DNA of 64,000 nt. It comes from Flavobacteriales bacterium. Lineage in GTDB: Bacteria; Bacteroidota; Bacteroidia; UBA4408. Positions within the stretch are counted from its first letter, which is position 1. Every line of letters starts with the position of its first letter. The notes beneath the pieces were generated by a model, which searched no databases, was not told where the DNA came from, and saw only the letters and a program-made list of their open reading frames with translations. Shown here in pieces: positions 1 to 64,000 of the stretch. The stretch is from positions 7,766 through 71,765 of the forward strand of contig JBEIDK010000002.1 of NCBI GenBank assembly GCA_040383485.1. Reading direction: 5' to 3'. The position numbers and the translations under genes are program-made.

Positions 1-32
1 TGTACTTTAGTAATGCTTGCTACGAATCAATT

Positions 33-1535
33 TTAAAACCGCGTATTTTCTTGGGTTGATTTACTAATGAATAACAATCCAATAAGGGTAATAATTCCAT
101 TTATAATAATAATTTCTACCGAAAATATATAACCAGAAAACCATTCTGATGCATTACTATTTATCCAAAAAGTAATTAACGGTGCAATTACACAAACTAT
201 AGGAACTAATTTATCATGAACAGTTTTCGATTTTATAAATAATCCAAAAGCATATAAACCTAGCAATGGTCCATAGGTATAACTCGCAACAGTAAATATC
301 ATTGAAACTACGGATTTATCGGTAAGCGAATTAAAAATTAAGATTACAATAAACATCAATAAAGAAAAGCCAATATGCACTAAATGTCGGTTTCTTACAA
401 TGTTGGGTTTATTTTGATTAGCAGCTTTGTCCATTCCTAAAAAATCAACACAAAATGATGTCGTTAAAGCAGTTAAAGCAGAATCGGTTGTAGCAAAAGT
501 AGCTGCAGTTAATCCTAATAAAAACACAATTGCTGGAATCAATGTTAAATGATTAAAAGCAATTTCTGGAAATAATAAATCGGTTCTTTCTTTTCCTGAA
601 ACTAAATCAAGCGGAACATCGATACCGTTTTTTGCAGCATAGATATATAAAAGTGCACCAACACTTAAAAAGAAAATATTGATTAACACAAAAATTCCGG
701 TAAACGTAAACATGTTTTTTTGTGCTTCGCCAATGGTTGGACAACTCAAATTCTTTTGCATTAAATCTTGATCAAGGCCTACCATTGCAATGGTTACAAA
801 AATTCCGCCAAGAAGTTGTTTCCAAAAATAATTGCCGCTTTGGTAATCATCAAAAAAGAATATTTTAGAATACTGACTTTCTTTTACGGTTTCAAAGGCT
901 TCAAAAAAGCTCAAATCAAGATGATTGCAAATAAATATAATCGTTAAAAATACCGAAGAAACTAAGAAAAATGTTTGAAGTGTATCAGTAATAATTATTG
1001 TTTTTAAACCGCCTTTATAAGTATAGGCAAAAATTAATGCTAACGAAATGAGAACAGTTAATGCAAACGGAATTCCGTAATAGTCAAAGACATAACGTTG
1101 TAAAACAATAACTACTAAATACAATCTAAACGCCGAACCAATCGTTCTGCTAATCAGAAAAATGGAAGCAGCGGTTTTATAACTTACAGTGCCTAGTCTT
1201 TGTTCAATGTAACCATAAATAGAAGTAAGGTTCATCCGATAATAAAGTGGCAATAATACTTTAGCAATAATTAGAAATCCAATAGCATTCCCTAGAACAA
1301 ATTGAAAATATTTGAATTGTAAATCTGGATTTCCTACTTCACCTGGTACCGAAATAAAGGTTACACCCGATAAAGCCGTACCAATCATTCCGAAGGCTAC
1401 TAAATACCATTTAGAATTTTTATTGGCCTTAAAAAACGCTTCATTTCCGCTATCTTTTCTACTTACAAAATAAGAAATGATAAATAGTAAACCAAAGTAA
1501 ACTACGATTAACGATAAAATTGCAAATGGACTCAT
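33..1535 (-). CDS. sodium:solute symporter family (SSF) transporter
   Basis: ORF 33..1562. Polytopic membrane protein with an SSF-like N-terminal region (GMIGTALSGVTFISVPGEVG). Start moved to the ATG at 1535 (MSPFAILSLIVVYFG...), which opens the first hydrophobic helix. Confidence 0.75.
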   Translation of the reverse strand: MSPFAILSLIVVYFGLLFIISYFVSRKDSGNEAFFKANKNSKWYLVAFGMIGTALSGVTFISVPGEVGNPDLQFKYFQFVLGNAIGFLIIAKVLLPLYYRMNLTSIYGYIEQRLGTVSYKTAASIFLISRTIGSAFRLYLVVIVLQRYVFDYYGIPFALTVLISLALIFAYTYKGGLKTIIITDTLQTFFLVSSVFLTIIFICNHLDLSFFEAFETVKESQYSKIFFFDDYQSGNYFWKQLLGGIFVTIAMVGLDQDLMQKNLSCPTIGEAQKNMFTFTGIFVLINIFFLSVGALLYIYAAKNGIDVPLDLVSGKERTDLLFPEIAFNHLTLIPAIVFLLGLTAATFATTDSALTALTTSFCVDFLGMDKAANQNKPNIVRNRHLVHIGFSLLMFIVILIFNSLTDKSVVSMIFTVASYTYGPLLGLYAFGLFIKSKTVHDKLVPIVCVIAPLITFWINSNASEWFSGYIFSVEIIIINGIITLIGLLFISKSTQENTRF

Positions 1536-1613
1536 TTTTCTATTTAATTTTAATAGTGGCAATTTACATAAATAATCTTCACTTTTTCAAATAAACTAAC
1601 GAGTAAAATTTGT

Positions 1614-1621
1614 TACTTTTG
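1614..1621 (+). promoter_or_regulatory. candidate Bacteroidota -7 promoter box TACTTTTG upstream of recR
   Basis: Matches the TAnnTTTG consensus. It lies only 4 nt before the recR ATG (1626), implying a very short or absent leader. Confidence 0.4.
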
Positions 1622-1625
1622 TGAA

Positions 1626-2243
1626 ATGGAATTGCCTTCAAAATTAGTAGAAAACGCCGTCAACGAAATGGCACAATTACCAGGAATTGGTAAACGAACT
1701 GCTTTGCGATTGGTGTTGCATTTATTAAAACAACCACTTGAACAAACAGAAGAATTAACACAAGCTTTGGCAACGATGCGAAAAGATATTCAGTTTTGTG
1801 CTACATGCCATACCATTTCAGATGCTGAAGTTTGTTCTATTTGTTCCAATTCGTCACGAGATAAATCAATTATTTGTGTGGTTGAAGATGTGCGAGATGT
1901 TATGGCTTTGGAAAATACTAATATGTTTAAAGGAGTTTATCATGTATTGGGAGGTAAAATTTCGCCAATTGAAGGTATTGGTCCTTCCCAACTTAAAATA
2001 ACTTCATTAGTTGAAAAAGTAAAAGGGGGAGGAGTGTCCGAAATTATTTTTGCATTAAGTTCTACTATGGAAGGCGACACGACCAACTTTTATATTTACA
2101 AACAAATCAAAGAATATTCGGTTAAAACATCAACTATTGCAAGAGGAATTGCTGTGGGTGACGAATTAGAATATGCCGATGAAGTAACGTTAGGACGTAG
2201 TTTACTCAATCGAATTCCTTTTGAAACGGCTATAAAACAATAA
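1626..2243 (+). CDS. recR: recombination protein RecR
   Basis: 205 aa. N-terminal HhH ([12 protein letters not shown]), C4 zinc finger ([17 protein letters not shown]) and a Toprim-like C-terminal half. Length is typical of RecR. Confidence 0.95.
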
Positions 2244-2266
2244 AGAGTTATAATTCAATAACTCTT
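2243..2266. terminator. hairpin between convergent recR and the porP/sprF-like gene
   Basis: AAGAGTTAT (2243-2251) pairs perfectly with ATAACTCTT (2258-2266) around a 6-nt loop. The T-tract is weak. Confidence 0.4.
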
Positions 2267-2306
2267 TATAATAGTGCAAAGTTTGATTTTGAAATAGATT
2301 GTTATT

Positions 2307-3335
2307 TTAATTCATATCATAAAATCTACTATTATCGCCTCTTCTATTTTTCTTAAATGGATTAAAATCAAATGTAATATATAATTCAAATGTATTATAA
2401 GTTGCTCCAGCAATTTTACTACCTCCCATTTCAACAGAATAATTAGCTCCAACTTCAATTTCTTCAATAAATATTGATAGTGATGCACCAAATTGAGCAA
2501 CAGAAAAACCATCGAAATTATTAAAGTGCTGATTTAGTCCAAATCCAATATTTCCTAAGATAGCTTCTTGATATAAGTCAATTCTAGATTTAGAACCTTG
2601 TTTGGAGAAAGTATTGTAGAAATACAAATAGGAATAATAAGGTAAAAAACCTTGATTATATTTATTGATATCAAATTGAATTCCAGTTTGTAAAGAAATA
2701 AATAAATCTTTAAAATTTGAAGCCTCACTATTAAATGATGTTTCGGGTCTATTAATATGTCTAACATTTGCTCCAAGTAAAATATCAGAATTATCAGCAA
2801 AAAAATCACTTGTATTATAAAAACTAACCCCAGCACCTACATCAAAATAATTTACATTATTGTTGATATTTATAGGATCATTTGAAATTCCTACTATTGA
2901 TCCCGTGAAAGCATTAATTTGGTCTTCAAAAACTAAAGAATTAAAATCTAGATTTGTACTTCCAAAGCCAACAGATACTGATGGATTAAAAATCCATTCT
3001 TCATTAAGTTGGGTTTTATAAATGTAATGTAGATTCGCAGAATTTGATGTATAACCTAACGAACTAATTTGCATTGAATTGACATCAACTGCTAGTGAAA
3101 AATCATGGTTGTCAAAATAATGATTGGCAAAAGCAAATCTATTATCCATTTTACTATTTTGATTAAAACCTTCTGAACTATAAATTATACCTGCTTTTGA
3201 AGAATCTCCAAACCCATAGAAACTAGGATTTGTTGATCCTGGTATCATATTTTGATTTTTATATATATAATCTTGACTAAATGCTATAGTCGAAAATAAT
3301 AGTATTAAAAGTAAAAAGCTGTTGTTCTTTTTCAT
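2307..3335 (-). CDS. PorP/SprF-family type IX secretion system outer-membrane protein (partner of the upstream type-B CTD adhesin)
   Basis: 342 aa with a signal peptide (MKKNNSFLLLILLFSTIAFSQ). The body is beta-barrel-like with alternating aromatic/polar residues and ends in an aromatic-rich strand. It lies 6 nt downstream of a type-B-CTD gene, the usual sprB-sprF arrangement. Sequence is divergent, so the call is partly positional. Confidence 0.65.
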   Translation of the reverse strand: MKKNNSFLLLILLFSTIAFSQDYIYKNQNMIPGSTNPSFYGFGDSSKAGIIYSSEGFNQNSKMDNRFAFANHYFDNHDFSLAVDVNSMQISSLGYTSNSANLHYIYKTQLNEEWIFNPSVSVGFGSTNLDFNSLVFEDQINAFTGSIVGISNDPININNNVNYFDVGAGVSFYNTSDFFADNSDILLGANVRHINRPETSFNSEASNFKDLFISLQTGIQFDINKYNQGFLPYYSYLYFYNTFSKQGSKSRIDLYQEAILGNIGFGLNQHFNNFDGFSVAQFGASLSIFIEEIEVGANYSVEMGGSKIAGATYNTFELYITFDFNPFKKNRRGDNSRFYDMN

Positions 3336-3341
3336 ATTTAA

Positions 3342-6300
3342 TTATTTTACAAGTAGGAATCTACCTTCTTTCTCAATTTTAACATCATTAATAGCAGTGG
3401 CTATAATGTAATATCTATAATTATTATTCATTGGTTCGCTTTGACCTTTTTCAATTCCATTCCAACCCCAATCTGGTCCTAGTAATGCAACTTCAGATTC
3501 GATTTCATAGACTAAGTTACCCCAATTATCATAAATTTGCATTGCGACATCCTTAATACCAAGTAATGAAGGTCTGAAATAATCATTTATACCATCATTA
3601 TTTGGAGTAAATATAGTTGGCAGCATCATTGTTGCTCCACTTCCAATAACTATTGTTTTACTTATCTTTCTTGAACAACCAAATCTATTATAAACAGTTA
3701 AAGTGATTTCATAAATTCCGTTAGTTGTATAGGTATGGAATACGGTTTCAAAATTTTCGCCATTTGAATCTGGTAATAAATCCTCAGGGTTATAAAACAC
3801 TTTGAATGGTGTGTTATCTCCAAAATCCCATACAATATAATCATATTCGGCTGGAATAGCACTCATATCTACTAAGTGAGTTAATTGTATACTTTCATTC
3901 ACAGAATAATAGCCATAATTTTCAAAATCATTTGATGTAAATTCAAAATCTGGTGTAATAATTGCAGTAGACACTCGAATTTCTCGCCAACAATTTTGAC
4001 TATTTCTAACTTTTACAATTCCAAATGGTGTAGTTGGGTTGTTAATTGATAATTCATACATATTATTACCTAAATCAACAAAAGGCACTAAAACATCATT
4101 ATAATAGAATGTTAAGTTTGGATCGAGACTATTTACATTAATTCTAATTTTACCAGGATTATCTTCACATAAATCATCATCCATAGTGATATTTTCAATC
4201 GATAATGCGCTATAATCATAAATGGTAAATAAGTAAGGTATCGTCGAACAACCATTACTGTCTTCAACTGTTAAGTAATATACCCCAGCTCTTAAATTAC
4301 AAATATTAAAATAGTTATTGTTAGCTGGTGGAGGTAATGTTACTAAAGTTTGTAATGATGGATCTAAATACTGTAAAGTAAAATCGGTGTAAATGCCACT
4401 ACCACCAGTAATATTGAAGTTGGCGCATCCTAATACCCCATTACAACTTACATTAGTCGAAGATTGTAACGAAATAATTATTGGCTGAGCTGGTAAAACC
4501 GTGTAACTTACTGTTGGTATTGGGCATCCTATTGCATCGGTTCCAGTTAGCGTGTAAGTTCCTGCCACTAGTCCAGTAATTGTAGTTTGATTTTGTTGGA
4601 AACCATTTGGTCCTGTCCAACGAATAGCATACAGCCCATTAACTGATACTCCACCCACAATGGTTACCGAAATAGCACCATCATTCACATTACTACAAGA
4701 AACATTTGTTATAACTTCATTTGTAATTGAGATAGGAGTTGAAACTCTTATTACACCTGCTTTAACAATTGAACAAGGTTCAGATGTTACTGTATAATTA
4801 TATACTCCAGAAACTAACGGCGTACCAGAAATAATTAATTGTCCTGTAGTTGCAGAAAATACTGCCGTTACTCCGGGAGGTAATCCACTAGACACAATAT
4901 TTGTTGCCCCAATTACATTATAGGTAATAGGTTGAATAGGAGTGTTAAAACTTGGTTGGCATAGCGTTTGATTATCAGTGCCAGCTGCTGATGTTAATAC
5001 TATTCCTACTGCTGTATTTACATTAGAAATAGTAACAAAAATTGTTTTAGGACAACCAGTTGTAGTGATAGGGAAATTAAATACTCCATTTACTAATGGA
5101 TTACCTTGAATAGTGTACACACCAGTTCCAGCATTAAAATTCAACGTTAATCCGTTTGGAAGCGTAGGGGTAATAATTCCCGTCGCTCCACCGCCTATTG
5201 TAAAGCTAATTGGAATAATTGCTGAACTTTGGCAAACCGATTGATTTATACTTCCTGAACCAGTAGTTAGTGTAATTGAGGCTTCAGGTCTAATATCAAA
5301 AGTAATGCTGTAAATTGCTGATGGACCACAAGTGCCTTGAGTAGTTATGGTGTAATTTTGTGCTAAACTTGTAGGACTTGTTGGTGTACCCGAAACGGTT
5401 AAAATACCATTTACAATGTTATAAGTAATTCCTGCTGGTAAAGTTGGGGTAACAGTAATTGTATTCACTCCACCAGATACTAAGAAATTTATAGGATCAA
5501 TAGGTGTATTTTGACATGCTACTTGATTGGTATTTCCAGATAGATATGCTATCGACTGTAAAGGATTCACAGTAATTATTCCTGTAAGTGTATTTCCACA
5601 TGCTGTTGTAGATGATATACTATATGGGAACGTACCACTTTGTGTTGGCGTACCAGAAATAATTCCTGTTGTTGGATTAAATGTAACACCATTTGGTAAA
5701 CCTGTTACTACCATTGTTGCACTAGCCGGAGAAATACTATATTGAATAGGTAATGCAAATGAACTTCCTAAACAAACTGTTGTATTTGGATTTCCAGAAA
5801 CCAAAGTAATTGTAGCGCTTGGATTAATAGCTATATTTCCTGAAGCACTAGATTGACCACAAATTCCAAATGATTCTACTGTATAGGTGAATGAACCAAT
5901 AGTATTAGAAGCTCCAGAAATTGTGATTACATTATTAACTATTGACCATGTAATTCCAGGTGGTTGAGAAGGACTAAATCTAACAATACCTCCAGTTGCA
6001 CCACCACCTAGGTTATAAATGATAGGTTGAATATTCACATTATTACAAACCGATTGATTTATAGTCGCTGGCACCAATGCTATGATACTATCATTTGAAT
6101 TCACAGTAATTGTTCCGCTAAACGTTGAATTACAACCGTTTGTTGAACCTGATGTATTCACTATATAGTTATAAACTCCTGTAACTAATGGTGTTCCAGA
6201 AATTGTAAAGGTGCCTGAAACATAACTTCCACTTAATCCAGCTGGTAAATTTGTAACAAATGCATTAGTTGAAGCCCCTCCAATGGTAAATACAATTGGT

Positions 6301-9300
6301 GTTATTGGAGTGTTTTGGCAAACAGTTTGTGATACCAAAGCTTGGTTAGTTGGTACTATTGTACCTACTTGTTGAACTGTTATAAAGGCTGTATTAGGTA
6401 GCGAAATATTTGTAGTGTTACACAATGCAGCACTTGAATCTTGAACAGATAAAAGAGTAATGGTATGATTGCCAGAAACAGTTGTTGGAAATGAAATAGT
6501 TGAACTGTTACTTGTACCTAAAGTAGTTATTGTTTGTATTGGCCCAGCACTACTATTACTCATTACTTGATAAGTAAAGGTATAAGGTGCTGTTCCATTT
6601 GAAGCTGTAAATGTTATTTGTGGTTGCGCTCCATTTTGACAAACAATAAAACTATTTTGACCCGTAATTGTTGCAGTAGGTGATGCGTTAATATTCACCA
6701 CAACTGGACTTATTGTTGAACATCCAAAAGAGTTAGTTCCTTTAATATAATACGTACCAGAAATAGAAACTGTACTTGGATTTACTAATGCAATTGTTGC
6801 CGCACTATTATTCCAATATGTATAACTTAAACCAGGTGTAGAACCAGCAGTTGTTGCAGTAATATCAACGGTTGCTGGAAGACAAGCTGGTGCTGGATTG
6901 GTTATGGTTACTATTGGTACTGTATTCACAGTAATCGTTCCAGTAGCAAATACAGTATTACAGCCACCTGTTAAAGGAATACTGTAATTAAATATACCTG
7001 CAGCTGTTGGAGTACCACTTATCGTAATTATATTTCCTGCCCATGCCGCTGTTACTCCTGAAGGTAAGCCAGAAACTGCACCTATTCCAGTAGCACCTGT
7101 TGTGTTATGTGTAATTGGCGTTAAAGGCGAATTGATACATACTGTTTGATTACTTGCAGTTGAAGTTACAGTATTGTTAGGATTCACAATAATGCTTCCT
7201 GTTGCATTTACTGTACCACAACCTCCTGTTAAAGGAATACTATAATTAAATGTACCTGATGCCGTTGGAGCACCACTTATCGTTATTGTATTTGAAGCCC
7301 AAGAAGAAGTAATACCAGTAGGTAAACCTGTTGCTGTACCAATTCCAGTTGCACCTGTTGTGTTATGGGTAATTGGTGTTAAAGGCGTATTGATACACAA
7401 TGTAGGTGTAGAAAGGGCAGGAGTTACTGTATGACTTGGAATTACAGTAATTGTTCCTGTAGCAGCACTTCCACATCCTCCAGTTAAAGGGATGTTGTAA
7501 TTAAAAGTACCTGACTCTGTTGGAACACCGCTAATAGTAATGGTATTGGCTAACCAAGAAGCAGTAACACCTAAAGGTAAACCTGTTGCTGTACCAATAC
7601 CGGTTGCGCCAGTAGTGGTATGTGTAATTGCTGTTAAAGGCGAATTAATACATAATGTTTGCGGTCCAGATGAAGGAGTTACTGTATTACTAGGATTAAC
7701 AACAATACTTCCAGTAGCAAATAAAGTATTACAACCTCCGGTTAAAGGAATGGTATAATTAAATATTCCAGATACTGTTGGAGCACCACTAATTGTAATG
7801 GTATTGCTTAACCAAGAAGCAGTTACACCAGTAGGTAATCCTGTTGCTGTTCCTATACCTGTTGCGCCAGTAGTTGTATGTGTAATTGGCGTTAAAATTG
7901 TATTAACACATAATATTTCCGAACTAGAAGCCGATGAAACCGTATTGTTTGGATTCACAATAATAGTACCCGTAGCATTAATAGTACTACATCCTCCTAA
8001 TAATGGGATGCTATAATTAAATGTTCCTATTGCAGTAGGCGCACCAGTTATGGTAATAGTATTAGCTGACCAAGAAGCTGTTACGCCAGTAGGTAAACCT
8101 GTAGCTAATCCAATACCAGTAGCACCTGTTGTAGTATAAGTAATAGGCGTTAAAGCAGTATTAATACATAAAGTTTGTGGTAAAGGAATTATAGTTACCG
8201 TATTGTTTGGATTTACAGTAATCGTTCCAGTAGCAAAAACTGAATTACAACCCCCAGTTAGTGGTATGCTATAATTGAATACACCTGCAGCTGTTGGAGT
8301 ACCACTTATCGTGATTATATTTCCAGCCCAAGTTGCTGTTAGCCCTGAAGGTAAGCCCGAAACTGCACCAATTCCAGTAGCACCAGTTGTGTTATGAGTA
8401 ATAGGCGTTAAAGGTGAATTGATACATACTGTTTGATTACTTGCAGTTGAAGTAACCGTATTGTCAGGATTTACAATAATGCTTCCTGTTGCATTTACTG
8501 TACCACAACCACCAGTTAATGGTATGGTATAATTAAACGTTCCAGAAACGGTAGGAGCGCCGCTTATGGTAATGGTATTTGAAGCCCAAGAAGCAGTTAC
8601 ACCAGTAGGTAAACCTATTGCAGTTCCAATACCCGTTGCGCCAGTTGTAGTATGAATAATAGGTGTTAAAGGCGTATTGATACACAATGTAGGTGTAGAA
8701 AGGGCAGGAGTTACTGTATTACTTGGAATCACAGTAATTGTTCCTGTAGCAGCACCTCCACATCCTCCAGTTAAAGGGATGTTGTAATTAAAAGTACCTG
8801 ACTCTGTTGGAACACCGCTAATAGCAATGGTATTGGCTAACCAAGAAGCAGTAACACCTAAAGGTAAACCAGTTGCTGTTCCAATACCAGTTGCGCCAGT
8901 AGTGGTATGTGTAATTGCTGTTAAAGGCGAATTAATACATAATGTTTGCGGTCCAGATGAAGGAGTTACAGTATTGCTAGGATTAACAATAATGGTTCCT
9001 GTAGCAAACAATGTATTACAACCTCCAATTAACGGAATAGAATAATTAAATGTACCTGAAACTGTTGGTGTACCATTGATGGTAATGGTATTAGCTAACC
9101 AAGAAGCAGTTACGCCAGTAGGTAAACCTGTTGCTATTCCAATACCTGTTGCTCCTGTTGTAGTATGCGTAATTTGAGTTAATGCCGAATTTATACATAG
9201 TATTGGTGTACTAGAAGCCGATGAAACCGTATTGTTTGGATTCACAACTACCTGAACTGTTATTTGTGTTGCATTCGAACATCCATTTATAGTTGCAGGA

Positions 9301-12300
9301 AGCGTAAGTAAATAGGTAACAGTTATTGGTGAATTAGTAGTATTTGTTAGAACTTCATTAATACTTCCTGTTCCATTATTAGCTGCTTCAAGAATTCCTG
9401 AAATAGCATTTCTTTGCCATAATATTGCACCAGTAGTAGATGAAGAAGGTATATAATTAAATGTACTTCCTGTACAAATAGCATTTGGAGTTGGATTTGA
9501 TGTTAGACTAGGAGCAGGATGTAAAGTAAAACTAATAAATTGAGAATTAGTACAGCCTTGTGGCGTTGTAATTGTAATTTGATATGAAACAATTAGATCA
9601 CTGTTTGTAGAATTAATTAATGTTTCAGAAATACTTCCAGTTCCAGAAGCAGCCACATTTGAAATTCCAGGTTGAACTGCACGAGTCCAAGAGAAAGTAC
9701 TTCCAATAGTTGCAGTTGTAGGGATGTAATTAAATACGGTTCCACTACATAGTGCAGCTGGATTTAATGTACTTGAAAGTACCGGTTTTGGGTTAATGGT
9801 TATTGGGAATGCAGAAGATGATGAACCAAGTCCGCAAGAATTACTTCCTGCAACACTTAAATTTCCTGATGTTTCATTTACTCCAATAGCTATTGTAATA
9901 GTATTTGTTGATGTAATTACTGTGCTTCCATTTGGCAACGTCCAAACATATGTTGTTGCATTTGGAATAGGTGAAGCGGTATAAATTAAATTAGTTGCCC
10001 CAGCACATACTGTTTGAGGTCCAGTTATTGAAACTCCAGTTGGCAGGGTATTTACCGTTATTGGAGTGTTAGCAATGGTGCTTCCACAACCATTATTTCC
10101 TGTTACCGAAACATTTCCAGAGTTAGCACCAAAAAGTACACTGATTGCATTTGTTCCCTGTCCAGATAGAATTGTTGCACCTGTTGGAACACTCCAAGTA
10201 TAGGTTTGTATTGATGTATTTACAGGAATAGTATAGGTAGCTGTAGTACCTTGACAAACAGTTGCTGGTGCGTTTGAGGTTATTGTACCTAAACTTGGTA
10301 CAGCACAGTTTATGGTAAGATTTATGTTATCTGAAACCGAACTTGTGCTACATGCACCAATACCATTAGCAGTTAAAGTTAATGTTTCTGTATTACAAAC
10401 TGTACTAAAAGATTGGTATGTTACAGGTGTTCCAGTATTAAATACTCCAACACCTGATGATGTCCAACTTTGGCTACTAGCATTAGTTACCGTTGTACCC
10501 GTTATTGCAAAAGGTACTATTGGTTGTCCTGGCACATAACATACTGCACCATTGGAACCTGCTTCAACACTAGGTAGCGGTTGAATTGTAATTATTAAAT
10601 CATCGTAAACCGCTGTAGCTTGTGCACATCCTGGGATTGGAGCAACATATAATCTAACAACCGTAGTTTGAACGGTATTTAAGCCTGATATTCCAGATAT
10701 AAATGTAGGATTTAATGGATTTAATGGATTAGGTGAAATACTTCCAGGGCCGCTATAAATACTCCAGTTTAATGATTGGTAATTAGTTGCATTACCATTT
10801 AGACTGATTTGAGTCGTGTTCATACACATTTGAACATCTGTAGTAGATACCGTTGGTTTTTTAACTATTGTCAATTTCATTTGACTAGTTGCTGTCGGAC
10901 AATTTGTTCCTCCAGTTGCAGTAATCGTTAAGTATACATGACCTAAATTAATATCATCTAAACTTGGCGTATATACTGGATTTAATATCGAATTACTACT
11001 GAAAGAACCAGAAATATAGGTAGGAATTGAAGTTCCATTGCTATTTTGAGAACTCGTCCAAGTGTATCCCACAGCATTGGTATGAGAAGCTTCTGCTAAT
11101 GTAAAGGTGCTACCTTCACAAATAGTAGCATTTGAACCTGCTGCAACTGTGATTTGAGGCGTTATTGTAACTTTAATTACATCGGTAACTAAAGAATTAC
11201 ATGATGTATTTGCCGCTCTTACCGTTAAATAAACATACCCTAAATTAATGTCATCTTGACTCGGTGTATAGGTAGGGTTGATAATATTTATATTTGAGAA
11301 TGACCCTCCTGTATATCCTGGGCTTGAAGTGCCATTACTATTTTCAGAACTCAACCAAACAATAGAGTTGCTATTTGTTGTTGTTGCTGTATTTAAAGCT
11401 AAAGGTGTGTTTTGACATATGGTTACATCAGGTCCTGCGTTTACAGTAGGTTGAGGAGCAATTGTAACGGTTACAATTTGAGAAACCAAACCAGTACAAG
11501 GTGCTAAATTCGTTGCTTGTAGCGTAAAAGTAACTACACCAGTTTCATTTAATCCAGGAGTGTATTCTGGATTAAGTGTATTTAATGTTGAGGGAACAAT
11601 TGAACCCGTTCCATTTTCGGTCCACAAAAAAGTTGAATAATCTTCAACAGATGCAATATTGTTGATTCTAATAACTTGACCTTGACAGGCCGTAATGTTT
11701 GTACCTACATTAGGTACAAGATTAATTTTAGCCTTTGGTTGTAAATTTACTCTTATAGTTGTGGTTGCCGGTAAGCTACATCCTGATATAGGAGTTGCTG
11801 TTAATTGTAATAATACAAAACCATTAGCAATTTCATTTACTGATGGAGTAAAAGTTGGTGTTTCTGAAGTAGCATTTGTCAAAGTTCCTGGTGTGCCAGA
11901 GACTCCGGTAATATTGGTCCATAATAAATTATTACTATTAGAAACAGTAACCAAATCAGGCATGGTAAAAGTTTCACCACACATTGAAATTAGATTCGAT
12001 GTCGTAGTAATTGCCGGATTTTGATTTATAGTGATGGTCATCGAATCTGTTACAGCAACCTGTGGGCAATTTGCATTAGGTAATGCCGACATAGTTAAGG
12101 TAACACTGGAGGTGTCATTTGAACCAAATATGTATACAGGGTTAATTCCTCCATTAGAACCGGTGTAATCAAAAGTTCCATTTCCAGATGAAGTCCAAGA
12201 AATAGTATATCCAGAATTGTAGTTTGATACACTTGCACCATTTAATAATACAGAAGTGTTGTTTTCACAGGCAACTAAATCAATTCCAGCTGAAATTTTT

Positions 12301-15300
12301 GGTTTTGCATACAGTGTAAGTTGCATACTATCGGTTGCAGAACTACATCCATTTGTAGTTGTTGCGTTTAATGTAATAGTAATGACATTTACACCTGTTG
12401 AAGTATTAAAATCACTTACACTTGGAATGTATAAGGGCGCTAATGGATTAGCAGTAAGTTGTATAGTACCTCCACCAGTTGTAGTCCAAGAATAATTGGT
12501 AGCATTAGTAACAGTACCATTTAATTGGAATGAGCCTATTCCTTCGCATAATAATCCATCAACTCCAGCAGTTACAATTGGTCTTGGATTTATTTGAATA
12601 GTTAAGTTATCGGTTACTGTAACAGGACATATTCCTAATCCTGTAGCTGTTAAAGTAACTGTAACCGTTCCAGTTGCACCAGCAGTTGGCACAATGACTG
12701 GGTTTAGCGTTGTTTCAGTACCCGCTTGAATTGTTGCAGGGCCTGCCACGCTCCAAGAAAATAAATTTGAATGTTGAACACTTGCTCCAGTAATTGTATA
12801 AGTACCTGTTTGACAAATGGTTCCATTATTTCCTGCTTCTACTATTGGTTTTGGAATAATATTCAATTGAATATTTCCAACACTACTAGGACATACTCCA
12901 TTTGCAGAAGCAGCAGTCAGGGATAATGTTACATTACCAGTTTGACCTGTTGCAGGAGTATACGTTGTAGCGGTTGTATTATTTGGAGTAAATGTGCCTA
13001 AACCATTTGAAGCACTCCATTGAAGACTAGAATAATTAGTTGCTGAAGCATCTGTATTTGTGATGGTTAAAGTAGAACCTTCACAAATTGTTTTAGAACT
13101 TGTTACTGTTACAAAAGGTTCTGGAACAATAGTGATTGTTTTAACAGAAACTGCATCTTGAGCACATTCAGTATATCCTGTTGCAGTTAGTGTTAACGTT
13201 ACTGTTCCTGTTTGTCCTGACGCTGGAATATAAGTAGGTGTTAATGTATTTATTGTAGTGACATCTAATGCACCTGGTCCAGTTGCTGTCCATGTGATTG
13301 TTGTGTAATTGCTTGCGGTTGCTTCTCCATTAGCTAAAGTATAATTGGATCCTTCGCAAATTGTAGCTGCGATACCTGCATTTGCAGTAGGATTTTTACG
13401 AATAGTAATTACTACACTATCAGTTTCAGGTGGGCATGTTGTATTGCTTGTTGCTTCTAAAGTTAATGTAACTGTTCCGTTAAGTATATCGGCACTACTC
13501 GGTATATAGTTTGTCGTTAATGAATTTATATTACTAAATGTACCTGTTCCTGAAGTAGTCCAATTATAGCTAACAGAATTACTTGCTGAACCATTTAAAC
13601 TTACAGTTTCATTTTCACAAATTGTTTGATTTAAACCTGCATTGACTACTTGAGTTGGTGTTAAATTTAAAATAACAAAATCAGTAACAGTACCAGTACA
13701 TGGTGCAATTGATTGAGATGTTACAGTCAATATAATAGGTGTGCCTGCTGCAATTTCAGCTGCACTTGGGTTATATATTGGATTTAAAATAGAAGTATTA
13801 CTAAAAGTCCCGCTATTTACTCCACTACTTGAGTTTGAAGTCCAAGTTATCGTTCCATTATTTTGACCAGTAACCCCAGTTATTTGGAAAGGTTCGCTAG
13901 AACAATTATTTCTATTTTCAACACCAGCATCAAGTATCGGTCGTTTTTGAATAGTAACTGTTTTCGTTGCGGTTGCTACCGAACATACTGGGTCGCCAAA
14001 AGCAGTAAATAGAAGTGTAAAACCATTTATATCGTTACTTCCTGGTGTATAATGAGCTGTTTCAGCATTTTCATTGGTAAACGTTCCATTAGATGTTCCG
14101 CTAGTTGTCCACAATACGCTATTTTCATTTGTTGCAGTAGCTGTAGCAGTAAATACTGTTCCTTCACAAATAGTTTCATTTGGTGTTGTCGTTACAATTG
14201 GAGCAGGTTTAATGGTAATTACTATTTCCTCAAAGTCAGTCATAGCGCATAAAGCATCTGACTGAGCTGTTAAACGTAAGGTTATCGTATTCAATAATAA
14301 ATCAGCTGCAGAAAAATTATAAGTAGTTACTAAAGCTGTATTGCTTGCAAAAGTACCGGTTCCAGTTGTGGTCCACAAATAGGTTGTATTTGTGGTTGTA
14401 TTTGTAACCGTGGCAGCAATAGTAGTTGCATTTAAAGCATAGGAAGTTTGTGTATTACAAATAATATCCGTTGTGTTAGCAAAAGTTACAATTGGTTTTT
14501 TAATTACATCCAATGTAAATTGTTGTGTTGTTACTTCGGTACAAGGTGCATTACTGTTAACACTTACTTCAATGATAACGGTATTGCTTGAAGTATCTGG
14601 TGTAAATATTGGAGTAGCTGTATTTATCCCAGATAAAGTTCCAGAACCTGAAACGATTGCCCAACTTATAGTTGATGGATTATGATGGTTAAATATTGCA
14701 TTTAGTTGTTTAGGCGTATTTTCACAAAAAGTGTAGTTTGTTTGTGTAGCATCTATAGTAGCTTTCTTAGTAATATTTACTCGTATAGTATTTACTATTG
14801 GTGTTGCACAAGGCGCAATTGGAGTTACAGTTAAAACTAAATTCGCGAATCCAGCTGTTATATCAGCAGCCGATGGAGTATAAGTCGGCGTAAAAGTCGT
14901 ACTTCCTGTTAATGAGCTTGGATTAGTTGTTGTCCATTGAATTGAAGCTATTGAAGTTGGATTAGTTACCGTAATTTGACTTAATGGTACTTGATAGGTT
15001 TCCGTTTCACAAATTGTAACTTGTGATGGATTTACAGTGATTACTGGATTTTTTGTAATCAAATGTTCCACAGTAGAACTAACTGATCCAGCACAAGGCG
15101 CTATTGCATCAGCTGATAACGTTAATAATACACGGCCGCTTGCAATTTCAAGAGGGCCAGGGGTATATTCAGTAATTGTATTTAATTCTGAAGCAGTAAA
15201 TGTTCCGTCTCCACCATTATTATTCCAAGTTAAATTAGTTACATTACTTGATAATGCATCGGTTGTTGTAATTACACTTCCTTCACAAATTGTTTGCGTA

Positions 15301-18300
15301 GCTCCTGCACTAACACTTGGTTTTTTCTGTATTGGAATACGTACTGTTTTAGATACATTTGTACTACAAGGCGCATTTGGTATTGCAGTGAGTGTTAAAT
15401 CGATGTAATTATTATTTATATCCGTCAAACTAGGTGTGACAATTGGAGTTAACGAAGTTGCATTTGAAATAGTAGTACCCGTTCCGGTTGTTGAGGTCCA
15501 AATGAATGAAGCTGCATTTTGAACAACTGTACCATTAACTAAAACATTTGTTTCATCTTCACAAATGGTTGGTTGCGGAGTTACAACTGTTATACTTGGT
15601 GTTTTAATTAAGGTTACATCAATAAAACTAACTAATGGTACAGCACATGGAGCTATTGGATTGGCAGTTAAGGTTAATCGAATTGGGTTTGCACTTAAAA
15701 TATCGGCTGCACTTGGTGTGTAAATTGGATCTATGATGTTAGTAAAATCAAATGTACCGGTTCCAGATGTTGACCAAACTAAATTCGATACTGTAGTTAA
15801 ATTAGCCGTTGCATCAGTAATTTGAAATGGAGTAGCACATCTAGTTATGTTAAATCCTGCATTTGCAACTGGAAGTTTTTGGATGGATAAAACCAATGAA
15901 CTTGATACAGGAACAACACACGGACTAATTGAATTTACGGTTAGGGTTAAAGTTACAGATCCTGATGCCATATCAGCATTTGAAGGATTATATACTGGAT
16001 TTAAAGGATTTCCTGATGGAGAAAAAGTACCTGTTCCAGATGTAGTCCACACTATTGAGTTGGTGTCATAATCGGTAACGGTTGTTCCGCCTATTCCGTA
16101 TGAATTCTGTGTAATACAAATAGCATCATTTGCAGTAAGGTTAATAACAGGTAATTTTTGTAAAAATAATCGAATGACATCGGTTGCTGGAGCTGAACAT
16201 GGTGTTAAAGGATTTGCCATTAATGTTAAATCCACAAAACCAAGATTATAATCTGCTGCAGATGGAGTATATGTAGCCGTTAAAGTAGTCTCATTTGTAA
16301 AAGTACCCGTCCCTGTTGTTGACCATGTTACATTAGAATAATTTGTGGCATTTGTTCCAATAGTAACATAACTTGTACCTTCACATATAGTAGCATTTGC
16401 AGGTCCTGCATTTGCTGTAGGTGGACTTATGAAATGTAACGTAATTGTGTTTGAAGTAGAAGAATTGCAATTTAATGGGTTTCTTGCTGCTGTTAAAGTT
16501 AATGTTACTGTTCCTAAAGTATAATCACTTGCAGATGGAAAATAGGTTGGTGCAATGACTCTATTATTGGGTGCAAATGTTCCAGATCCAGAACTAGTCC
16601 ATGTAAGCGTGTCATAATTTGAAGGGACTACTCCAGTAACAATATAAGAAGGGTCGCCCACACACAAATCTACATTTGGATTAATAACAGTTATAGTAGG
16701 AATTTTGTTGATTGTTAAGGTCATTTCATCCACTGCATTGGCATTACATGGGAAGTTTTTAGTTGCAACTAATGTTAAAGTAACCGAACCATTGTTGTTG
16801 TCACTAGGACCAGGTGTATAGGTTGGAGAAATAGTAGAACCTCCTGTGAAAGTTCCATCTCCATTTGTAGTCCATTGAACGCCAATATTGTTTGAAGCAG
16901 TAGCGGTTGTGATTTGGTACGATCCACCTTCACAAATTTGCGCATCTACACCAGCATCTGCAGTTGCATTAGGAATAATTGTTATTGTTGTGTTTGAACT
17001 TGCCGAAACGGTACAAGGTGCAATTGCATTGGCAATTAATGTTAAATATATTGTTCCCGATTCAGTAGGTTGGGACATATAAGTTGGATTGGTTGTATTG
17101 GTATTTATAAAAGTACCTGCACCACCATTTCTTATCCAATTGTATCCGCTTGAATTTGTTCCATTTCCAGGTATTACAACCATCTCTCCTTGGCAGATAA
17201 CTTGAGCTGCTCCAGCATTTGCGGTTGGATTTTTCTGAATGGTTAATACCATTGTATCGGTAACATTAGAACAACCTGCTTGGGTTCCAGTAATGGTAAA
17301 TGTTACAGAACCTGCATTAATATCATTTGGACTTAAGGTGTAAATAGGGTCTTCATTATGAATATTATCAAATGAACCAGAACCTGTGGATGTCCAAGTA
17401 ATTGAAGTTGTATTGGTAGCAGTGGCTTGTAATTGATAAGTAGAATTGCTTTGGCAAATTGTAGCATTTCCACCAGCAACTACACTCGGAGTTGCATTGA
17501 TAGTATATAGTACGCTATCAGAAACGGTTGGGCCGCAATTATTTATAGGTGTAACAGTTACTGTAAAGGTTACCGTTGTATTTAAGTCGCTTAGCGAAGG
17601 AATGTATATTGGGCTACTAGCAGTAGGATCAACAAAATTACCATTACCGTTTTGAACGGTCCAAAGTATTGAACCTGCATTTTGAATAGACGCATTTACA
17701 TTTATTGAACTTTGGCACACCAATCGATCTGGTCCAGCATTTACAATTGGATTTTTAACAATATTTATCACAATATTGTCAGTTGCAGGTGTACTACAAG
17801 GATTATTTCCTGCAGCGCTTAGGGTTAACGTTACAGATCCATTTAAAATATCGTTTGCCCCAGGGATGTATGTTGGCGTGAGTGAGTTAGCCCCAACAAT
17901 AGTTCCATCTCCAGTACCATTCGACCATAGAATAGTGCTATTTACAATGTTTTGAGCTGCCGTTGGATTAAAAGGTACTATGTAATTTGATCCTTCACAA
18001 ATAGTTACGGTTGGCGGTCCTGCATCAACTTTAGGTGCCGGTGTAATTAAAACCGAAACGGTGTCAGTTGCGCTAGGACATGTGGTATTTGATGATGCAG
18101 TTAATGTTATTACTATAGGACCAACATAATTTTGATCTCCTGTACTTGGAGTATATTCAGGGATATAAGGATTACTTTGATCTAATGATCCTGTGATTCC
18201 AGTAGGTAAAGTCCAAACTAAATTTGAAGCATGTAAAGTACCGGTTGCATTAATTTGAATTGGATCTGTTCCACAGGTAATAACGTCTGTTCCTGCATTG

Positions 18301-21300
18301 GCAATTGGTTTTTTATCAATTATGATTTCTAATTCCTCAGAATAACTGTTTGAACAAGCTCCAATTCCCGTTACGGTTAATCTTAAACGTACAGAACCAA
18401 ATGCAATATCAGCAAGACTTGGACTATATTTAGGATTGGCAATATTAGTAAAATCAAATGTCCCAGAACCTACTACCTTTGACCATACTATTGATGATGG
18501 TGTGTGATTGGTAATTGTAGATTGTAATTGAATTTGTGTAGTAGTTTCACATACACGAAATTGTGGCGCACCTACTATTGTAATTACAGGTTCAGGTTGT
18601 ACTGTAATAGTTACTTGATTCGTTTTTTTACAACCCGTTGCTGTAACCGTTTCTTCAACGGTATAGGTTGTCGTAACCACTGGATTAACTGATGGATTAG
18701 AAGAAGTAGATGTAAAACCTACAGGTGTACTATTCCAAGAATAAGTAGAACCTACAGTTGGATTTCCTCCAATTAATAAGTTATTTCCATCGCATATAGA
18801 TGTATTTGGAATAACTAAAGGATTTGGTAGAGGGTTAACGATAACTTGAAATTGATCTTGAACCGAACATCCTGTAATATTGTTAGTAATAGTGTAGATG
18901 TAATTTTGGGTAACTACTTGATTAAAAAGTATGTTTACTTGAGGTAAAGTGCTAGAATAGCCTAAATCTGAAGTCCAAGAATAACTGTGTCCTCCAATGA
19001 AAGCATCACCGAAAGTTTTTGTTGCTCCAAAACAAACTTGTTGGTTAGGAATATCTGTAACAACTGGTGTAGCTTTTATAGTTATTGTCGCAACAGAAGA
19101 TTGAGCTTCAGAGCAGATACCATTTTTTACTATTACTCTATATTGAGTGGTAGTAGTTAATGGACCAGAAGTATAGCTATTTGTTGTATTTGCAATTGTG
19201 GTCCAATTAGTTCCACCATCAGTAGATTGTTCCCATCGAAGAATAGTTCCATTAAACCCTGAAACAGTTAATAACCCACTAGTTTCTCCTTTACATATCG
19301 AAGTTGATGAAGAAAGTGTTCCTCCATTACTTTGGGAATTCACATCAATGAAAGCCGGTGATGAATATTCTACGGGTGCAGTTCCGCTTTGAATAACAGC
19401 TCTAAAATAGGTTGGTGTACTTATATTTGTAGCAGTATAAGTTGCATTAAGGTTGTTTATATCAGTAACATTAGCCGAAAAATCAGCAATTGTAGATCGC
19501 TGCCACTTTATTATATTTCCTGTGTATCCTGATAATGTTAATGTTGTTGAATTTGTTCCCGAACATACCGTTGTAGATCCCGAAACAGCACCTCCAATAG
19601 AATTAGGAAATACCGAAATAGTAACAGCAGTTCGATTATTACTTTCACACCCATTAACTGTTTGTGTAGCATAATAAATTCCGGTCGACAATAAAGTTGC
19701 GCTATTTATAGCAGTACCACCAATAGCTGAAGAATACCAATTTGGAGTTCCAGAGCTAACAATTTGTAAATTAGCAACAGTTGCATTGTCAGATACTAAA
19801 AAGGATTGTGCATTTGCAATAGGAGCTACGGGTGTAGCAGGTTGTGTATTGATTGTTACAGTTGTTGAATTAGAGGAAATACATCCATTAGCATCTGTAA
19901 CCGTATAATTATAGGTGCCAGTTGGTAATCCTGAAATAGTAGTAATTGATCCAGATGATGTAAAATTCACATTTCCAGGAAGTCTTGTTAATGTCCAGTT
20001 ACCTGAAGGTAATCCACTTAAACTTGCACTTCCGGTAGCTACAGCACAAGTTGGTTGAACAATTAATCCAACAATAGGAGCGCTTGTAGATGGAGCTGCA
20101 TTAATTACAACATTTGATGAAGCTGATGAACTACAGTTTCCATTAGAAACTGAGAAAGTATAGGTGCCTGCGCTTAAATTTGTAACTGTATATGAATTCC
20201 CTGTAGCTGAATAGGTTTCTCCTCCGGGTGTTTTGGTTATTGTGCAATTGGTTGGTAAACCATTTAAAATAACACTGCCTGTTGGGTTGGCACAAGTAGG
20301 TTGCGTAATTGTTCCAATTGTTGGTGCTGTTGGTATGGTTGGCGCTGCATTTATAATTGCAGTACTAGTTGAAGAAACGCATTGATTACTATCTTTAACT
20401 GTAAAACTATAGTTTCCAGCAGCTTGATTATTTAAAGAGAAAGTTGCTCCAGTGCCATTATAAGATCCTGGGTTAATGGACCAACTACCTGTAGTAGGTA
20501 ATCCAGAGAATTGGATACTTCCTGTTGAAGTTGAACAATTGGGTTGAATTACATTCAGTTGAGGAGCAGCTGGAAGTGCATTTACGGTTACTAACACCGA
20601 ATCCGTATTAAAACATCCATTTGTTCCTAAAGCAGTAGCAGTGTAAGTAGTTGTTGTAGCAGGTTGAAAAGCAACACTATCTGTAATCGCATTATTCCAA
20701 GTTATTGAAGAAATCCCACTTCCAGTTGCTGATAAAGTAACATTTGATCCAGCACAAATATTTTTATCTGTTCCTGCATTAATTACAGGAAGCGCTTTTA
20801 CATTTACGGCATAAGTTCCAGTTCCAATACAGTCATTACTGTCTGTTCCATTAACGGTGTAAGTTGTTGTATTTGATGGAGTAACAGTAACAGAAGGCGT
20901 TGAACCAATTCCACCATTCCACACATAGGAATTAGCCCCAGATGCGGTTAATGTGGTACTTTGATTTAAACATATTGAATTATTTCCTGTAACTGTTATT
21001 GAAGGTAATGAATTAATTAAAACCGCAACAGAATTTACAGCAGAGCATCCATTACCATCTGTCCCTTTTATGTAATAAGTTCCAGAAGTTGCCACCAAAT
21101 TAGGTGATGTAAGTGGAGTAGTTGCTCCTGCATTTGTAAAATAGGAAAACGTGAGATTTGAATCTGACCCAGTAGTAACTGCTGATAACGTTAAATTTAC
21201 TGTGTTTGGATTACAAACAGGTGTCGGATTACTTGTAATTACTATCGGTTGTGGATGAACTACAAAATTAGCAGTGGTTACACATCCGTTCGCATTTGTA

Positions 21301-22673
21301 AAGGTAATGATAGAAGTACCTGGAGAAATTCCCGTTACTAAGCCCGAATTACTTACACTTGCAATACTAGGATTTGACGATTGCCATGCATTTGATGTGG
21401 CAGGTAAACTTCCAGATAATTGAGAAGTACCACCTATACAACTATTTAGATTTCCTGATATTGCTGAGGCATTATTTACTATAATTGTAACAATGTTAGA
21501 ATAAGCTATTGGGCAACCTGAATTTTGAACTGCAACTCTATAATAGGTGGTTTGTGTTAATCCACCTGACTGAAATGTTGAAGACGTGTTAGCAATTGAA
21601 GTCCACGGAGCTGATCCTGTTACTGATGATTCCCAATTTAAAATTGTTCCTCTATGTCCCGATAAAGTTAACAAACCACTTGAACTTCCAGCACAAATTG
21701 ATGCATTACCACTTAAAGTTCCAGCTAATGAAACTGGGTTCACGTTGATGTTAAAAGCGATAGAATTTCCAATACATCCTTGATAGGAAGGAGTAACAGT
21801 AATGGTTGAACTTATTGTATTATTTGTATTGTTAGTAGTAATAAATGAAGGAATTGGTGAAGATGTTCCAGATGAGGTACTCAATCCAATTGCTGAATTA
21901 TTTGTTCCACTCCAAGAAAAAGAAGTGCCAGTTCCTGAATTTGGTGAACTAGCTGTTAAACTAATGGAGCTTACTGTTCCACCAGCACAAGTTAAAATAT
22001 TAGGAATAGTATTGCTTACAGGCTTTGGATTTATCGTTATAGTATAATTTTTTGCAACACCTGCACAACCATTGATTGATGGAGTAATTGTAATATTACT
22101 AGTAATAGGCTCATTTGTACTATTTATACCAGTAAAGGTTGGGATGTTGCCAGTACCCGAACTAGAAAGTCCAATTGATGTATTTGAATTGGTCCAATTA
22201 AAAATCAAAACACCAGAAGTCGTTGGATTTGTTGGGGTTCCAGACAGCACTATTTGAGGAACAGTTGTGCCTTCACAATACGATACGTTAGAAAAAGCAT
22301 TTGAAATTGAAGGAGCAATGTAAGTAAACAAGATATTGGAGTCTATACCATCAACAAAAAATTTACCCGAACTTAAACCACAAGGAAGTGTAACATCGAT
22401 TTCAGTTGATGAGATATACTGAATGTTCGCTATTGGAATTGTTGCCGAACCCAATACTATAGTTGAAGTAGAAGTAAATCCACTACCTGATAATTTAACA
22501 ATTGTACCCGCATGACCTGATGTTGGATTCACTCCAGATATCGATACAGTTGACAAAGAATTATATTTACTACTTGTTTTTTTACTATTCTCGATAGTAC
22601 TTGCAAATGAAACATTTGAAAGCATAAATATTGAAACTAGCAAGAATAATCTGTTTATGTATAAATCTCTCAT
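3342..22673 (-). CDS. giant SprB-family cell-surface adhesin / gliding-motility-type protein with type-B T9SS C-terminal domain (~6,443 aa)
   Basis: Single uninterrupted ORF (track 3342..22715). The second in-frame ATG at 22673 gives a signal-like MRDLYINRLFLLVSIFMLSNVSFAS. The first ATG overlaps a minus-strand TAATTTTG box, so 22673 is preferred. Content: an IPT/TIG-like N-terminal segment, ~28 divergent ~92-aa modules, nine tandem 86-aa modules, SprB-type repeats (VSCSNVNDGAISVTIVGG...), a PKD domain (WDFGDN...HTYTTNGIYEITLTVYN) and a C-terminal FTPNNDGINDYF...IYDNWGNLVY motif. Confidence 0.9.
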   Translation of the reverse strand: MRDLYINRLFLLVSIFMLSNVSFASTIENSKKTSSKYNSLSTVSISGVNPTSGHAGTIVKLSGSGFTSTSTIVLGSATIPIANIQYISSTEIDVTLPCGLSSGKFFVDGIDSNILFTYIAPSISNAFSNVSYCEGTTVPQIVLSGTPTNPTTSGVLIFNWTNSNTSIGLSSSGTGNIPTFTGINSTNEPITSNITITPSINGCAGVAKNYTITINPKPVSNTIPNILTCAGGTVSSISLTASSPNSGTGTSFSWSGTNNSAIGLSTSSGTSSPIPSFITTNNTNNTISSTITVTPSYQGCIGNSIAFNINVNPVSLAGTLSGNASICAGSSSGLLTLSGHRGTILNWESSVTGSAPWTSIANTSSTFQSGGLTQTTYYRVAVQNSGCPIAYSNIVTIIVNNASAISGNLNSCIGGTSQLSGSLPATSNAWQSSNPSIASVSNSGLVTGISPGTSIITFTNANGCVTTANFVVHPQPIVITSNPTPVCNPNTVNLTLSAVTTGSDSNLTFSYFTNAGATTPLTSPNLVATSGTYYIKGTDGNGCSAVNSVAVLINSLPSITVTGNNSICLNQSTTLTASGANSYVWNGGIGSTPSVTVTPSNTTTYTVNGTDSNDCIGTGTYAVNVKALPVINAGTDKNICAGSNVTLSATGSGISSITWNNAITDSVAFQPATTTTYTATALGTNGCFNTDSVLVTVNALPAAPQLNVIQPNCSTSTGSIQFSGLPTTGSWSINPGSYNGTGATFSLNNQAAGNYSFTVKDSNQCVSSTSTAIINAAPTIPTAPTIGTITQPTCANPTGSVILNGLPTNCTITKTPGGETYSATGNSYTVTNLSAGTYTFSVSNGNCSSSASSNVVINAAPSTSAPIVGLIVQPTCAVATGSASLSGLPSGNWTLTRLPGNVNFTSSGSITTISGLPTGTYNYTVTDANGCISSNSTTVTINTQPATPVAPIANAQSFLVSDNATVANLQIVSSGTPNWYSSAIGGTAINSATLLSTGIYYATQTVNGCESNNRTAVTISVFPNSIGGAVSGSTTVCSGTNSTTLTLSGYTGNIIKWQRSTIADFSANVTDINNLNATYTATNISTPTYFRAVIQSGTAPVEYSSPAFIDVNSQSNGGTLSSSTSICKGETSGLLTVSGFNGTILRWEQSTDGGTNWTTIANTTNSYTSGPLTTTTQYRVIVKNGICSEAQSSVATITIKATPVVTDIPNQQVCFGATKTFGDAFIGGHSYSWTSDLGYSSTLPQVNILFNQVVTQNYIYTITNNITGCSVQDQFQVIVNPLPNPLVIPNTSICDGNNLLIGGNPTVGSTYSWNSTPVGFTSTSSNPSVNPVVTTTYTVEETVTATGCKKTNQVTITVQPEPVITIVGAPQFRVCETTTQIQLQSTITNHTPSSIVWSKVVGSGTFDFTNIANPKYSPSLADIAFGSVRLRLTVTGIGACSNSYSEELEIIIDKKPIANAGTDVITCGTDPIQINATGTLHASNLVWTLPTGITGSLDQSNPYIPEYTPSTGDQNYVGPIVITLTASSNTTCPSATDTVSVLITPAPKVDAGPPTVTICEGSNYIVPFNPTAAQNIVNSTILWSNGTGDGTIVGANSLTPTYIPGANDILNGSVTLTLSAAGNNPCSTPATDNIVINIVKNPIVNAGPDRLVCQSSINVNASIQNAGSILWTVQNGNGNFVDPTASSPIYIPSLSDLNTTVTFTVTVTPINNCGPTVSDSVLYTINATPSVVAGGNATICQSNSTYQLQATATNTTSITWTSTGSGSFDNIHNEDPIYTLSPNDINAGSVTFTITGTQAGCSNVTDTMVLTIQKNPTANAGAAQVICQGEMVVIPGNGTNSSGYNWIRNGGAGTFINTNTTNPTYMSQPTESGTIYLTLIANAIAPCTVSASSNTTITIIPNATADAGVDAQICEGGSYQITTATASNNIGVQWTTNGDGTFTGGSTISPTYTPGPSDNNNGSVTLTLVATKNFPCNANAVDEMTLTINKIPTITVINPNVDLCVGDPSYIVTGVVPSNYDTLTWTSSGSGTFAPNNRVIAPTYFPSASDYTLGTVTLTLTAARNPLNCNSSTSNTITLHFISPPTANAGPANATICEGTSYVTIGTNATNYSNVTWSTTGTGTFTNETTLTATYTPSAADYNLGFVDLTLMANPLTPCSAPATDVIRLFLQKLPVINLTANDAICITQNSYGIGGTTVTDYDTNSIVWTTSGTGTFSPSGNPLNPVYNPSNADMASGSVTLTLTVNSISPCVVPVSSSLVLSIQKLPVANAGFNITRCATPFQITDATANLTTVSNLVWSTSGTGTFDFTNIIDPIYTPSAADILSANPIRLTLTANPIAPCAVPLVSFIDVTLIKTPSITVVTPQPTICEDETNVLVNGTVVQNAASFIWTSTTGTGTTISNATSLTPIVTPSLTDINNNYIDLTLTAIPNAPCSTNVSKTVRIPIQKKPSVSAGATQTICEGSVITTTDALSSNVTNLTWNNNGGDGTFTASELNTITEYTPGPLEIASGRVLLTLSADAIAPCAGSVSSTVEHLITKNPVITVNPSQVTICETETYQVPLSQITVTNPTSIASIQWTTTNPSSLTGSTTFTPTYTPSAADITAGFANLVLTVTPIAPCATPIVNTIRVNITKKATIDATQTNYTFCENTPKQLNAIFNHHNPSTISWAIVSGSGTLSGINTATPIFTPDTSSNTVIIEVSVNSNAPCTEVTTQQFTLDVIKKPIVTFANTTDIICNTQTSYALNATTIAATVTNTTTNTTYLWTTTGTGTFASNTALVTTYNFSAADLLLNTITLRLTAQSDALCAMTDFEEIVITIKPAPIVTTTPNETICEGTVFTATATATNENSVLWTTSGTSNGTFTNENAETAHYTPGSNDINGFTLLFTAFGDPVCSVATATKTVTIQKRPILDAGVENRNNCSSEPFQITGVTGQNNGTITWTSNSSSGVNSGTFSNTSILNPIYNPSAAEIAAGTPIILTVTSQSIAPCTGTVTDFVILNLTPTQVVNAGLNQTICENETVSLNGSASNSVSYNWTTSGTGTFSNINSLTTNYIPSSADILNGTVTLTLEATSNTTCPPETDSVVITIRKNPTANAGIAATICEGSNYTLANGEATASNYTTITWTATGPGALDVTTINTLTPTYIPASGQTGTVTLTLTATGYTECAQDAVSVKTITIVPEPFVTVTSSKTICEGSTLTITNTDASATNYSSLQWSASNGLGTFTPNNTTATTYTPATGQTGNVTLSLTAASANGVCPSSVGNIQLNIIPKPIVEAGNNGTICQTGTYTITGASVQHSNLFSWSVAGPATIQAGTETTLNPVIVPTAGATGTVTVTLTATGLGICPVTVTDNLTIQINPRPIVTAGVDGLLCEGIGSFQLNGTVTNATNYSWTTTGGGTIQLTANPLAPLYIPSVSDFNTSTGVNVITITLNATTTNGCSSATDSMQLTLYAKPKISAGIDLVACENNTSVLLNGASVSNYNSGYTISWTSSGNGTFDYTGSNGGINPVYIFGSNDTSSVTLTMSALPNANCPQVAVTDSMTITINQNPAITTTSNLISMCGETFTMPDLVTVSNSNNLLWTNITGVSGTPGTLTNATSETPTFTPSVNEIANGFVLLQLTATPISGCSLPATTTIRVNLQPKAKINLVPNVGTNITACQGQVIRINNIASVEDYSTFLWTENGTGSIVPSTLNTLNPEYTPGLNETGVVTFTLQATNLAPCTGLVSQIVTVTIAPQPTVNAGPDVTICQNTPLALNTATTTNSNSIVWLSSENSNGTSSPGYTGGSFSNINIINPTYTPSQDDINLGYVYLTVRAANTSCNSLVTDVIKVTITPQITVAAGSNATICEGSTFTLAEASHTNAVGYTWTSSQNSNGTSIPTYISGSFSSNSILNPVYTPSLDDINLGHVYLTITATGGTNCPTATSQMKLTIVKKPTVSTTDVQMCMNTTQISLNGNATNYQSLNWSIYSGPGSISPNPLNPLNPTFISGISGLNTVQTTVVRLYVAPIPGCAQATAVYDDLIITIQPLPSVEAGSNGAVCYVPGQPIVPFAITGTTVTNASSQSWTSSGVGVFNTGTPVTYQSFSTVCNTETLTLTANGIGACSTSSVSDNINLTINCAVPSLGTITSNAPATVCQGTTATYTIPVNTSIQTYTWSVPTGATILSGQGTNAISVLFGANSGNVSVTGNNGCGSTIANTPITVNTLPTGVSITGPQTVCAGATNLIYTASPIPNATTYVWTLPNGSTVITSTNTITIAIGVNETSGNLSVAGSNSCGLGSSSSAFPITINPKPVLSSTLNPAALCSGTVFNYIPTTATIGSTFSWTRAVQPGISNVAASGTGSISETLINSTNSDLIVSYQITITTPQGCTNSQFISFTLHPAPSLTSNPTPNAICTGSTFNYIPSSSTTGAILWQRNAISGILEAANNGTGSINEVLTNTTNSPITVTYLLTLPATINGCSNATQITVQVVVNPNNTVSSASSTPILCINSALTQITHTTTGATGIGIATGLPTGVTASWLANTITINGTPTVSGTFNYSIPLIGGCNTLFATGTIIVNPSNTVTPSSGPQTLCINSPLTAITHTTTGATGIGTATGLPLGVTASWLANTIAISGVPTESGTFNYNIPLTGGCGGAATGTITVIPSNTVTPALSTPTLCINTPLTPIIHTTTGATGIGTAIGLPTGVTASWASNTITISGAPTVSGTFNYTIPLTGGCGTVNATGSIIVNPDNTVTSTASNQTVCINSPLTPITHNTTGATGIGAVSGLPSGLTATWAGNIITISGTPTAAGVFNYSIPLTGGCNSVFATGTITVNPNNTVTIIPLPQTLCINTALTPITYTTTGATGIGLATGLPTGVTASWSANTITITGAPTAIGTFNYSIPLLGGCSTINATGTIIVNPNNTVSSASSSEILCVNTILTPITHTTTGATGIGTATGLPTGVTASWLSNTITISGAPTVSGIFNYTIPLTGGCNTLFATGSIVVNPSNTVTPSSGPQTLCINSPLTAITHTTTGATGIGTATGLPLGVTASWLANTITISGVPTESGTFNYNIPLTGGCGSAATGTITVIPSHTVTPALSTPTLCINTPLTPITHNTTGATGIGTATGLPTGITSSWASNTITISGAPTASGTFNYSIPLTGGCGTVNATGSIIVNPNNTVTSTASNQTVCINSPLTPITHNTTGATGIGAVSGLPSGVTAAWAGNIITISGTPTAAGIFNYSIPLTGGCNTVFATGTITVNTVPIVTITNPAPACLPATVDITATTAGSTPGLSYTYWNNSAATIALVNPSTVSISGTYYIKGTNSFGCSTISPVVVNINASPTATITGQNSFIVCQNGAQPQITFTASNGTAPYTFTYQVMSNSSAGPIQTITTLGTSNSSTISFPTTVSGNHTITLLSVQDSSAALCNTTNISLPNTAFITVQQVGTIVPTNQALVSQTVCQNTPITPIVFTIGGASTNAFVTNLPAGLSGSYVSGTFTISGTPLVTGVYNYIVNTSGSTNGCNSTFSGTITVNSNDSIIALVPATINQSVCNNVNIQPIIYNLGGGATGGIVRFSPSQPPGITWSIVNNVITISGASNTIGSFTYTVESFGICGQSSASGNIAINPSATITLVSGNPNTTVCLGSSFALPIQYSISPASATMVVTGLPNGVTFNPTTGIISGTPTQSGTFPYSISSTTACGNTLTGIITVNPLQSIAYLSGNTNQVACQNTPIDPINFLVSGGVNTITVTPTLPAGITYNIVNGILTVSGTPTSPTSLAQNYTITTQGTCGPSAIYSITFDIRPEASITLTTGSGSINQSVCQSSAIIPISFTIGGGATGIITPTLPNGLTLNFNAGTGVYTIQGNPLVNGVFNFPITTTGCPKTIFVTISNVNTAVGIVLTSAAGTDNQTLCQPSFNTPIQPITYNVIGATNIVSSGLPPGVTAVFSATTGQLIISGTPLVSGVYNYTVTSEPCSIVKAGVIRVSTPISITNEVITNVSCSNVNDGAISVTIVGGVSVNGLYAIRWTGPNGFQQNQTTITGLVAGTYTLTGTDAIGCPIPTVSYTVLPAQPIIISLQSSTNVSCNGVLGCANFNITGGSGIYTDFTLQYLDPSLQTLVTLPPPANNNYFNICNLRAGVYYLTVEDSNGCSTIPYLFTIYDYSALSIENITMDDDLCEDNPGKIRINVNSLDPNLTFYYNDVLVPFVDLGNNMYELSINNPTTPFGIVKVRNSQNCWREIRVSTAIITPDFEFTSNDFENYGYYSVNESIQLTHLVDMSAIPAEYDYIVWDFGDNTPFKVFYNPEDLLPDSNGENFETVFHTYTTNGIYEITLTVYNRFGCSRKISKTIVIGSGATMMLPTIFTPNNDGINDYFRPSLLGIKDVAMQIYDNWGNLVYEIESEVALLGPDWGWNGIEKGQSEPMNNNYRYYIIATAINDVKIEKEGRFLLVK
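3345..3640 (-). other. coding segment for the type-B T9SS / gliding-motility-associated C-terminal domain
   Basis: Last ~98 aa: MMLPTIFTPNNDGINDYFRP...QIYDNWGNLVYE...WGWNG...YRYYI...GRFLLVK. This is the signature of the CHU_C / TIGR04131-type CTD. Confidence 0.8.
6930..9250 (-). repeat. nine tandem 258-nt (86-aa) coding repeats with a 1,287-nt higher-order period
   Basis: Protein units follow NPxNTVT...LCIN..LTPITHTTTGATGIG.ATGLPTGVTASW..NTITISG.PT.SGTFNY.IPLTGGC. Units 1-4 pair with units 6-9. The antisense ORFs at 7540 and 8827 are almost identical and lie 1,287 nt apart. Confidence 0.85.
10850..18550 (-). repeat. super-array of ~28 divergent ~92-aa modules (protein-level repeat)
   Basis: Recurrent signature ...ICEG..Y.L....WT(T/S)SGTGTF....L.P.YTPS..D...G.V.LTLTA....C......I.I...P...AG. 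The first copy (KYSPSLADIAFGSVRLRLTVT) is encoded near 18.4 kb and the last (VYTPSLDDINLGHVYLTITAT) near 10.95 kb. Confidence 0.7.
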
Positions 22674-22712
22674 AATTAGGATTCTATGTTTTTTTGGGGT
22701 AAAAGTAATTAA

Positions 22713-22720
22713 CAAAATTA
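22713..22720 (-). promoter_or_regulatory. candidate -7 box TAATTTTG for the giant adhesin gene
   Basis: The plus strand reads caaaatta, which is TAATTTTG on the minus strand. It lies ~40 nt upstream of the ATG at 22673 and overlaps the alternative ATG at 22715. Confidence 0.4.
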
Positions 22721-22761
22721 CAAAAAATATGTTAATAACTTTATGTTAAACAGATAATTTT

Positions 22762-22769
22762 TAATTTTG
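22762..22769 (+). promoter_or_regulatory. candidate -7 box TAATTTTG for the thioredoxin-fold gene
   Basis: TAnnTTTG match ~100 nt upstream of the ATG at 22873, in the divergent intergenic region. Confidence 0.3.
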
Positions 22770-22872
22770 TAGCACTATGTTAAAATAGAATTTGAAATAA
22801 TATTTTTGAATTTTATTTATTTACATTTGAAAAGTAATTAAATTTTTTTATTGTTAAAACATTAATTATTTT

Positions 22873-24378
22873 ATGAAAAAATTATTTTTAGGTATATTAA
22901 TTTATATTGTATTTACAAATGTTGCGCATTCTCAATCGGGCTATGAAATTATTGTTAATTTAAAGAATAGCAATGATACAATAGCTTATCTAACCTATTA
23001 CCAGTTTGATAAAACCTATATAAAAGATACTTGTTTAGTTGCAAAAAAGGGTCAATTTATTTTTAAAGGAAAAACCAAATTAGATACGGGAATTTATACT
23101 ATTGTAAGTCAACAAAAAACAATTTATTTCGATTTTTTTGTGGATGAACAAAATCAGTTTTTGGAATTTAAAAATGACGTATCACCTGATAATATTCAAA
23201 CCCTTGAAGTAGTTAATTCAAGTACACAAACCACCTTTGTTGATTACTTAAAATTTGTAAGTAAGCAAAATAGTAATTTTCTTAGTTTTAAGAATAGTTT
23301 GACACTTAAGACCAAAGAAGATACCCTTCGACTTGTAGAAAAACAGAAAGATATTGAGCAAGAAATAAGTAAGTATGAAAACGATTTTTATGAAAAAAAT
23401 AAATCCAACTTTATAGGTGATGTAATTAATTTAAAAATTGAAAAGACACTTAAAGATATTCCAATTGCCTCAAACGGAAGACCAGATAGTATAAGGGTAT
23501 ATAATCACTATAAAAAGCACTATTGGGACAATGTGAATTTTAGATCAAATGCCACAATGCGTAATCCTTTCTTTTATAACAAACTGAAAAAATATTTTGA
23601 ATCGGTCGTGGTCCAAAATCCAGATTCATTAATTGTTGAAGTTGATCGAATTTTAGCAAAAACCAATAAAGGAACTGATATAAAAAAAATAGTTCTAGCA
23701 CATTTTATAAATTCTTTTGAAACTTCAAAAGTTATGGGATTTGATAAAGTATTTGTTCATCTCTCCGATAATTATATAAAAAATGGTGAAGGAGTTGGAA
23801 TTTATAAAGATGAATCAGTAATTAATGCGATCACTAAAAGAGCTGATTTGTTAAAACCTTTATTACTAGAATCTATTGCTCCAGAACTGTATTTAATCAA
23901 AGCTGATGATTATTCAAAAATTAATCAAATGGGTTTTAATACGATAAAAGATAGTGAAGATGTTACAAAGAAGTATTATGCAAATGTTGATGAAATAGGT
24001 AAAATGTTTGTTACGCTTTCTTCCATTACTGCTGATTATATAATATTGGTTTTTTGGGATGTAGATTGTAGTCATTGTCAAACAGAAATACCAAAATTAT
24101 TAGAAGTTTATAATGATTTAAAGAAAGCAAATAAAAGCATAAAAGTTGTTTCGGTATATACGATGCATGATGGGGAAAAATTTTTAAAGTATATTTTAGA
24201 TAAAGGATTAACGGATTGGATAAATGTGTATGATGGAGTTTATATTAATAACCTAGTTAATAAATATGATATTTATTCTACTCCAGTTATATATATTCTT
24301 GATAAAAACAAGAAAATAAAAGCAAAAAGGTTAGGAGTAGATCAAATTAAAAAATTTATTTTTTCTATAAATCAGTAA
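22873..24378 (+). CDS. secreted TlpA/AhpC-like thioredoxin-fold protein with long N-terminal domain
   Basis: 501 aa with a signal peptide (MKKLFLGILIYIVFTNVAHSQ). The C-terminal thioredoxin fold carries a CxxC motif (FWDVDCSHCQTEIPKL...YSTPVIYILD). Confidence 0.7.
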   Translation: MKKLFLGILIYIVFTNVAHSQSGYEIIVNLKNSNDTIAYLTYYQFDKTYIKDTCLVAKKGQFIFKGKTKLDTGIYTIVSQQKTIYFDFFVDEQNQFLEFKNDVSPDNIQTLEVVNSSTQTTFVDYLKFVSKQNSNFLSFKNSLTLKTKEDTLRLVEKQKDIEQEISKYENDFYEKNKSNFIGDVINLKIEKTLKDIPIASNGRPDSIRVYNHYKKHYWDNVNFRSNATMRNPFFYNKLKKYFESVVVQNPDSLIVEVDRILAKTNKGTDIKKIVLAHFINSFETSKVMGFDKVFVHLSDNYIKNGEGVGIYKDESVINAITKRADLLKPLLLESIAPELYLIKADDYSKINQMGFNTIKDSEDVTKKYYANVDEIGKMFVTLSSITADYIILVFWDVDCSHCQTEIPKLLEVYNDLKKANKSIKVVSVYTMHDGEKFLKYILDKGLTDWINVYDGVYINNLVNKYDIYSTPVIYILDKNKKIKAKRLGVDQIKKFIFSINQ

Positions 24379-24405
24379 AAAAAAATGGTAATTAAATATT
24401 TTTAT

Positions 24406-24413
24406 TAAATTTG
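24406..24413 (+). promoter_or_regulatory. candidate -7 box TAAATTTG
   Basis: TAnnTTTG match 30 nt upstream of the ATG at 24444. Confidence 0.35.
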
Positions 24414-24443
24414 TTTTAATTAATTACAAAAAATTTACAAATT

Positions 24444-25007
24444 ATGAAAAAAGTAGTAATCTTAGCATTGTTAATGGTGTCAGCATTTTCTTTTGCTCAA
24501 GAAACAAAAAAAGAATCTAAATGGGTTATTGGTGCTGGGTTAAACTTCATTGACAATACGAGTTCAGGAGAGAATGAATATCTTAATTTTTCCAATTGGA
24601 ATGCTACTCTAGGTTTTTCTAGATTATCAGTTCAGTACTATTACAATACCAATTTATCGTTCTCTTCAGAATTTACAATGAATAGATTAGACAAAGATGT
24701 AAAGCAAAATGGTCAATCAATTGATACGAATTTATCGTACTTTGGATTTGATTTAAATGCTCGATACAATGTAGCTGGATTAATGAAATTACCAAGTAAA
24801 TTTATGGTTGAGCCAATTGTTGGTGTTGGTAATGCTTGGACTAGTGGGAATTCAAATCAAAGTTTAAATACTGGACTTTCTTTAGGTTATCAATTTAGCG
24901 AATCATATGGTGTTAGAGTTCAAACTCTTGGCAAATTTGCTACTGAACAAAATACTGTTGGGAATAATTTGATTCAACATTCGTTAGAGCTATATTTTAA
25001 ACTATAA
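24444..25007 (+). CDS. small outer-membrane beta-barrel protein (OmpA-N / OMP_b-brl-like)
   Basis: 187 aa with a signal peptide (MKKVVILALLMVSAFSFAQ). Alternating hydrophobic strands and an aromatic C-terminus (LELYFKL). Confidence 0.55.
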   Translation: MKKVVILALLMVSAFSFAQETKKESKWVIGAGLNFIDNTSSGENEYLNFSNWNATLGFSRLSVQYYYNTNLSFSSEFTMNRLDKDVKQNGQSIDTNLSYFGFDLNARYNVAGLMKLPSKFMVEPIVGVGNAWTSGNSNQSLNTGLSLGYQFSESYGVRVQTLGKFATEQNTVGNNLIQHSLELYFKL

Positions 25008-25030
25008 TTTAGCCTATATAGAAATAATTT

Positions 25031-25063
25031 AACCTCATTAAGTATATTTTTTGAGGTTTTTTT
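25031..25063 (+). terminator. rho-independent terminator
   Basis: AACCTCA (25031-37) pairs with TGAGGTT (25052-58) and is followed by a T-run. It lies 24 nt after the stop codon. Confidence 0.55.
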
Positions 25064-25232
25064 ATGCAATTTTTCCCCGTTTTTTTTTAAATCACACCCT
25101 AATTTTTTTAGTTATTTATCAAATTAAATAATTGAAATACAATATTTTATAATTAATTTTGGTATTTAAAATACCACTAATTCGGTAAATAGGATTGATT
25201 ATTTTGTAATTTAGCGCTCTTAAAAAATAAAT

Positions 25233-26141
25233 ATGAGCCTAATAGTATTGACAGGAACCACAGGTTATATTGGTCAAAACCTTACTAAATTATATAACGA
25301 TAAATCAAAAAAAAATAAATCCATCTCGTTACGTTTTCAAAATTGGTACAAAATGATGCCACAAGAAACGGATACGATAATTCATTTAGCGGCTATTAAT
25401 TATAATCCACAGAATAGTGCTTTTGATGAAGAATATTTTAGAGTAAATACAGAACTTACAATAAAATTATTTCGATACTTTTTGAGTTCAAATGCAAAGA
25501 CATTTATCTTTTTAAGTACAACTGAGTTAGTGGATAAAAGTTTGGAACGGGTTACAGAAGCTTCAACGGTTAATCCAATGAATCCATTTCTTCAATCTAA
25601 ATATGAGGCAGAACAATTCATATTAAAGCAAAACTTACCGGAAGGAAAACGAGCCATCATTCTTAGAGTAGCTCCTTTGTATGGAAGAGAAATTAAAAGT
25701 AAATTACATAATACGTTTAGTTATTGTAAAAAATTTCCATGGTTTTATGGCACATTAAATGCCAAGCACTCGTTTTGTTATATTGATAACTTGACAGAAA
25801 TTATCTACCAAATTACCGAAAATCAAACCGTAGCATCTGGAGTCTATAATGTAGCAGATGACGATGCTATTGGCTCTATTCAATTTGTAAATTGGATGTC
25901 AGAAGTTATAGAGAAAAAGACAATCATTTATAAAGTTCCAAAAGGACTTTTAAATTTTGTCGCTAAATTAGGTGACGTATTCAAATGGGAATTTAATACT
26001 AAAAAATTATTTGATAAATCACATTCAAGAATCGTGAACTGCGACAAGTTAAAAAGTGAACTTAACTTGTCAACAATGCCATTGGATACTGAACTAGCCG
26101 TTTTGAGAACCATAGAATATTATAATTCCATTAAGATATAG
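25233..26141 (+). CDS. NAD-dependent epimerase/dehydratase-family (extended SDR) protein
   Basis: 302 aa with an N-terminal Rossmann motif (VLTGTTGYIGQNL) and an extended-SDR layout. By eye the usual YxxxK appears as FLQSK, so catalytic status is uncertain. Confidence 0.6.
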   Translation: MSLIVLTGTTGYIGQNLTKLYNDKSKKNKSISLRFQNWYKMMPQETDTIIHLAAINYNPQNSAFDEEYFRVNTELTIKLFRYFLSSNAKTFIFLSTTELVDKSLERVTEASTVNPMNPFLQSKYEAEQFILKQNLPEGKRAIILRVAPLYGREIKSKLHNTFSYCKKFPWFYGTLNAKHSFCYIDNLTEIIYQITENQTVASGVYNVADDDAIGSIQFVNWMSEVIEKKTIIYKVPKGLLNFVAKLGDVFKWEFNTKKLFDKSHSRIVNCDKLKSELNLSTMPLDTELAVLRTIEYYNSIKI

Positions 26142-26212
26142 TTGTTATAATCATTTATCTACAATTGATTTATATTAATTTCTAATTTATAGGTCAACAT
26201 AAAATATTATGT

Positions 26213-26220
26213 TAAATTTG
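26213..26220 (+). promoter_or_regulatory. candidate -7 box TAAATTTG upstream of ugd
   Basis: TAnnTTTG match ~50 nt upstream of the ATG at 26273. Confidence 0.35.
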
Positions 26221-26272
26221 TCGTCTTAAATTAATAAGATAGTTCAGTAAGATAATATACAAATCGATCACA

Positions 26273-27664
26273 ATGACAATAAAAAATATTTGCTGTATAG
26301 GTGCAGGGTATGTAGGTGGACCTACTATGGCGGTTATTGCTCAAAAATGCCCACATATTAAAGTTACAGTTGTTGATGTTAATGAATCTCGAATTAATGA
26401 TTGGAACAGCCCAAATGATGATGATTTGCCAATTTATGAGCCAGGTTTAGCAGCAGTGGTTAAAGAAGCTAGAGGAAGAAATTTATTTTTTTCCACCAAT
26501 GTAGAGCAAGCTATTGAAGAGGCTGAAATGATTTTTATTTCAGTAAATACGCCAACTAAAACCTACGGAGAAGGAAAAGGAATGGCTGCTGATTTAAAAT
26601 ATATTGAACTATGTGCTCGCCAAATTGCAAAAGTGGCAAAAACCGATAAAATTGTTGTAGAAAAATCAACATTACCCGTTAGAACAGCTAGTGCTATAAA
26701 AGAAATTTTAACCAATACAGGTAACGGAGTACAATACCAAATATTATCAAATCCTGAATTTTTAGCGGAAGGAACTGCAATAGCAGATCTATTTAATCCT
26801 GATCGTGTATTAATTGGGGGCGATACCTCTCCAGAAGGTCAGAAAGCAATACAGGCTTTAGTTGATATTTATTTAAATTGGGTGCCAAACGATAAAATTT
26901 TAACCACAAATTTATGGTCTTCCGAATTATCAAAATTAACAGCAAATGCTTTTTTAGCACAGCGTGTTTCTTCTATTAATGCGTTAAGTGAATTATGTGA
27001 AAAAACGGGTGCAAACGTCAATGAAGTTGCACAAGCTATTGGATTAGATAGTAGAATTGGGCCAAAGTTTTTAAAAGCTTCTGTTGGGTTTGGCGGTTCA
27101 TGTTTTCAAAAAGACATACTCAATTTGGTTTATATTGCTAAATCTTATGGACTTCACGAAGTAGCAAACTATTGGGAACAAGTAATTATCATGAACGACC
27201 ACCAAAAAAGACGATTTGCTAAAAACATCAGTACTACCTTGTACAATACAGTGGCAGGAAAGAAAATTGCTTTTTTGGGTTGGGCTTTTAAAAAGGACAC
27301 AAACGATACTCGTGAATCAGCAGCCATATATGTAGCCGATGATTTATTAAACGAACAAGCTACCATTTCAGTATTTGATCCCAAGGTAAAAGTAGCACAA
27401 ATGTGGTTAGATTTGGATTATTTAGCAACTCGTTCTCCTCAAGAAAATCAAAAGCAACTCCAAGCATATGAAAATCCGTATGAAGCTTGTAAAGAAGCTC
27501 ACGCGATTGCTGTTTTAACCGAATGGGATGAATTCAAATCCTATGATTGGCAAAAAATTTATGAGCATATGCTAAAACCTGCTTTTGTGTTTGATGGCCG
27601 AAATATTTTAGATAGAGATACACTAGAGAAAATCGGATTTGTGTATAAATCGATAGGAAATTAA
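26273..27664 (+). CDS. ugd: UDP-glucose 6-dehydrogenase (long, eukaryote-like type)
   Basis: 463 aa. Contains GAGYVGGPT (NAD binding), the catalytic region [10 protein letters not shown], and [12 protein letters not shown]. Confidence 0.9.
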
Positions 27665-27672
27665 CTTCAATT

Positions 27673-27703
27673 AAAAAGCCTGTATAATTTATACAGGCTT
27701 TTT
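27673..27703. terminator. bidirectional rho-independent terminator between convergent ugd and the wza-like gene
   Basis: Perfect 14-bp stem: AAAAAGCCTGTATA / TATACAGGCTTTTT with a 3-nt loop. A/T runs flank both sides. Confidence 0.8.
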
Positions 27704-27733
27704 AATTTCACTTAGTAGTAGAAAAGCTATACT

Positions 27734-30025
27734 TTATCTAAAAACAGCTAATAATACGCCAGCTAAACTGGTTAAAACACTAGCAATTCCAACAATTTCT
27801 CCCGTACTTGTTTTTTGTCTTTCTGGCCTTTCTGGCACAATAATCTCACTACCAGGTAACACTTTTGGATAACTTCTAAATCCTAAAAACGAACCACTAG
27901 TACTTGCTGAACCGTTGGCGTGCACAACATACACTTTTTTCAGCCAACCTTTATCATTTGCGCCTCCTGAATTTTTTAAATAGTATTTTAGTCCTTTTCC
28001 TTTTTTATAAGGTACTTCAGTTGAAAACATTACATTACCAGAAACAATTACTGTCAATTTCTTTTTAGGAATACTAATTGAATCATTAGGTTCTAAAAAC
28101 AAGTTTCGTGTACTTTTTGGTTGTTTTGAAATAGCGTTCCAATCAATCGGAATATTTAATTTATTTCGAACCACTCTAATAGCGTTAGAATCTGCTTCAT
28201 CAGTTAATCCGCCAGCTCGTGTAATAAAATCTAAAACACGCTCTTCTTTTTTAACAATAGCATAAGCGCCAGGATATAAAACTTCTCCAGCAAGTGTTAC
28301 CATTTGTGGGGTTTCAAAAGTCACGATACGTCTAACCACAACATGGTCCTGGGCTTCTAAAACAAAACTAGCGGCTTGTTCTGGATTTCTAGGATCGATA
28401 TTCAAATTAAATGAAACTATTTTTTCCGTATCATTAGGGTTAAAAACAGTATCTTTTTTATTTCTAAAAACGGTAACATTACTCGCTGCCTTATCCGTAA
28501 AATATTCGGCTTCAAGTAATAAATCATAAAGCGTCATGCCGTTTGCGTAATTATAAGTTCCGGGTTTACGTACCTCTCCATCAATGGATATGTTATAGGT
28601 GTCAAGAAGTTCTTGATTATAAAAAATGAGTAGCACATCTTCTTTTTGCAAAACGAGATTAGCGGAAGCATCACCATTTAATACCTCTTGTAAATTGATG
28701 TTCAGGTATTCTTTGGTAAAATCTTCTTTTTGTCGAATAAGAGAGGCTTTCTTTACATACACATTTTCTTTTAATCCATCTGCTTTAGCAATCAAATCTT
28801 TGATGGTCATGGTGCCGTTAGCAGGAAGACTATACTCTCCCGGACGATATACCGCTCCTTTTATTTGTACTCGATTTTCATAACGATCTAATATTTTGTC
28901 AATACTAATTAAATCGCCCGCTTTAGGCATATAATTGGCAAATGTTTTTTCGTTTAAATCGGTTACCTTTAATTCATTGGTGGTTTTTTGTTTCACCAAA
29001 ATTCTATTTTTATAAGCATTATCAGTAAATCCTGAAGCATACGTGATAATTTGTTGCAAATTTTCACCTGCAACCGTTTCATAAATTCCAGGTCTTTTGA
29101 TTTCCCCTTCAAGGGTAATTCTAGCATCATAACTAGGAATTCGAATCACATCATTATCGGTTAATGAAATATTATCGCTTTGGTCACCTTTGGTTAAAAA
29201 ACGATATAAATCGATAGTTCTAATTACTTTGCTATTGCGAATTAATTCTATTTTTCGATAACTACCAATGTCGCTTGGTCCACCCGCTACATGTAACGCA
29301 TTATAAACGGTACTCATGGCACTCAAACGATAGTTGCCTGATTGTTGTGCACCAATAATAGTTACTAAAATTGTACGATAATTGGAAACGCTGACCGAAA
29401 TTTTACTGCTTCCTGAAGCCACCGTTGAATAAATTCTTCCAATTTGTTTCTGTAGTTTACTTTTAGCGCCTTCAAACGGTAATCCACTTACCGTAACTTC
29501 TCCCACATTTGGGATATTTAAACTACCATTTTTAGAAATTACTCCTGAAAAATTGAATTGTTGTATTCCATAAATATTGACTTCAACTTCATCGCCAGGA
29601 CCTAAAATATAGTTAGAAGGCGTAGGCATATTTTGGTTGGGTTCAAAGGATAAATTTTTAGAACGAAACAATTCAGAACCAAATATTTTTAAAGTGTCAT
29701 TTTTAACGAGTACTATATCTTTTTCTATGGGTTTAACGACTTCTTTTTTTTTCTTTTTATCTGAAGTAACATTTAGATTAATAGTTTCTATTCTTGATTT
29801 TAAAAGCGCGAATTCAGATGCCGACATCCCTTTTGCAAGGGCTAAAGGTTCAGCTTGCTCTAGAGTCATTTGATTGGCTTTGAGTTCTTTTCCAATTTGG
29901 GCTATTTCGACATCAGAAAATTGAGCTGCTTTGACTTGACTCAAATCCTTACCTTTTAAAAATTCTTGTCCAAATGATACTGTAGCAAATAGACTAAAAA
30001 TACAAACTAATAAAATACGCTTCAT
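27734..30025 (-). CDS. polysaccharide export outer-membrane protein (Wza/OPX family, long Bacteroidota form with multiple SLBB domains)
   Basis: Track ORF is 27734..30136. Start moved to the ATG at 30025 (MKRILLVCIFSLFATVSFGQ signal peptide). Poly_export motif (YILGPGDEVEVNIYG), repeated SLBB-like segments (V.I.G.V..PG.Y) and a C-terminal TM helix. Confidence 0.85.
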   Translation of the reverse strand: MKRILLVCIFSLFATVSFGQEFLKGKDLSQVKAAQFSDVEIAQIGKELKANQMTLEQAEPLALAKGMSASEFALLKSRIETINLNVTSDKKKKKEVVKPIEKDIVLVKNDTLKIFGSELFRSKNLSFEPNQNMPTPSNYILGPGDEVEVNIYGIQQFNFSGVISKNGSLNIPNVGEVTVSGLPFEGAKSKLQKQIGRIYSTVASGSSKISVSVSNYRTILVTIIGAQQSGNYRLSAMSTVYNALHVAGGPSDIGSYRKIELIRNSKVIRTIDLYRFLTKGDQSDNISLTDNDVIRIPSYDARITLEGEIKRPGIYETVAGENLQQIITYASGFTDNAYKNRILVKQKTTNELKVTDLNEKTFANYMPKAGDLISIDKILDRYENRVQIKGAVYRPGEYSLPANGTMTIKDLIAKADGLKENVYVKKASLIRQKEDFTKEYLNINLQEVLNGDASANLVLQKEDVLLIFYNQELLDTYNISIDGEVRKPGTYNYANGMTLYDLLLEAEYFTDKAASNVTVFRNKKDTVFNPNDTEKIVSFNLNIDPRNPEQAASFVLEAQDHVVVRRIVTFETPQMVTLAGEVLYPGAYAIVKKEERVLDFITRAGGLTDEADSNAIRVVRNKLNIPIDWNAISKQPKSTRNLFLEPNDSISIPKKKLTVIVSGNVMFSTEVPYKKGKGLKYYLKNSGGANDKGWLKKVYVVHANGSASTSGSFLGFRSYPKVLPGSEIIVPERPERQKTSTGEIVGIASVLTSLAGVLLAVFR

Positions 30026-30052
30026 GTGTTGAGTAATAATAATTTTGTGCTG

Positions 30053-30060
30053 CAAATATA
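30053..30060 (-). promoter_or_regulatory. candidate -7 box TATATTTG for the wza-like gene
   Basis: The plus strand reads caaatata, which is TATATTTG on the minus strand. It lies ~27 nt upstream of the ATG at 30025. Confidence 0.45.
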
Positions 30061-30160
30061 CTAAAAAGTTCTGAAGGTCAAACACAGTATTCTGAATCCG
30101 TTTTTTACATCTTCTGGGTGATAAATAGTTTCTCAACGGAAAATATTTCGGTTAATAAAG

Positions 30161-30168
30161 TATATTTG
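30161..30168 (+). promoter_or_regulatory. candidate -7 box TATATTTG for upxY
   Basis: TAnnTTTG match ending 4 nt before the ATG at 30173. It sits back-to-back with the wza box in a 147-nt divergent region. Confidence 0.45.
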
Positions 30169-30172
30169 CAAC

Positions 30173-30631
30173 ATGAACTGGTATGCTATTTACACCAAAC
30201 CTCGAAACGAAAAAAAAGTTGCCGATAAATTAGAAGCTATTGGCATTGAGTCCTATTGCCCAATGATTACGGCGGTAAAACAATGGAGCGATAGAAAGAA
30301 AAAAGTAACTTCGCCCGTATTGCCTTCTTATGTGTTTGTGAAACTTACCGAATCTAGACGGAATGAAGTTTTTGTAATACCGGGTGTGGTGCGCTATGTT
30401 TTTTGGCTTGGAAAACCTGCAATTATTAGAGAGGAAGAACTTGAGATGTTAAAAGACTATCTCGCGCAAGATTATACTTCGGTAGTACAAACAGCTTTGC
30501 AACGAGGTGATAAACTAACCATTCCCTCAGGACCTTTCAAAGGGCAAGAAGGGGTGATAAAAAGTGTTACAAATTCTAAAGTCCAATTGGTTTTAGAATC
30601 GTTAGGGATTTTACTCACTTTGGAAAAATAG
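30173..30631 (+). CDS. UpxY-family transcription antiterminator (NusG paralogue)
   Basis: 152 aa. NGN domain (NWYAIYTKPRNEKKVADKL...VLPSYVFVK) and a KOW-like C-terminus (GDKLTIPSGPFKGQEGVI). Confidence 0.85.
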   Translation: MNWYAIYTKPRNEKKVADKLEAIGIESYCPMITAVKQWSDRKKKVTSPVLPSYVFVKLTESRRNEVFVIPGVVRYVFWLGKPAIIREEELEMLKDYLAQDYTSVVQTALQRGDKLTIPSGPFKGQEGVIKSVTNSKVQLVLESLGILLTLEK

Positions 30632-30652
30632 ACTACTTTAGAGCGTATTTGA

Positions 30653-31573
30653 TTAAAAGATATTTCGATATACTAATGGTCTTCTGCCTTGATTTACAGC
30701 AGAAATTTCAAACAATGCTTTTTCATAATAATCTCTTAAATGGAGTGGCTCAATTATTTTTATGTTATACATCCATTGAAATAGCCAACCAATCAATTCT
30801 CTATTGATGCCACATTGAAGCGTTAAGATTGTTTTACCTCTTTTTTTGCTGAAGTGTTGCGTGGGATGCCAAAAGTGATTCTCAAGGAAATCGGATAACA
30901 CGTTGGCAATTTCAATTTTGATGGTGTAAATTTCAGCATTGATGTTTTTAGTAATCCCAAATCGTGAATGTAACTCTTGCCCTAACTGGGCTTGATACAA
31001 ATCGGGTGAACATTTTTCTGCAAGCGTCTTTAGCTTATCAAGCTGCCGAATACTATAAAAAACAATACTATTTTCTTTCTTATTAAATCCACCAATAAAA
31101 AAACTATTCCGGTGTTTAATAATTCGTACAGGAATAATTTTAATGTGTTTGGTAGAAAAGGAATAATTATCTCCAGTTTCATCATTTTTAAGTTTTCCAA
31201 TTTGAATAACATGTCCAGTTTGTATCGCGTTTTGGATGAGTTCCAAGTGTGCTTCATCTGCGGCGTTACATTTTGGAGTATAGAATTGTGTAGGGAATGG
31301 GCTAGTATATGTATTTTTTTCTTCTTTTGGAAGTGATGGTTTTCTATTGATATGGAAGTATTTTATTTTTCCTATAAACTGAGAGTTTATAAATTCATCA
31401 ACTTGTAAAAAAAGAAGAACATCTTCTAAATCTCTTTGAATTTGTCGTTTACTTTTAAACACTTCCATTTGCATATAGTATTCTTGTATTTCTTTTAATG
31501 AAACCAAATTTTGCAGTAATAACTTGTGTAAAAAATGTAATCGATTGACTTTATTTTTTATTTGTTGTGTCAT
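30653..31573 (-). CDS. wHTH - WYL-like - WCX-like transcriptional regulator (PafBC/BrxR/CapW-type architecture)
   Basis: 306 aa. N-terminal DeoR-like HTH (VSLKEIQEYYMQMEVFKSKRQIQRDLEDV), a central WYL-like beta segment (IIKHRNSFFIGGFNKKENSIVFYSIRQLDKL) and a C-terminal segment (HFWHPTQHF...ILTLQCGINRELIGWLFQWMYNIKIIEPLHLRD). The call is by motif pattern only. Confidence 0.5.
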   Translation of the reverse strand: MTQQIKNKVNRLHFLHKLLLQNLVSLKEIQEYYMQMEVFKSKRQIQRDLEDVLLFLQVDEFINSQFIGKIKYFHINRKPSLPKEEKNTYTSPFPTQFYTPKCNAADEAHLELIQNAIQTGHVIQIGKLKNDETGDNYSFSTKHIKIIPVRIIKHRNSFFIGGFNKKENSIVFYSIRQLDKLKTLAEKCSPDLYQAQLGQELHSRFGITKNINAEIYTIKIEIANVLSDFLENHFWHPTQHFSKKRGKTILTLQCGINRELIGWLFQWMYNIKIIEPLHLRDYYEKALFEISAVNQGRRPLVYRNIF

Positions 31574-31591
31574 ATTTTGTCGTTAATATTG

Positions 31592-31599
31592 CAAATATA
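31592..31599 (-). promoter_or_regulatory. candidate -7 box TATATTTG for the WYL-like regulator
   Basis: The plus strand reads caaatata, ~18 nt upstream of the ATG at 31573. Confidence 0.45.
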
Positions 31600-31752
31600 G
31601 ATTTATTTATTTAGAATTTTTAATTCTATTTAATTCTATAAATTTCTGATATACATATTGTTGATTAAATGATTTGCTTTAATTATTATTAATACTTCGA
31701 CAATAAGTGAAATTGAACCAACTAGAACTTGTTTGAAATGAAAAATTGGATG

Positions 31753-31760
31753 TATTTTTG
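31753..31760 (+). promoter_or_regulatory. candidate -7 box TATTTTTG
   Basis: TAnnTTTG match 45 nt upstream of the ATG at 31806. Confidence 0.35.
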
Positions 31761-31805
31761 TAGGAAGTTTCAGATTAATTTAGAGGATTATAAGTGATTT
31801 AGACA

Positions 31806-32075
31806 ATGAATTCAGAAGAAATATATATATTGTTTCAGGAGTTTATTCCGAAAGAAGAATGGAAATTCATCAAAAAAGCAACGATTAAATTTAATGATAT
31901 TGCCTTTTTGAAATGGATTAGTTTAGGTAATAAAAATATCTACCGCCGTTACTACATAAAAGTCACTTTTAAAGATGAAAAGGTGAAACATATTTCAATT
32001 TCTCAATCAACTAAAGACCAATTAAAACAAAACATCAAACCTTTTAATCAATATTTGAAGGAAAGAGATTTATAA
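31806..32075 (+). CDS. hypothetical small protein (89 aa)
   Basis: ORF with an upstream -7-like box. Lys-rich with no recognisable motif. Coding status is unverified. Confidence 0.4.
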   Translation: MNSEEIYILFQEFIPKEEWKFIKKATIKFNDIAFLKWISLGNKNIYRRYYIKVTFKDEKVKHISISQSTKDQLKQNIKPFNQYLKERDL

Positions 32076-32126
32076 TTGTTTTTTCTATATTCTAATAAAA
32101 AAAATTTGAAAATAAAAAAATAAGAG

Positions 32127-32134
32127 TACTTTTG
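32127..32134 (+). promoter_or_regulatory. candidate -7 box TACTTTTG
   Basis: TAnnTTTG match 19 nt upstream of the ATG at 32154. Confidence 0.4.
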
Positions 32135-32153
32135 TTATTCAATACAATATAGA

Positions 32154-32660
32154 ATGCTTTCTAATTTAATTACCTCAAAAACCAGATTACGCTTATTAGT
32201 GAAGTTTTTCATTAATACCGCAAATGATGGATATTTAAGAGGATTAGCAACTGAAATGCACGAAAACACCAATGCCATCCGCAAAGAACTAAACAATTTG
32301 TCAGATGCAGGGTTTATCATACGAAAGGAACAAGAATCAAAAGTTATTTACAAAGCAAACAAACAACACCCTTTTTTTTCATTATTGCAACAAATTGTGA
32401 GAAAACACATTGGGTTAGACGATATTATTGAATCAATTGTAGATAGAATTGGTTCAATCAGCCGTGTTTATTTAATTGGTGATTACGCAAAAGGGATCGA
32501 TTCCGGCCAAATAGAAGTTGTTCTTGAAGGTGACGTAGTTGATCAATTGTACTTAGCGCAATTGAAACCAAAAATCGAAAAAGAAATCCAAAAAACCATC
32601 ACGTTTCATATTACTAAGTATTATGAAGGCGACGGTGTTTTGGTTTTTCAACAAGAATAA
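32154..32660 (+). CDS. winged-helix (ArsR-like) regulator fused to a degenerate nucleotidyltransferase-like domain
   Basis: 168 aa. The N-terminal wHTH reads TSKTRLRLLVKFFINTANDGYLRGLATEMHENTNAIRKELNNLSDAGFI. The C-terminal VYLIGDYAKGIDSGQIEVVL resembles a minimal NTase strand-turn but lacks the GS/DxD catalytic residues. Confidence 0.5.
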   Translation: MLSNLITSKTRLRLLVKFFINTANDGYLRGLATEMHENTNAIRKELNNLSDAGFIIRKEQESKVIYKANKQHPFFSLLQQIVRKHIGLDDIIESIVDRIGSISRVYLIGDYAKGIDSGQIEVVLEGDVVDQLYLAQLKPKIEKEIQKTITFHITKYYEGDGVLVFQQE

Positions 32661-32730
32661 ATAAACCAAATAGGTTTATAAATTAAATATAGTTAGCCAA
32701 ATAATGGGACTGACCAGGCGAAGCCGTGGA

Positions 32731-32818
32731 GTTAATGAGTCAATTAGTCAATGTGCCAATTAGCCGATGAGTCAATTAGTCAATTAGTTAATGTGTCAAT
32801 TAGCCAATTTGAAGATTT
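32731..32818 (+). repeat. octamer array, ~11 units of G(T/C)CAAT(T/G)(A/T)
   Basis: Units: gttaatga gtcaatta gtcaatgt gccaatta gccgatga gtcaatta gtcaatta gttaatgt gtcaatta gccaattt gaagattt. The period is exactly 8 nt. Confidence 0.9.
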
Positions 32819-32912
32819 GATATCAAATCCTTAGTGAAACTCTGTGAAACAAAAAAAGTGATAAGTTTAAACTTTAAACCTGACCCGAGGCGAAGCTAAA
32901 AAGTTCGAAGCA

Positions 32913-32965
32913 AAACCTAAAACCTGAAACCTGAAACCTGAAACTTGAAACCTGAAACTTGAAAC
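32913..32965 (+). repeat. heptamer tract, 7.5 units of AAAC(C/T)TG, running into the start codon of the next gene
   Basis: Units: AAACCTA AAACCTG x3 AAACTTG AAACCTG AAACTTG AAAC. The TTG of the last full unit (32959) is the only available start for the dehydrogenase ORF. Confidence 0.9.
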
Positions 32966-34236
32966 AAAAAACAAACATAATACTATCCGTAACCGGACTT
33001 GGCTATGTAGGACTACCCTTAGCACTAGAATTTGCTAAGAAATACAAAGTCATTGGTTTTGATATCAACGAAGCTCGGATTGCACTGATGAAGCAAGGTA
33101 TTGATCCTTCTCAAGAATTAGGTTCGGAAGCTTTTGATAATGCCAATATCACGTTTACTTCGGTAGTTGAACCTTTGACGGAGGCCAATTTTCACATTAT
33201 TGGGGTTCCAACCGATATTGATAAAAACAAAGTACCCAATTTAAAACCGTTAATAAGCGCCTCAAAGAGCATCGGTAAAATACTAAAAAAGGGAGATATC
33301 GTTGTATATGAATCAACCGTTTATCCGGGTTGTACCGAAGAAGATTGCATACCTGTTTTAGAAAAATATAGTGGATTAATTGCTGGGGTTGATTTTCAAT
33401 TCGGTTACAGTCCAGAGCGCATTGTGCCTGGCGATAAAGTAAAAACGGTTAGTAAAATATTAAAAATTGTTTCTGGAAACAGTGCCGAAGCTTTGGAACA
33501 CATTTCGGAAGTATACGGCTCTATTATTGAAGCAGGTTTACACAAAGCACCTTCCATCAAAGTTGCAGAAGCTGCTAAAGTGATTGAAAATACGCAACGC
33601 GACATCAATATTTCGTTAATGAATGAATTGGCGATTATTTTTGATAAAATGGATATTGATACCCAAGCGGTTTTGGAAGCTGCCGGAACCAAATGGAATT
33701 TTCACAAATACCAACCCGGTTTAGTGGGCGGCCACTGTATTAGTGTCGATCCGTTTTACTTAATGCACAAAGCGAAAAAATTGGGAATCGACCCGCAAGT
33801 CATTGCTGCTGGAAGACGCGTAAATGATTTTATTCCCACGTTTATTGCTAAAAAAGTCGTTCAAACATTGATCGAGCAAGATAAAAATCCAGGAAAATCC
33901 CGCGTGTTGGTGATGGGAGTTACCTTTAAAGAAGAAGTATCCGACATTCGAAATTCTAAAGTAATCGATTTGATAAAGGAACTAAAAGACTATTCTGTTG
34001 CAGTCGATGTCATTGATCCTAATGCAGACCCATTAGAACTGAAACAACATTATAATATTAATCTTTCACCCAACCCAACAGGGAAATACGACAGTATTGT
34101 TGTAGCAGTAGGACATCAAGCGTATCGCAACATGACACCATTAGAAATCGAAAAATTATCAAACGGCTCAGTATATCTATTCGACATCAAAGGCGTCCTA
34201 AATAAAAAAGACTTCAAAAATTATTGGAGATTGTAG
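32959..34236 (+). CDS. nucleotide-sugar (UDP-N-acetyl-hexosamine) dehydrogenase, TviB/WbpO/CapL family
   Basis: 425 aa. Contains GLGYVGLPLA (NAD binding), YSPERIVPGD and the catalytic GGHCISVDP. The start must be TTG 32959, because an in-frame TGA lies at 32953 and there is no ATG before the Rossmann motif. Confidence 0.85.
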   Translation: MKQKTNIILSVTGLGYVGLPLALEFAKKYKVIGFDINEARIALMKQGIDPSQELGSEAFDNANITFTSVVEPLTEANFHIIGVPTDIDKNKVPNLKPLISASKSIGKILKKGDIVVYESTVYPGCTEEDCIPVLEKYSGLIAGVDFQFGYSPERIVPGDKVKTVSKILKIVSGNSAEALEHISEVYGSIIEAGLHKAPSIKVAEAAKVIENTQRDINISLMNELAIIFDKMDIDTQAVLEAAGTKWNFHKYQPGLVGGHCISVDPFYLMHKAKKLGIDPQVIAAGRRVNDFIPTFIAKKVVQTLIEQDKNPGKSRVLVMGVTFKEEVSDIRNSKVIDLIKELKDYSVAVDVIDPNADPLELKQHYNINLSPNPTGKYDSIVVAVGHQAYRNMTPLEIEKLSNGSVYLFDIKGVLNKKDFKNYWRL

Positions 34237-34283
34237 GCAATGTGTCAATTAGCCAATTAGCCGATGAGTCAATTTGAAAATTT
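34236..34283 (+). repeat. octamer array (6 units) starting on the stop codon
   Basis: Units: ggcaatgt gtcaatta gccaatta gccgatga gtcaattt gaaaattt. The first G is the last base of the TAG stop (34234-36). Confidence 0.85.
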
Positions 34284-34326
34284 GTTATTCAATAGTATAA
34301 AAAACAAACCACAATAAATAAAAACC

Positions 34327-34352
34327 TTGGCGCCCTTGCGTCTTAGCGGCAA
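34327..34352 (+). promoter_or_regulatory. GC-rich conserved box / potential stem-loop 6 nt upstream of the wzz ATG
   Basis: TTGGCGCCCTTGCGTCTTAGCGGCAA. A near-identical box lies at 50327..50351 before rmlD. The ends (TTGxCGC / GCGGCAA) are complementary. Confidence 0.45.
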
Positions 34353-34357
34353 TACAT

Positions 34358-35419
34358 ATGGAAACACCAAACGACGAAATTACCCTAAAAGAACTTATCC
34401 TTAAAGTTAAAGAGTGGTATACCTTTTTGCTTTCTCAATGGAAAACAATTGCATTAGCAGGAATCATAGGAGCCCTATTAGGTTTGGGCTATTCTTTTTA
34501 TAAAAAACCAGTGTATACTGCTACACTTACCTATGCACTAGAAGACGGAAAGTCAAGTAGTGGTTTAGGAGGAGCATTAGGACTAGCCAGTTCATTTGGA
34601 TTGGATTTAGGAGGATCTTCAGGTGGAGCCTTTTCGGGAGCCAATTTAATGGAATTGTTTAAATCTCGTGCTATGGTAGAGCAAACTTTATTAGCGCCAG
34701 TAACACAAAACAACAAAACCATTTCCTTAGCCGAAATGTACATTCAAGATAAAAAGTGGCGTGAGAAATGGGGAAAAAAGGCAAAGTTGAAGGTTATAAA
34801 ATTCTTACCAAATACAGATAGAGCCAAATTCACCCGAGTGCAAGACAGTATTTTTGGTGTGATTTATAACGATTTATCTAAAAACGCTTTAACAGTAGAC
34901 CAAAAAGATAAAAAAGTAGCCATTGGAACCATCACTCTAAAAGGCACTAACGAATACTTTGCACAGCAATTTACGTTAGCATTAACCAAAACGGTTACCG
35001 ATTTTTACATCGAAACCAAAAGCAAACGTGCCAAAGAAAACATGGACATTTTAGTACGTCAAACCGATTCCATTCGTGCCGAGTTAAACGGTGCCATAAC
35101 CGGAGTAGCCGTAGCCAACGACAATACATTCGGACTGAATCCTGCGCTAAATGTAAAACGAGTACCATCAGCCAGACGACAAGTAGACGTTCAAGCGAAC
35201 ACCGCCATTTTAACTGAAATCGTAAAACAAGCCGAATTAGCTAAAGTAACCCTACGTAAAGAAACCCCATTAATTCAAATCATCGACCAACCCATTTTAC
35301 CTTTACCAAAAGAAAAATTCGGAAAAGTAAAAGGAATCCTTTTAGGCGGCATCTTAGCTGGGTTTTTAACTGTTTTAGGATTGATTGTAAGAAGAATTTT
35401 TAAAGAGTTAAGTATTTAA
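34358..35419 (+). CDS. Wzz-like chain-length determinant (polysaccharide co-polymerase without kinase domain)
   Basis: 353 aa. N-terminal TM helix (WKTIALAGIIGALLGLGYSFY), a long coiled periplasmic region and a C-terminal TM helix (GILLGGILAGFLTVLGLIV). Confidence 0.7.
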   Translation: METPNDEITLKELILKVKEWYTFLLSQWKTIALAGIIGALLGLGYSFYKKPVYTATLTYALEDGKSSSGLGGALGLASSFGLDLGGSSGGAFSGANLMELFKSRAMVEQTLLAPVTQNNKTISLAEMYIQDKKWREKWGKKAKLKVIKFLPNTDRAKFTRVQDSIFGVIYNDLSKNALTVDQKDKKVAIGTITLKGTNEYFAQQFTLALTKTVTDFYIETKSKRAKENMDILVRQTDSIRAELNGAITGVAVANDNTFGLNPALNVKRVPSARRQVDVQANTAILTEIVKQAELAKVTLRKETPLIQIIDQPILPLPKEKFGKVKGILLGGILAGFLTVLGLIVRRIFKELSI

Positions 35420-35462
35420 TGTGCCAATTAGTCAATTTGCCAATTAGACAATGTACCAATTT
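35415..35462 (+). repeat. octamer array (6 units) overlapping the wzz stop codon
   Basis: Units: tttaatgt gccaatta gtcaattt gccaatta gacaatgt accaattt. The TAA stop is at 35417-19. Confidence 0.85.
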
Positions 35463-35659
35463 GACTCGAGGCACAGCCGAACACAACAAACCTGAAACTT
35501 GAAACTTTACCCAAGGACCCAACTGGTTAAGTATATAAAATTATACAAGATATATAAAGGACTTTTTACAGATATAAGCATAAAAACTATACGAAAAAAC
35601 AATATGTTTGTGTTTTAAAACATAAAATGACACAAAGAATTTCTTATTTAACACAATTA

Positions 35660-36200
35660 CAGCAATGGATTGACAGACCGCAGCACAGCGCCTTTATTAT
35701 ATTACCTTATATGACTTATATGTTAAAAATTAGTCAATGAGTCAATTAGACAATGTGCCAATTTGAAAATTCGTCATTCAATAGTATAAAAGGAATTGTT
35801 ACCTTCGAGAACCTCAGTCAACAGCGAGAGCCTCAGTCAAAAGACAATTAGACTTGTACTCACTTATATTTCTTAAATGAACTTAAACTAAGCGCAGCGC
35901 CTTTCTTACAATTAACTTATATGACTTATATGTTAAAAATTAGCCAATGAGTCAATTAGACAATATGACAATTAGCCGATTAGTCAATGTGCCGATTAGG
36001 AAATGTGACAATTTAAAGATTCAGTATTCATCAGTATTAATGCAATTGTTGACTTCGAGTGCCTCAGTCAACAAAGAGTGCCTCAGTCAAAAGACAATTA
36101 GACTTATACTCACTTATATGCCTTATATGGTTTAAAATTAGCCGATGAGTCAATTAGACAATATGACAATTTGCCAATTAGGAAATGTGCCAATTTGACT
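35660..36200 (+). repeat. ~2.5 tandem copies of a ~200-210-nt composite intergenic repeat
   Basis: The core CTTATATGACTTATATG lies at 35706 and 35916, with the variant CTTATATGCCTTATATG at 36113. Each is followed by an octamer array (35733-72, 35943-36022, 36141-96). The duplicated segments 35790-35900 and 36040-36150 both read ...cttcgag.gcctcagtcaaca..gag.gcctcagtcaaaagacaattagactt.tactcacttatat... Confidence 0.85.
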
Positions 36201-36221
36201 CGAGGCACAGCCGAACACAAC

Positions 36222-36300
36222 AAACCTGAAACTTGAAACTTGCAACTTTACCCAAGGCAAAGCCAAACAGTGCGAAGCAAAACCTGAAACCCGAAACCTT
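36222..36300 (+). repeat. two heptamer AAACYTG tracts flanking a GGCAAAGCC box, ending 17 nt before the ATG
   Basis: 36222-49: AAACCTG AAACTTG AAACTTG CAACTTT. 36280-300: AAACCTG AAACCCG AAACCTT. Confidence 0.8.
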
Positions 36301-36316
36301 AAACAAAAAAACTAAA

Positions 36317-36733
36317 ATGAAAAAAGCCATCATAGTCTCTGGATATTTCAACCCCATCCACAAAGGCCATGTTGAATATTTCAACAATGCCAAAGCGTTG
36401 GGCGATTACCTTATTGTAATTGTCAATAACGACAAACAACGCGCCTTGAAAGGCAGTAAAGAATTCCAACTAGAAGACGAACGTGTGTTTATCGTGTCCA
36501 ATATCAAAAGCGTAGACCAGGTATTTCTTTCCATTGATGAAGACCGTACCGTTTGTACAACTATACAACACATCCACGAACAATTGCACAAAGACTACCA
36601 GCTGGCTTTTGCCAATGGTGGCGACCAAAACAATAACTCCATACCCGAAGCTCCGATTTGTGAAAAATTAGGTATTGCATTATTAGATGGTTTGGGGGAT
36701 AAAATTCAATCGTCGAGTTGGTTGTTGAAATAA
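36317..36733 (+). CDS. cytidylyl/adenylyltransferase-family protein (HxGH nucleotidyltransferase; TagD/RfaE-domain-II-like)
   Basis: Track ORF 36233..36733 starts inside the heptamer repeats. The ATG at 36317 gives MKKAIIVSGYFNPIHKGHVEYF (HxGH motif) and a 138-aa product typical of this family. Confidence 0.7.
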   Translation: MKKAIIVSGYFNPIHKGHVEYFNNAKALGDYLIVIVNNDKQRALKGSKEFQLEDERVFIVSNIKSVDQVFLSIDEDRTVCTTIQHIHEQLHKDYQLAFANGGDQNNNSIPEAPICEKLGIALLDGLGDKIQSSSWLLK

Positions 36734-36815
36734 TATAAATATAATTGGAAATATCAGTTGGATCTCAATTGGTTTTTGATTTTAATATAAAGTGTAAATT
36801 TATTAATAAAATAGT

Positions 36816-37415
36816 ATGTTAAGATATTATAAAATATATGGATTATATGGATTGATTAGACTGTTTAGGGATAAATTCTTCACGTATTTTTACTATCCAA
36901 ATGCTAGAATAATCAGACTGCCTTTTTACATAAGAGGAAAAAAAGGTATAAGAGGGGCCAAATATCTTACAACTGGAATAAATTTAAGAATTGATATTAT
37001 TTCAAGAAAAAATTTCACTCCAACATTACAAATTGGAGACAATGTACAATTTAATGATTATGTTCATATAGCAGTAGCTAAAGGAGTTTTTATAGGAGAT
37101 AATACATTAATTGCTTCAAAAGTTTTTATTTCTGACCACAATCACGGAAATTATGCTAACGAAAATCAATCAAACCCGAATACTCCTCCAATTGAGAGAG
37201 AGTTGTTTTCTAAAGAAGTACATATTGGAAATAATGTTTGGATAGGTGAATTTGTATCTGTTTTACCTGGTGTTACAATTGGCGAAGGTTCAATAATTGG
37301 TTCAACCAGTGTAGTATCTAAAGATATTCCAGCGTTTTGTATTGCAGTTGGATCTCCAGCTAAAGTGATTAAAACGTATGACAAGGATACGAATAAATGG
37401 GTTAATGAAATTTAA
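36816..37415 (+). CDS. left-handed beta-helix (hexapeptide) O-acetyltransferase, WcaF/maltose-acetyltransferase-like
   Basis: 199 aa with hexapeptide repeats ([14 protein letters not shown]...[19 protein letters not shown]...[31 protein letters not shown]). Confidence 0.75.
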
Positions 37416-37421
37416 TAAATT

Positions 37422-38117
37422 ATGTTTATAATTGCCTCAATTTCATACGCAATATCCATTTTTATTGATGTGTTTGCGTATCATTTAAAATTGAATATAC
37501 ACGATAACAATAATGTTAGATATTTATTTTCATTAATCAACATATTTCAATTTTCAGCACGGGCTTTTGTGTTAATTTTTATTCCGATAATGGCATATTA
37601 TACAGAGACTGTCAAGGATAAAAATATCGTTTGGGAAATAACTTTATTATCACATTTATTTGTGGTTGTATTTTTATTACCTTTATATTCAAATAAATTT
37701 TCACAGGGATTTTCCATAAATATAATTAAAATTTTAAATATTATTTTCGGAAAATCAAAAAAAATTAGCTTTGAAAAACTTGAGCAAATAAAACCTAGAG
37801 AAACAAATACAATTAATAAATCAAAATTTAATAAGTTTTATTTTGTTTCATTTACTTTTATTTCTGGATTTATGTTTTCTTACAGTATAACTTTTTTATA
37901 TTATTTGAGTTTTTCTTATCCACAAAAGGCTTTAACATTAACTTCTTATAGTCAAATTTTGAATATGATTGGGGTTTTATTACTTGTATTACTAATTGAT
38001 CCAAGAATTATGAGTTCAATAGATAAAGGCGAAGGCTCGGAAGAAATTAAATTATTAACTACAAGTAGAATATTAGTACACATAACTTTAGTAATAACCT
38101 TGTTATTAATAAAATGA
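37422..38117 (+). CDS. small polytopic membrane protein, possibly Amj (DUF2837)-family lipid-linked-glycan flippase
   Basis: 231 aa with ~6 TM segments. By recollection the Amj-like pattern is an N-terminal helix followed by FAYHLKL...SLINIFQFSAR, and near the C-terminus LLIDPRIMSSIDKGEGS...TSRILVH. The stop overlaps the next start (ATGA). Confidence 0.4.
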   Translation: MFIIASISYAISIFIDVFAYHLKLNIHDNNNVRYLFSLINIFQFSARAFVLIFIPIMAYYTETVKDKNIVWEITLLSHLFVVVFLLPLYSNKFSQGFSINIIKILNIIFGKSKKISFEKLEQIKPRETNTINKSKFNKFYFVSFTFISGFMFSYSITFLYYLSFSYPQKALTLTSYSQILNMIGVLLLVLLIDPRIMSSIDKGEGSEEIKLLTTSRILVHITLVITLLLIK

Positions 38118-39124
38118 TAGTAACTATAATATTAATATCAATCTTGTTTTTTAATTATTATTTACTGTGCCAAAATCACATTAAAATTCATAATAAATTA
38201 ATATATGTGATTTTTTTTATTTTCTTATCAGTTTTTTTAAGAACCATTATACCTACAGAGATAAACAAGGATTACGTAGGTTACTTTGAGCTATATAATT
38301 TTGAAAATCCAGAAAATTTAGTCTCTTTTTTAATATCGGAACCTTATTTATACCTAATGTATAATTTTTTTGAATTATTTACATCAAATAAACGGATTAA
38401 CATTGAATGTATTTATTGGTTTAATTTACTAATTAGTCTTTATTTTTATATTTGGTTAGCCTTTAGAAAAGATATTGAACTTTGGAAAAAAGTTGTAATT
38501 TTTGTATTTTATTATTTTCTAACAAGTTATGTTGTATTAAGAAATGCTCCAGTTTATTTTATTTACTCGTATTTTTTTTATTACGGTTTCAGGTCTTTAA
38601 AATATAATAAAATAATTTTCACCCCATTAATGCATATAAGCTCAGTGCCACTATTGTTATTAATATTCTATAAAAGTAAAAGATATTACAAATATTTATT
38701 TTCAGCTTTAGTAATTGTTATACCGATTTTAATAACTATAGTTTTACCTATTATTGAAAGCGTTGAAGAGATAAAATCCTCTTTAGATAAAGCAGACGCT
38801 TATGCAGAAGGGATGACTGAAGTTGGAGTTTTTCATAAAATATATTTTTGCTTCATTTCTGTGATATTTATAGTTGGTTGGATTAATTATAAAGAGAAAG
38901 TATTACATCCATTAATTATAACAACATTTCTTATATACTATATCTCATTTTTTATTAATCCTGTAATTGGATTTAGGTTTTCTCCATATGTTATTTTTGC
39001 AATATTATTGAATAATTTTAAAGGCAATTACAATTTTCCAGCAATAACAAAGGTTTTAAATTTAATCATTATCCTATTATTGCCTTATTTCATTTTTACT
39101 TTTATCGACACTCATCATCTATGA
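38114..39124 (+). CDS. EpsG-family / Wzy-type polysaccharide polymerase
   Basis: 336 aa with ~10 TM segments. Aromatic-rich and extremely AT-rich, with size and topology typical of EpsG-type polymerases. No soluble domain. Confidence 0.6.
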   Translation: MIVTIILISILFFNYYLLCQNHIKIHNKLIYVIFFIFLSVFLRTIIPTEINKDYVGYFELYNFENPENLVSFLISEPYLYLMYNFFELFTSNKRINIECIYWFNLLISLYFYIWLAFRKDIELWKKVVIFVFYYFLTSYVVLRNAPVYFIYSYFFYYGFRSLKYNKIIFTPLMHISSVPLLLLIFYKSKRYYKYLFSALVIVIPILITIVLPIIESVEEIKSSLDKADAYAEGMTEVGVFHKIYFCFISVIFIVGWINYKEKVLHPLIITTFLIYYISFFINPVIGFRFSPYVIFAILLNNFKGNYNFPAITKVLNLIIILLLPYFIFTFIDTHHL

Positions 39125-40047
39125 ATTTTTTAGTAATTCTCGCTTCATTTAATGGGATAAAGTATATTGAGGAACAAATCTCTTCAATTCTAACTCAAGA
39201 AGATGTAAATATAACTTTATTGGTGTTTGATGACGGCAGTAATGACGGCACAATTGATTTGTTGTTTTCAAAGTTTTCTTTAAGCACCACTAATGTTAAG
39301 ATTATACAAAATAGTATTCCAACAGGAAGTGCGGCAAATAATTTTTTACAGGCAATAAAAACGATTGATGATGAAATAATTGGCGCACATGATTATATTG
39401 CCCTTTCAGATCAAGATGACATTTGGTTACCTAATAAACTAAGAGAGGCGGGTAAAACATTGAAAAACGAAAAGTCTGATTTGTATATGTCAAATTTGAT
39501 ACTTTGGAACGAAAGTTCAAATACCACATCAATTATAAAAAAATCTTTTAAACAAAAAAAATACGATTATTTGTTTGAAGGAGGAAGTGCGGGTTGTACA
39601 TATGTAATGTCAAAACAGTTAATTTATGTTATTAAAAACACAGTTAATAAAGTAGAATATAAAAATTGGAACTTTTTTTCTCACGATTGGTTTATTTATT
39701 TTGTTGCTAGAATAAATGGCTTAAATGTTTTTATTGATGATAGGGCTTTTATGCAATATAGGATTCATCAGACAAATGTACATGGTCAATTAAATACATT
39801 TTCTTTTTATGCAATAAAAGAAAGATTAAAATTAATAATGAATGGCTGGTTTTATTATCAAGCAAAAGGTTTTGAGACTTTATTGCCAAATCATTCAACG
39901 GAAGCAAAAATATATAGATTATATACAAAAAACTATTTTACTAGAATGTATGTAATATTTAGATTTAATTTTAGTTTAATGAGGAGCAATAAAAAAGTGT
40001 TACAATTTTTTGTGCTTAGTATGTTGCCAATTAGAAATAAAAAATAG
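39121..40047 (+). CDS. family-2 glycosyltransferase (rhamnosyltransferase-like)
   Basis: 308 aa. Contains ILASFNGIKYIEEQISSILTQ...LLVFDDGSNDGT...ALSDQDDIW (the DxD / QDD motif of GT2). Confidence 0.8.
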   Translation: MNFLVILASFNGIKYIEEQISSILTQEDVNITLLVFDDGSNDGTIDLLFSKFSLSTTNVKIIQNSIPTGSAANNFLQAIKTIDDEIIGAHDYIALSDQDDIWLPNKLREAGKTLKNEKSDLYMSNLILWNESSNTTSIIKKSFKQKKYDYLFEGGSAGCTYVMSKQLIYVIKNTVNKVEYKNWNFFSHDWFIYFVARINGLNVFIDDRAFMQYRIHQTNVHGQLNTFSFYAIKERLKLIMNGWFYYQAKGFETLLPNHSTEAKIYRLYTKNYFTRMYVIFRFNFSLMRSNKKVLQFFVLSMLPIRNKK

Positions 40048-40049
40048 AA

Positions 40050-40655
40050 ATGTATAAAAAATATATAAAAAGTATATTTGATTTTAGTATCGCTTTTGTA
40101 GTTTTCTTTTTTTTGTTACCTGTATTCGTGATTGTGCTTGTTGGTTTGTATGTAGCTAATCAAGGCAAACCTTTCTTTTTTCAAATACGTCCAGGTAAAA
40201 ATGAAAAAACATTCAAAATTATTAAGTTCAAAACGATGAATGATAATAAGAATAGTGATGGAATTTTACTTTCTGACGCGCAACGTTTAACAAAAATTGG
40301 TAACTTTGTAAGGAAAACATCAATAGACGAATTACCTCAATTAATAAATGTATTGAAAGGAGAAATGAGCTTAATAGGCCCAAGACCTTTATTGCCGGAA
40401 TATTTGACTTTATATAATGAAACTCAAAAGAGAAGGCATGAGGTTAAACCTGGAATTACAGGTTGGGCGCAAGTAAACGGTCGTAATGCAATTAGTTGGG
40501 AACAAAAATTTGAATTTGATGTTTGGTATGTAAATCATGTTTCTTTTTTACTCGATTGTAAAATTGTATATTTAACAATAAATAAAGTTTTTAAACGGGA
40601 AGGTATAACTTCAGAAAATTCAGTTTCAGCAGAAGCTTTTAAAGGAAGAAATTAA
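40050..40655 (+). CDS. PglC-type (small monotopic) phosphoglycosyl transferase / bacterial sugar transferase
   Basis: 201 aa. N-terminal KSIFDF plus a re-entrant helix, then PFFFQIRPGKNEKTFKIIKFKTM, the catalytic IDELPQL and GPRPLLPEY. Confidence 0.85.
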   Translation: MYKKYIKSIFDFSIAFVVFFFLLPVFVIVLVGLYVANQGKPFFFQIRPGKNEKTFKIIKFKTMNDNKNSDGILLSDAQRLTKIGNFVRKTSIDELPQLINVLKGEMSLIGPRPLLPEYLTLYNETQKRRHEVKPGITGWAQVNGRNAISWEQKFEFDVWYVNHVSFLLDCKIVYLTINKVFKREGITSENSVSAEAFKGRN

Positions 40656-40661
40656 TAATAT

Positions 40662-41306
40662 ATGCAAGATATAATTATTATTGGGGCTAGTGGTCTGGGT
40701 AAAGAGGTTGCTTATCATATTAAATCTATAAATAAGATAAACCCAAGCTTTAATGTAGTGGGTTTTATAGATGATAATTCTTCTATACTCAATAACGAAA
40801 TAATTTATGGGATAAAAGTTATTGGAAATCTTAATGATCTTATGAATAATAAATTTGATGTAAAAAATATTTGCATAGCTATAGCTGACAATAATATTCG
40901 CTTTTCAATTGTTGAAAAATTAAAGCATATTAACTTTATTTTTCCGAATATTATTGATCCTTCGGTTAATTTTGATTCTTCTAACAGCATAGGTTATGGT
41001 AATATTATTGGTCATGGTGTTTTGATGACTTGTAATATCTCTTTAGGTAATTTCAATATTTTAAACGGGTCATCAGGTTTTGGTCATGATATAACAATAA
41101 GTGATTTTAATTTATTTGGCCCTAGAACATCTATTTCAGGATGTGTGAAAATCGGAAGTTTGAATACTTTTAATTTAAACTCGTCAATTATTCAGAATTT
41201 AACAATAGGTAATGGGAATACTATAAATTTACATTCTTGTTTGTTCAAAAGTATAAAAGATGACGGAGTCTATTTTGGTGTTCCAGCGATGAAACAAAAA
41301 TTTTAA
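40662..41306 (+). CDS. PglD/NeuD-family sugar N-acyltransferase (Rossmann-like N-domain + hexapeptide beta-helix)
   Basis: 214 aa. Contains IIIIGASGLGKEVA...VVGFIDDN..., then hexapeptide turns ending in GVPA. Confidence 0.75.
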   Translation: MQDIIIIGASGLGKEVAYHIKSINKINPSFNVVGFIDDNSSILNNEIIYGIKVIGNLNDLMNNKFDVKNICIAIADNNIRFSIVEKLKHINFIFPNIIDPSVNFDSSNSIGYGNIIGHGVLMTCNISLGNFNILNGSSGFGHDITISDFNLFGPRTSISGCVKIGSLNTFNLNSSIIQNLTIGNGNTINLHSCLFKSIKDDGVYFGVPAMKQKF

Positions 41307-41326
41307 TAATAAATAAATAAATAATT

Positions 41327-41554
41327 ATGACAGCAGAGAATTTTATTAAAGATTTACAAGAAGAAGTGTTTATGGAAACAGAGATTTCTTTAATTACACT
41401 TGAAACAAATTTTAAAGATCTAGATGAGTGGGATTCATTAACAGCATTATCATTAATTGCTCATTTTGACATGAATTTAGGTAAAAAAATATCAGGTGAT
41501 CAAATAAAAAATGCTGTGTTTATTCAGGATTTATATAATTTAGCTATTGCATAA
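41327..41554 (+). CDS. acyl carrier protein (ACP-1)
   Basis: 75 aa, acidic, four-helix size. The phosphopantetheine site is the DSL motif (LDEWDSLTALSLI). Confidence 0.75.
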   Translation: MTAENFIKDLQEEVFMETEISLITLETNFKDLDEWDSLTALSLIAHFDMNLGKKISGDQIKNAVFIQDLYNLAIA

Positions 41555-42606
41555 TGTTTACAGTAAAAGGGGTAAAATTAAGTTCTATTGTTGGTGTTGC
41601 TCCGGCTTATACCGAAGATAATTTGACTAATCCAATCTTCAATGATTCTGAGGATGCTGAGAAATATGTAAAGACTGTTGGAGTTCGTTATAGAAGAGTA
41701 ACCGACGAAAATACTTGTACTGCAGATTTATTTGTACCCGCTTTCAACAAACAAATAGAGTTGTTGAACTGGGACAAAAGCGAGGTTGGGATTCTTATAG
41801 TTATAACCCAAACTCCAGAATATGTTTCGCCTTTACAAAGTATTATTTTACAGGATCGTTTAGGATTAGAAAAAACATGTTTATGTATTGATGTGCCTTT
41901 GGGATGTAGTGGCTATATTTACGGGAGTTTTTTGATATCTACTTTGATGCAGGCGCATAATATAAAAAAAGGAATTTTATTAACAGGTGATACCTTAACT
42001 AAACAAGCTTCAAAAAGAGACAGAAGTACACAGCCGTTATTTTCTGATGCAGCAACATCGACAGCTTTTGAATTGGATAAAACTGCATCAGATATGTTAT
42101 TTGACTTAGGTAATGATGGTTCCGGTTTTGAAAATATTATGGTAAAAGATGGAGGATATCGCAATCGTTTTTCTGAAGAATCATTGAAATACGTTGATAA
42201 AGGAGAAGGAGTATGTTTGCGGGGAATAGATACAATTATGATAGGTATGGATGTGTTTTCATTTGCAATATCAACAGCCCCGAAAACAGTTAATCATTTA
42301 ATTAGTCAATATAATTTAGATTTTGACAGTTTAGATTATTTTGTATTTCATCAGGCAAACATGTTTTTGAATGAGATGATTCGAAAGCGATTGAAACTAC
42401 CAGTAGATAAAGTTCCATATTCCTTATACGATTATGGAAATTCAGCTTCTGCTACTATTCCAATTACAATACTAGATAAAATTCAAAATGAAATTAAAGA
42501 AAAGCCATTAAAAATGATTTTTTCAGGTTTTGGAGTCGGTTTGTCCTGGGGAGCCATGTATATAGAAACCAACAATGTAGTTGTTACGCCAATAATTCTC
42601 GTATAA
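41554..42606 (+). CDS. KASIII (FabH-like) 3-oxoacyl-ACP synthase / acyltransferase, copy 1
   Basis: 350 aa with a Cys-His-Asn triad: PLGCSGYIYG, FVFHQANMF, YGNSASATIP. The start overlaps the ACP stop (TAATG). Confidence 0.85.
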   Translation: MFTVKGVKLSSIVGVAPAYTEDNLTNPIFNDSEDAEKYVKTVGVRYRRVTDENTCTADLFVPAFNKQIELLNWDKSEVGILIVITQTPEYVSPLQSIILQDRLGLEKTCLCIDVPLGCSGYIYGSFLISTLMQAHNIKKGILLTGDTLTKQASKRDRSTQPLFSDAATSTAFELDKTASDMLFDLGNDGSGFENIMVKDGGYRNRFSEESLKYVDKGEGVCLRGIDTIMIGMDVFSFAISTAPKTVNHLISQYNLDFDSLDYFVFHQANMFLNEMIRKRLKLPVDKVPYSLYDYGNSASATIPITILDKIQNEIKEKPLKMIFSGFGVGLSWGAMYIETNNVVVTPIILV

Positions 42607-42607
42607 T

Positions 42608-43705
42608 ATGATACAAAAACTAAAACCAATTCATTACACTAACAGAGAATATTTCGACAAAGAAATTTTAGATATTTTCGAAAATAATTGGCAATTTGCT
42701 TGTATGAAATCTGAACTTTCAGAAAGATTTAGCTATTTTGTTGTTGAATATGGTAATAAATCCTATTTCGTTACAAATGCTGGAAAAGATGGTATACGTG
42801 CATTTAAAAATGTATGTTCACACCGTGCAAATAAAATATTTTTGGATGATTTTGGTAAGAGACCAATAATGTGTTTATATCACAATTGGACTTATAACAG
42901 TGAAGGAAAGCCAATTAATGCTTTTGCAAAAGATTTTTTTGAAACACCAGAAGAATCAGATTTGTTATTAGAACAATATGAAGTTCAAATTGTAGGGGAG
43001 TTTGTTTTTGTAAATGTAGGAAATTCTAAAATAACAATTGAGGAACAATTAGGCGAATTTCATAATAAATTGATTGAAATATCAAATGCCTTAGGAGTAA
43101 AAATTACTTATGACTGTAATTTGCATAAAGCAAATTGGAAGTTATTAGTAGAGAATGTTTTGGAATGTTATCATTGTTTACCGGTTCATAAAAATTCCTT
43201 GGTAGAGCGTCTTGGAGTTGGGCTAAAGCCTTTTGTGAAGTTTGAATTTTTCAACGGAAATTCCTCTGGTCATTTACCTATTGAAAATAATCAAGTTTCA
43301 GTCAAAAGAAAAAAAATACTAAATTACCTTGATAAGAGAGAATTTAAACATGATTCATATTATCATTTATTTATTTATCCAAATTTATTCATTTCATCAA
43401 CAGAAGGAATTTCTTTTTACATTGGCCATGCATTGCCTAATAATTTCTGCGAGACAAATCTTCGAACCCGTTATTTTGAATGTAAAATAAAAAATATTGA
43501 GGAATATAGAAATTATCAGGATTTTTTAAATTCTGATATTGTTAATTTCGGAAATGAAATTCTAAATGAAGACAAAATAATCATTCAGAATGTTCAAAAA
43601 GGATTGGAAATAAGTAATAAAAGTTTATATCTAAACAAAGAAGAGTTTAGGATAAAAGAATTTCAAGAACATTATTGTTTACAAATAAATGCGTATGATT
43701 TTTAA
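42608..43705 (+). CDS. Rieske [2Fe-2S] non-haem-iron oxygenase, alpha-subunit type
   Basis: 365 aa. The Rieske motif is CSHRANKIF-x-CLYHNW (CxH-x16-CxxH). The mononuclear iron motif is NWKLLVENVLECYHCLPVH. Confidence 0.8.
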   Translation: MIQKLKPIHYTNREYFDKEILDIFENNWQFACMKSELSERFSYFVVEYGNKSYFVTNAGKDGIRAFKNVCSHRANKIFLDDFGKRPIMCLYHNWTYNSEGKPINAFAKDFFETPEESDLLLEQYEVQIVGEFVFVNVGNSKITIEEQLGEFHNKLIEISNALGVKITYDCNLHKANWKLLVENVLECYHCLPVHKNSLVERLGVGLKPFVKFEFFNGNSSGHLPIENNQVSVKRKKILNYLDKREFKHDSYYHLFIYPNLFISSTEGISFYIGHALPNNFCETNLRTRYFECKIKNIEEYRNYQDFLNSDIVNFGNEILNEDKIIIQNVQKGLEISNKSLYLNKEEFRIKEFQEHYCLQINAYDF

Positions 43706-44450
43706 TAACAAATTAGATGTTAATAATAAAAACATCTTAATTACAGGCGCGACATCGGGTATAGGTTTTGCAACATCACAACTGTTAATAAATTTAGGAT
43801 GTTCACTTTATGTAGTTGGAAGAAATAGAGTAAAACTTGATGAACTCGAAACTTTGGGAAAAGGAAAAGTGGTTTCTTTACAAGCTGATTTAAGAAATAT
43901 TAATGATATAAAAATGATTATAGATACAATTTCTAAAATTGATGGTTTTGTTCATTCTGCAGGTGTAGTAAATAGTATTCCTTTGCAATTTATTAATCAT
44001 GAATCTCTTGAAATTGAGCGTTCTTTAAATTATGATGCTTTTGTGTTTTTAACTCAAAATTTAGTTAAGAAGAAAAAAATTAATTCTGATGGATCAATAG
44101 TTTCTCTTGCTTCAATTGCTGCTCACTTTGGTATAATTGGTAGTTCAATTTATTGTGGTAACAAAGCAGCTTTAATAGCTACATCAAAAGTTTTCGCAAA
44201 AGAGTTAGCAAATAAAAGGATTAGAGTTAATACAGTTTCACCTGGAATTGTCCGGACGGAAATGGTCAACAATGCTGAGGGACAACATTTAACAAAGGAT
44301 GCTCTTATTTTGGATGAACAAAAATACCCTTTGGGATATGGTGAGCCAGATGATGTCGCTTATTGTATTACTTTTTTACTTTCAGATGCAAGTAAATGGA
44401 TTACAGGCCAAGATATTATTTTAGATGGTGGTAGAACTTGTTATGTTTAA
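43689..44450 (+). CDS. short-chain dehydrogenase/reductase (FabG-like ketoreductase), copy 1
   Basis: 253 aa. Contains ITGATSGIGFA (TGxxxGIG) and SIYCGNKAAL (YxxxK). It overlaps the upstream gene by 17 nt. Confidence 0.85.
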   Translation: MRMIFNNKLDVNNKNILITGATSGIGFATSQLLINLGCSLYVVGRNRVKLDELETLGKGKVVSLQADLRNINDIKMIIDTISKIDGFVHSAGVVNSIPLQFINHESLEIERSLNYDAFVFLTQNLVKKKKINSDGSIVSLASIAAHFGIIGSSIYCGNKAALIATSKVFAKELANKRIRVNTVSPGIVRTEMVNNAEGQHLTKDALILDEQKYPLGYGEPDDVAYCITFLLSDASKWITGQDIILDGGRTCYV

Positions 44451-44461
44451 AAGTAAATAGT

Positions 44462-45514
44462 ATGGAAAAAATATTTAAAAATATTTCAATTTCTGGTATT
44501 TCTACAGTTGTTCCTGAGACTGTTTTGAATTTGGAAACATTAAGTTCTGTTTATGGGAATGATGATGTTAGGAAAATTATATCTACTACAGGTATTAAAG
44601 AAGTCCGTATTGCAGACAATGAGACAACAGCTTCGGACTTATGTTTTCAAGCAGCACAACATTTGATTAAGCAATTGGACATAGATAAGAACGAAATAGA
44701 TGGATTAATATTTGTTTCTCAGACTAACGATTATAGTTTGCCGCAAACAAGTAATGTTTTACAAAGTCGATTAGGGCTTAATGAAAATGTTTTTTGCTTA
44801 GACATCAGATTAGGATGTAGCGGTTATGTTGTAGGTTTATTTCAGGCTTCGTTATTAATCAATTCTGGTGCATGTAAAAATGTTTTGGTTTTAGCAGGTG
44901 ATACTACATCAAAAATAATAAATCCAAAAGATAAGTCTTTAAGAATGGTTTTTGGTGACGCTGGTTCGGCTACTTTTGTTAAAAGTGGTTCTGATGATAT
45001 AGGCTTTAAAATCCATAATAAGGGGTCAGGATTTTCCGAATTAATTATTCCTGCAGGGGGGTTTAGAAAACCAATTTCAAGCCTAACTTCCAATGAAATC
45101 AGTGATAAAGACGGCAATATTAGATCAGAAAATGATTTGTACATGAATGGTGCCGAAATCTTTAATTTCGCAATTAATAATGTACCTACTTTAATTGATG
45201 ATTTAATAAAAATTGCAAAATGGTCTAAAACAGATGTTGATTTATTTTTATTCCATCAAGCTAATAACTTTATGGTTGAATATTTAAAACGTAAATTGAA
45301 AATAATTACTGAGAAAGTGCCTTTAGGTGTAGAAAATTATGGAAATACAGGACCGTGCTCAATACCGCTACTTTTAAGTCATATATCTGGGAAACAATTT
45401 TCTTCGGACAAAGTTATAATGTGTGGTTTTGGAGTAGGATTATCATGGGCTGGCTGTTATACAAATTTATCAAAAACAAAATTTTTTAAAACAATTGATT
45501 ATATAAAAGATTAA
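44462..45514 (+). CDS. KASIII (FabH-like) 3-oxoacyl-ACP synthase / acyltransferase, copy 2
   Basis: Track ORF is 44438..45514. The ATG at 44462 gives MEKIFKNISISGIS. Triad: RLGCSGYVVG, FLFHQANNF, YGNTGPCSIP. Confidence 0.85.
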   Translation: MEKIFKNISISGISTVVPETVLNLETLSSVYGNDDVRKIISTTGIKEVRIADNETTASDLCFQAAQHLIKQLDIDKNEIDGLIFVSQTNDYSLPQTSNVLQSRLGLNENVFCLDIRLGCSGYVVGLFQASLLINSGACKNVLVLAGDTTSKIINPKDKSLRMVFGDAGSATFVKSGSDDIGFKIHNKGSGFSELIIPAGGFRKPISSLTSNEISDKDGNIRSENDLYMNGAEIFNFAINNVPTLIDDLIKIAKWSKTDVDLFLFHQANNFMVEYLKRKLKIITEKVPLGVENYGNTGPCSIPLLLSHISGKQFSSDKVIMCGFGVGLSWAGCYTNLSKTKFFKTIDYIKD

Positions 45515-45516
45515 AA

Positions 45517-45744
45517 ATGAAAGAATTATTATTATTAAAAATAAATGAAGTTTTAGAGGGCAAAAGCATGCCAATTTTAACAGACATTAATTCAGATACA
45601 ATTTTGAGAGATGGGTTAGGGTTGGATTCTTTTGATTTAGCTGAATTAACTGTTAGAATAGAAGAAGAAACAGATATTGATATATTTTCAAACGGTATTG
45701 TAACAACTGTAGGTGAAATATTACATATATTGGAGAATAATTAA
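45517..45744 (+). CDS. acyl carrier protein (ACP-2)
   Basis: 75 aa, acidic, with a Ser motif (GLDSFDLAELTV). Confidence 0.7.
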   Translation: MKELLLLKINEVLEGKSMPILTDINSDTILRDGLGLDSFDLAELTVRIEEETDIDIFSNGIVTTVGEILHILENN

Positions 45745-45758
45745 ACAAAAAATCTCCT

Positions 45759-46991
45759 ATGTTTTATATTAACGAAAACAATTCAGAATATTTTAGCTAC
45801 AAGGAGCTTGTAATCTACTTAAACGAGTCAGGAAGTATTATTACAAACCCTTACAAAACTTCTACTTTAGATTTGTTTAAAAATTTGATTAAAGCTTTGA
45901 TTCATAACAAAGATTTAATTTTATTAGATAATGATTTTACAGATACTGAAATAATTTCGCTTATTGGAGAAAAATATATTGAAAATGTTGTCTCAGTAGA
46001 TAGTTTAGGATTTGATAGTTTTAAATCATATTTACAGTTAATAATTGAATCTAAAAGTAAAATTACTATTTATACTTCTGGTACAACAGGCCTTCCAAAA
46101 AAAGTGGTTCATACTATTAGATCATTGACAAGAGAAGTTAAGACTGGATTAATTTTTGAGTCATCAATTTGGGGTTTAGCTTTCAATCCTACTCACATGG
46201 CTGGTCTTCAGGTGTTTTTCCAAGCATTATTTAACAATAACACCTTAGTTGATTTATTTAATATTGATACAAAAACCGTTAAAGAATCAATAATAAAATA
46301 TAAAATTTCTCATATTTCAGCTACACCAACATTTTACAGATTACTAAATAGTAAAGATATTATTTTTAATGGTGTTAAGTCTGTTACTTTAGGAGGTGAG
46401 AAGTCGGAAGATAATTTGTACAGGATAGTTAAAAGAATGTTTCCTTTTGCAAAAGTTAAAAACATTTATGCATCAACTGAGGCAGGATCCTTATTGAGTT
46501 CTGATGGTGAATTTTTTTATATTCCAGAGCGTTTGAAGGATAAAATTGTTATTAAAGAAAATGTACTTTATATTAATGAGTCATTATTAGGTAAAATGTC
46601 GGATCTTTTGATAGAAAAAGGCTGGTATTGTAGTGGCGATGTTATCGAATTTAAAAGTGATTCCCTTGATTATTTCAAATTGATTGGTAAATCAAATGAA
46701 ATGATAAATGTTGGAGGATATAAAGTAAACCCGCATGAAGTAGAATTAGAACTTAGGTGTATCGATGGAATTGACAATGCTTTTGTATTTGGTAAGGCTA
46801 ATTCTGTATTAGGAAATCTTATATGTGCTGAGATTGTTTTAGAAAAGGGCATTGAAATAGAAGAGACAAAAATCAAAGATATTTTAAGGGAAAAATTGCA
46901 ACAATTCAAAATTCCACGTAAAATATTTTTTGTTGATAAATTAAATTTAAATAGAACAGGAAAAATAAGTAGATCAAATGTTACAAAATAA
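45759..46991 (+). CDS. AMP-dependent ligase (adenylate-forming acyl-ACP/CoA ligase), short form
   Basis: 410 aa. Contains the AMP-binding core IYTSGTTGLPKKVVHT, YASTEAG, and GDV...GYKVNPHEVE...PR..TGKI. Confidence 0.8.
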   Translation: MFYINENNSEYFSYKELVIYLNESGSIITNPYKTSTLDLFKNLIKALIHNKDLILLDNDFTDTEIISLIGEKYIENVVSVDSLGFDSFKSYLQLIIESKSKITIYTSGTTGLPKKVVHTIRSLTREVKTGLIFESSIWGLAFNPTHMAGLQVFFQALFNNNTLVDLFNIDTKTVKESIIKYKISHISATPTFYRLLNSKDIIFNGVKSVTLGGEKSEDNLYRIVKRMFPFAKVKNIYASTEAGSLLSSDGEFFYIPERLKDKIVIKENVLYINESLLGKMSDLLIEKGWYCSGDVIEFKSDSLDYFKLIGKSNEMINVGGYKVNPHEVELELRCIDGIDNAFVFGKANSVLGNLICAEIVLEKGIEIEETKIKDILREKLQQFKIPRKIFFVDKLNLNRTGKISRSNVTK

Positions 46992-47712
46992 AAATATTTT
47001 AATTACTGGGTGTTCCAGAGGACTTGGTTTGGAAATTGTTAAAGAACTTTTACTTCAAGGTGCAAATGTATATGGTGTTAGTAGAACTCTTTCTCCGGAG
47101 TTTAATTTGTTAACTGAACAATATAGTGGAAAAGTTTTTTTTAATAAGTTTGACTTAATAGCTACAAATGAGGTTGAAGTAAAAATTTTTAAAGAATGGC
47201 TAAACAATAAAATTGTCATTCATGGTTTTGTTAATAATGCAGCTGTAGCATATGATGACATTATTACAAATATGAATGTAGTTTCACTTGAATCAATGTT
47301 TAAAATTAATGTATTTAGTCCTTTAATTGCTGTAAAAGCGGTTTTGCGTAATATGATATTTAATCGAACTAAAGGTGGTATTGTTCATGTTTCATCTATT
47401 AGCGTTCATACTGGTTATAAAGGTTTGTCGATGTATGCCGGCTCTAAAGGTGCTTTAGAAGCTTTTTCGAAAAACACAGCAAGAGAATGGGGTGAAAAGC
47501 AAATAAGAAGTAATTGTCTTGTTGCCGGATTTATGGAGACTGAAATGAGCGGTACACTTTCGAATGAACAAAGAGATCGAATATTTAAAAGAACTTCGTT
47601 AAAAGTTCCAACAACATTAAATTCGGTTGCCAAGACAGTATGTTTTTTATTGTCAGATGCTGCGGAATCAATAACGGGTCAAAATATTCATGTTGATTCA
47701 GGTACAATTTAA
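46978..47712 (+). CDS. short-chain dehydrogenase/reductase (ketoreductase-like), copy 2
   Basis: 244 aa. Contains ITGCSRGLGLEI and SMYAGSKGAL (YxxxK). It overlaps the ligase by 14 nt. Confidence 0.85.
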   Translation: MLQNKNILITGCSRGLGLEIVKELLLQGANVYGVSRTLSPEFNLLTEQYSGKVFFNKFDLIATNEVEVKIFKEWLNNKIVIHGFVNNAAVAYDDIITNMNVVSLESMFKINVFSPLIAVKAVLRNMIFNRTKGGIVHVSSISVHTGYKGLSMYAGSKGALEAFSKNTAREWGEKQIRSNCLVAGFMETEMSGTLSNEQRDRIFKRTSLKVPTTLNSVAKTVCFLLSDAAESITGQNIHVDSGTI

Positions 47713-47725
47713 ATAATTTCATGTG

Positions 47726-48862
47726 ATGTTTAATAAAATATGGCTCTCCTCACCGCACATGGGAGGCACAGAGCAAAACTACGTACACGAAGCGTTTGAA
47801 GCCAACTGGGTGGCACCACTAGGTCCTAATGTAAATGGTTTAGAACAAGATTTAGAACACTATTTGGGGAATAATGCTCACGTAGGCGCTCTGAGTTCAG
47901 GAACAGCCGCCATTCATTTAGGATTGATTTTATTAGGCGTACAAGCGGGAGATGAGGTTATTTGTCAAAGCATGACTTTTTCAGCTTCTGCCAACCCCAT
48001 TTTATATTTAGGAGCAACCCCTGTTTTTATAGATAGTGAAGCACAAACTTGGAACATTTGCCCAGATGCTTTAGAGCAAGCCATTCAAGATCGTATATCA
48101 AAAGGTAAAAAACCAAAAGCCATAATTGCGGTGCATTTATATGGGGTACCTTATCAAATAGAAGCCGTTAGAGCTATTGCAGATAAATATCAAATACCCA
48201 TTTTAGAAGATAGTGCTGAGGCTTTAGGGAGTTCTTACAAAGGACAAAAATGCGGTACTTTTGGAGATATTGGGGTGCTTTCCTTCAATGGTAACAAAAT
48301 TATTACTACATCTGGTGGAGGAGCAATTGTCACTAAAACAGCTACTCAAAAAGAGAAAGCCGTTTTCTATGCTACACAATCACGAGATAATGCACCACAT
48401 TATCAACACAGCCATATTGGTTACAATTACCGCATGAGTAATATTTGTGCTGGTATTGGTAGAGGTCAAATGGAAGTCTTAGACGAACATGTTGCTTTGA
48501 GAAGACAAATGCACGATTTTTATGTAGATATATTTGCTTCCATCGAAGGAGTCGAAGTTTTTTCTGTTCCTGACGATAATTATTTTGCTAATTATTGGTT
48601 GAGTGCCATTACTATAGATACCACAAAAACCAATGGTATAACTGCTGATACTTTACGCTTAGCCCTTGACGCTGAAAACATTGAATCACGCCCTCTGTGG
48701 AAACCGATGCATTTGCAACCTATTTTCTCCAACTATCCGTATTACGGAAGCAACGTAGCCGAAACTCTATTTGAAAACGGCCTGTGTTTGCCTTCCGGGT
48801 CTAATTTATCAGATAAGGATAGATATAGAATAGAAAAACTAATTGAGCAGGTGTTTGGGTAG
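47726..48862 (+). CDS. DegT/DnrJ/EryC1/StrS-family PLP aminotransferase (PglE/EpsN-like UDP-4-keto-6-deoxy-HexNAc 4-aminotransferase)
   Basis: The track start at 47723 is GTG, and the ATG at 47726 is preferred. Contains LSSPHMGGTEQNYVHEAFEANWVAPLGPNV and the PLP lysine region (SFNGNKIITT). Confidence 0.9.
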   Translation: MFNKIWLSSPHMGGTEQNYVHEAFEANWVAPLGPNVNGLEQDLEHYLGNNAHVGALSSGTAAIHLGLILLGVQAGDEVICQSMTFSASANPILYLGATPVFIDSEAQTWNICPDALEQAIQDRISKGKKPKAIIAVHLYGVPYQIEAVRAIADKYQIPILEDSAEALGSSYKGQKCGTFGDIGVLSFNGNKIITTSGGGAIVTKTATQKEKAVFYATQSRDNAPHYQHSHIGYNYRMSNICAGIGRGQMEVLDEHVALRRQMHDFYVDIFASIEGVEVFSVPDDNYFANYWLSAITIDTTKTNGITADTLRLALDAENIESRPLWKPMHLQPIFSNYPYYGSNVAETLFENGLCLPSGSNLSDKDRYRIEKLIEQVFG

Positions 48863-48901
48863 TCAATGAGTCAATGTGCCAATGAGTTGATTAGGGAATA
48901 A
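48862..48901 (+). repeat. octamer array (5 units) starting on the last base of the stop codon
   Basis: Units: gtcaatga gtcaatgt gccaatga gttgatta gggaataa. The TAG stop is at 48860-62. Confidence 0.8.
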
Positions 48902-49444
48902 ATTTTAATTTTATAAATAGTAATAATTGATTATCCTTATTTATTTTTGAATTGAGCGAAGCGACTTTATATATTTTACAATACTCTTTGTGTTCTTGGT
49001 GCCTTCCTAGTGCCCTTTGTGGTTAAGCTGTTTACCGAGTGACAAACAAATTGGACATAATAATCCACTTATAAGCACTTTAACGTACTATAACAACGCA
49101 CTTAAACTTTATTATATACCTTAAATGTTAAAAAAAAATAGTTAATGAGCCAATAATGTTATTTAGATATATAATAACGAATGATGAATTTTAACCACAT
49201 AGAAACATAGATTTAAAAAATAAAAGTAAGATATAGTAATAGTACTATTATTCACATAGTTTAATAGATTATTCTTACACGTACTCGAATAGAGCGAAGC
49301 GACTTCTTATATTTTCTTATATGCCTTATATGTTTAAATAAAATAGCAACGAGCCAATTTGCTTCAAAGTAAAACCGTAAGTAGCAAAGCTAAAATCGTA
49401 ACTCGCATCACAAACAACTAACAACGAATCACGAACAAAAAAAT

Positions 49445-49993
49445 ATGACTATAGAAACCACCTCCATAAACGATCTAATCATCATCAATCCTTCTGTTTT
49501 TGAAGACGAACGCGGCTATTTTATGGAGTCGTTTAATCAACAAAAATTACAAGAAGCAGGCATTCACATCCCTTTTGTACAAGATAACCAATCGTTTTCC
49601 AAACAAGGGACATTAAGAGGTTTGCATTATCAAAATCCGCCGTATGCACAAACCAAATTAGTGCGGGTATTGCATGGTGAAATTATGGATGTAGCCTTAG
49701 ATCTTAGAAAGAACTCTCCAACTTACGGGCAACATTTTGCAATTAAGTTATCGGCTGAGAACAAAAAGCAATTATTGATTCCGCAAGGTTTTGCACACGG
49801 CTTTTCGGTGATCAGTGAAACCGCTGTCGTGTTGTATAAATGCGATCAATTCTATAACAAAGCCAGTGAAGGCGGTATTCGTTTTGATGATCCTACATTG
49901 AACATTGACTGGGGCATCGATTTAAAAACAGCTATTGTTTCAGATAAGGATATAGAGTTGCCAAATTTTGCTGATTGTAATAGTGGATTTTAA
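49445..49993 (+). CDS. rmlC: dTDP-4-dehydrorhamnose 3,5-epimerase
   Basis: 182 aa. Contains FEDERGYF.E, RGLHYQ, KLVRVL.G...DVA.DLR..SPTYG and QL.IP.GFAHGF. Confidence 0.92.
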   Translation: MTIETTSINDLIIINPSVFEDERGYFMESFNQQKLQEAGIHIPFVQDNQSFSKQGTLRGLHYQNPPYAQTKLVRVLHGEIMDVALDLRKNSPTYGQHFAIKLSAENKKQLLIPQGFAHGFSVISETAVVLYKCDQFYNKASEGGIRFDDPTLNIDWGIDLKTAIVSDKDIELPNFADCNSGF

Positions 49994-49996
49994 TTA

Positions 49997-50050
49997 GCCA
50001 ATGAGGCAATTTGTCAATCAGCCGATGTGCCACTAGTCAATAGCCAATAC
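49997..50050 (+). repeat. degenerate octamer array (~6 units) 3 nt after the rmlC stop
   Basis: Units: gccaatga ggcaattt gtcaatca gccgatgt gccactag tcaatagccaat. Confidence 0.7.
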
Positions 50051-50326
50051 TAAAGCATTGTGAAACTTAGTGAAAACATTGTGAAACGTTGTGATACAAA
50101 AAGAGTTTAGCGTTAGGGATTGTGAGTTAAGAGATAAAATTCTAAACTTATATGTACTTATACCTAGTGAAGCGCCTTTTTAATATTACCTTATATGACT
50201 TATATGTTAATAAATATAACTAGGAGTCAATTGCCAATAAAAAAAATGTGCAACTTATTGTTAACTTTGCAAACGTTGTGATACAAAAAGAGTAAAGCGT
50301 TAACAATTACATATAACAAATAAACT

Positions 50327-50351
50327 TTGCGCCCTAGCGACTTCGCGGCAA
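50327..50351 (+). promoter_or_regulatory. GC-rich conserved box / potential stem-loop 5 nt upstream of the rmlD ATG
   Basis: TTGCGCCCTAGCGACTTCGCGGCAA. TTGCGC can pair with GCG(G)CAA around a 12-nt loop. It is a paralogue of the box at 34327. Confidence 0.45.
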
Positions 50352-50356
50352 AAAAA

Positions 50357-51220
50357 ATGAAAAAAATACTAGTAACAGGCGCAACAGGCCAAGTAGGAAG
50401 TGAATTGAAGGTATTGGCACCTCGCTATTCCCAATTGGATTGGGTATTTGCCGATCGTTCGGTTTTGGATTTGAGTGATTTGAAGGCGATTTCCCAAGTA
50501 TTAGATGAAATACAACCCCAAATCATCATCAATTGTGCCGCTTATACCGCAGTAGATAAAGCAGAAACAGAAACCGAATTAGCAGATATTTTAAATCATA
50601 AAGCGGTGGCGGTTTTGGCACAATGGAGTCATTCTAATGGATGTCAATTAATACACATATCAACCGATTATGTATTTGACGGAAAATCAAATATAGCTCT
50701 GACGGAAGAGGCCTCAACTGGACCAATCAATGTCTATGGACAAACTAAATTAGCTGGAGAGCACGCCTGTCTTCGTGAAAACCCTAATGCCATTATCATA
50801 AGAACATCGTGGGTGTATTCTAAATTTGGTACCAATTTTGTCAAAACCATGAGTAAATTTATGCAGGAACGTGACAGCCTGAATGTCGTGAACGATCAAA
50901 TAGGAAGTCCCACTTATGCTGCTGATTTGGCAAAGGCTATTCTAACCATTATTTCGCATCCGAATTGGCAAGCGGGAATTTATCATTATTCCAATGAAGG
51001 AGAAATCAGTTGGTACGAATTCGCTTTAGCCATTCAAGAAATAGGAGGTTTTCAATGCGAAATAACGGGCATTCCGAGTATCGATTATCCAACGCCTGCT
51101 CGCAGACCAAAATATTCCTTGTTGGACAAATCAAAAATTGCAACTACCTTTGCCGTAGAAGTGCCCGAATATCGTGAGAGTTTGCAGAAATGCATGAAGT
51201 TAATTCGCGTTAATTCGTGA
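50357..51220 (+). CDS. rmlD: dTDP-4-dehydrorhamnose reductase
   Basis: The track ORF starts at TTG 50327 inside the GC-rich box. The ATG at 50357 gives MKKILVTGATGQVG. Also contains STDYVFDG and YGQTKLAGE. Confidence 0.9.
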   Translation: MKKILVTGATGQVGSELKVLAPRYSQLDWVFADRSVLDLSDLKAISQVLDEIQPQIIINCAAYTAVDKAETETELADILNHKAVAVLAQWSHSNGCQLIHISTDYVFDGKSNIALTEEASTGPINVYGQTKLAGEHACLRENPNAIIIRTSWVYSKFGTNFVKTMSKFMQERDSLNVVNDQIGSPTYAADLAKAILTIISHPNWQAGIYHYSNEGEISWYEFALAIQEIGGFQCEITGIPSIDYPTPARRPKYSLLDKSKIATTFAVEVPEYRESLQKCMKLIRVNS

Positions 51221-51240
51221 AATTAGAAAAATTAATAAAA
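51200..51240 (+). repeat. ~4 units of a degenerate 10-nt repeat (TTAATTCGCG-type) spanning the rmlD stop
   Basis: Units: ttaattcgcg ttaattcgtg aaattagaaa aattaataaa. The TGA stop is at 51218-20, and the repeat ends 5 nt before the rmlB ATG. Confidence 0.7.
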
Positions 51241-51245
51241 TAAAA

Positions 51246-52295
51246 ATGAAAAAAATACTAATCACCGGTGGCGCCGGATTTATTGGATCTCATGTGGTGA
51301 GACGATTTGTGAATCAGTATCCTAATTACCACATCTATAATTTAGATGCCTTGACCTATGCCGGGAATTTAGAAAATATCGCTGATATTGAAAAAGCACC
51401 TAATTATACCTTTGTGAAAGGTAATATTGTTGATGCTCCTTTTATCGACGCCTTATTTGCAGAACATCAGTTTGATGGGGTGTTGCATCTAGCAGCCGAA
51501 TCACACGTGGATCGCTCCATTACTGATCCGTTGGCGTTTGTGAAAACCAATGTAATAGGTACCATGAATTTATTGAATGCCGCTAAAACGATTTGGAAAG
51601 ACAATTTTGAAGGAAAACGTTTTTACCACATCAGTACCGATGAGGTGTATGGAAGTTTAGGTACAGAGGGTTTGTTTACCGAAACAACAGCCTATGATCC
51701 TAATTCACCTTATTCGGCTTCCAAAGCAAGTTCAGATCATTTTGTACGTGCCTATGGTGAAACCTATGGTTTGCCCTATGTAATTACAAATTGTTCAAAC
51801 AATTACGGCCCGTTTCATTTTCCAGAAAAGTTGATTCCTTTGTTCATCAATAATATAATCAATAATAAACCATTACCGGTGTATGGCGATGGAAAATACA
51901 CCCGCGATTGGTTGTTTGTTGAGGATCATGCCGTAGCCATTGATTTGGTTTTTCATGAAGGAAAAAATCATGATACTTACAATATTGGAGGTTTTAACGA
52001 ATGGCAAAACATTGATTTAGTAAAATTATTGTGTCAAATAATGGACGAAAAGTTAGGTCGTGCAGCCGGAACTTCTGCGCAATTGATTACCTATGTGAAA
52101 GACCGTCCCGGTCACGATTTACGTTATGCTATTGATGCCACTAAAATCAATACAGAATTAGGTTGGAAGCCTTCAGTAACCTTTGAAGAAGGTCTAGAAC
52201 GTACTGTAAACTGGTACTTAGACAATCAAAAATGGTTGGATAATGTGACTTCAGGAGCCTATGCGAGTTATTATGAGAAGCAATATTCGAATTAA
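51246..52295 (+). CDS. rmlB: dTDP-glucose 4,6-dehydratase
   Basis: 349 aa. Contains ITGGAGFIGSH, HLAAESHVDRS, STDEVYG and YSASKASSDH. Confidence 0.95.
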   Translation: MKKILITGGAGFIGSHVVRRFVNQYPNYHIYNLDALTYAGNLENIADIEKAPNYTFVKGNIVDAPFIDALFAEHQFDGVLHLAAESHVDRSITDPLAFVKTNVIGTMNLLNAAKTIWKDNFEGKRFYHISTDEVYGSLGTEGLFTETTAYDPNSPYSASKASSDHFVRAYGETYGLPYVITNCSNNYGPFHFPEKLIPLFINNIINNKPLPVYGDGKYTRDWLFVEDHAVAIDLVFHEGKNHDTYNIGGFNEWQNIDLVKLLCQIMDEKLGRAAGTSAQLITYVKDRPGHDLRYAIDATKINTELGWKPSVTFEEGLERTVNWYLDNQKWLDNVTSGAYASYYEKQYSN

Positions 52296-52325
52296 CACGA
52301 ATTACGCGAATTAAACAAATTGAAA
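52283..52325 (+). repeat. ~4 units of a degenerate 9-10-nt repeat (ATTNNNCGA-type) spanning the rmlB stop
   Basis: Units: atattcga attaacacga attacgcga attaaacaa attgaaa. The TAA stop is at 52293-95. Confidence 0.65.
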
Positions 52326-52721
52326 ATGAATGACCCCTACAAAATAATTTATAAAGACGAAAGCTATGCTATTGTTGGTGCTTGTATGAAAGTGCATTGT
52401 GCCTTGGGACCGGGATTTTTGGAAGCAGTGTATGAAGAGGTTTTAGAAAAAGAGTTTCAAGTCCAAAAAATTCCTTACCAACGACAAGTGAAATTAGATT
52501 TGTATTATGAAGGTGAAAAATTGAAAAAGCAATACAGGGCAGATTTTATTTGTTATGATAAAATTATTGTTGAATTAAAAGCAGTTCATCAGATGCCTTC
52601 GGTGTTTTATGCGCAACTGCAGAATTATTTAAAATGCTCAAATATGGAGTTGGGAATGTTGATTAATTTTGGCACACCATCCTTAACTTATAAAAGAATA
52701 GTAAACTCAAAAAATAGATAA
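52326..52721 (+). CDS. GxxExxY-family protein (PD-(D/E)XK-fold small protein)
   Basis: The ATG at 52326 is preferred over the TTG at 52320. Contains the signature [13 protein letters not shown], then ...[18 protein letters not shown]...QLQNYLK...GMLINFG. Confidence 0.8.
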
Positions 52722-52764
52722 ATTCGCCAAATTCGCGAAATTAGCGAAATTCGTAAAATTAGAA
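52720..52764 (+). repeat. 5 units of a 9-nt repeat AAATT(C/A)G(C/T)N filling the whole spacer to rmlA
   Basis: Units: aaattcgcc aaattcgcg aaattagcg aaattcgta aaattagaa. The first unit overlaps the TAA stop (52719-21). Confidence 0.8.
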
Positions 52765-52767
52765 CAC

Positions 52768-53628
52768 ATGAAAGGAATTATATTAGCCGGTGGATCCGGA
52801 ACAAGATTACATCCACTTACCTTAGCGGTGAGTAAACAATTAATGCCAGTATACGATAAACCGATGATTTACTATCCTTTATCGGTATTGATGATGGCAG
52901 GCATTCAAGAAATTTTAATTATTTCTACACCACATGATTTACCCCATTTTAAACGTTTGTTAGGAGATGGTAGCAATATTGGTTGTACTTTTTCGTATGC
53001 CGAACAAGCAGTTCCTAACGGATTGGCGCAGGCCTTTGTAATTGGAGAGGAATTTATAGGAAACGATTCTGTAGCTTTAATTTTAGGTGATAATATTTTC
53101 TTTGGTACAAACTTACAAGATTTGTTGGTTTCTAATCAAAATCCAGAAGGTGGAGTAGTATTTGCTTACCACGTTTCCGATCCTGAGCGTTACGGTGTGG
53201 TGGAATTTGATGGCCAATTCAATGCCGTTTCAATTGAAGAAAAACCAACCGAACCTAAATCAAATTATGCGGTACCTGGATTGTATTTTTATGATAATTC
53301 AGTAGTAAACATTGCAAAAAATATTCAACCATCGGCCCGTGGCGAATATGAAATCACCGATGTAAATAAAGTATATTTAAAGCAAGGTAACTTAAAAGTA
53401 GGCGTGCTTAATAGAGGAACAGCTTGGCTAGATACTGGTACTTTTAATAGTTTGATGCAAGCAGGGCAATTTGTACAAGTAATTGAAGAACGTCAAGGAT
53501 TAAAAATTGGTTGTATCGAAGAAATTGCTTGGCGCAAAGGCTTTATTACCAATGAACAATTACTGGAACAAGCCACAATTTTAGAAAAATCGGGTTACGG
53601 ACAATATTTGAAATCGTTGGTGAAGTAA
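52768..53628 (+). CDS. rmlA: glucose-1-phosphate thymidylyltransferase
   Basis: 286 aa. Contains [34 protein letters not shown] and LGDNIF. Confidence 0.95.
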
Positions 53629-53653
53629 ATTTTGTTCTATAGTATAAAAAGTG

Positions 53654-53680
53654 AAGGAGTTTTTTTAGACTCCTTTTTTT
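53654..53680 (+). terminator. rho-independent terminator after rmlA
   Basis: AAGGAGT (53654-60) pairs with ACTCCTT (53669-75) and is followed by a T7 run. This is the first convincing terminator on the + strand since 32.7 kb. Confidence 0.6.
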
Positions 53681-53739
53681 ATGCGTTAACTGTAAATTCA
53701 CTCAGAATTGTAGTAAATCATTTAAGAAAAGTAAAACTT

Positions 53740-54200
53740 ACATGTCTTTAAACCAAGCAAAGCGCCTTTCATACATTACCTTACATGACTTATATGTAAA
53801 AAATTAGCCAATGAGTCAATGTAAAAATAAAACATAGTGAAACTTCGTGAAAACGTTGCGAAACATTGTGTTGCAAAAAGAGTAATGAGTTAAGAGTAAT
53901 GAGTTAGGAGTAATGAGTTAGGAGTAATGAGTGAAAATTTCAAAACTTACTTGTACTCAAAAAAGTGCAGCGCCTTACTTATTATTACCTTATATGACTT
54001 ATATGTTAAAAATTAGCCAATGAGTCAATAAAAATAAAACATTGTGAAGCTTCGTGAAAACGTTGCGAAACATTGTGTTACAAAAAGAGTAATGAGTTAA
54101 GAGTAATGAGTTAAGAGTAACTTACATGTCCTTAAACTAAGCACAGCTACTTCATTACATTACCTTACATGACTTAAATGGTTAAAATTAGCAAATAAAC
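53740..54200 (+). repeat. three tandem copies of the 175-210-nt composite intergenic repeat
   Basis: Cores lie at 53780 (CTTACATGACTTATATG), 53989 (CTTATATGACTTATATG) and 54164 (CTTACATGACTTAAATG). Each carries ...aaaattagccaatgagtcaat...aaaacattgtgaaacttcgtgaaaacgttgcgaaacattgtgttacaaaaagag plus a 14-mer minisatellite. Confidence 0.9.
53879..53934 (+). repeat. 14-nt minisatellite (A/G)GAGTAATGAGTTA x4; second block x2.5 at 54086..54121
   Basis: Units: agagtaatgagtta agagtaatgagtta ggagtaatgagtta ggagtaatgagtga. Copy number differs between adjacent composite copies. Confidence 0.9.
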
Positions 54201-54245
54201 CAATTTGAAGATTTGACCCAAGGCACATCCGAAAGGAGCGAAGCT

Positions 54246-54315
54246 AAACTTGAAACTTGAAACTTGAAACTTGAAACTTGAAACCTGAAACTTGAAACCT
54301 GAAACTTAAAACCAA
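54246..54315 (+). repeat. heptamer tract, ~10 units of AAAC(T/C)TG
   Basis: Units: AAACTTG x5, AAACCTG, AAACTTG, AAACCTG, AAACTTA, AAACCAA. It ends 10 nt from the stop of the convergent minus-strand gene. Confidence 0.9.
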
Positions 54316-54324
54316 ACCTCGCTA

Positions 54325-54873
54325 CTAAAGCTGTAAAATCACTGAAATTCCGCCACGATAAGGCAACCATTCCCCACTTTTATTAAATTTTTGAGCCCTT
54401 TCATAGCGTTCTCCAGTAGTAGCATCATATCCTTTGTAAAAACTTTGCACCGTTCCACCACCTACAAAAGCTTCTAGTGCCATTTTTTCAGAAACAAAAT
54501 AGACATAACCAATACTAGCACCAGCCATGTAATTATATCCTTTTTGATAGTAATTTGTGTCTTCGTAACCATATTTTTGCAATTCAAAAGTACTCCCTCC
54601 AAGATGCGCCCCAACATAAAATCCTTTGTGGTCATTTTTTGGATAGTAACGCAGTTCAGGAGTAACGATTAAAAAACGTAATGGCTTGTCGTTGTAGCTA
54701 TTAAAAACAGAGCCAATAGCATCAACATGAAAAGAGAAGTGCCTATTTATAGGCGTTTCATAGCCTAAAGAGGGAAATCCAAGTAGGGTAGTAGCAGCAT
54801 TAATATGAAATCGATTTTGACCAAAGGTTAGTGTAATAAAACCAATGAATAAAACCAAAAAAAAGCGTTTCAT
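54325..54873 (-). CDS. DUF3575-like outer-membrane beta-barrel protein
   Basis: Track ORF is 54325..54891. The ATG at 54873 gives the signal peptide MKRFFLVLFIGFITLTFGQ. Alternating beta-strand pattern, with ELRYYP and GFYVGAHLGG motifs typical of this Bacteroidota family. Confidence 0.55.
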   Translation of the reverse strand: MKRFFLVLFIGFITLTFGQNRFHINAATTLLGFPSLGYETPINRHFSFHVDAIGSVFNSYNDKPLRFLIVTPELRYYPKNDHKGFYVGAHLGGSTFELQKYGYEDTNYYQKGYNYMAGASIGYVYFVSEKMALEAFVGGGTVQSFYKGYDATTGERYERAQKFNKSGEWLPYRGGISVILQL

Positions 54874-54888
54874 AGAGAAAATTTTATG

Positions 54889-54896
54889 CAAATATA
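54889..54896 (-). promoter_or_regulatory. candidate -7 box TATATTTG
   Basis: The plus strand reads caaatata, 15 nt upstream of the ATG at 54873. Confidence 0.4.
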
Positions 54897-54983
54897 GCTA
54901 ATTTATCGCTAATGAAAGTTAATTATGATTGGATTGTATTCAAAAAAATGCAGTTATTCGTTCGAAAATTCAGAAAAAATGTA

Positions 54984-54991
54984 TAGCTTTG
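54984..54991 (+). promoter_or_regulatory. candidate -7 box TAGCTTTG upstream of capD/pglF-like gene
   Basis: TAnnTTTG match 22 nt upstream of the ATG at 55014. Confidence 0.4.
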
Positions 54992-55013
54992 TTGTCCCCA
55001 TTATAAGGCCAAA

Positions 55014-56903
55014 ATGCAAAAATTATTAAAAAAATACATCAATTTAAAAAAACTAAGTTTTCTTCCCAGTTGGGCTATTTTATTTATAGATATTTTCATA
55101 ACTACTTCTGTATCCTTATTTACCTATATTACATTTAAGTTAATTGGTGTTGTTTTTTATGATACCTATCCTGCAAGCATTAGGTTTTCATTATTTTTAG
55201 GAGTAGTATTTTTTTATTTTCTTTTGTTTAAAACCTATACAGGAATTATTCGTTATTCAAGCCTAAAAGACGCTACACGGCTATCCAAAGCAATTGCTTC
55301 GGCTTTCATCACAGTAGTAGCTATAGATACTTTACACTATATCCTACAAGACAAGCACATATTCGTTTTAATGACGGTGTTTTTCTATTCACTAATTATA
55401 TTATTTGCGTTAATTTCTTTTCGAATTTTCATCAAAACGTTATTTAAATATTTTGCAGGAAGTGAAGAAAAACCCAAAGCAGAAAACCTAGTGATTATTG
55501 GGGTAAATAGTACCACTATAGCGTTAGCCGAGGCATTTGTAAATGACAATTCACAATATAAATTACAATTTTTTATTGATAAAAATAAATTCCTAAACGA
55601 TAAAAAGGTATTGGGGATTCCAGTAATTGCAAAAACCAATTCGATCATAGCTATTTTGCGTTATAACAAAATAAAGCACGTAGTATTGATTAAAAATTTC
55701 TTGCCTGAGAGAGAAGAATTAGATTTGTTAGAAGATTGTTTACGATACAAAATCAATGTTTATAATCCTAAATTAGTCAGTGGATTTGATACAGGGGTTA
55801 ATACTGTAAAGTCATTAAAAAAATATACCATCGAAGAATTAATGTTTCGAGAAACCATTAGTATCGATAATCCAAATGTAATTAATGCATTTACAGCAAA
55901 AACAATTCTAGTAACTGGTGGCGCAGGTTCTATTGGAAGTGAAATTGTAAATCAATTAGCCCAGTTTAATCCTGAACAAATTGTAATTGTAGATCAAGCC
56001 GAAACACCTTTGAATTCCATTCAATTGAATATGTCGGCAGCATTTCCAGAAATTCCTTGTCATTATGAATTAGTGGATGTCACTAATGCAGCTGAAGTAG
56101 CGCAATTATTCCAAAAATTTAAACCACAAATTGTCTTCCATGCGGCGGCTTACAAGCACGTGCCAGTATTAGAAACTAATTTCATGCAGGCGGTTAAAGT
56201 AAATATATTTGGTACGAAGAATGTATTAGATACGGCAATAGCATCTGGAACGCAACGTTTTGTTTTTGTTTCAACAGACAAAGCAGTCAATCCTACCAAT
56301 ATCATGGGCGCTTCTAAACGAATTGCAGAAATCATGGTACAAGCCCGATTTAATACCCAAAGAGGATCACAAAAAATGCAAGTAATTACCACTCGTTTTG
56401 GTAATGTGTTAGGTTCTAATGGTTCGGTAGTTAATTTATTTGAAAAACAAATAAAAGAGGGAGGTCCCATAACGGTTACTCATCCAGAAATTAACCGTTT
56501 CTTTATGACCATTCCTGAAGCTTGTAAATTAGTATTAGAAGCTGGAACCATGGGTGCAGGTGGAGAGATTTATATTTTTGATATGGGTAAACCTATTTTC
56601 ATTAAAGATTTAGCCGAGAAAATGATTCGCTTAAGCGGAAAAGAACCGTATACAGATATTGACATCGTTTACACGGGTTTACGGCCTGGAGAAAAATTAT
56701 ATGAAGAGGTATTGGCAGATTCATCTAAAACCTTGCCTACCTATCATCCAAAAATACTTATAGCGCAAGACCCCGTGTATTGTTATGAAAAAGTGCAAGA
56801 GTTTTTAATGAAGTTAAACAACAATACTTTTGAGAACAAAGCCGCTTTAATTGAAGCATTTACCGAATTAGTGCCCGAATTTATTCAAAACCCACAAGAA
56901 TAG
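55014..56903 (+). CDS. membrane-anchored polysaccharide biosynthesis protein CapD/WbpM/PglF family (UDP-GlcNAc 4,6-dehydratase type)
   Basis: 629 aa. Four N-terminal TM helices, then an SDR domain with VTGGAGSIGSE, AAAYKHVP, STDKAVNPTNIMGASKR and RFGNVLGSNGSV. Confidence 0.85.
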   Translation: MQKLLKKYINLKKLSFLPSWAILFIDIFITTSVSLFTYITFKLIGVVFYDTYPASIRFSLFLGVVFFYFLLFKTYTGIIRYSSLKDATRLSKAIASAFITVVAIDTLHYILQDKHIFVLMTVFFYSLIILFALISFRIFIKTLFKYFAGSEEKPKAENLVIIGVNSTTIALAEAFVNDNSQYKLQFFIDKNKFLNDKKVLGIPVIAKTNSIIAILRYNKIKHVVLIKNFLPEREELDLLEDCLRYKINVYNPKLVSGFDTGVNTVKSLKKYTIEELMFRETISIDNPNVINAFTAKTILVTGGAGSIGSEIVNQLAQFNPEQIVIVDQAETPLNSIQLNMSAAFPEIPCHYELVDVTNAAEVAQLFQKFKPQIVFHAAAYKHVPVLETNFMQAVKVNIFGTKNVLDTAIASGTQRFVFVSTDKAVNPTNIMGASKRIAEIMVQARFNTQRGSQKMQVITTRFGNVLGSNGSVVNLFEKQIKEGGPITVTHPEINRFFMTIPEACKLVLEAGTMGAGGEIYIFDMGKPIFIKDLAEKMIRLSGKEPYTDIDIVYTGLRPGEKLYEEVLADSSKTLPTYHPKILIAQDPVYCYEKVQEFLMKLNNNTFENKAALIEAFTELVPEFIQNPQE

Positions 56904-56918
56904 CAAGGCAAAAAGGAT

Positions 56919-57467
56919 ATGGAACTATTGGTTGGAGGTTTAGTAGGTATACTAGTGTTAGTTTTCATAACCGCAATAGATACCCAGTCTAATGGTTTTT
57001 TTAAACAAGAACGCATAGGACAATATGGTAAGCCATTTCTAATTTATAAATTGAGAACGTTACACTTACAAACCTGTAAAATATCGGTATGGGGTAAGTT
57101 GTTACGCACTTCTAAATTAGACGAAATGCCTCAATTCCTTAACATCTTAAAAGGCGAAATGACCTTAGTGGGTCCGCGCCCCGATGTGTCTGGATATGCC
57201 GATTTACTGCAAGGCGAAGACCGTATTATTTTAACGTTAAAACCGGGCATCACCGGCTTAGCTTCCTTAAAATACCGTAACGAAGAACAGCTTTTAGCCC
57301 TGCAACCCAATCCCCAACACTACAACGATGAGGTCATCTGGCCCGATAAAGTAAGAATTAATAAATGGTATGCCCAAAACCGCACATTGGTAATGGACTT
57401 ACAAATTCTTTTTTACACCCTAGTTCCTATACATTTTGATGTAGATTCTTTTATGGGTGATAGGTAA
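56919..57467 (+). CDS. second PglC-type phosphoglycosyl transferase, N-terminally short (possibly truncated or frameshifted)
   Basis: 182 aa. Contains FFKQERIGQYGKPFLIYKLRTL, the catalytic LDEMPQF and GPRPDV. It lacks the N-terminal K/R-x-x-D segment. An in-frame stop lies 18 nt upstream, so the ORF cannot be extended. Confidence 0.7.
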   Translation: MELLVGGLVGILVLVFITAIDTQSNGFFKQERIGQYGKPFLIYKLRTLHLQTCKISVWGKLLRTSKLDEMPQFLNILKGEMTLVGPRPDVSGYADLLQGEDRIILTLKPGITGLASLKYRNEEQLLALQPNPQHYNDEVIWPDKVRINKWYAQNRTLVMDLQILFYTLVPIHFDVDSFMGDR

Positions 57468-57487
57468 TAGGTAATAGGTAAAGGGAG
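57460..57487 (+). repeat. heptamer ATAGGTA x3-4 overlapping the stop codon
   Basis: Units: ataggta ataggta ataggta aagggag. The TAA stop is at 57465-67. Confidence 0.75.
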
Positions 57488-57502
57488 TAAAAGTTCATAA
57501 CA

Positions 57503-57606
57503 CCCCATTGCTACATTGTCACATTGACTCATTGTCTAATTGCCACATTATCTAATTGTCACATTGACAAATTGACTCATTGTCTAATTGCCACATTGAC
57601 TCATTA
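57503..57606 (-). repeat. 13-unit octamer array in inverted orientation (NNNCATTG on the plus strand)
   Basis: Units: ccccattg ctacattg tcacattg actcattg tctaattg ccacatta tctaattg tcacattg acaaattg actcattg tctaattg ccacattg actcatta. This is the reverse complement of the CAAT octamers seen elsewhere. Confidence 0.9.
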
Positions 57607-57735
57607 ATTTTTCATCGATTAATTTAACTTTTTATCGAAAATAATACAAAAATAAAGTTAACATTTTGTAACATTGTAAAATAACATGAATAAAATTTAG
57701 AATTCCTCTACATTTTTTAAAGAAAAATTACATTT

Positions 57736-60700
57736 ATGACAAAATTAATTACACAAAAAGCCAATACAAAATTGGCAGTTAGCTTAAAAAACTATCTTTT
57801 AAGTTGTAAAAACCAAACCAACTACCTTACTTGTTTGCTCATTTTACTTTTTTCAGGTATGGGATGGGGGCAGAGTACTGCAAATTACAACTTCACAGTT
57901 GGAACAAGCACACTTAACAATATGACAGGTAGTACTAGTATTATGAATGGCATTCAAGATGATCTTGGCAGCACAGTATTCCCTATTGGTTTTAACTTCA
58001 TCTATATGGGAACAAGTTATTCTCACATAAGTGTAAACAGTAACGGACAAGCTAGACTTCATACATCAAGTGGCGCGACTGCAATAAGTGGTTCAGCTAT
58101 TTCATCATATTCTTCAGCTACAGTTACAATTGCACCAATGGCTGGTGATAATCAAGTAGGAAATGGAATGTCTTATTTGGTTACAGGTTCAGCACCAAAC
58201 AGAAAATTGATTATTGAATGGAATAAATTTTATGTAAGTCTTACAGATGTAAATTCTGGTAATATGCAATTGGTGCTTTATGAGGGGACTGGAGTGTTTG
58301 AGTTTATTTATGGTAATATTGTGAATTCAGCTTCTAGTACTAGGTCGAGATCTATTTTTCACAGTTCAGGAAGTACATCAAATACATCAGCTTTTATTAC
58401 GGTTGGTACAACTCCAACAATAAATACTACAGCTACTTCACCAATTGATAATAATTTTGCAGCAAGTGTAGCAATTGCAAATTTAGCTAATAGAATGTTT
58501 ACTTTTACTCCACCTATACCGGTATCTGGGCCTACTAATCTTACTTTTACTAATGTATCTGCTTCATCTATGACACTGAACTGGACAGCTGCTACGCCTA
58601 CTACAGGAATTGTACGATATGTGGTGCAACGTTCTGCTGATGGGGGAATTACTTATCCTGTAAGTACAAATGTAGCATTAGGCACCAATACACTTGTTGT
58701 AACTGGTTTATCTCCAAGCACAAGCTACACGTATAGAGTAGTAGCTGTGAGCGAAGGAGTAGAGAGTGCTCCTGCATCGGCCTCTCAATCAACAAATGCT
58801 CCTACAACTTATACTTGGATAGCCACTTCTGGTACTGCTTCTTGGGTAACACCTACAAGTTGGTCACCTGATAGAACAACTCCAGACGCTACAGATATTT
58901 TAAATTTTAGTAATGGTGGTAGTTCTATTGTTACAAGTATTCCTACTCAAACAGTTGGTAATATTGTATTTTCTAATAATACAACAGCAAATTTTCAGGC
59001 AGCTTCGACAGCCACCTTAACTTCGGGTGGGCTTACAATTCCTTCTGGGAGTACATTAATGTCTAATGGAACTACTGCGGCACTTACAATAGCTTTTTCT
59101 TCAGGTGCAGTTAATACAATTGGAGGAAGATTGGAAATATCAAATACAGGTACACCTGCCAATGGAATAACTTTTGCAAATAGTGTTACCACAATAACTT
59201 CTGCAGGAACTCTTGCTGCAGGTGGTTCTGTTGCCGCAACTGTAACTGGTACTACTTCTACTCTTGTAATTAATGGAACTTATGAGCACAACTATACAAC
59301 GGTTTCCGGTACAATCCCTACAGCTACTTGGGCAGCTACATCTAATCTCAACATTAATTCGTTTACTAGTAATACTTCGCTTCCAACAGGATTAATTGGT
59401 CAAACTTTTGGTAACCTAACATGGAATTGCACAGCACAAACCGGAAATATTTCTTTGGGTGGTAATAGCATAACTTGCGCAGGAACTTTCACCATGACAT
59501 CCACTAACACTGGCTCTCTAAGATTAGGTGCTTCATTAAATGGAGTTATAGCCACAAATAATTTCATTCAGACGGGAGGAACAATCGATTGTAGTTCATC
59601 AACAGGTTCGTCTATAATTAGGGTTTCTGGTACTTTTAATCAATCAGGAGGAACTATTACTGAAACAGGTACTGGCTCGGGAAATATCGAGTTTAATGGT
59701 GTCTTGGCCCAGTCCGTAACTCTTGGTGGCACAATCTCAAATACAATTAACTATAGAATCAATAATAATGCTGGAATTACTTTATCTGGAACAATGGCAA
59801 TTACAACTGGTGCCGGTCTGAGGATTTCATCTACGGCGGCTACTCCAATCAGTGGGGGTACCTTAACATACACTGGCAACACAACTTTAACTTATGACGC
59901 ATCTTCAGGGGCGCAAACGGTTACTGCCAATGAGTTTCCGTGGTCTAATGGTCCTAATAATCTAACTATCAACAATACTTCCACTTCTCCCAACAATGTT
60001 GTTACTATACCTTTTGATAGGACAGTAAATGGTACGCTTACGATGACAAGTGGAGATATTAATATTTCGTCAAATAATCTTACGTTAGGGACATCAACTT
60101 CTGCATTAGGCACTTTGTCTTATACAGCTGGGGCAATTCGTGTAACTTCAGGAACCTTAACAAGATGGTTTGGTACCTCAGGTTTGCCTACTTCAGCGCC
60201 AACTTCAGGGATAGGTTTTTATCCTTTAGCATCTAATTTAAATAATCGTAATGTCGGAGTTTTCTTTAGTACAGCTACAGTATTAAGTTCAGGCGGTACT
60301 ATAACAATTGGCCACACTGATGTTGCGGGACTTTCAACGCTTACTTCTTTTACGGATGCGGGTTACAACGTAGATACAAGAACTAATGCATCATGGACAG
60401 TAACTACTGGAAATGGAATAGCCACATCGGGTACTTTGGGTATGCGTTTGACAGGTGCAGGAGCATGTGCTACACCAACTGTGGCTAATCTTCGATTAAT
60501 GCAAGCAAATGTCGCGGCTGGGGTTCATGCTGCTGGTACAGGAACTACTCCAAATTTTCAAGCAAATAGAACAGGATTATCACTTACTGATATAGCTAAT
60601 ACACATTATATAGGTGCGGGTAATGCAGACATTCAAACGGTATTTAGTTCAGTTGCTTCAGGTGACTGGAATAATCCAGCTACTTGGGATGTTGGTTCAG

Positions 60701-63700
60701 TACCAACTTGTACGGGTAATGTGACAATTATGAATGGACACAATGTAAGCGTTAACTCTGCTTCTAACGTTTCCCGAAATCTTACAGTAAATCCAGGAGG
60801 TACACTATCGGTTGCTTCAGGTGATTTAACTGTAGGATGTACACTAAATAATACACCACTTACAAATAATGGTACTTTAACAGTAAGTGGTGGTACGTTG
60901 AATGTAAATGGGAATATAGTTTCTAATCTAGGTTCAACTTTTAACCAAAGTGGAGGTAATATTAATATTGATGGAAATGCTGCAGGAAATGCTACTAATT
61001 CAGTTGCTTCTGGAACTGCTTTACTTCAATTTAATCAATTGAATTCAGGAATTAATCTTACCGGTGGTACATTAACCGTAGTAGACCCTCACGCAAATGC
61101 TACATCAACGCTTGCTATTGGATATAGTAATTCAACTGCTGGAGGCCAGACTTCTACAATTAATCATACCTTACGTTTAGGTGATGGTATTTCAACTGAT
61201 GCTGGAGGTAATGTAGCAGGATTTAGAGTAGATCCATGGACCGGGACTGCATATTTATCTTTTGGAAATATTATAATAAATGGTGGTTCAGGAATTAATA
61301 GATCTGTAACTATCGCACAATCATTAGCAGCTATAGGTGACGTGACAGTTACAACGGGTTCAACATTAAATTTAAACTCAACACCTTCATTGATTGTAGC
61401 TGGAAATGTAACTGTTAATTCTGGTGGTACATTTATAAATACCGCTAGTATTATTACAGGTATTGTAGCTTCAAATACGAGTAGTCTACTTACATTTGGT
61501 CCATCTACTCTCGCTCAAACTATTGGTGGAAGTGGCACATATCAAAACCTTGCTACTTCACCAACAGCTAATTTAAATTCGTTATCAATTAATAATTCTA
61601 ACGCAACAGGTGTTACAATTTCAATACCATTAAGTATTAGCGGAACATTAACCATGACCGCTGGTAAAATTAATACAACAGCTACCAATCTTTTAACATT
61701 AGGAACATCAACAGCTGCTGGTACATTATCTTATACAGCAGGTCAAATTGCGGGTCCTTTTGCACGAACTTTTGCTACAAGTAGTACTTCCACCGCCTCA
61801 TATGACGCCACAACATTGTTTCCAGTAGGAGATGGTACAAATTATTTACCCATTCATATTGATCCAGTTAATGGTGCGGGTCCAGTTGTGATGCGAGGTC
61901 AAGCGTTTAATTCAAATAGTGGTTCTGCAGGAATTGGCATGGCTTCACCATTATCTAATGATCGTTGGGAAGCATTAGTAACTACTTCTGGCTCTTCTAA
62001 TTTAACAAGTTGTTTTATAGGTTTAAATGATGCCCAAATTGCAACGGGTAATGTTATTGCTCAATCTGCTTCAGCAGCTGGTTTTTATAATGCAATTGCG
62101 CCAGTATCCACAGTAGCTGCAGGGGCTTCTATTAGAACTGCAACGGCTATTCCAGCAGCATCTTACACAGGTTTTTTCACATACGGTTCTCCTTCTGTAG
62201 CTAACACCTGGACAGGAACAACTAGTAGTTCTTGGAATACGGCTAGTAACTGGTCGTTAAATACCGTACCAACTGCTACCGATGATGTATTAATTTCTTC
62301 TAACGGAACGACACCTCCCGTATTAGATGTAGACATAACTATTCCAGCTGGAAAAAGTTTAACCTTATCAGGTACGGGAAGTTTAACTGTTGCACCTGGT
62401 AAAGTGTTAACCATTGCAGGAACTGCTAATTTTGGCGCAAGACCAGTAATCTTTAAATCAGATGCTACAGGTACGGCTATGTTAGGCTCATTAACAGGAA
62501 CACTAACTGGTGCTTCAAATGTCACCGTAGAGCGTTTCATCCCATCTGGCAAACGCGCATTCAGGTTATTAAGCCCAGCGGTTACAACTACCAACTTTAT
62601 TTCAGGCAACTGGCAAGGACAAACCCATATTACGGGTGGTTTAGGTACAACTGGTTTAGGCTTTGACGCTACTGAAACCAATAATCCTTCGATGTTTACG
62701 TATAACAACCAAGCGGCACAGGGGGTAAGCGGTTGGATAGCTATTGCCAACACCAATGCAACAAATTTAACGGCAGGGGTAGGATATAGAATGTTGGTTA
62801 GAGGAGATAGAACCGCTTCAAATATTACAGCTGCTTCAGCTGATAGTATGAATACAGCTGTAACACTAAGTGCTACTGGAACCCTAAGAACAGGAGCAGT
62901 AACTTTAAATTCAAGCAGTACTCCATCAATTAATAATACATCAAACACCACTACAGCAGATTACAGCTTAATAGGTAACCCATACCAAAGTGCAGTAGAT
63001 TGGAATGCGGTAACAAAATCAGGTATCGACGCTACGTACTGGGCTTGGGATCCTAATATGGGTACAACAGCACAAAGAGGACGTTATGTGTCCTTTAACG
63101 GTACAGTTAACAGCGTAGATGGAGGTGTTGGTTCATCAAATGTGGGCCAATTCATACAGCCAGGTCAAGCCTTTTTCGTAAAGAATACAGTTTCAGGCAC
63201 TGCTGGTGCATTAACCTTCCAAGAAGCACACAAAGCTACTACGAATGCCAATGTATTTAGAACAGCAAACCCTACTACCTTAACAGTATCTTTGTATGAT
63301 CCTAATGAATTGGCAATTGGCGGGTATCCTATTGATGCTATGAAAGCGGTTTTTAGTGCAGATTACACAAATGAATTAGGACTTGGTGATGCTGCAAAAT
63401 TAGAAGCGGCAGGTGAAAACATCGCTTGGTTTAGAAACAATATCAAACTAGCCATTGAAGCAGCAGCACCAGCAACTTCATCAGATGAATTAGTAATGAA
63501 AACAATTCGTTTAGGAGCTAATAAAAATTATACGTTCAAAATTAATACCACTAATTTTGATGCTGATTTAACACCGTATTTAGTTGATAATTTCTTAAAT
63601 ACACAAACGCAAATCAGTACTTCAGAAGGTTATTTAGCAAACTTTAGCACCACAAGCAATGTTGCTTCTTACGGTGAAGATCGTTTTAAAATTGTATTCC

Positions 63701-63969
63701 AAAACACGACATTATCAACAGACGATTTTGCAAACAACATCAAATTATATCCAAATCCAGCAAAAGCGGGTGCTAGTTTCTATTTAGATGGCATTACAGA
63801 AGCAACAGTTTCAGTATACAATGTTGTAGGACAAAACATTCCGGTAACGGTAATGAGTCAAGGTAACGCCACTCAGGTAACACCAACAGCAGCATTGAGC
63901 CAAGGGGTTTATCTGATAACAGTTACCACAGCAGGAAAAACAGCACAAGTAAAATGGATTGTAGAATAA
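57736..63969 (+). CDS. large secreted T9SS cargo protein with FN3 domain and type-A (Por) C-terminal sorting domain
   Basis: 2,077 aa. N-terminal hydrophobic segment (LTCLLILLFSGMGWGQ) and an FN3 domain (PTNLTFTNVSASSMTLNWTAA...YRVVAVSEG). A long T/S/G/N-rich beta-helix-like body follows. The C-terminus is IKLYPNPAKAGASFYLDG...VSVYNVVGQNI...QGVYLITVTTAGKTAQVKWIVE. Confidence 0.8.
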   Translation: MTKLITQKANTKLAVSLKNYLLSCKNQTNYLTCLLILLFSGMGWGQSTANYNFTVGTSTLNNMTGSTSIMNGIQDDLGSTVFPIGFNFIYMGTSYSHISVNSNGQARLHTSSGATAISGSAISSYSSATVTIAPMAGDNQVGNGMSYLVTGSAPNRKLIIEWNKFYVSLTDVNSGNMQLVLYEGTGVFEFIYGNIVNSASSTRSRSIFHSSGSTSNTSAFITVGTTPTINTTATSPIDNNFAASVAIANLANRMFTFTPPIPVSGPTNLTFTNVSASSMTLNWTAATPTTGIVRYVVQRSADGGITYPVSTNVALGTNTLVVTGLSPSTSYTYRVVAVSEGVESAPASASQSTNAPTTYTWIATSGTASWVTPTSWSPDRTTPDATDILNFSNGGSSIVTSIPTQTVGNIVFSNNTTANFQAASTATLTSGGLTIPSGSTLMSNGTTAALTIAFSSGAVNTIGGRLEISNTGTPANGITFANSVTTITSAGTLAAGGSVAATVTGTTSTLVINGTYEHNYTTVSGTIPTATWAATSNLNINSFTSNTSLPTGLIGQTFGNLTWNCTAQTGNISLGGNSITCAGTFTMTSTNTGSLRLGASLNGVIATNNFIQTGGTIDCSSSTGSSIIRVSGTFNQSGGTITETGTGSGNIEFNGVLAQSVTLGGTISNTINYRINNNAGITLSGTMAITTGAGLRISSTAATPISGGTLTYTGNTTLTYDASSGAQTVTANEFPWSNGPNNLTINNTSTSPNNVVTIPFDRTVNGTLTMTSGDINISSNNLTLGTSTSALGTLSYTAGAIRVTSGTLTRWFGTSGLPTSAPTSGIGFYPLASNLNNRNVGVFFSTATVLSSGGTITIGHTDVAGLSTLTSFTDAGYNVDTRTNASWTVTTGNGIATSGTLGMRLTGAGACATPTVANLRLMQANVAAGVHAAGTGTTPNFQANRTGLSLTDIANTHYIGAGNADIQTVFSSVASGDWNNPATWDVGSVPTCTGNVTIMNGHNVSVNSASNVSRNLTVNPGGTLSVASGDLTVGCTLNNTPLTNNGTLTVSGGTLNVNGNIVSNLGSTFNQSGGNINIDGNAAGNATNSVASGTALLQFNQLNSGINLTGGTLTVVDPHANATSTLAIGYSNSTAGGQTSTINHTLRLGDGISTDAGGNVAGFRVDPWTGTAYLSFGNIIINGGSGINRSVTIAQSLAAIGDVTVTTGSTLNLNSTPSLIVAGNVTVNSGGTFINTASIITGIVASNTSSLLTFGPSTLAQTIGGSGTYQNLATSPTANLNSLSINNSNATGVTISIPLSISGTLTMTAGKINTTATNLLTLGTSTAAGTLSYTAGQIAGPFARTFATSSTSTASYDATTLFPVGDGTNYLPIHIDPVNGAGPVVMRGQAFNSNSGSAGIGMASPLSNDRWEALVTTSGSSNLTSCFIGLNDAQIATGNVIAQSASAAGFYNAIAPVSTVAAGASIRTATAIPAASYTGFFTYGSPSVANTWTGTTSSSWNTASNWSLNTVPTATDDVLISSNGTTPPVLDVDITIPAGKSLTLSGTGSLTVAPGKVLTIAGTANFGARPVIFKSDATGTAMLGSLTGTLTGASNVTVERFIPSGKRAFRLLSPAVTTTNFISGNWQGQTHITGGLGTTGLGFDATETNNPSMFTYNNQAAQGVSGWIAIANTNATNLTAGVGYRMLVRGDRTASNITAASADSMNTAVTLSATGTLRTGAVTLNSSSTPSINNTSNTTTADYSLIGNPYQSAVDWNAVTKSGIDATYWAWDPNMGTTAQRGRYVSFNGTVNSVDGGVGSSNVGQFIQPGQAFFVKNTVSGTAGALTFQEAHKATTNANVFRTANPTTLTVSLYDPNELAIGGYPIDAMKAVFSADYTNELGLGDAAKLEAAGENIAWFRNNIKLAIEAAAPATSSDELVMKTIRLGANKNYTFKINTTNFDADLTPYLVDNFLNTQTQISTSEGYLANFSTTSNVASYGEDRFKIVFQNTTLSTDDFANNIKLYPNPAKAGASFYLDGITEATVSVYNVVGQNIPVTVMSQGNATQVTPTAALSQGVYLITVTTAGKTAQVKWIVE

Positions 63970-64000
63970 CAACGATAAGCAAAATGAAAAATACAGCAAA

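Follow-up and report, generated by a model that had tools for sequence, protein, structure and literature searches.

A composite acyl carrier protein cassette proposed to build a polyhydroxyacyl group for a 4-amino sugar in an uncultured Flavobacterium

Which acyl group would be made by a gene cassette that combines amino-sugar genes with two acyl carrier proteins (ACPs), two condensing enzymes, a ligase and an oxygenase? The cassette lies in a 64,000-nucleotide stretch of DNA (the window) from a MAG of an uncultured Flavobacterium other than F. psychrophilum. Its eleven open reading frames span positions 40050–48862, all on the + strand, with intergenic gaps of −17 to +20 nt and four overlaps, which confirms the tight packing described in an earlier sequence-only reading. 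Pfam and NCBIfam profile searches, with solved-structure matches taken from the PDB, likewise bore out the gene families assigned there. More than 170 loci in other genomes and metagenomes carry these gene sets in syntenic order, so the arrangement is not due to chance.

The sugar-pathway proteins have their closest solved structures in C. jejuni PglC, PglE and PglF, in agreement with the bacillosamine-type pathway proposed earlier. The cassette opens with a PglC-type small phosphoglycosyl transferase of 201 aa (40050–40655, +; Bac_transf, 1.4e-62), which matches C. jejuni PglC (N,N'-diacetylbacillosaminyl-1-phosphate transferase, 8g1n) over its full length (1.2e-69). It closes with a DegT/PglE-type aminotransferase (47723–48862, +; DegT_DnrJ_EryC1, 3.3e-97) whose best PDB match is C. 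jejuni PglE (1o61/4ztc, 2.4e-90). A PglF/CapD-type membrane-anchored UDP-GlcNAc 4,6-dehydratase of 629 aa lies downstream (55014–56903, +; Polysacc_synt_2, 1.4e-111; best PDB match PglF/WlaL 5bju, 6.5e-72), and the dTDP-L-rhamnose genes rmlC, rmlD, rmlB and rmlA occupy 49445–53628 (+) of the same polysaccharide locus; Pfam confirmed both, as the sequence-only reading had placed them. A PD-(D/E)XK nuclease gene is inserted among the rml genes (52320–52721), and a terminator-like hairpin is found 3′ of rmlA (53653–53676).

The PglD-like gene (40662–41306, +) encodes a PglD/VioB-family left-handed β-helix N-acyltransferase of 214 aa (PglD_N, 1.6e-13). It scores 148.9 bits against the NeuD-PglB-VioB family model TIGR03570, just below the cutoff of 160.8, and its best PDB match is VioB (7txp, 1.5e-18), followed by PglB-ATD, PerB and PglD. 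His142 in its GHD motif is conserved among 64 unique orthologues. In most loci an ACP gene lies directly 3′ of the PglD-like gene. Because a dedicated ACP adjoins this gene in dozens of loci, an ACP-borne acyl donor is the most economical reading; the earlier suggestion of an ACP-bound chain thus gains support from this adjacency and from synteny across the more than 170 loci, and acyl-ACP1 is the proposed donor. ACP1 (75 aa, 41327–41554, +), also the proposed elongation carrier, has no Pfam match and a single weak NCBIfam ACP match. Its W-x-S37 motif is at least 90% conserved among 90 unique orthologues, and it is 73% identical to the ACP of locus L003.

KASIII-1 (350 aa, 41554–42606, +; ACP_syn_III and ACP_syn_III_C), a putative specialised elongating condensing enzyme, has an invariant triad of Cys118 (GCSG), His266 (FHQAN) and Asn296, is 80% identical to its L003 counterpart and has 569 relatives among GTDB species genomes. 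SDR1 (253 aa, 43689–44450, +; adh_short_C2, 1.1e-44, and a KR domain), the proposed ketoreductase of the elongation module, carries TGATSGIG and Y155xxxK motifs, is 68% identical to that of L003 and is found in 81 of 87 module loci. As claimed earlier for the cassette, the scanned ORFs of the window yielded neither a hot-dog dehydratase nor a dedicated enoyl reductase, which fits retained hydroxyls: every reduced keto group would stay a hydroxyl. The locus contains no FabD or PPTase gene.

The gene at 42608–43705 (+) encodes an alpha-only Rieske non-heme-iron monooxygenase of 365 aa (Rieske and Ring_hydroxyl_A) with invariant C70, H72, C89, H92, E186, H189, H194 and D322. Its AF2 model (pLDDT 88) is closest in fold to CntA (TM 0.78), then Stc2. 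CntA, Stc2 and GbcA are quaternary-ammonium Rieske monooxygenases; the substrates they hydroxylate are small, polar and aliphatic, such as carnitine (at C4), which is a derivative of 3-hydroxybutyrate. The window enzyme shares with them the alpha-only architecture and a bridging Glu in an ECYHCxPxH motif. However, structurally aligned positions show about 20% identity to CntA-type enzymes, the match at the sequence level is confined to residues 7–195, and the score with the GbcA model is 115 bits (cutoff 670). The gene has no partner reductase gene next to it, and its context is acyl-ACP and glycan genes rather than amine catabolism. We propose from gene context and modelled fold that the enzyme would oxygenate the acyl chain; neither sequence nor fold indicates the target carbon.

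KASIII-2 is called as 358 aa from a TTG start (44438–45514, +; ACP_syn_III domains, closest to canonical FabH models), although the ATG at 44462 is the likelier start, with a 350-aa product that agrees with the call on the identical contig L001. Its triad is intact (GCSG, FHQAN and the Asn in YGNTG). The best match, at 54.5%, is the KASIII directly upstream of an ACP–ligase–SDR trio in L090. KASIIIs adjacent to such trios are 44–57% identical to KASIII-2, whereas those of ligase-less loci are 31–43% identical, and the ranges do not overlap. KASIII-2 belongs to this trio-linked clade, not to the KASb clade of trio-less modules; in 21 independent loci a member of this clade immediately precedes ACP2, and none was seen without the trio. 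From this placement, KASIII-2 is proposed to accept an ACP2-bound starter.

The trio itself comprises ACP2, a ligase and SDR2. ACP2 (75 aa, 45517–45744, +; PP-binding, 6.3e-06), the proposed starter carrier, has Ser38 within a conserved tSFDLAELTV motif (59 unique orthologues) and in 71 of 83 loci immediately precedes the ligase, the others being mostly contigs that end just upstream of the ligase. The KASIII triads called in the sequence-only reading are intact, and TGxxxGxG and YxxxK motifs are present in both SDRs; as a small correction, ACP2 reads DSF, not DSL. The short ANL adenylate-forming ligase (410 aa, 45759–46991, +; AMP-binding and AMP-binding_C) has an A3 motif, TSGTTGxPK, at 106–114, an invariant A10 Lys402 and an N-terminal domain some 80–90 residues shorter than that of canonical members. 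It has more than 5000 homologues, and its AF2 model adopts the ANL fold with MenE, CBAL and 4CL as best PDB neighbours. We propose that the ligase charges ACP2 with a free carboxylic acid; the sequence of the enzyme and these neighbours give no clue to the acid. SDR2 (244 aa, 46978–47712, +), a FabG-like reductase (NCBIfam TIGR01830, 3-oxoacyl-ACP reductase, 1.7e-44, below cutoff), is the most conserved trio member, at 58–64% identity across gut, rumen and freshwater trios.

The settings of the trio mark it as a putative portable source of acyl-ACP: some loci have the trio by itself, others pair it with PglD only or with one or two KASIII genes, and elsewhere it adjoins transferases of GNAT or PglD/NeuD-like type and genes for nonulosonic acids. 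F. hydatis shows 80% nucleotide identity to exactly 45510–47714 of the window, and the trio is thus a discrete mobile block; there it stands alone, outside any glycan locus, and may therefore have an independent role. Nested architectures surround the invariant trio: PglC–PglD–trio–PglE–PglF (L162 and L163), PglC–PglD–ACP1–SDR1–KAS2–trio–PglE (L146), PglD–ACP1–KAS1–SDR1–KAS2–trio (L137), and the last of these plus Rieske (the window, L092 and L093). KAS2 is directly upstream of the trio in L146 and 12 further loci. The L162 and L163 arrangement suggests that the trio is sufficient to supply a PglD-like transferase. A trio-less version, ACP–KASIII–(Rieske)–SDR–KASIII–PglD-like, is found in 80 GTDB loci. 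The window combines a cross-phylum module (PglD-like, ACP1, KASIII-1, Rieske and SDR1) with a swapped-in block (KASIII-2, ACP2, ANL ligase and SDR2), which occupies the slot of the canonical module's second KASIII.

In V. cholerae O1, the rfbK–O genes for perosamine N-tetronylation combine an ACP, an AMP-ligase-type enzyme and a hexapeptide acyltransferase to place a hydroxyacyl group on a 4-amino sugar; the likeness is one of function, that system having LuxC/LuxE-like proteins and an iron alcohol dehydrogenase, with no KASIII elongation and no Rieske. Enterobacterial flagellin glycosylation islands of about 71 strains hold Acp, CaiC-type ligase and FabG genes, read there only as a hint of a 'liposugar', with no starter-loader model (PMC4875605); the three functions of the trio thus co-occur in glycan-modification islands, again a functional likeness. 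The viosamine island of P. syringae pv. tabaci (vioA, vioB, vioS, vioR and acp) uses the KASIII VioS, the 3-oxoacyl-ACP reductase VioR, an ACP and the N-acyltransferase VioB to place 3-hydroxybutyryl on a 4-amino-4,6-dideoxyhexose; ΔvioR and ΔvioB mutants lose N-(3-hydroxybutyryl)viosamine, and mass spectrometry supports both roles (Yamamoto et al. 2011, PMC3927599). VioB is the nearest solved structure to the window transferase, but the vio system performs a single condensation on a dTDP-sugar for a flagellin glycan, without ligase, second ACP or Rieske.

The core idea, transfer of an ACP-borne polyhydroxyacyl group to UDP-QuiNAc4N by a PglD-like enzyme, is already published for the F. psychrophilum O-polysaccharide R1-group genes wfpC–G (Cisar, Bush & Wiens 2019, PMC6519341). 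There, pglF and pglE provide UDP-QuiNAc4N, a PglC homologue initiates, WfpG is predicted to transfer the acyl group from the O-PS-specific ACP WfpD, and the acyl group has been solved as fully hydroxylated 3,5-dihydroxyhexanoyl, the functions of wfpC–G being inferred only (PMC6519341). The five genes encode the KASIIIs WfpC (333 aa) and WfpE (350 aa), WfpD, the KR WfpF and the PglD homologue WfpG (PMC6519341 Table S1; preprint 10.64898/2026.09.14.751350). They resemble the window in pathway logic, sugar and lack of a dehydratase, and match the trio-less modules in gene content and protein sizes; the window adds the Rieske, second ACP, ANL ligase and second SDR, and has a second KASIII from a different clade. 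The sequence-only reading had left open whether such enzymology is characterised: it has been proposed bioinformatically in F. psychrophilum, mutants in P. syringae lend it support, and we found no biochemical reconstitution of it.

Our preferred reading, held with modest confidence, is that the cassette is a non-dehydrating, type-II-FAS-like mini assembly line that delivers a short polyhydroxylated chain from dedicated carrier proteins to N-4 of UDP-2-acetamido-4-amino-2,4,6-trideoxyglucose. By homology, PglF and PglE would make this sugar. The remaining acyl steps are proposed from synteny. The ligase would adenylate a small free acid (our leading guess is a 3-oxo or 3-hydroxy C4 acid) and load it onto ACP2, and SDR2 would reduce it. 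KASIII-2 would condense this ACP2-bound primer, rather than acetyl-CoA, with malonyl-ACP1, and SDR1 would reduce the new 3-keto group; KASIII-1 would add a second C2 unit, again reduced by SDR1, each KASIII acting once. The CntA-like Rieske would place one further oxygen on an unactivated chain carbon, and the PglD/VioB-like transferase would pass the chain from ACP1 to the 4-amino group. PglC, by homology, would then transfer the acylated QuiNAc4N-phosphate to undecaprenyl phosphate. Phosphopantetheine (AcpS), malonyl groups (FabD) and electrons (a ferredoxin/reductase pair) are assumed to come from housekeeping supply. The predicted product is the starter plus two C2 units, bearing three or more oxygen functions; from a C4 starter this could be an oxidised trihydroxy-C8 chain.

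The sequence-only reading instead had two acetate-primed rounds yield 3,5-dihydroxyhexanoyl, with ligase, ACP2 and Rieske dispensable or redundant. Two intact KASIIIs, two SDRs, the lack of a dehydratase in the cassette, the rml genes within the locus and the assignment of a homologous five-gene set to this acyl group in F. psychrophilum (PMC6519341) speak for it. Yet F. psychrophilum is reported to need those five genes only, with one KR, one ACP and neither ligase nor Rieske (PMC6519341 Table S1; preprint 10.64898/2026.09.14.751350). The prediction is weak, for it gives no role to four genes that are conserved and translationally packed, among them the Rieske, ACP2 and ligase; both the trio-linked clade of KASIII-2 and the fully conserved Rieske cofactor ligands argue against it; we consider it distinctly improbable. 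A split into two products seems unlikely: ACP1, KASIII-1, Rieske, SDR1 and an acetyl-CoA-primed KASIII-2 would make the N-acyl group, and the trio would supply another acceptor, through O-acylation or another transferase such as the second hexapeptide transferase of the window (36816–37415). That second enzyme and the autonomy of the trio, alone in F. hydatis and near other transferases and nonulosonic-acid genes elsewhere, favour the split, but the cassette has one aminotransferase and one PglD-like gene only, members of one KASIII clade immediately precede ACP2 in all 21 loci and were seen in none without the trio, and the KASIII-2/trio block fills the second-KASIII slot.

We give little credence to a Rieske acting off the chain, on the sugar or another product of the locus, or inactive for lack of a dedicated reductase. 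The window encodes no ferredoxin or reductase, none was found consistently linked to the Rieske gene in other loci (a Fer2 gene stands beside the module in Pedobacter L005 only), and the nearest characterised relatives use free rather than carrier-bound small molecules. However, the metal ligands are all invariant among relatives at 36–85% identity, and the neighbours are KAS, SDR, ACP and PglD-like genes in 29 of 29 GTDB loci and six further lineages, whereas the sugar pathway varies: UDP-QuiNAc4N in the window, rml with DegT in Sphingomonas L091 and in L173, and no DegT, rml or PglF gene called within 8 kb in M. extorquens (L007). In L172, two such Rieske genes and a methyltransferase lie inside the acyl module.

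Relative to the published five-gene version, the assembly line that we favour adds an oxygenase and a starter-loading unit, and the product is therefore probably not 3,5-dihydroxyhexanoyl. A different organism and a KASIII-2 of the trio-travelling clade likewise lead us to expect another starter, a longer chain or one more oxygen. The acyl group of this Flavobacterium would probably be longer or more oxidised than 3,5-dihydroxy-C6.

The cassette comprises eleven plus-strand open reading frames at 40050–48862, all found where the sequence-only reading had placed them and, by Pfam and NCBIfam, belonging to the families it had named. In order, they encode a PglC-type transferase (start 40050), a PglD/NeuD/VioB-type acyltransferase (40662), ACP1 (41327), KASIII-1 (41554), a Rieske oxygenase (42608), SDR1 (43689), KASIII-2 (44438; ATG at 44462 is likelier, according to the gene call on the identical contig L001), ACP2 (45517), a 410-residue AMP-ligase (45759), SDR2 (46978) and a DegT/PglE protein (47723). 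Adjacent frames are spaced by −17 to +20 nt, and four pairs overlap. The Cys-His-Asn triads of KASIII-1 and KASIII-2 read as intact, as had been called; SDR1 and SDR2 both carry TGxxxGxG and YxxxK, and Ser37 of ACP1 (90 unique orthologues) and Ser38 of ACP2 (59) are conserved. Neither a dehydratase nor an enoyl reductase, both claimed to be absent, was detected among the scanned reading frames of the window.

The cassette is embedded in one long polysaccharide locus, together with a Wza-like exporter, a UpxY/NusG-like regulator, Wzz, an EpsG/Wzy-like polymerase and a GT2 glycosyltransferase; the window is part of a contig of 71.8 kb from an uncultured Flavobacterium. Its GC content is 25–31%, compared with 34–37% in the flanks, and GC skew is strong. 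The rml and PglF genes attributed to this locus were also recovered with Pfam: rmlC, rmlD, rmlB and rmlA lie at 49445–53628, followed by PglF at 55014. The rml block is interrupted, rmlB and rmlA being separated at 52320–52721 by a gene of the PD-(D/E)XK nuclease superfamily (PDDEXK_3, 1.3e-39). The pglE–rmlC gap (48863–49444; 583 bp, non-coding), where the low-GC cassette meets the rml block, has GAGCGAAGCGACTT twice in identical form, at 48954 and 49292, against a chance expectation of 0.08, and an AT-rich TATATTTT-like stretch comes after each copy; the pair may represent a promoter or regulatory site that was duplicated, or a scar left by recombination. A sigma-70 promoter scan, the coverage of which does not extend to Bacteroidota promoters, gave 100 matches versus 102 in shuffled sequence, and a terminator after rmlA is the only plausible signal from the promoter and terminator scan. 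Giant reading frames flank the locus on both sides: one of 6,457 residues at 3342–22715 (minus strand), and one of 2,077 residues at 57736–63969 (plus strand) with fn3 and a C-terminal Por_Secre_tail, the type IX secretion sorting domain.

PglF (629 residues, with an N-terminal extension; Polysacc_synt_2, 1.4e-111) is a PglF-type membrane-anchored UDP-GlcNAc 4,6-dehydratase, the best PDB match of which is Campylobacter jejuni PglF/WlaL (6.5e-72). PglE is a PglE-type PLP aminotransferase (DegT, 3.3e-97; best PDB match C. jejuni PglE, 2.4e-90), and PglC, with 201 residues, is a small monotopic PglC-type phosphoglycosyl transferase that aligns over its full length with the diNAcBac-1-P transferase 8g1n (1.2e-69). 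Because the best solved-structure matches of PglE, PglC and PglF are the C. jejuni bacillosamine enzymes, UDP-QuiNAc4N is a well-supported candidate for the acceptor; by homology, PglF and PglE are predicted to make it and PglC to initiate. The PglD-like acyltransferase has the expected fold family and catalytic histidine (GHD, His142; conserved in 64 unique orthologues) and scores 148.9 against TIGR03570 (cutoff 160.8). Among solved structures, VioB is closest to it, followed by PglB-ATD, PerB and PglD. Gene context argues for acyl-ACP over acetyl-CoA as its putative donor. A second small Bac_transf phosphoglycosyl transferase (56919–57467, 182 residues) directly follows PglF, and the locus therefore encodes two initiating transferases; this feature is also present in L003/L004, the nearest non-identical module (33% identity).

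The two condensing enzymes do not reach the curated FabH threshold of TIGR00747 (153.6 and 196.1; cutoff 292) or that of NF006829 (180.6 and 229.6; cutoff 249), and both are FabH-like paralogues, not housekeeping FabH. Likewise, the TIGR01830 cutoff for the FabG equivalog, 3-oxoacyl-ACP reductase (297.75), is not reached by SDR2 (152.3) or SDR1 (124.2). Within the ACP2–ligase–SDR2 trio, conservation is highest for SDR2, which is FabG-like.

A KASIII-1 profile run against one genome for each GTDB species returned 569 relatives. The best 80 loci among them are nearly all from Bacteroidota and have the arrangement ACP–KASIII–SDR–KASIII, in most cases accompanied by PglD-like and DegT genes. This gene content resembles a published proposal: in Flavobacterium psychrophilum, Cisar, Bush and Wiens (2019) proposed that the PglD homologue WfpG moves a 3,5-dihydroxyhexanoyl group, R1, from the O-PS-specific ACP WfpD, and that R1 is built in a type-II-FAS-like manner by two KASIII enzymes (WfpC and WfpE) and one ketoreductase (WfpF) (PMC6519341). 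R1 corresponds to exactly the five wfpC–G genes, and other serotypes have further ACP/KASIII sets (2026 FlavoTyper preprint, 10.64898/2026.09.14.751350). The window holds wfpC–G-type content (a dedicated ACP, two KASIII, a ketoreductase and a PglD-like gene, adjacent and without dehydratase or enoyl reductase), as do the best 80 GTDB loci of that scan; F. psychrophilum is absent from those 80, which are closer relatives, and the window was likened to WfpC–G by protein sizes and annotations alone (PMC6519341, Table S1). In the viosamine island of Pseudomonas syringae, the KASIII VioS, the reductase VioR, an ACP and VioB give N-(3-hydroxybutyryl)viosamine, and mass spectrometry showed that the sugar is lost in ΔvioR and ΔvioB mutants (PMC3927599). 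Acp, CaiC-type ligase and FabG genes co-occur in enterobacterial flagellin glycosylation islands, from which no mechanism was drawn (PMC4875605). The core concept is thus already known and in part tested genetically, given the F. psychrophilum proposal and the P. syringae mutants; our literature search found no biochemical reconstitution of such an ACP-dependent acyl pathway. Beyond the wfpC–G set, the window has the Rieske oxygenase, ACP2, the ligase and SDR2.

A Rieske gene occurs in 33 of 87 non-duplicate module loci, in three gene orders; all 29 examples in the GTDB set have KAS, SDR, ACP or PglD-like genes on their flanks. The Rieske ligands, the 2-His-1-carboxylate site and the bridging glutamate are all present (C70, H72, C89, H92, E186, H189, H194 and D322, invariant among 15 homologues), and the bridging glutamate is of the CntA type. 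The AlphaFold2 model is confident (pLDDT 88), and the top Foldseek matches are CntA (TM-score 0.78) and Stc2. Both of these monooxygenases are alpha-only and hydroxylate aliphatic substrates that are small and polar. Similarity to GbcA falls short of equivalog level (114.8 versus 670) and covers only residues 9–196. No reductase or ferredoxin gene is present in the window, and neighbour-family clustering over the 87 loci gave no consistent ferredoxin or reductase partner, the enriched clusters reflecting F. johnsoniae-group synteny only. A candidate electron donor was seen near the module at one locus only, in a Pedobacter metagenome-assembled genome (L005:12864–13940), where a minus-strand Fer2 ferredoxin gene and an MBL-fold (Lactamase_B) gene come after the module; an MBL-fold gene likewise lies 3′ of the module at locus L089.

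Six Rieske homologues (36–52% identity) were sampled independently, from the Bacteroidota contig L003, Pedobacter (L005), Methylorubrum extorquens (L007), Sphingomonas sp. Ag1 (L091) and the metagenomic loci L172 and L173. All six adjoin KASIII–ACP–KASIII–SDR and a hexapeptide acyltransferase. The surrounding sugar genes vary, with PglE/PglF in some and rml plus DegT in others, and in M. extorquens no sugar-nucleotide pathway genes were called within 8 kb. Because the acyl genes are constant across the six loci whereas the sugar pathway varies, the simplest reading is that the Rieske enzyme would act on the acyl chain rather than on the sugar. L172:5709–9537 (Logan run SRR11678143) has two divergent Rieske genes and a methyltransferase within the KASIII–ACP–KASIII–SDR module, in a locus of polysaccharide type with rml genes, glycosyltransferases and a Wzx-type flippase; these extra tailoring genes imply that some acyl chains may be tailored still more heavily. 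Our literature search turned up no specific account of O-antigen or ACP cassettes with a Rieske oxygenase.

The ligase has the ANL fold, with AMP-binding and AMP-binding_C domains (Pfam), a shortened N-terminal domain, and an invariant A3 P-loop (TSGTTGxPK) and A10 lysine (K402). Comparison with solved structures by sequence, profile and Foldseek returned only generic ANL enzymes (MenE, 4CL, and 4-chlorobenzoate, oxalate, malonate and 4-hydroxybutyrate ligases) and was not diagnostic of substrate. A metagenome scan with the ligase profile yielded at least 80 loci, mostly from gut and rumen; with loci L088–L091 added, 83 ligase-bearing loci were compared. An SDR2-like gene is present in all 83 and ACP2 was detected in 71; where it was not, the contig mostly breaks off shortly before the ligase. 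The architectures can be arranged as a nested series. The simplest is PglC–PglD–trio–PglE–PglF (L162/L163), followed by PglC–PglD–ACP1–SDR1–KAS2–trio–PglE (complete in L146, with 12 more loci having KAS2 directly upstream of the trio), PglD–ACP1–KAS1–SDR1–KAS2–trio (L137) and the last of these with a Rieske gene added (the window, L092 and L093). In 48 of the ligase-bearing loci, the sequence extends 3.5 kb or more upstream of the ligase gene. Of these, 32 lack a KASIII immediately before the trio, 13 show KAS2 plus trio, 1 shows KAS1 and KAS2 plus trio, and 2 have the Rieske gene too. The simplest architecture suggests that the trio alone may be able to feed a PglD-like transferase, and the three larger ones suggest that it may prime KASIII-2.

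The trio is also found elsewhere. At F. hydatis L088:9761–11954 it stands alone (79–86% identical to the window at the protein level), with a Gly_rich_2 gene on one side, outer-membrane β-barrel genes on the other and no glycan locus around it; this placement suggests that the trio either has a role of its own or is a mobile block parked there. In Bacteroidales from gut and rumen (L103:6634–13141 and L155:6069–10894), it lies in nonulosonic-acid loci, neighboured by DegT, PglD/NeuD-like, NeuB and CMP-transferase genes, or beside GNAT acyltransferases; it may supply non-acetyl N-acyl groups of pseudaminic/legionaminic-type sugars. The nonulosonic-acid genes next to which the trio occurs also include a PseB-like one.

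Sequence comparison indicates that the window cassette is a composite. Its left block is 52–80% identical to L003/L004 (PglC 64%, PglD-like 59%, ACP1 73%, KASIII-1 80%, Rieske 52% and SDR1 68%), and KASIII-2 is only 38% identical to the second KASIII there. The closest match of KASIII-2 (54.5%) is the KASIII directly upstream of the trio in the Bacteroidales locus L090. Counting all loci irrespective of kinship, identity to KASIII-2 is 44–57% for the 21 KASIIIs directly upstream of a trio and 31–43% for the 67 in ligase-less loci, with no overlap. F. hydatis shares 80% nucleotide identity over exactly 45510–47714, ACP2 through SDR2, with sharp block edges. L092 is 92% identical in nucleotide sequence across 40662–48485, with a different PglC and PglE 3′ end, and in locus L002 the same PglC/PglD pair is joined to other upstream genes. 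A 4.3-kb contig binned as 'Algoriphagus sp.' (L008, JAFMBQ010000397.1), with 84% nucleotide identity to 40448–44716, is either a mis-binned Flavobacterium contig or a recent between-order transfer.

By homology, the condensing, reducing, carrier, adenylating and oxygenating proteins of the cassette appear competent, and synteny suggests an order of action. The ligase would load a small acid onto ACP2, where SDR2 would reduce it; KASIII-2 would transfer this starter onto malonyl-ACP1, followed by SDR1; KASIII-1 and SDR1 once more would complete a second round, after which the Rieske enzyme and finally the PglD-like transferase would act. 3-Hydroxybutanoyl groups are prevalent on such amino sugars. 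This prevalence and the FabG-like profile of SDR2 are the grounds for our guess that the starter is a 3-oxo or 3-hydroxy C4 acid; the literature searched yielded no specific description of an ACP/ligase/reductase route to such groups. As no dehydratase is present, all hydroxyls would be kept, as in the solved F. psychrophilum product, and this series of steps predicts an acyl group in which the starter is extended by two C2 units and which bears three or more oxygen functions.

A lipid or secondary metabolite apart from the polysaccharide was considered as the product and rejected because the cassette lies between PglC and PglE in one Wzx/Wzy-type locus and because homologous modules elsewhere are, with few exceptions, likewise part of glycan loci. 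The sequence-only reading, two KASIII and two ketoreductases giving, for example, a 3,5-dihydroxy-C6 group on a bacillosamine-type sugar, was right in kind, although already published (PMC6519341). Its product is probably wrong for the window: the five-gene set already explains plain 3,5-dihydroxyhexanoyl, and the additional Rieske, ACP2, ligase and SDR2 genes argue against an identical product and for a different putative group.

Tentatively, and with more doubt than conviction, we read these parts jointly as a combinatorial 'side-chain synthase' in glycan loci of at least two phyla, the parts of which would be mixed to give diverse N-acyl groups on surface amino sugars. It would consist of a portable ACP–ligase–reductase starter loader, one or two non-dehydrating KASIII/ketoreductase extension units on a second ACP, and a dedicated CntA-like Rieske monooxygenase hydroxylating a carrier-bound (or sugar-bound) short polyhydroxyacyl chain. 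If so, this substrate class would be one hitherto unassigned to Rieske oxygenases, and the window, making an oxidized C8-type polyol acyl group undescribed on any polysaccharide, would rank as its most elaborate version so far. With the central concept already published, the value of the comparison lies chiefly in hypothesis generation. What appears new is a Rieske-bearing module that crosses phyla, the recognition that the ACP–ligase–SDR trio is a putative portable loader to which a KASIII clade of its own belongs, and the nested series of modular architectures, in which no member seen is more elaborate than the window. The comparison also flags for biochemistry an uncharacterized Rieske clade with over 350 proteins and a ligase family with over 5,000 members.

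We know of no worked-out enzymology for acyl groups beyond acetyl and a few simple cases. N-acyl decorations of O-antigen, capsule and flagellin sugars affect serotype, antibody recognition and probably phage recognition, and differences in R-group genes already alter LPS antigenicity in F. psychrophilum (PMC6519341). The comparison provides a testable rule set, in which the loader trio is combined with no, one or two KASIII and a Rieske enzyme is present or absent. For Flavobacterium, gut Bacteroidales, Sphingomonas and Methylorubrum, these rules could make side-chain length and oxidation state predictable from sequence.

Follow-up and report, generated by a model that had tools for sequence, protein, structure and literature searches.

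A Rieske oxygenase family recurrently linked to KASIII/ACP/SDR/PglD-type acyl modules, with a predicted role in tailoring the acyl decoration of amino sugars

We analyzed a stretch of 64,000 nucleotides from a Flavobacteriales bacterium (contig JBEIDK010000002.1), which is called the window (64 kb) below. In the window, a gene for a Rieske oxygenase lies among genes for acyl-chain assembly and for amino sugars. The features needed here are the following.

40050-40655, plus strand: PglC-type initiating phosphoglycosyl transferase (Pfam Bac_transf, E = 1.4e-62)
40662-41306, plus strand: PglD/NeuD-type N-acyltransferase, predicted to transfer the acyl group from acyl-ACP to the amino sugar (Pfam PglD_N)
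41327-41554, plus strand: ACP-1, 75 aa, putative acyl-chain carrier (NCBIfam acyl carrier protein model and synteny)
41554-42606, plus strand: KASIII-1, 350 aa, Cys-His-Asn triad intact, of the subfamily that co-occurs with the Rieske gene
42608-43705, plus strand: Rieske non-haem-iron oxygenase alpha subunit (P0001), 365 aa, open full-length ORF (Pfam Rieske and Ring_hydroxyl_A)
42815-42883, plus strand: Rieske [2Fe-2S] ligands C70, H72, C89, and H92 (CSH-x16-CLYH; motif scan and alignment A1)
43151-43189, plus strand: mononuclear-iron motif E182-N-V-L-E186-C187-Y-H189-C190-L-P-V-H194 (alignment to CntA and alignment A1)
43571-43573, plus strand: D322, predicted third iron ligand (NEDK, in a long C-terminal helix; invariant in A1, by analogy with CntA D323)
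43689-44450, plus strand: SDR-1, FabG-like ketoreductase (profile matches; syntenic in related loci)
44438-45514, plus strand: KASIII-2, 358 aa, Cys-His-Asn catalytic triad intact (profile match and triad check)
45517-47712, plus strand: accessory sub-cassette (ACP-2, AMP-ligase of 410 aa, SDR-2), confined to the window's own clade
47723-48862, plus strand: DegT/LegC-type sugar 4-aminotransferase (profile matches)
55014-56903, plus strand: PglF-type UDP-GlcNAc 4,6-dehydratase (Pfam Polysacc_synt_2)

Two adjacent KASIII genes, an ACP, a FabG-like SDR, and a PglD-like transferase thus form a complete set at 40662-45514. The PglD/NeuD-type gene scored 148.9 bits against NCBIfam NeuD_NnaD, slightly under the cutoff of 160.8. 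The best NCBIfam match of ACP-1 (acyl carrier protein) gave 25.5 bits, which is under the cutoff of 65, and the position of ACP-1 is syntenic with the ACPs of homologous modules. Among the loci compared, the ACP-2/AMP-ligase/SDR-2 sub-cassette was found only in L001, L062, L063, and L081.

The original prediction had placed the Rieske gene tightly between KASIII-1 and SDR-1, and the junctions agree with this. The TAA stop codon of KASIII-1 ends at 42606 and, after the single base 42607, the Rieske ATG begins at 42608. On the other side, the SDR-1 ATG at 43689 is upstream of the Rieske stop at 43705, giving a 17-nt overlap; if translation started at a second in-frame SDR-1 ATG, at 43695, the overlap would shrink to 11 nt, like that of the F. 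galactosidilyticum homologue. This tight packing on both sides counts in favor of assigning the gene to the acyl module.

The 365-aa ORF matches Pfam Rieske (PF00355) at residues 27-105 with 47 bits (cutoff 20.3) and Pfam Ring_hydroxyl_A (PF00848; SRPBCC) at residues 172-356 with 59.5 bits (cutoff 24.9). No Rieske motif other than CSH-x16-CLYH occurs in any of the six frames of the window. The original prediction had noted both iron-binding motifs, the Rieske motif as intact, and we confirmed that they are present and that C70, H72, C89, H92, E186, H189, H194, D322, and V184 are all invariant in alignment A1, which holds 17 members of the family. In addition, most of the 86 main-family ORFs have the E-N-V-L-E motif. 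E186, H189, and H194 align with E205, H208, and H213 of CntA, so that E186 is predicted to be the bridging carboxylate, H189 and H194 iron ligands, and C187/C190 the Cys pair of group V (residue roles and group V definitions from PMC7948474 and PMC10952381). D322 would be the third iron ligand, assigned like CntA D323; in the AF2 model (pLDDT 87, pTM 0.89), it sits in helix 297-335. Homologues are 364-367 aa long, and the window protein agrees with them in length and termini. The dN/dS values of the gene against its homologues are 0.10-0.16, and the gene is under purifying selection, as judged from these sequences. Furthermore, a beta-subunit gene is absent, which points to an alpha-only enzyme. 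By its sequence, the product appears to be an intact, cofactor-binding Rieske oxygenase alpha subunit.

The results of taxon distribution showed that the family occurs in two phyla, in Flavobacterium, Chryseobacterium, Pedobacter, Chitinophagaceae, Sphingomonadales, Methylobacterium, and Acetobacteraceae, and that its members share 34-98% identity. A KASIII gene lies within 6 kb of the Rieske homologue in 78 of the 81 distinct Rieske-positive loci; in the remaining three, contig ends intervene or the KASIII gene is slightly past 6 kb. Within the same distance, there is an SDR gene in 75 loci and an acyltransferase gene in 70 of the 81, and the misses are again due to contig ends or to genes slightly farther away. 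Two KASIII genes, an SDR gene, and a PglD or hexapeptide transferase gene adjoin the homologue in all of the 50 species-representative loci and in L001-L011. The family is a recurrent component of the KASIII/ACP/SDR/PglD-type acyltransferase module. The view that Rieske enzymes are unusual in O-antigen or capsule loci, which was part of the original prediction, holds for the literature that we searched, but it does not hold in sequence space.

The acyl side of these loci is constant, whereas the sugar side is variable. The aminotransferase of the window type was found in only 22 of the 81 loci, and another DegT subfamily in 34. A PglC-like gene is present in only 26 loci and absent from 55. 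In the F. johnsoniae-type loci, DegT and GT2 genes are located in place of the window-type sugar genes; F. johnsoniae also has a paralogous module.

We found that the presence of the Rieske gene varied with the identity of the neighboring KASIII-1 homologue. It is present beside 22 of 23 homologues at 46% identity or more, and in 5/11 at 43-45%, 2/11 at 40-42%, and 0/7 below 40%, although these tallies count short loci when they are Rieske-positive and the upper bins are thus tilted slightly to "present". The occurrence of the Rieske gene follows the KASIII-1 subfamily. In addition, there are modules with the order ACP, KAS1, SDR1, KAS2, PglD but without the Rieske gene (L066, L075, L084, and L106). 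We rejected gene decay as their origin, because tblastn detected no remnant of a Rieske gene in these four loci. The Rieske gene behaves as a plug-in, that is, as an optional part of the module.

With somewhat better than even confidence, we propose that the enzyme is a dedicated but optional tailoring monooxygenase of a short-chain acyl-ACP assembly module, predicted to be active and alpha-only. That acyl-ACP is the substrate and that it is hydroxylated are inferred, as are the position oxidized and the donor in this genome. The family-wide setting is a small gene set for a short fatty-acyl decoration on an amino sugar of the cell surface, and therefore the most likely outcome is that an extra oxygen is added to the decoration. 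In the proposed pathway, an acyl chain of C4-C6 with a beta-keto or beta-hydroxy group would be assembled on ACP-1 by KASIII-1, SDR-1, and KASIII-2. NAD(P)H would provide the Rieske enzyme with two electrons by way of a donor whose gene lies in another part of the genome; candidates are an adrenodoxin-type ferredoxin and a reductase of the PaaE-like FNR-Fer2 kind. The electrons would pass from the [2Fe-2S] cluster (C70, H72, C89, H92) through the bridging E186 to the Fe(II) (H189, H194, D322) of the neighboring subunit, where O2 would be activated and the chain tethered to ACP would gain one oxygen at an unactivated C-H. The PglD-type transferase would then pass the oxidized acyl group to UDP-4-amino-4,6-dideoxy-HexNAc, and PglC would start the repeat unit with the acylated sugar. 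The possible oxidative tailoring of an ACP- or sugar-bound acyl chain, as put forward in the original prediction, is made more probable by the linkage in 78 of the 81 loci and by the same-order modules that lack the Rieske gene.

In the literature that we searched, no Rieske enzyme was described in connection with O-antigen, bacillosamine, or acyl-ACP, and we found no paper with biochemical or structural-chemical data on any family member. To our knowledge, there is no well-established Rieske oxygenase that acts on a carrier-protein-bound substrate. A literature search for oxidized C4-C6 N-acyl substituents gave only 2,4-dihydroxypentanoic acid ethers, 3-hydroxybutanoyl, 3,5-dihydroxyhexanoyl, glyceroyl, and similar groups, and the one review that we used lists no polysaccharide whose C4-C6 N-acyl group is further oxidized; the predicted product would thus have no known counterpart. 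A bolder proposal, to which we give somewhat less than even odds, is that the window enzyme is the first example of a third branch among the group V-like Rieske oxygenases, which would take an ACP-held short acyl substrate in place of a quaternary amine, add an extra hydroxyl, and give a polyhydroxy-acyl N-substituent by a chemistry shared across genera. The hydroxyl would possibly be placed at the distal end of the chain, as an analogy with CntA. The product could be, for example, of the trihydroxyhexanoyl or dihydroxybutanoyl type, which is outside the N-acyl groups of the review, and the chemistry would recur on the surface glycans in many species of Flavobacterium, Chryseobacterium, Pedobacter, Sphingomonas, and Methylobacterium.

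Synteny alone does not separate an acyl-ACP substrate from an acyl group already on the sugar. The first alternative is that the enzyme acts later, so that the acyl chain is oxidized after its PglD-type transfer to the UDP-amino sugar or to a lipid-linked sugar, with a timing like that of CMP-Neu5Ac hydroxylase (CMAH). CMAH oxidizes an N-acyl group on a nucleotide sugar and provides a precedent. Gene order also speaks for later action: in Chryseobacterium and F. xinjiangense, the order is PglC, KAS2, PglD, Rieske, ACP, KAS1, SDR, with the Rieske gene directly after PglD, and the Rieske gene abuts the PglD-like gene in many alphaproteobacterial loci. However, an enzyme that recognizes the nucleotide sugar should co-vary with the sugar genes, and the Rieske gene tracks KASIII-1 instead. 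The acyltransferase and aminotransferase subfamilies diverge widely between loci (19-97% identity for the PglD-like proteins and at least two DegT subfamilies), whereas the Rieske, KAS, and SDR proteins are at 34-50% identity. Thus, we regard later action as unlikely, though it is the alternative to be taken most seriously.

A second alternative keeps the same acyl chain and changes the chemistry to desaturation, oxidative C-C cleavage, or ring formation. Rieske oxygenases catalyze desaturation, cyclization, and cleavage, and CntA of group V cleaves a bond by way of hydroxylation. Furthermore, some alphaproteobacterial modules have a second, divergent Rieske paralogue, which suggests a multi-step oxidation. 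However, no gene of the module hints at a partner for cyclization or cleavage, and hydroxylation is the default on aliphatic C-H substrates. We judge this alternative to be improbable, more so than later action, and hydroxylation of the chain remains our preferred reaction.

It is also conceivable that the sugar itself is modified, for instance if the 4-amino-4,6-dideoxy-HexNAc were hydroxylated on its C6 methyl or its 2-N-acetyl group. The location of the gene in a polysaccharide locus and the CMAH analogy would fit with this. Nevertheless, the constant companions of the Rieske gene are KASIII, SDR, and ACP genes, and the loci often lack a PglF, PglC, or window-type aminotransferase gene (the 55 of 81 loci without a PglC-like gene are an example). 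In addition, L007 and L010 are outside obvious polysaccharide clusters. Modification of the sugar is thus very unlikely.

The original prediction also stated that there is no reductase or ferredoxin partner in the window, and our scans agree. With Pfam, we found no Fer2, Fer4, FAD_binding_6, NAD_binding_1, or Ring_hydroxyl_B domain in the window ORFs scanned (the listed ORFs of at least 90 aa not nested in another gene and several shorter ones). A scan for Cys motifs in stop-to-stop frames of at least 40 aa gave one ferredoxin-like match at 59176-59340 on the minus strand, which was taken as a chance match, being an antisense frame inside a 2077-aa ORF. The missing partner is no peculiarity of the window, however, since the partner is absent from most homologous modules; its absence is the usual state of this Rieske family. 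A linked partner was found only in two kinds of loci. The Pedobacter module has an adrenodoxin-type ferredoxin with the spacing C-x5-C-x2-C...C, and the Chryseobacterium and Weeksellaceae modules have a reductase with FAD_binding_6, NAD_binding_1, and Fer2 (FNR-Fer2). Many Flavobacteriaceae, one Flavobacterium among them, have homologues of this module reductase with about 40% identity, which are named ferredoxin-NADP reductase or PaaE. That the gene is decaying or inactive, and non-functional without a cognate reductase, might be read from the empty neighborhood in the window, but this is hardly credible for a full-length ORF with all ligands intact, a dN/dS of 0.10-0.16, and a linked partner that most homologous modules lack too.

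New in this study are the family-wide linkage to the module, the variable sugar genes, the Rieske-less modules of the same order, and the electron partners within modules. The proposed oxygenation of this acyl decoration would be a step that has so far not been described. If the proposed function is true, carrier-protein- or glycan-bound short aliphatic acyl chains would be a new substrate class of Rieske enzymes, the family would be a new functional branch beside the medically studied CntA/GbcA group, and an undescribed N-acyl decoration would be predicted on surface polysaccharides. Bacteroidota and Alphaproteobacteria from soil, freshwater, and plant-associated habitats commonly have the module. 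Serotype prediction from sequence, which is already practised for F. psychrophilum, is a possible use, and the Chryseobacterium module is a ready source of a cognate reductase.

Among known enzymes, CntA (the oxygenase subunit of carnitine monooxygenase) and Stc2 appear closest to the window protein in sequence and in modeled fold. Both belong to group V, the quaternary-ammonium Rieske oxygenases, together with CmoA, OxyBAC, and GbcA/BmoA. The best PDB sequence match is CntA (6y8j, E = 6e-23), with an overall identity of only about 20% and an alignment that ends at residue 195. The best Foldseek matches of the AF2 model are CntA and Stc2 (TM 0.76-0.80), and TM is 0.74-0.82 over CntA, Stc2, and TPADO. 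The Chryseobacterium module reductase consists of an FNR-like part followed by a C-terminal plant-type Fer2, and CntB/YeaX has the same domain order. The CntA segment E205-C206-Y-H208-C209 pairs with E186-C187-Y-H189-C190 of the window protein, and both the bridging Glu and the Cys-x-x-Cys pair beside the mononuclear iron, a feature of some group V members, are kept. However, the position of CntA Y203 (pi-cation) is the invariant V184 in the window family, which corresponds to neither clade Va nor clade Vb; in group V, this position is Tyr or Phe in Va, in pi-cation contact with the ammonium, and Asn in Vb (PMC7948474, PMC10952381). The best NCBIfam match is the GbcA model NF058607; its 114.8 bits fall far short of the 670-bit cutoff, and only residues 9-196 are covered. 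We rejected membership in GbcA/CntA from this low score and the invariant Val. Of the two placements named in the original prediction, CntA/GbcA-like and CMAH-like, the enzyme is nearest to CntA/Stc2 by sequence and fold, yet outside GbcA/CntA.

Although the closest structures and the best NCBIfam model (CntA, Stc2, GbcA) and the shared bridging Glu and Cys pair might suggest a catabolic betaine, carnitine, or choline oxygenase that is in the locus by accident, this reading is effectively refuted, because the residue that recognizes the quaternary amine is an invariant Val, the GbcA score is far under its cutoff, and a betaine or carnitine operon context occurs in 0 of the 81 loci. Across these loci, close homologues were not quaternary-amine demethylases in unrelated contexts, an outcome that the original prediction had raised against itself. 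The context of CntA, Stc2, and GbcA is amine catabolism, whereas that of the window family is an acyl-ACP and amino-sugar module, and its substrate would presumably carry no charge, as an acyl thioester or amide. In favor of the proposed hydroxylation, the reactions of the nearest characterized relatives are hydroxylations at sp3 C-H bonds, with small aliphatic substrates of the hydroxy or carboxy type such as carnitine and gamma-butyrobetaine; in CntA, hydroxylation is followed by C-N bond cleavage.

The alpha subunits of ring-hydroxylating dioxygenases (NDO, BphA, TPADO, and others) are the next Foldseek matches after CntA and Stc2 and share the two-domain fold and the ligand set. However, the window enzyme has no beta subunit, it is 365 aa long against roughly 450, and there are no aromatic-catabolism genes near its gene. 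The likeness to CMAH, which had been named as a family member, does not go beyond an analogy of function, with a Rieske [2Fe-2S] domain and N-acyl oxidation on an activated sugar. The catalytic domain here is Ring_hydroxyl_A (SRPBCC-type) and CntA/Stc2-like, whereas the catalytic part of CMAH and its cytochrome b5 electron supply are different. All top PDB sequence and fold matches of the window protein are bacterial Rieske oxygenases.

The closest known gene set is that of F. psychrophilum, whose O-antigen carries 3,5-dihydroxyhexanoyl on Qui2NAc4N. The assignment of the wfp genes to this group is itself a prediction. The window and wfpB-wfpG have in common PglC, two FabH-like KASIII, an ACP, a FabG-like reductase, and a PglD-like N-acyltransferase, for which wfpG is the analogous gene, and both sets are next to bacillosamine-type sugar genes. 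However, an oxygenase is missing from the wfpC-G set, whereas the window has the Rieske gene and, in addition, the ACP-2/AMP-ligase/SDR-2 sub-cassette. The acyl product in the window is expected to differ from 3,5-dihydroxyhexanoyl.

The observation on the Rieske gene made in the original prediction is real. The gene at 42608-43705 (+) was an open frame with a product of 365 aa, in which Pfam identified a Rieske [2Fe-2S] domain (residues 27-105) and a Ring_hydroxyl_A catalytic domain (residues 172-356), both above the curated cutoff. The motifs of the enzyme were as follows.

42815-42883 (+): cluster motif C70-S-H72-x16-C89-L-Y-H92, with no second Rieske motif in the six frames of the window
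Residues 182-194: iron motif E182-N-V-L-E186-C-Y-H189-C-L-P-V-H194

The third iron ligand is likely D322. The cluster ligands, the iron motif and D322 showed no variation in 17 aligned homologues (36-85% identity). In addition, the dN/dS of the gene was 0.10-0.16 against three homologues, and therefore it is under purifying selection. The oxygenase is intact and constrained, and both motifs were as first predicted. The nucleotide positions also confirmed the predicted junctions: the TAA of KASIII-1 ends at 42606, one base before the Rieske ATG (42608), and the SDR-1 ATG at 43689 gives a 17-nt overlap with the Rieske stop (43689-43705). There is an alternative in-frame SDR-1 ATG at 43695; its 11-nt overlap matches that of Flavobacterium galactosidilyticum, and this second ATG may be the true start.

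The gene lies in a polysaccharide locus, all on one strand, with the following content.

Upstream of the cassette: UDP-sugar dehydrogenase, Wzz, cytidylyltransferase-like gene, hexapeptide transferase, small membrane protein, EpsG/Wzy-like polymerase, GT2
Start of the cassette: PglC-type transferase (40050), PglD/NeuD-type acyltransferase (40662), ACP-1, KASIII-1, Rieske gene
Rest of the cassette: SDR-1, KASIII-2, ACP-2, 410-aa AMP-ligase, SDR-2, DegT/LegC-type aminotransferase
Downstream of the cassette: rmlC, rmlD, rmlB, rmlA, PglF-type 4,6-dehydratase

Both KASIII-1 and KASIII-2 kept the Cys-His-Asn triad. The GC content was 23-32% at 37-47 kb (37000-47000) of the window versus 34-38% in the flanking locus genes, and this low-GC stretch fits a laterally exchanged, serotype-specific block. 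Meanwhile, the sub-cassette of ACP-2, the short AMP-ligase and SDR-2 (45517-47712, +) was found only in the window's clade (L001, L062, L063 and L081), and no other Rieske-positive module had it; perhaps it loads a specific starter acid. Other features of the window were as follows.

52320-52721 (+): PD-(D/E)XK nuclease-family ORF (PDDEXK_3), which separates the rmlB-like gene from the rmlA-like gene
57736-63969 (+): 2077-aa ORF immediately 3' of the polysaccharide locus; its domains are fn3 and, for T9SS sorting, Por_Secre_tail
3342-22715 (-): one 6457-aa ORF whose product has Ig_7, Big_2, PKD-like and He_PIG repeats, ends in a CHU_C type IX secretion signal and resembles a giant adhesin-type protein secreted through the T9SS
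2307-3335 (-): 342-aa ORF after the 6457-aa ORF, with no Pfam match

The Rieske gene is obligately linked to the acyl-ACP module (ACP, two KASIII, SDR and PglD-type acyltransferase genes) across genomes. Homologue loci with the same core were found in F. galactosidilyticum (85% identity), a Bacteroidota contig (52%) and Pedobacter (44%), all in the order PglD-like, ACP, KASIII, Rieske, SDR, KASIII. Furthermore, a Rieske gene about 40% identical in Methylorubrum extorquens, Allosphingosinicella and a Bacteroidota MAG adjoins two KASIII, ACP, SDR and hexapeptide/PglD transferase genes. A scan of species-representative genomes gave 50 loci, with the module in 50/50; the hosts were about 25 Flavobacterium species (including F. 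johnsoniae, F. hydatis and F. defluvii), Chryseobacterium, Weeksellaceae, Chitinophagaceae, Sphingomonas, Sphingobium, Sphingopyxis, Allosphingosinicella, Methylobacterium and Acetobacteraceae. A metagenome scan seeded with KASIII-1 gave 80 further loci. After pooling, 81 distinct loci were Rieske-positive, and KASIII was found within 6 kb in 78 of them, SDR in 75 and an acyltransferase in 70, the misses being contig ends or genes slightly past the 6-kb limit. The sugar side varied, with the window-type aminotransferase in 22/81, another DegT subfamily in 34/81 and a PglC-like gene in 26/81.

In the whole library, the Rieske family comprised 107 clusters (50% identity) at E = 1e-30 or better. 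The family tree had six groups, namely the window clade, Pedobacter, a MAG (L010), one alphaproteobacterial clade, Chryseobacterium with F. xinjiangense, and the F. johnsoniae group. The remark that Rieske enzymes are unusual in O-antigen/capsule loci needs correction: it is true of the literature searched, whereas among sequences this enzyme is a recurrent part of the module.

Members of the F. johnsoniae group have the module at a conserved site by Sua5, with a divergent DegT gene and with GT2 genes. Such a Rieske-containing paralogous module was seen at this one chromosomal site in about 22 Flavobacterium species, F. johnsoniae among them (L029-L047 and others, for example L036 5380-12503), with the DegT aminotransferase and GT2 in place of PglC and PglF. 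It seems to serve a glycan or LPS modification that is conserved and not serotype-specific. In addition, the module of L012 (4296 bp, whole locus) shares 80-89% identity with the Flavobacterium-type module of the window; the L012 contig was assigned to an Algoriphagus MAG, and either mis-binning or recent transfer could explain this.

When the loci were binned by KASIII-1 identity to the window, the presence of the Rieske gene followed the KASIII-1 subfamily.

Rieske gene presence by KASIII-1 identity to the window
46% or more: 22/23 loci
43-45%: 5/11 loci
40-42%: 2/11 loci
Below 40%: 0/7 loci

The gene is optional within otherwise identical modules: four Rieske-less modules (L066, L075, L084 and L106) had the unchanged order ACP, KASIII-1, SDR-1, KASIII-2, PglD, and no Rieske remnant was found in them. 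In the variant modules L076-L078, L080, L108 and L125, the Rieske gene comes after SDR, not before it, and its product is about 31% identical, with the motif ENTLESYHV and without the Cys-x-x-Cys pair. Meanwhile, some Sphingomonas, Sphingomonadales and Acetobacteraceae modules have a second, divergent Rieske gene by the PglD-like gene (L014 6757-7875 (-), L017 3923-5023 (-), L018 9845-10915 (-)); it is 23-27% identical, with the motif ENALDQYHV and a VanA_C match as well, which suggests two oxidation steps in these modules.

As predicted, no reductase or ferredoxin gene was found in the 64-kb window: Pfam gave no Fer2, Fer4, FNR-type or beta-subunit match among the listed ORFs of at least 90 aa outside other genes, and a cysteine-motif scan of all frames of at least 40 aa gave a single ferredoxin-like hit, antisense within the 2077-aa ORF (59176-59340, -), which we take to be chance. 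Some modules have dedicated redox partners. The Pedobacter module encodes a ferredoxin of 107 aa whose cysteines have the adrenodoxin-type spacing; at L004 12864-13940 this ferredoxin lies on the opposite strand, with a 217-aa metallo-beta-lactamase-fold protein, a possible thioesterase, between the KASIII-2 and aminotransferase genes. The Chryseobacterium edaphi, C. piscicola and Weeksellaceae MAG modules encode, between the SDR and aminotransferase genes, a 357-364-aa reductase (FAD_binding_6, NAD_binding_1 and C-terminal Fer2). None of the remaining loci, out of about 125, had an embedded partner, and the absence of a linked one is normal for this Rieske family, not peculiar to the window. 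Homologues about 40% identical to the Chryseobacterium reductase, named ferredoxin-NADP reductase or PaaE, occur widely among Flavobacteriaceae, and one Flavobacterium also has such a homologue. Thus, an electron donor unlinked to the Rieske gene is plausible.

The top match in the PDB sequence search was carnitine monooxygenase CntA (6y8j, E = 6e-23; aligned over residues 7-195 only), followed by 3n0q and stachydrine demethylase Stc2. A confident AlphaFold2 model from the family alignment (pLDDT 87.2, pTM 0.89) gave CntA (TM 0.76-0.80), Stc2 and 3n0q as top Foldseek matches, then terephthalate dioxygenase and classical ring-hydroxylating enzymes. Group V Rieske oxygenases have a bridging glutamate and an unusual Cys-x-x-Cys pair (PMC7948474, PMC10952381). 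Both are kept here (E186 and C187/C190), E205-C206-Y-H208-C209 of CntA aligning with E186-C187-Y-H189-C190. However, Tyr203 of CntA makes the pi-cation contact to the quaternary ammonium; clade Va has an aromatic residue at this position and clade Vb has Asn (PMC10952381). The residue aligned here is V184, invariant in the family alignment. The curated GbcA model scored 115 bits versus a cutoff of 670. Therefore, the enzyme is group V-like in architecture. Lacking the feature that defines recognition of quaternary amines, it belongs to none of the CntA, GbcA and Stc2 families. The earlier comparison with CMP-Neu5Ac hydroxylase (CMAH) also needs correction: the catalytic domain is Ring_hydroxyl_A and probably not CMAH-like, and we take CMAH to be a functional analogy only. 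This uncharacterised family forms a widespread branch of the group V-like Rieske oxygenases and was probably recruited for the tailoring of glycan acyl groups.

The predicted oxidative tailoring of the acyl chain is strengthened by the module linkage and the KASIII-1 covariation, its substrate and reaction being what we infer. Electrons from NAD(P)H would pass through a reductase or ferredoxin to the Rieske cluster and cross via E186 to the iron of the adjacent subunit, where O2 would be activated. A C-H bond of a C4-C6 chain on ACP-1 would then take one oxygen, and the PglD-type enzyme would transfer the oxidised acyl group onto a UDP-4-amino sugar. Alternatively, the Rieske enzyme might act after acyl transfer to the sugar. 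The carrier-bound stage is favoured over this, because the KAS, ACP and SDR genes are constant while the sugar genes vary, and the Rieske gene covaries with KASIII-1. For oxidation on the carrier, the distal end of the chain may be guessed as the position, since CntA attacks C4 of a 3-hydroxy-C4 acid (PMC10952381).

N-acyl groups of fatty-acid and dicarboxylic type in a review of glycan side chains include 3-hydroxybutanoyl, 3,5-dihydroxyhexanoyl, glyceroyl, malonyl and maloyl, and none of those reviewed is a further-oxidised C4-C6 group (PMC10609480). In the F. psychrophilum O-antigen, Qui2NAc4N bears (3S,5S)-3,5-dihydroxyhexanoyl, whose synthesis was assigned to wfpC (FabH-like), wfpD (ACP), wfpE (FabH-like), wfpF (FabG-like) and wfpG (PglD-like) (PMC6519341). 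This whole set is also present in the window; however, it contains no oxygenase, and the window adds the Rieske gene to it.
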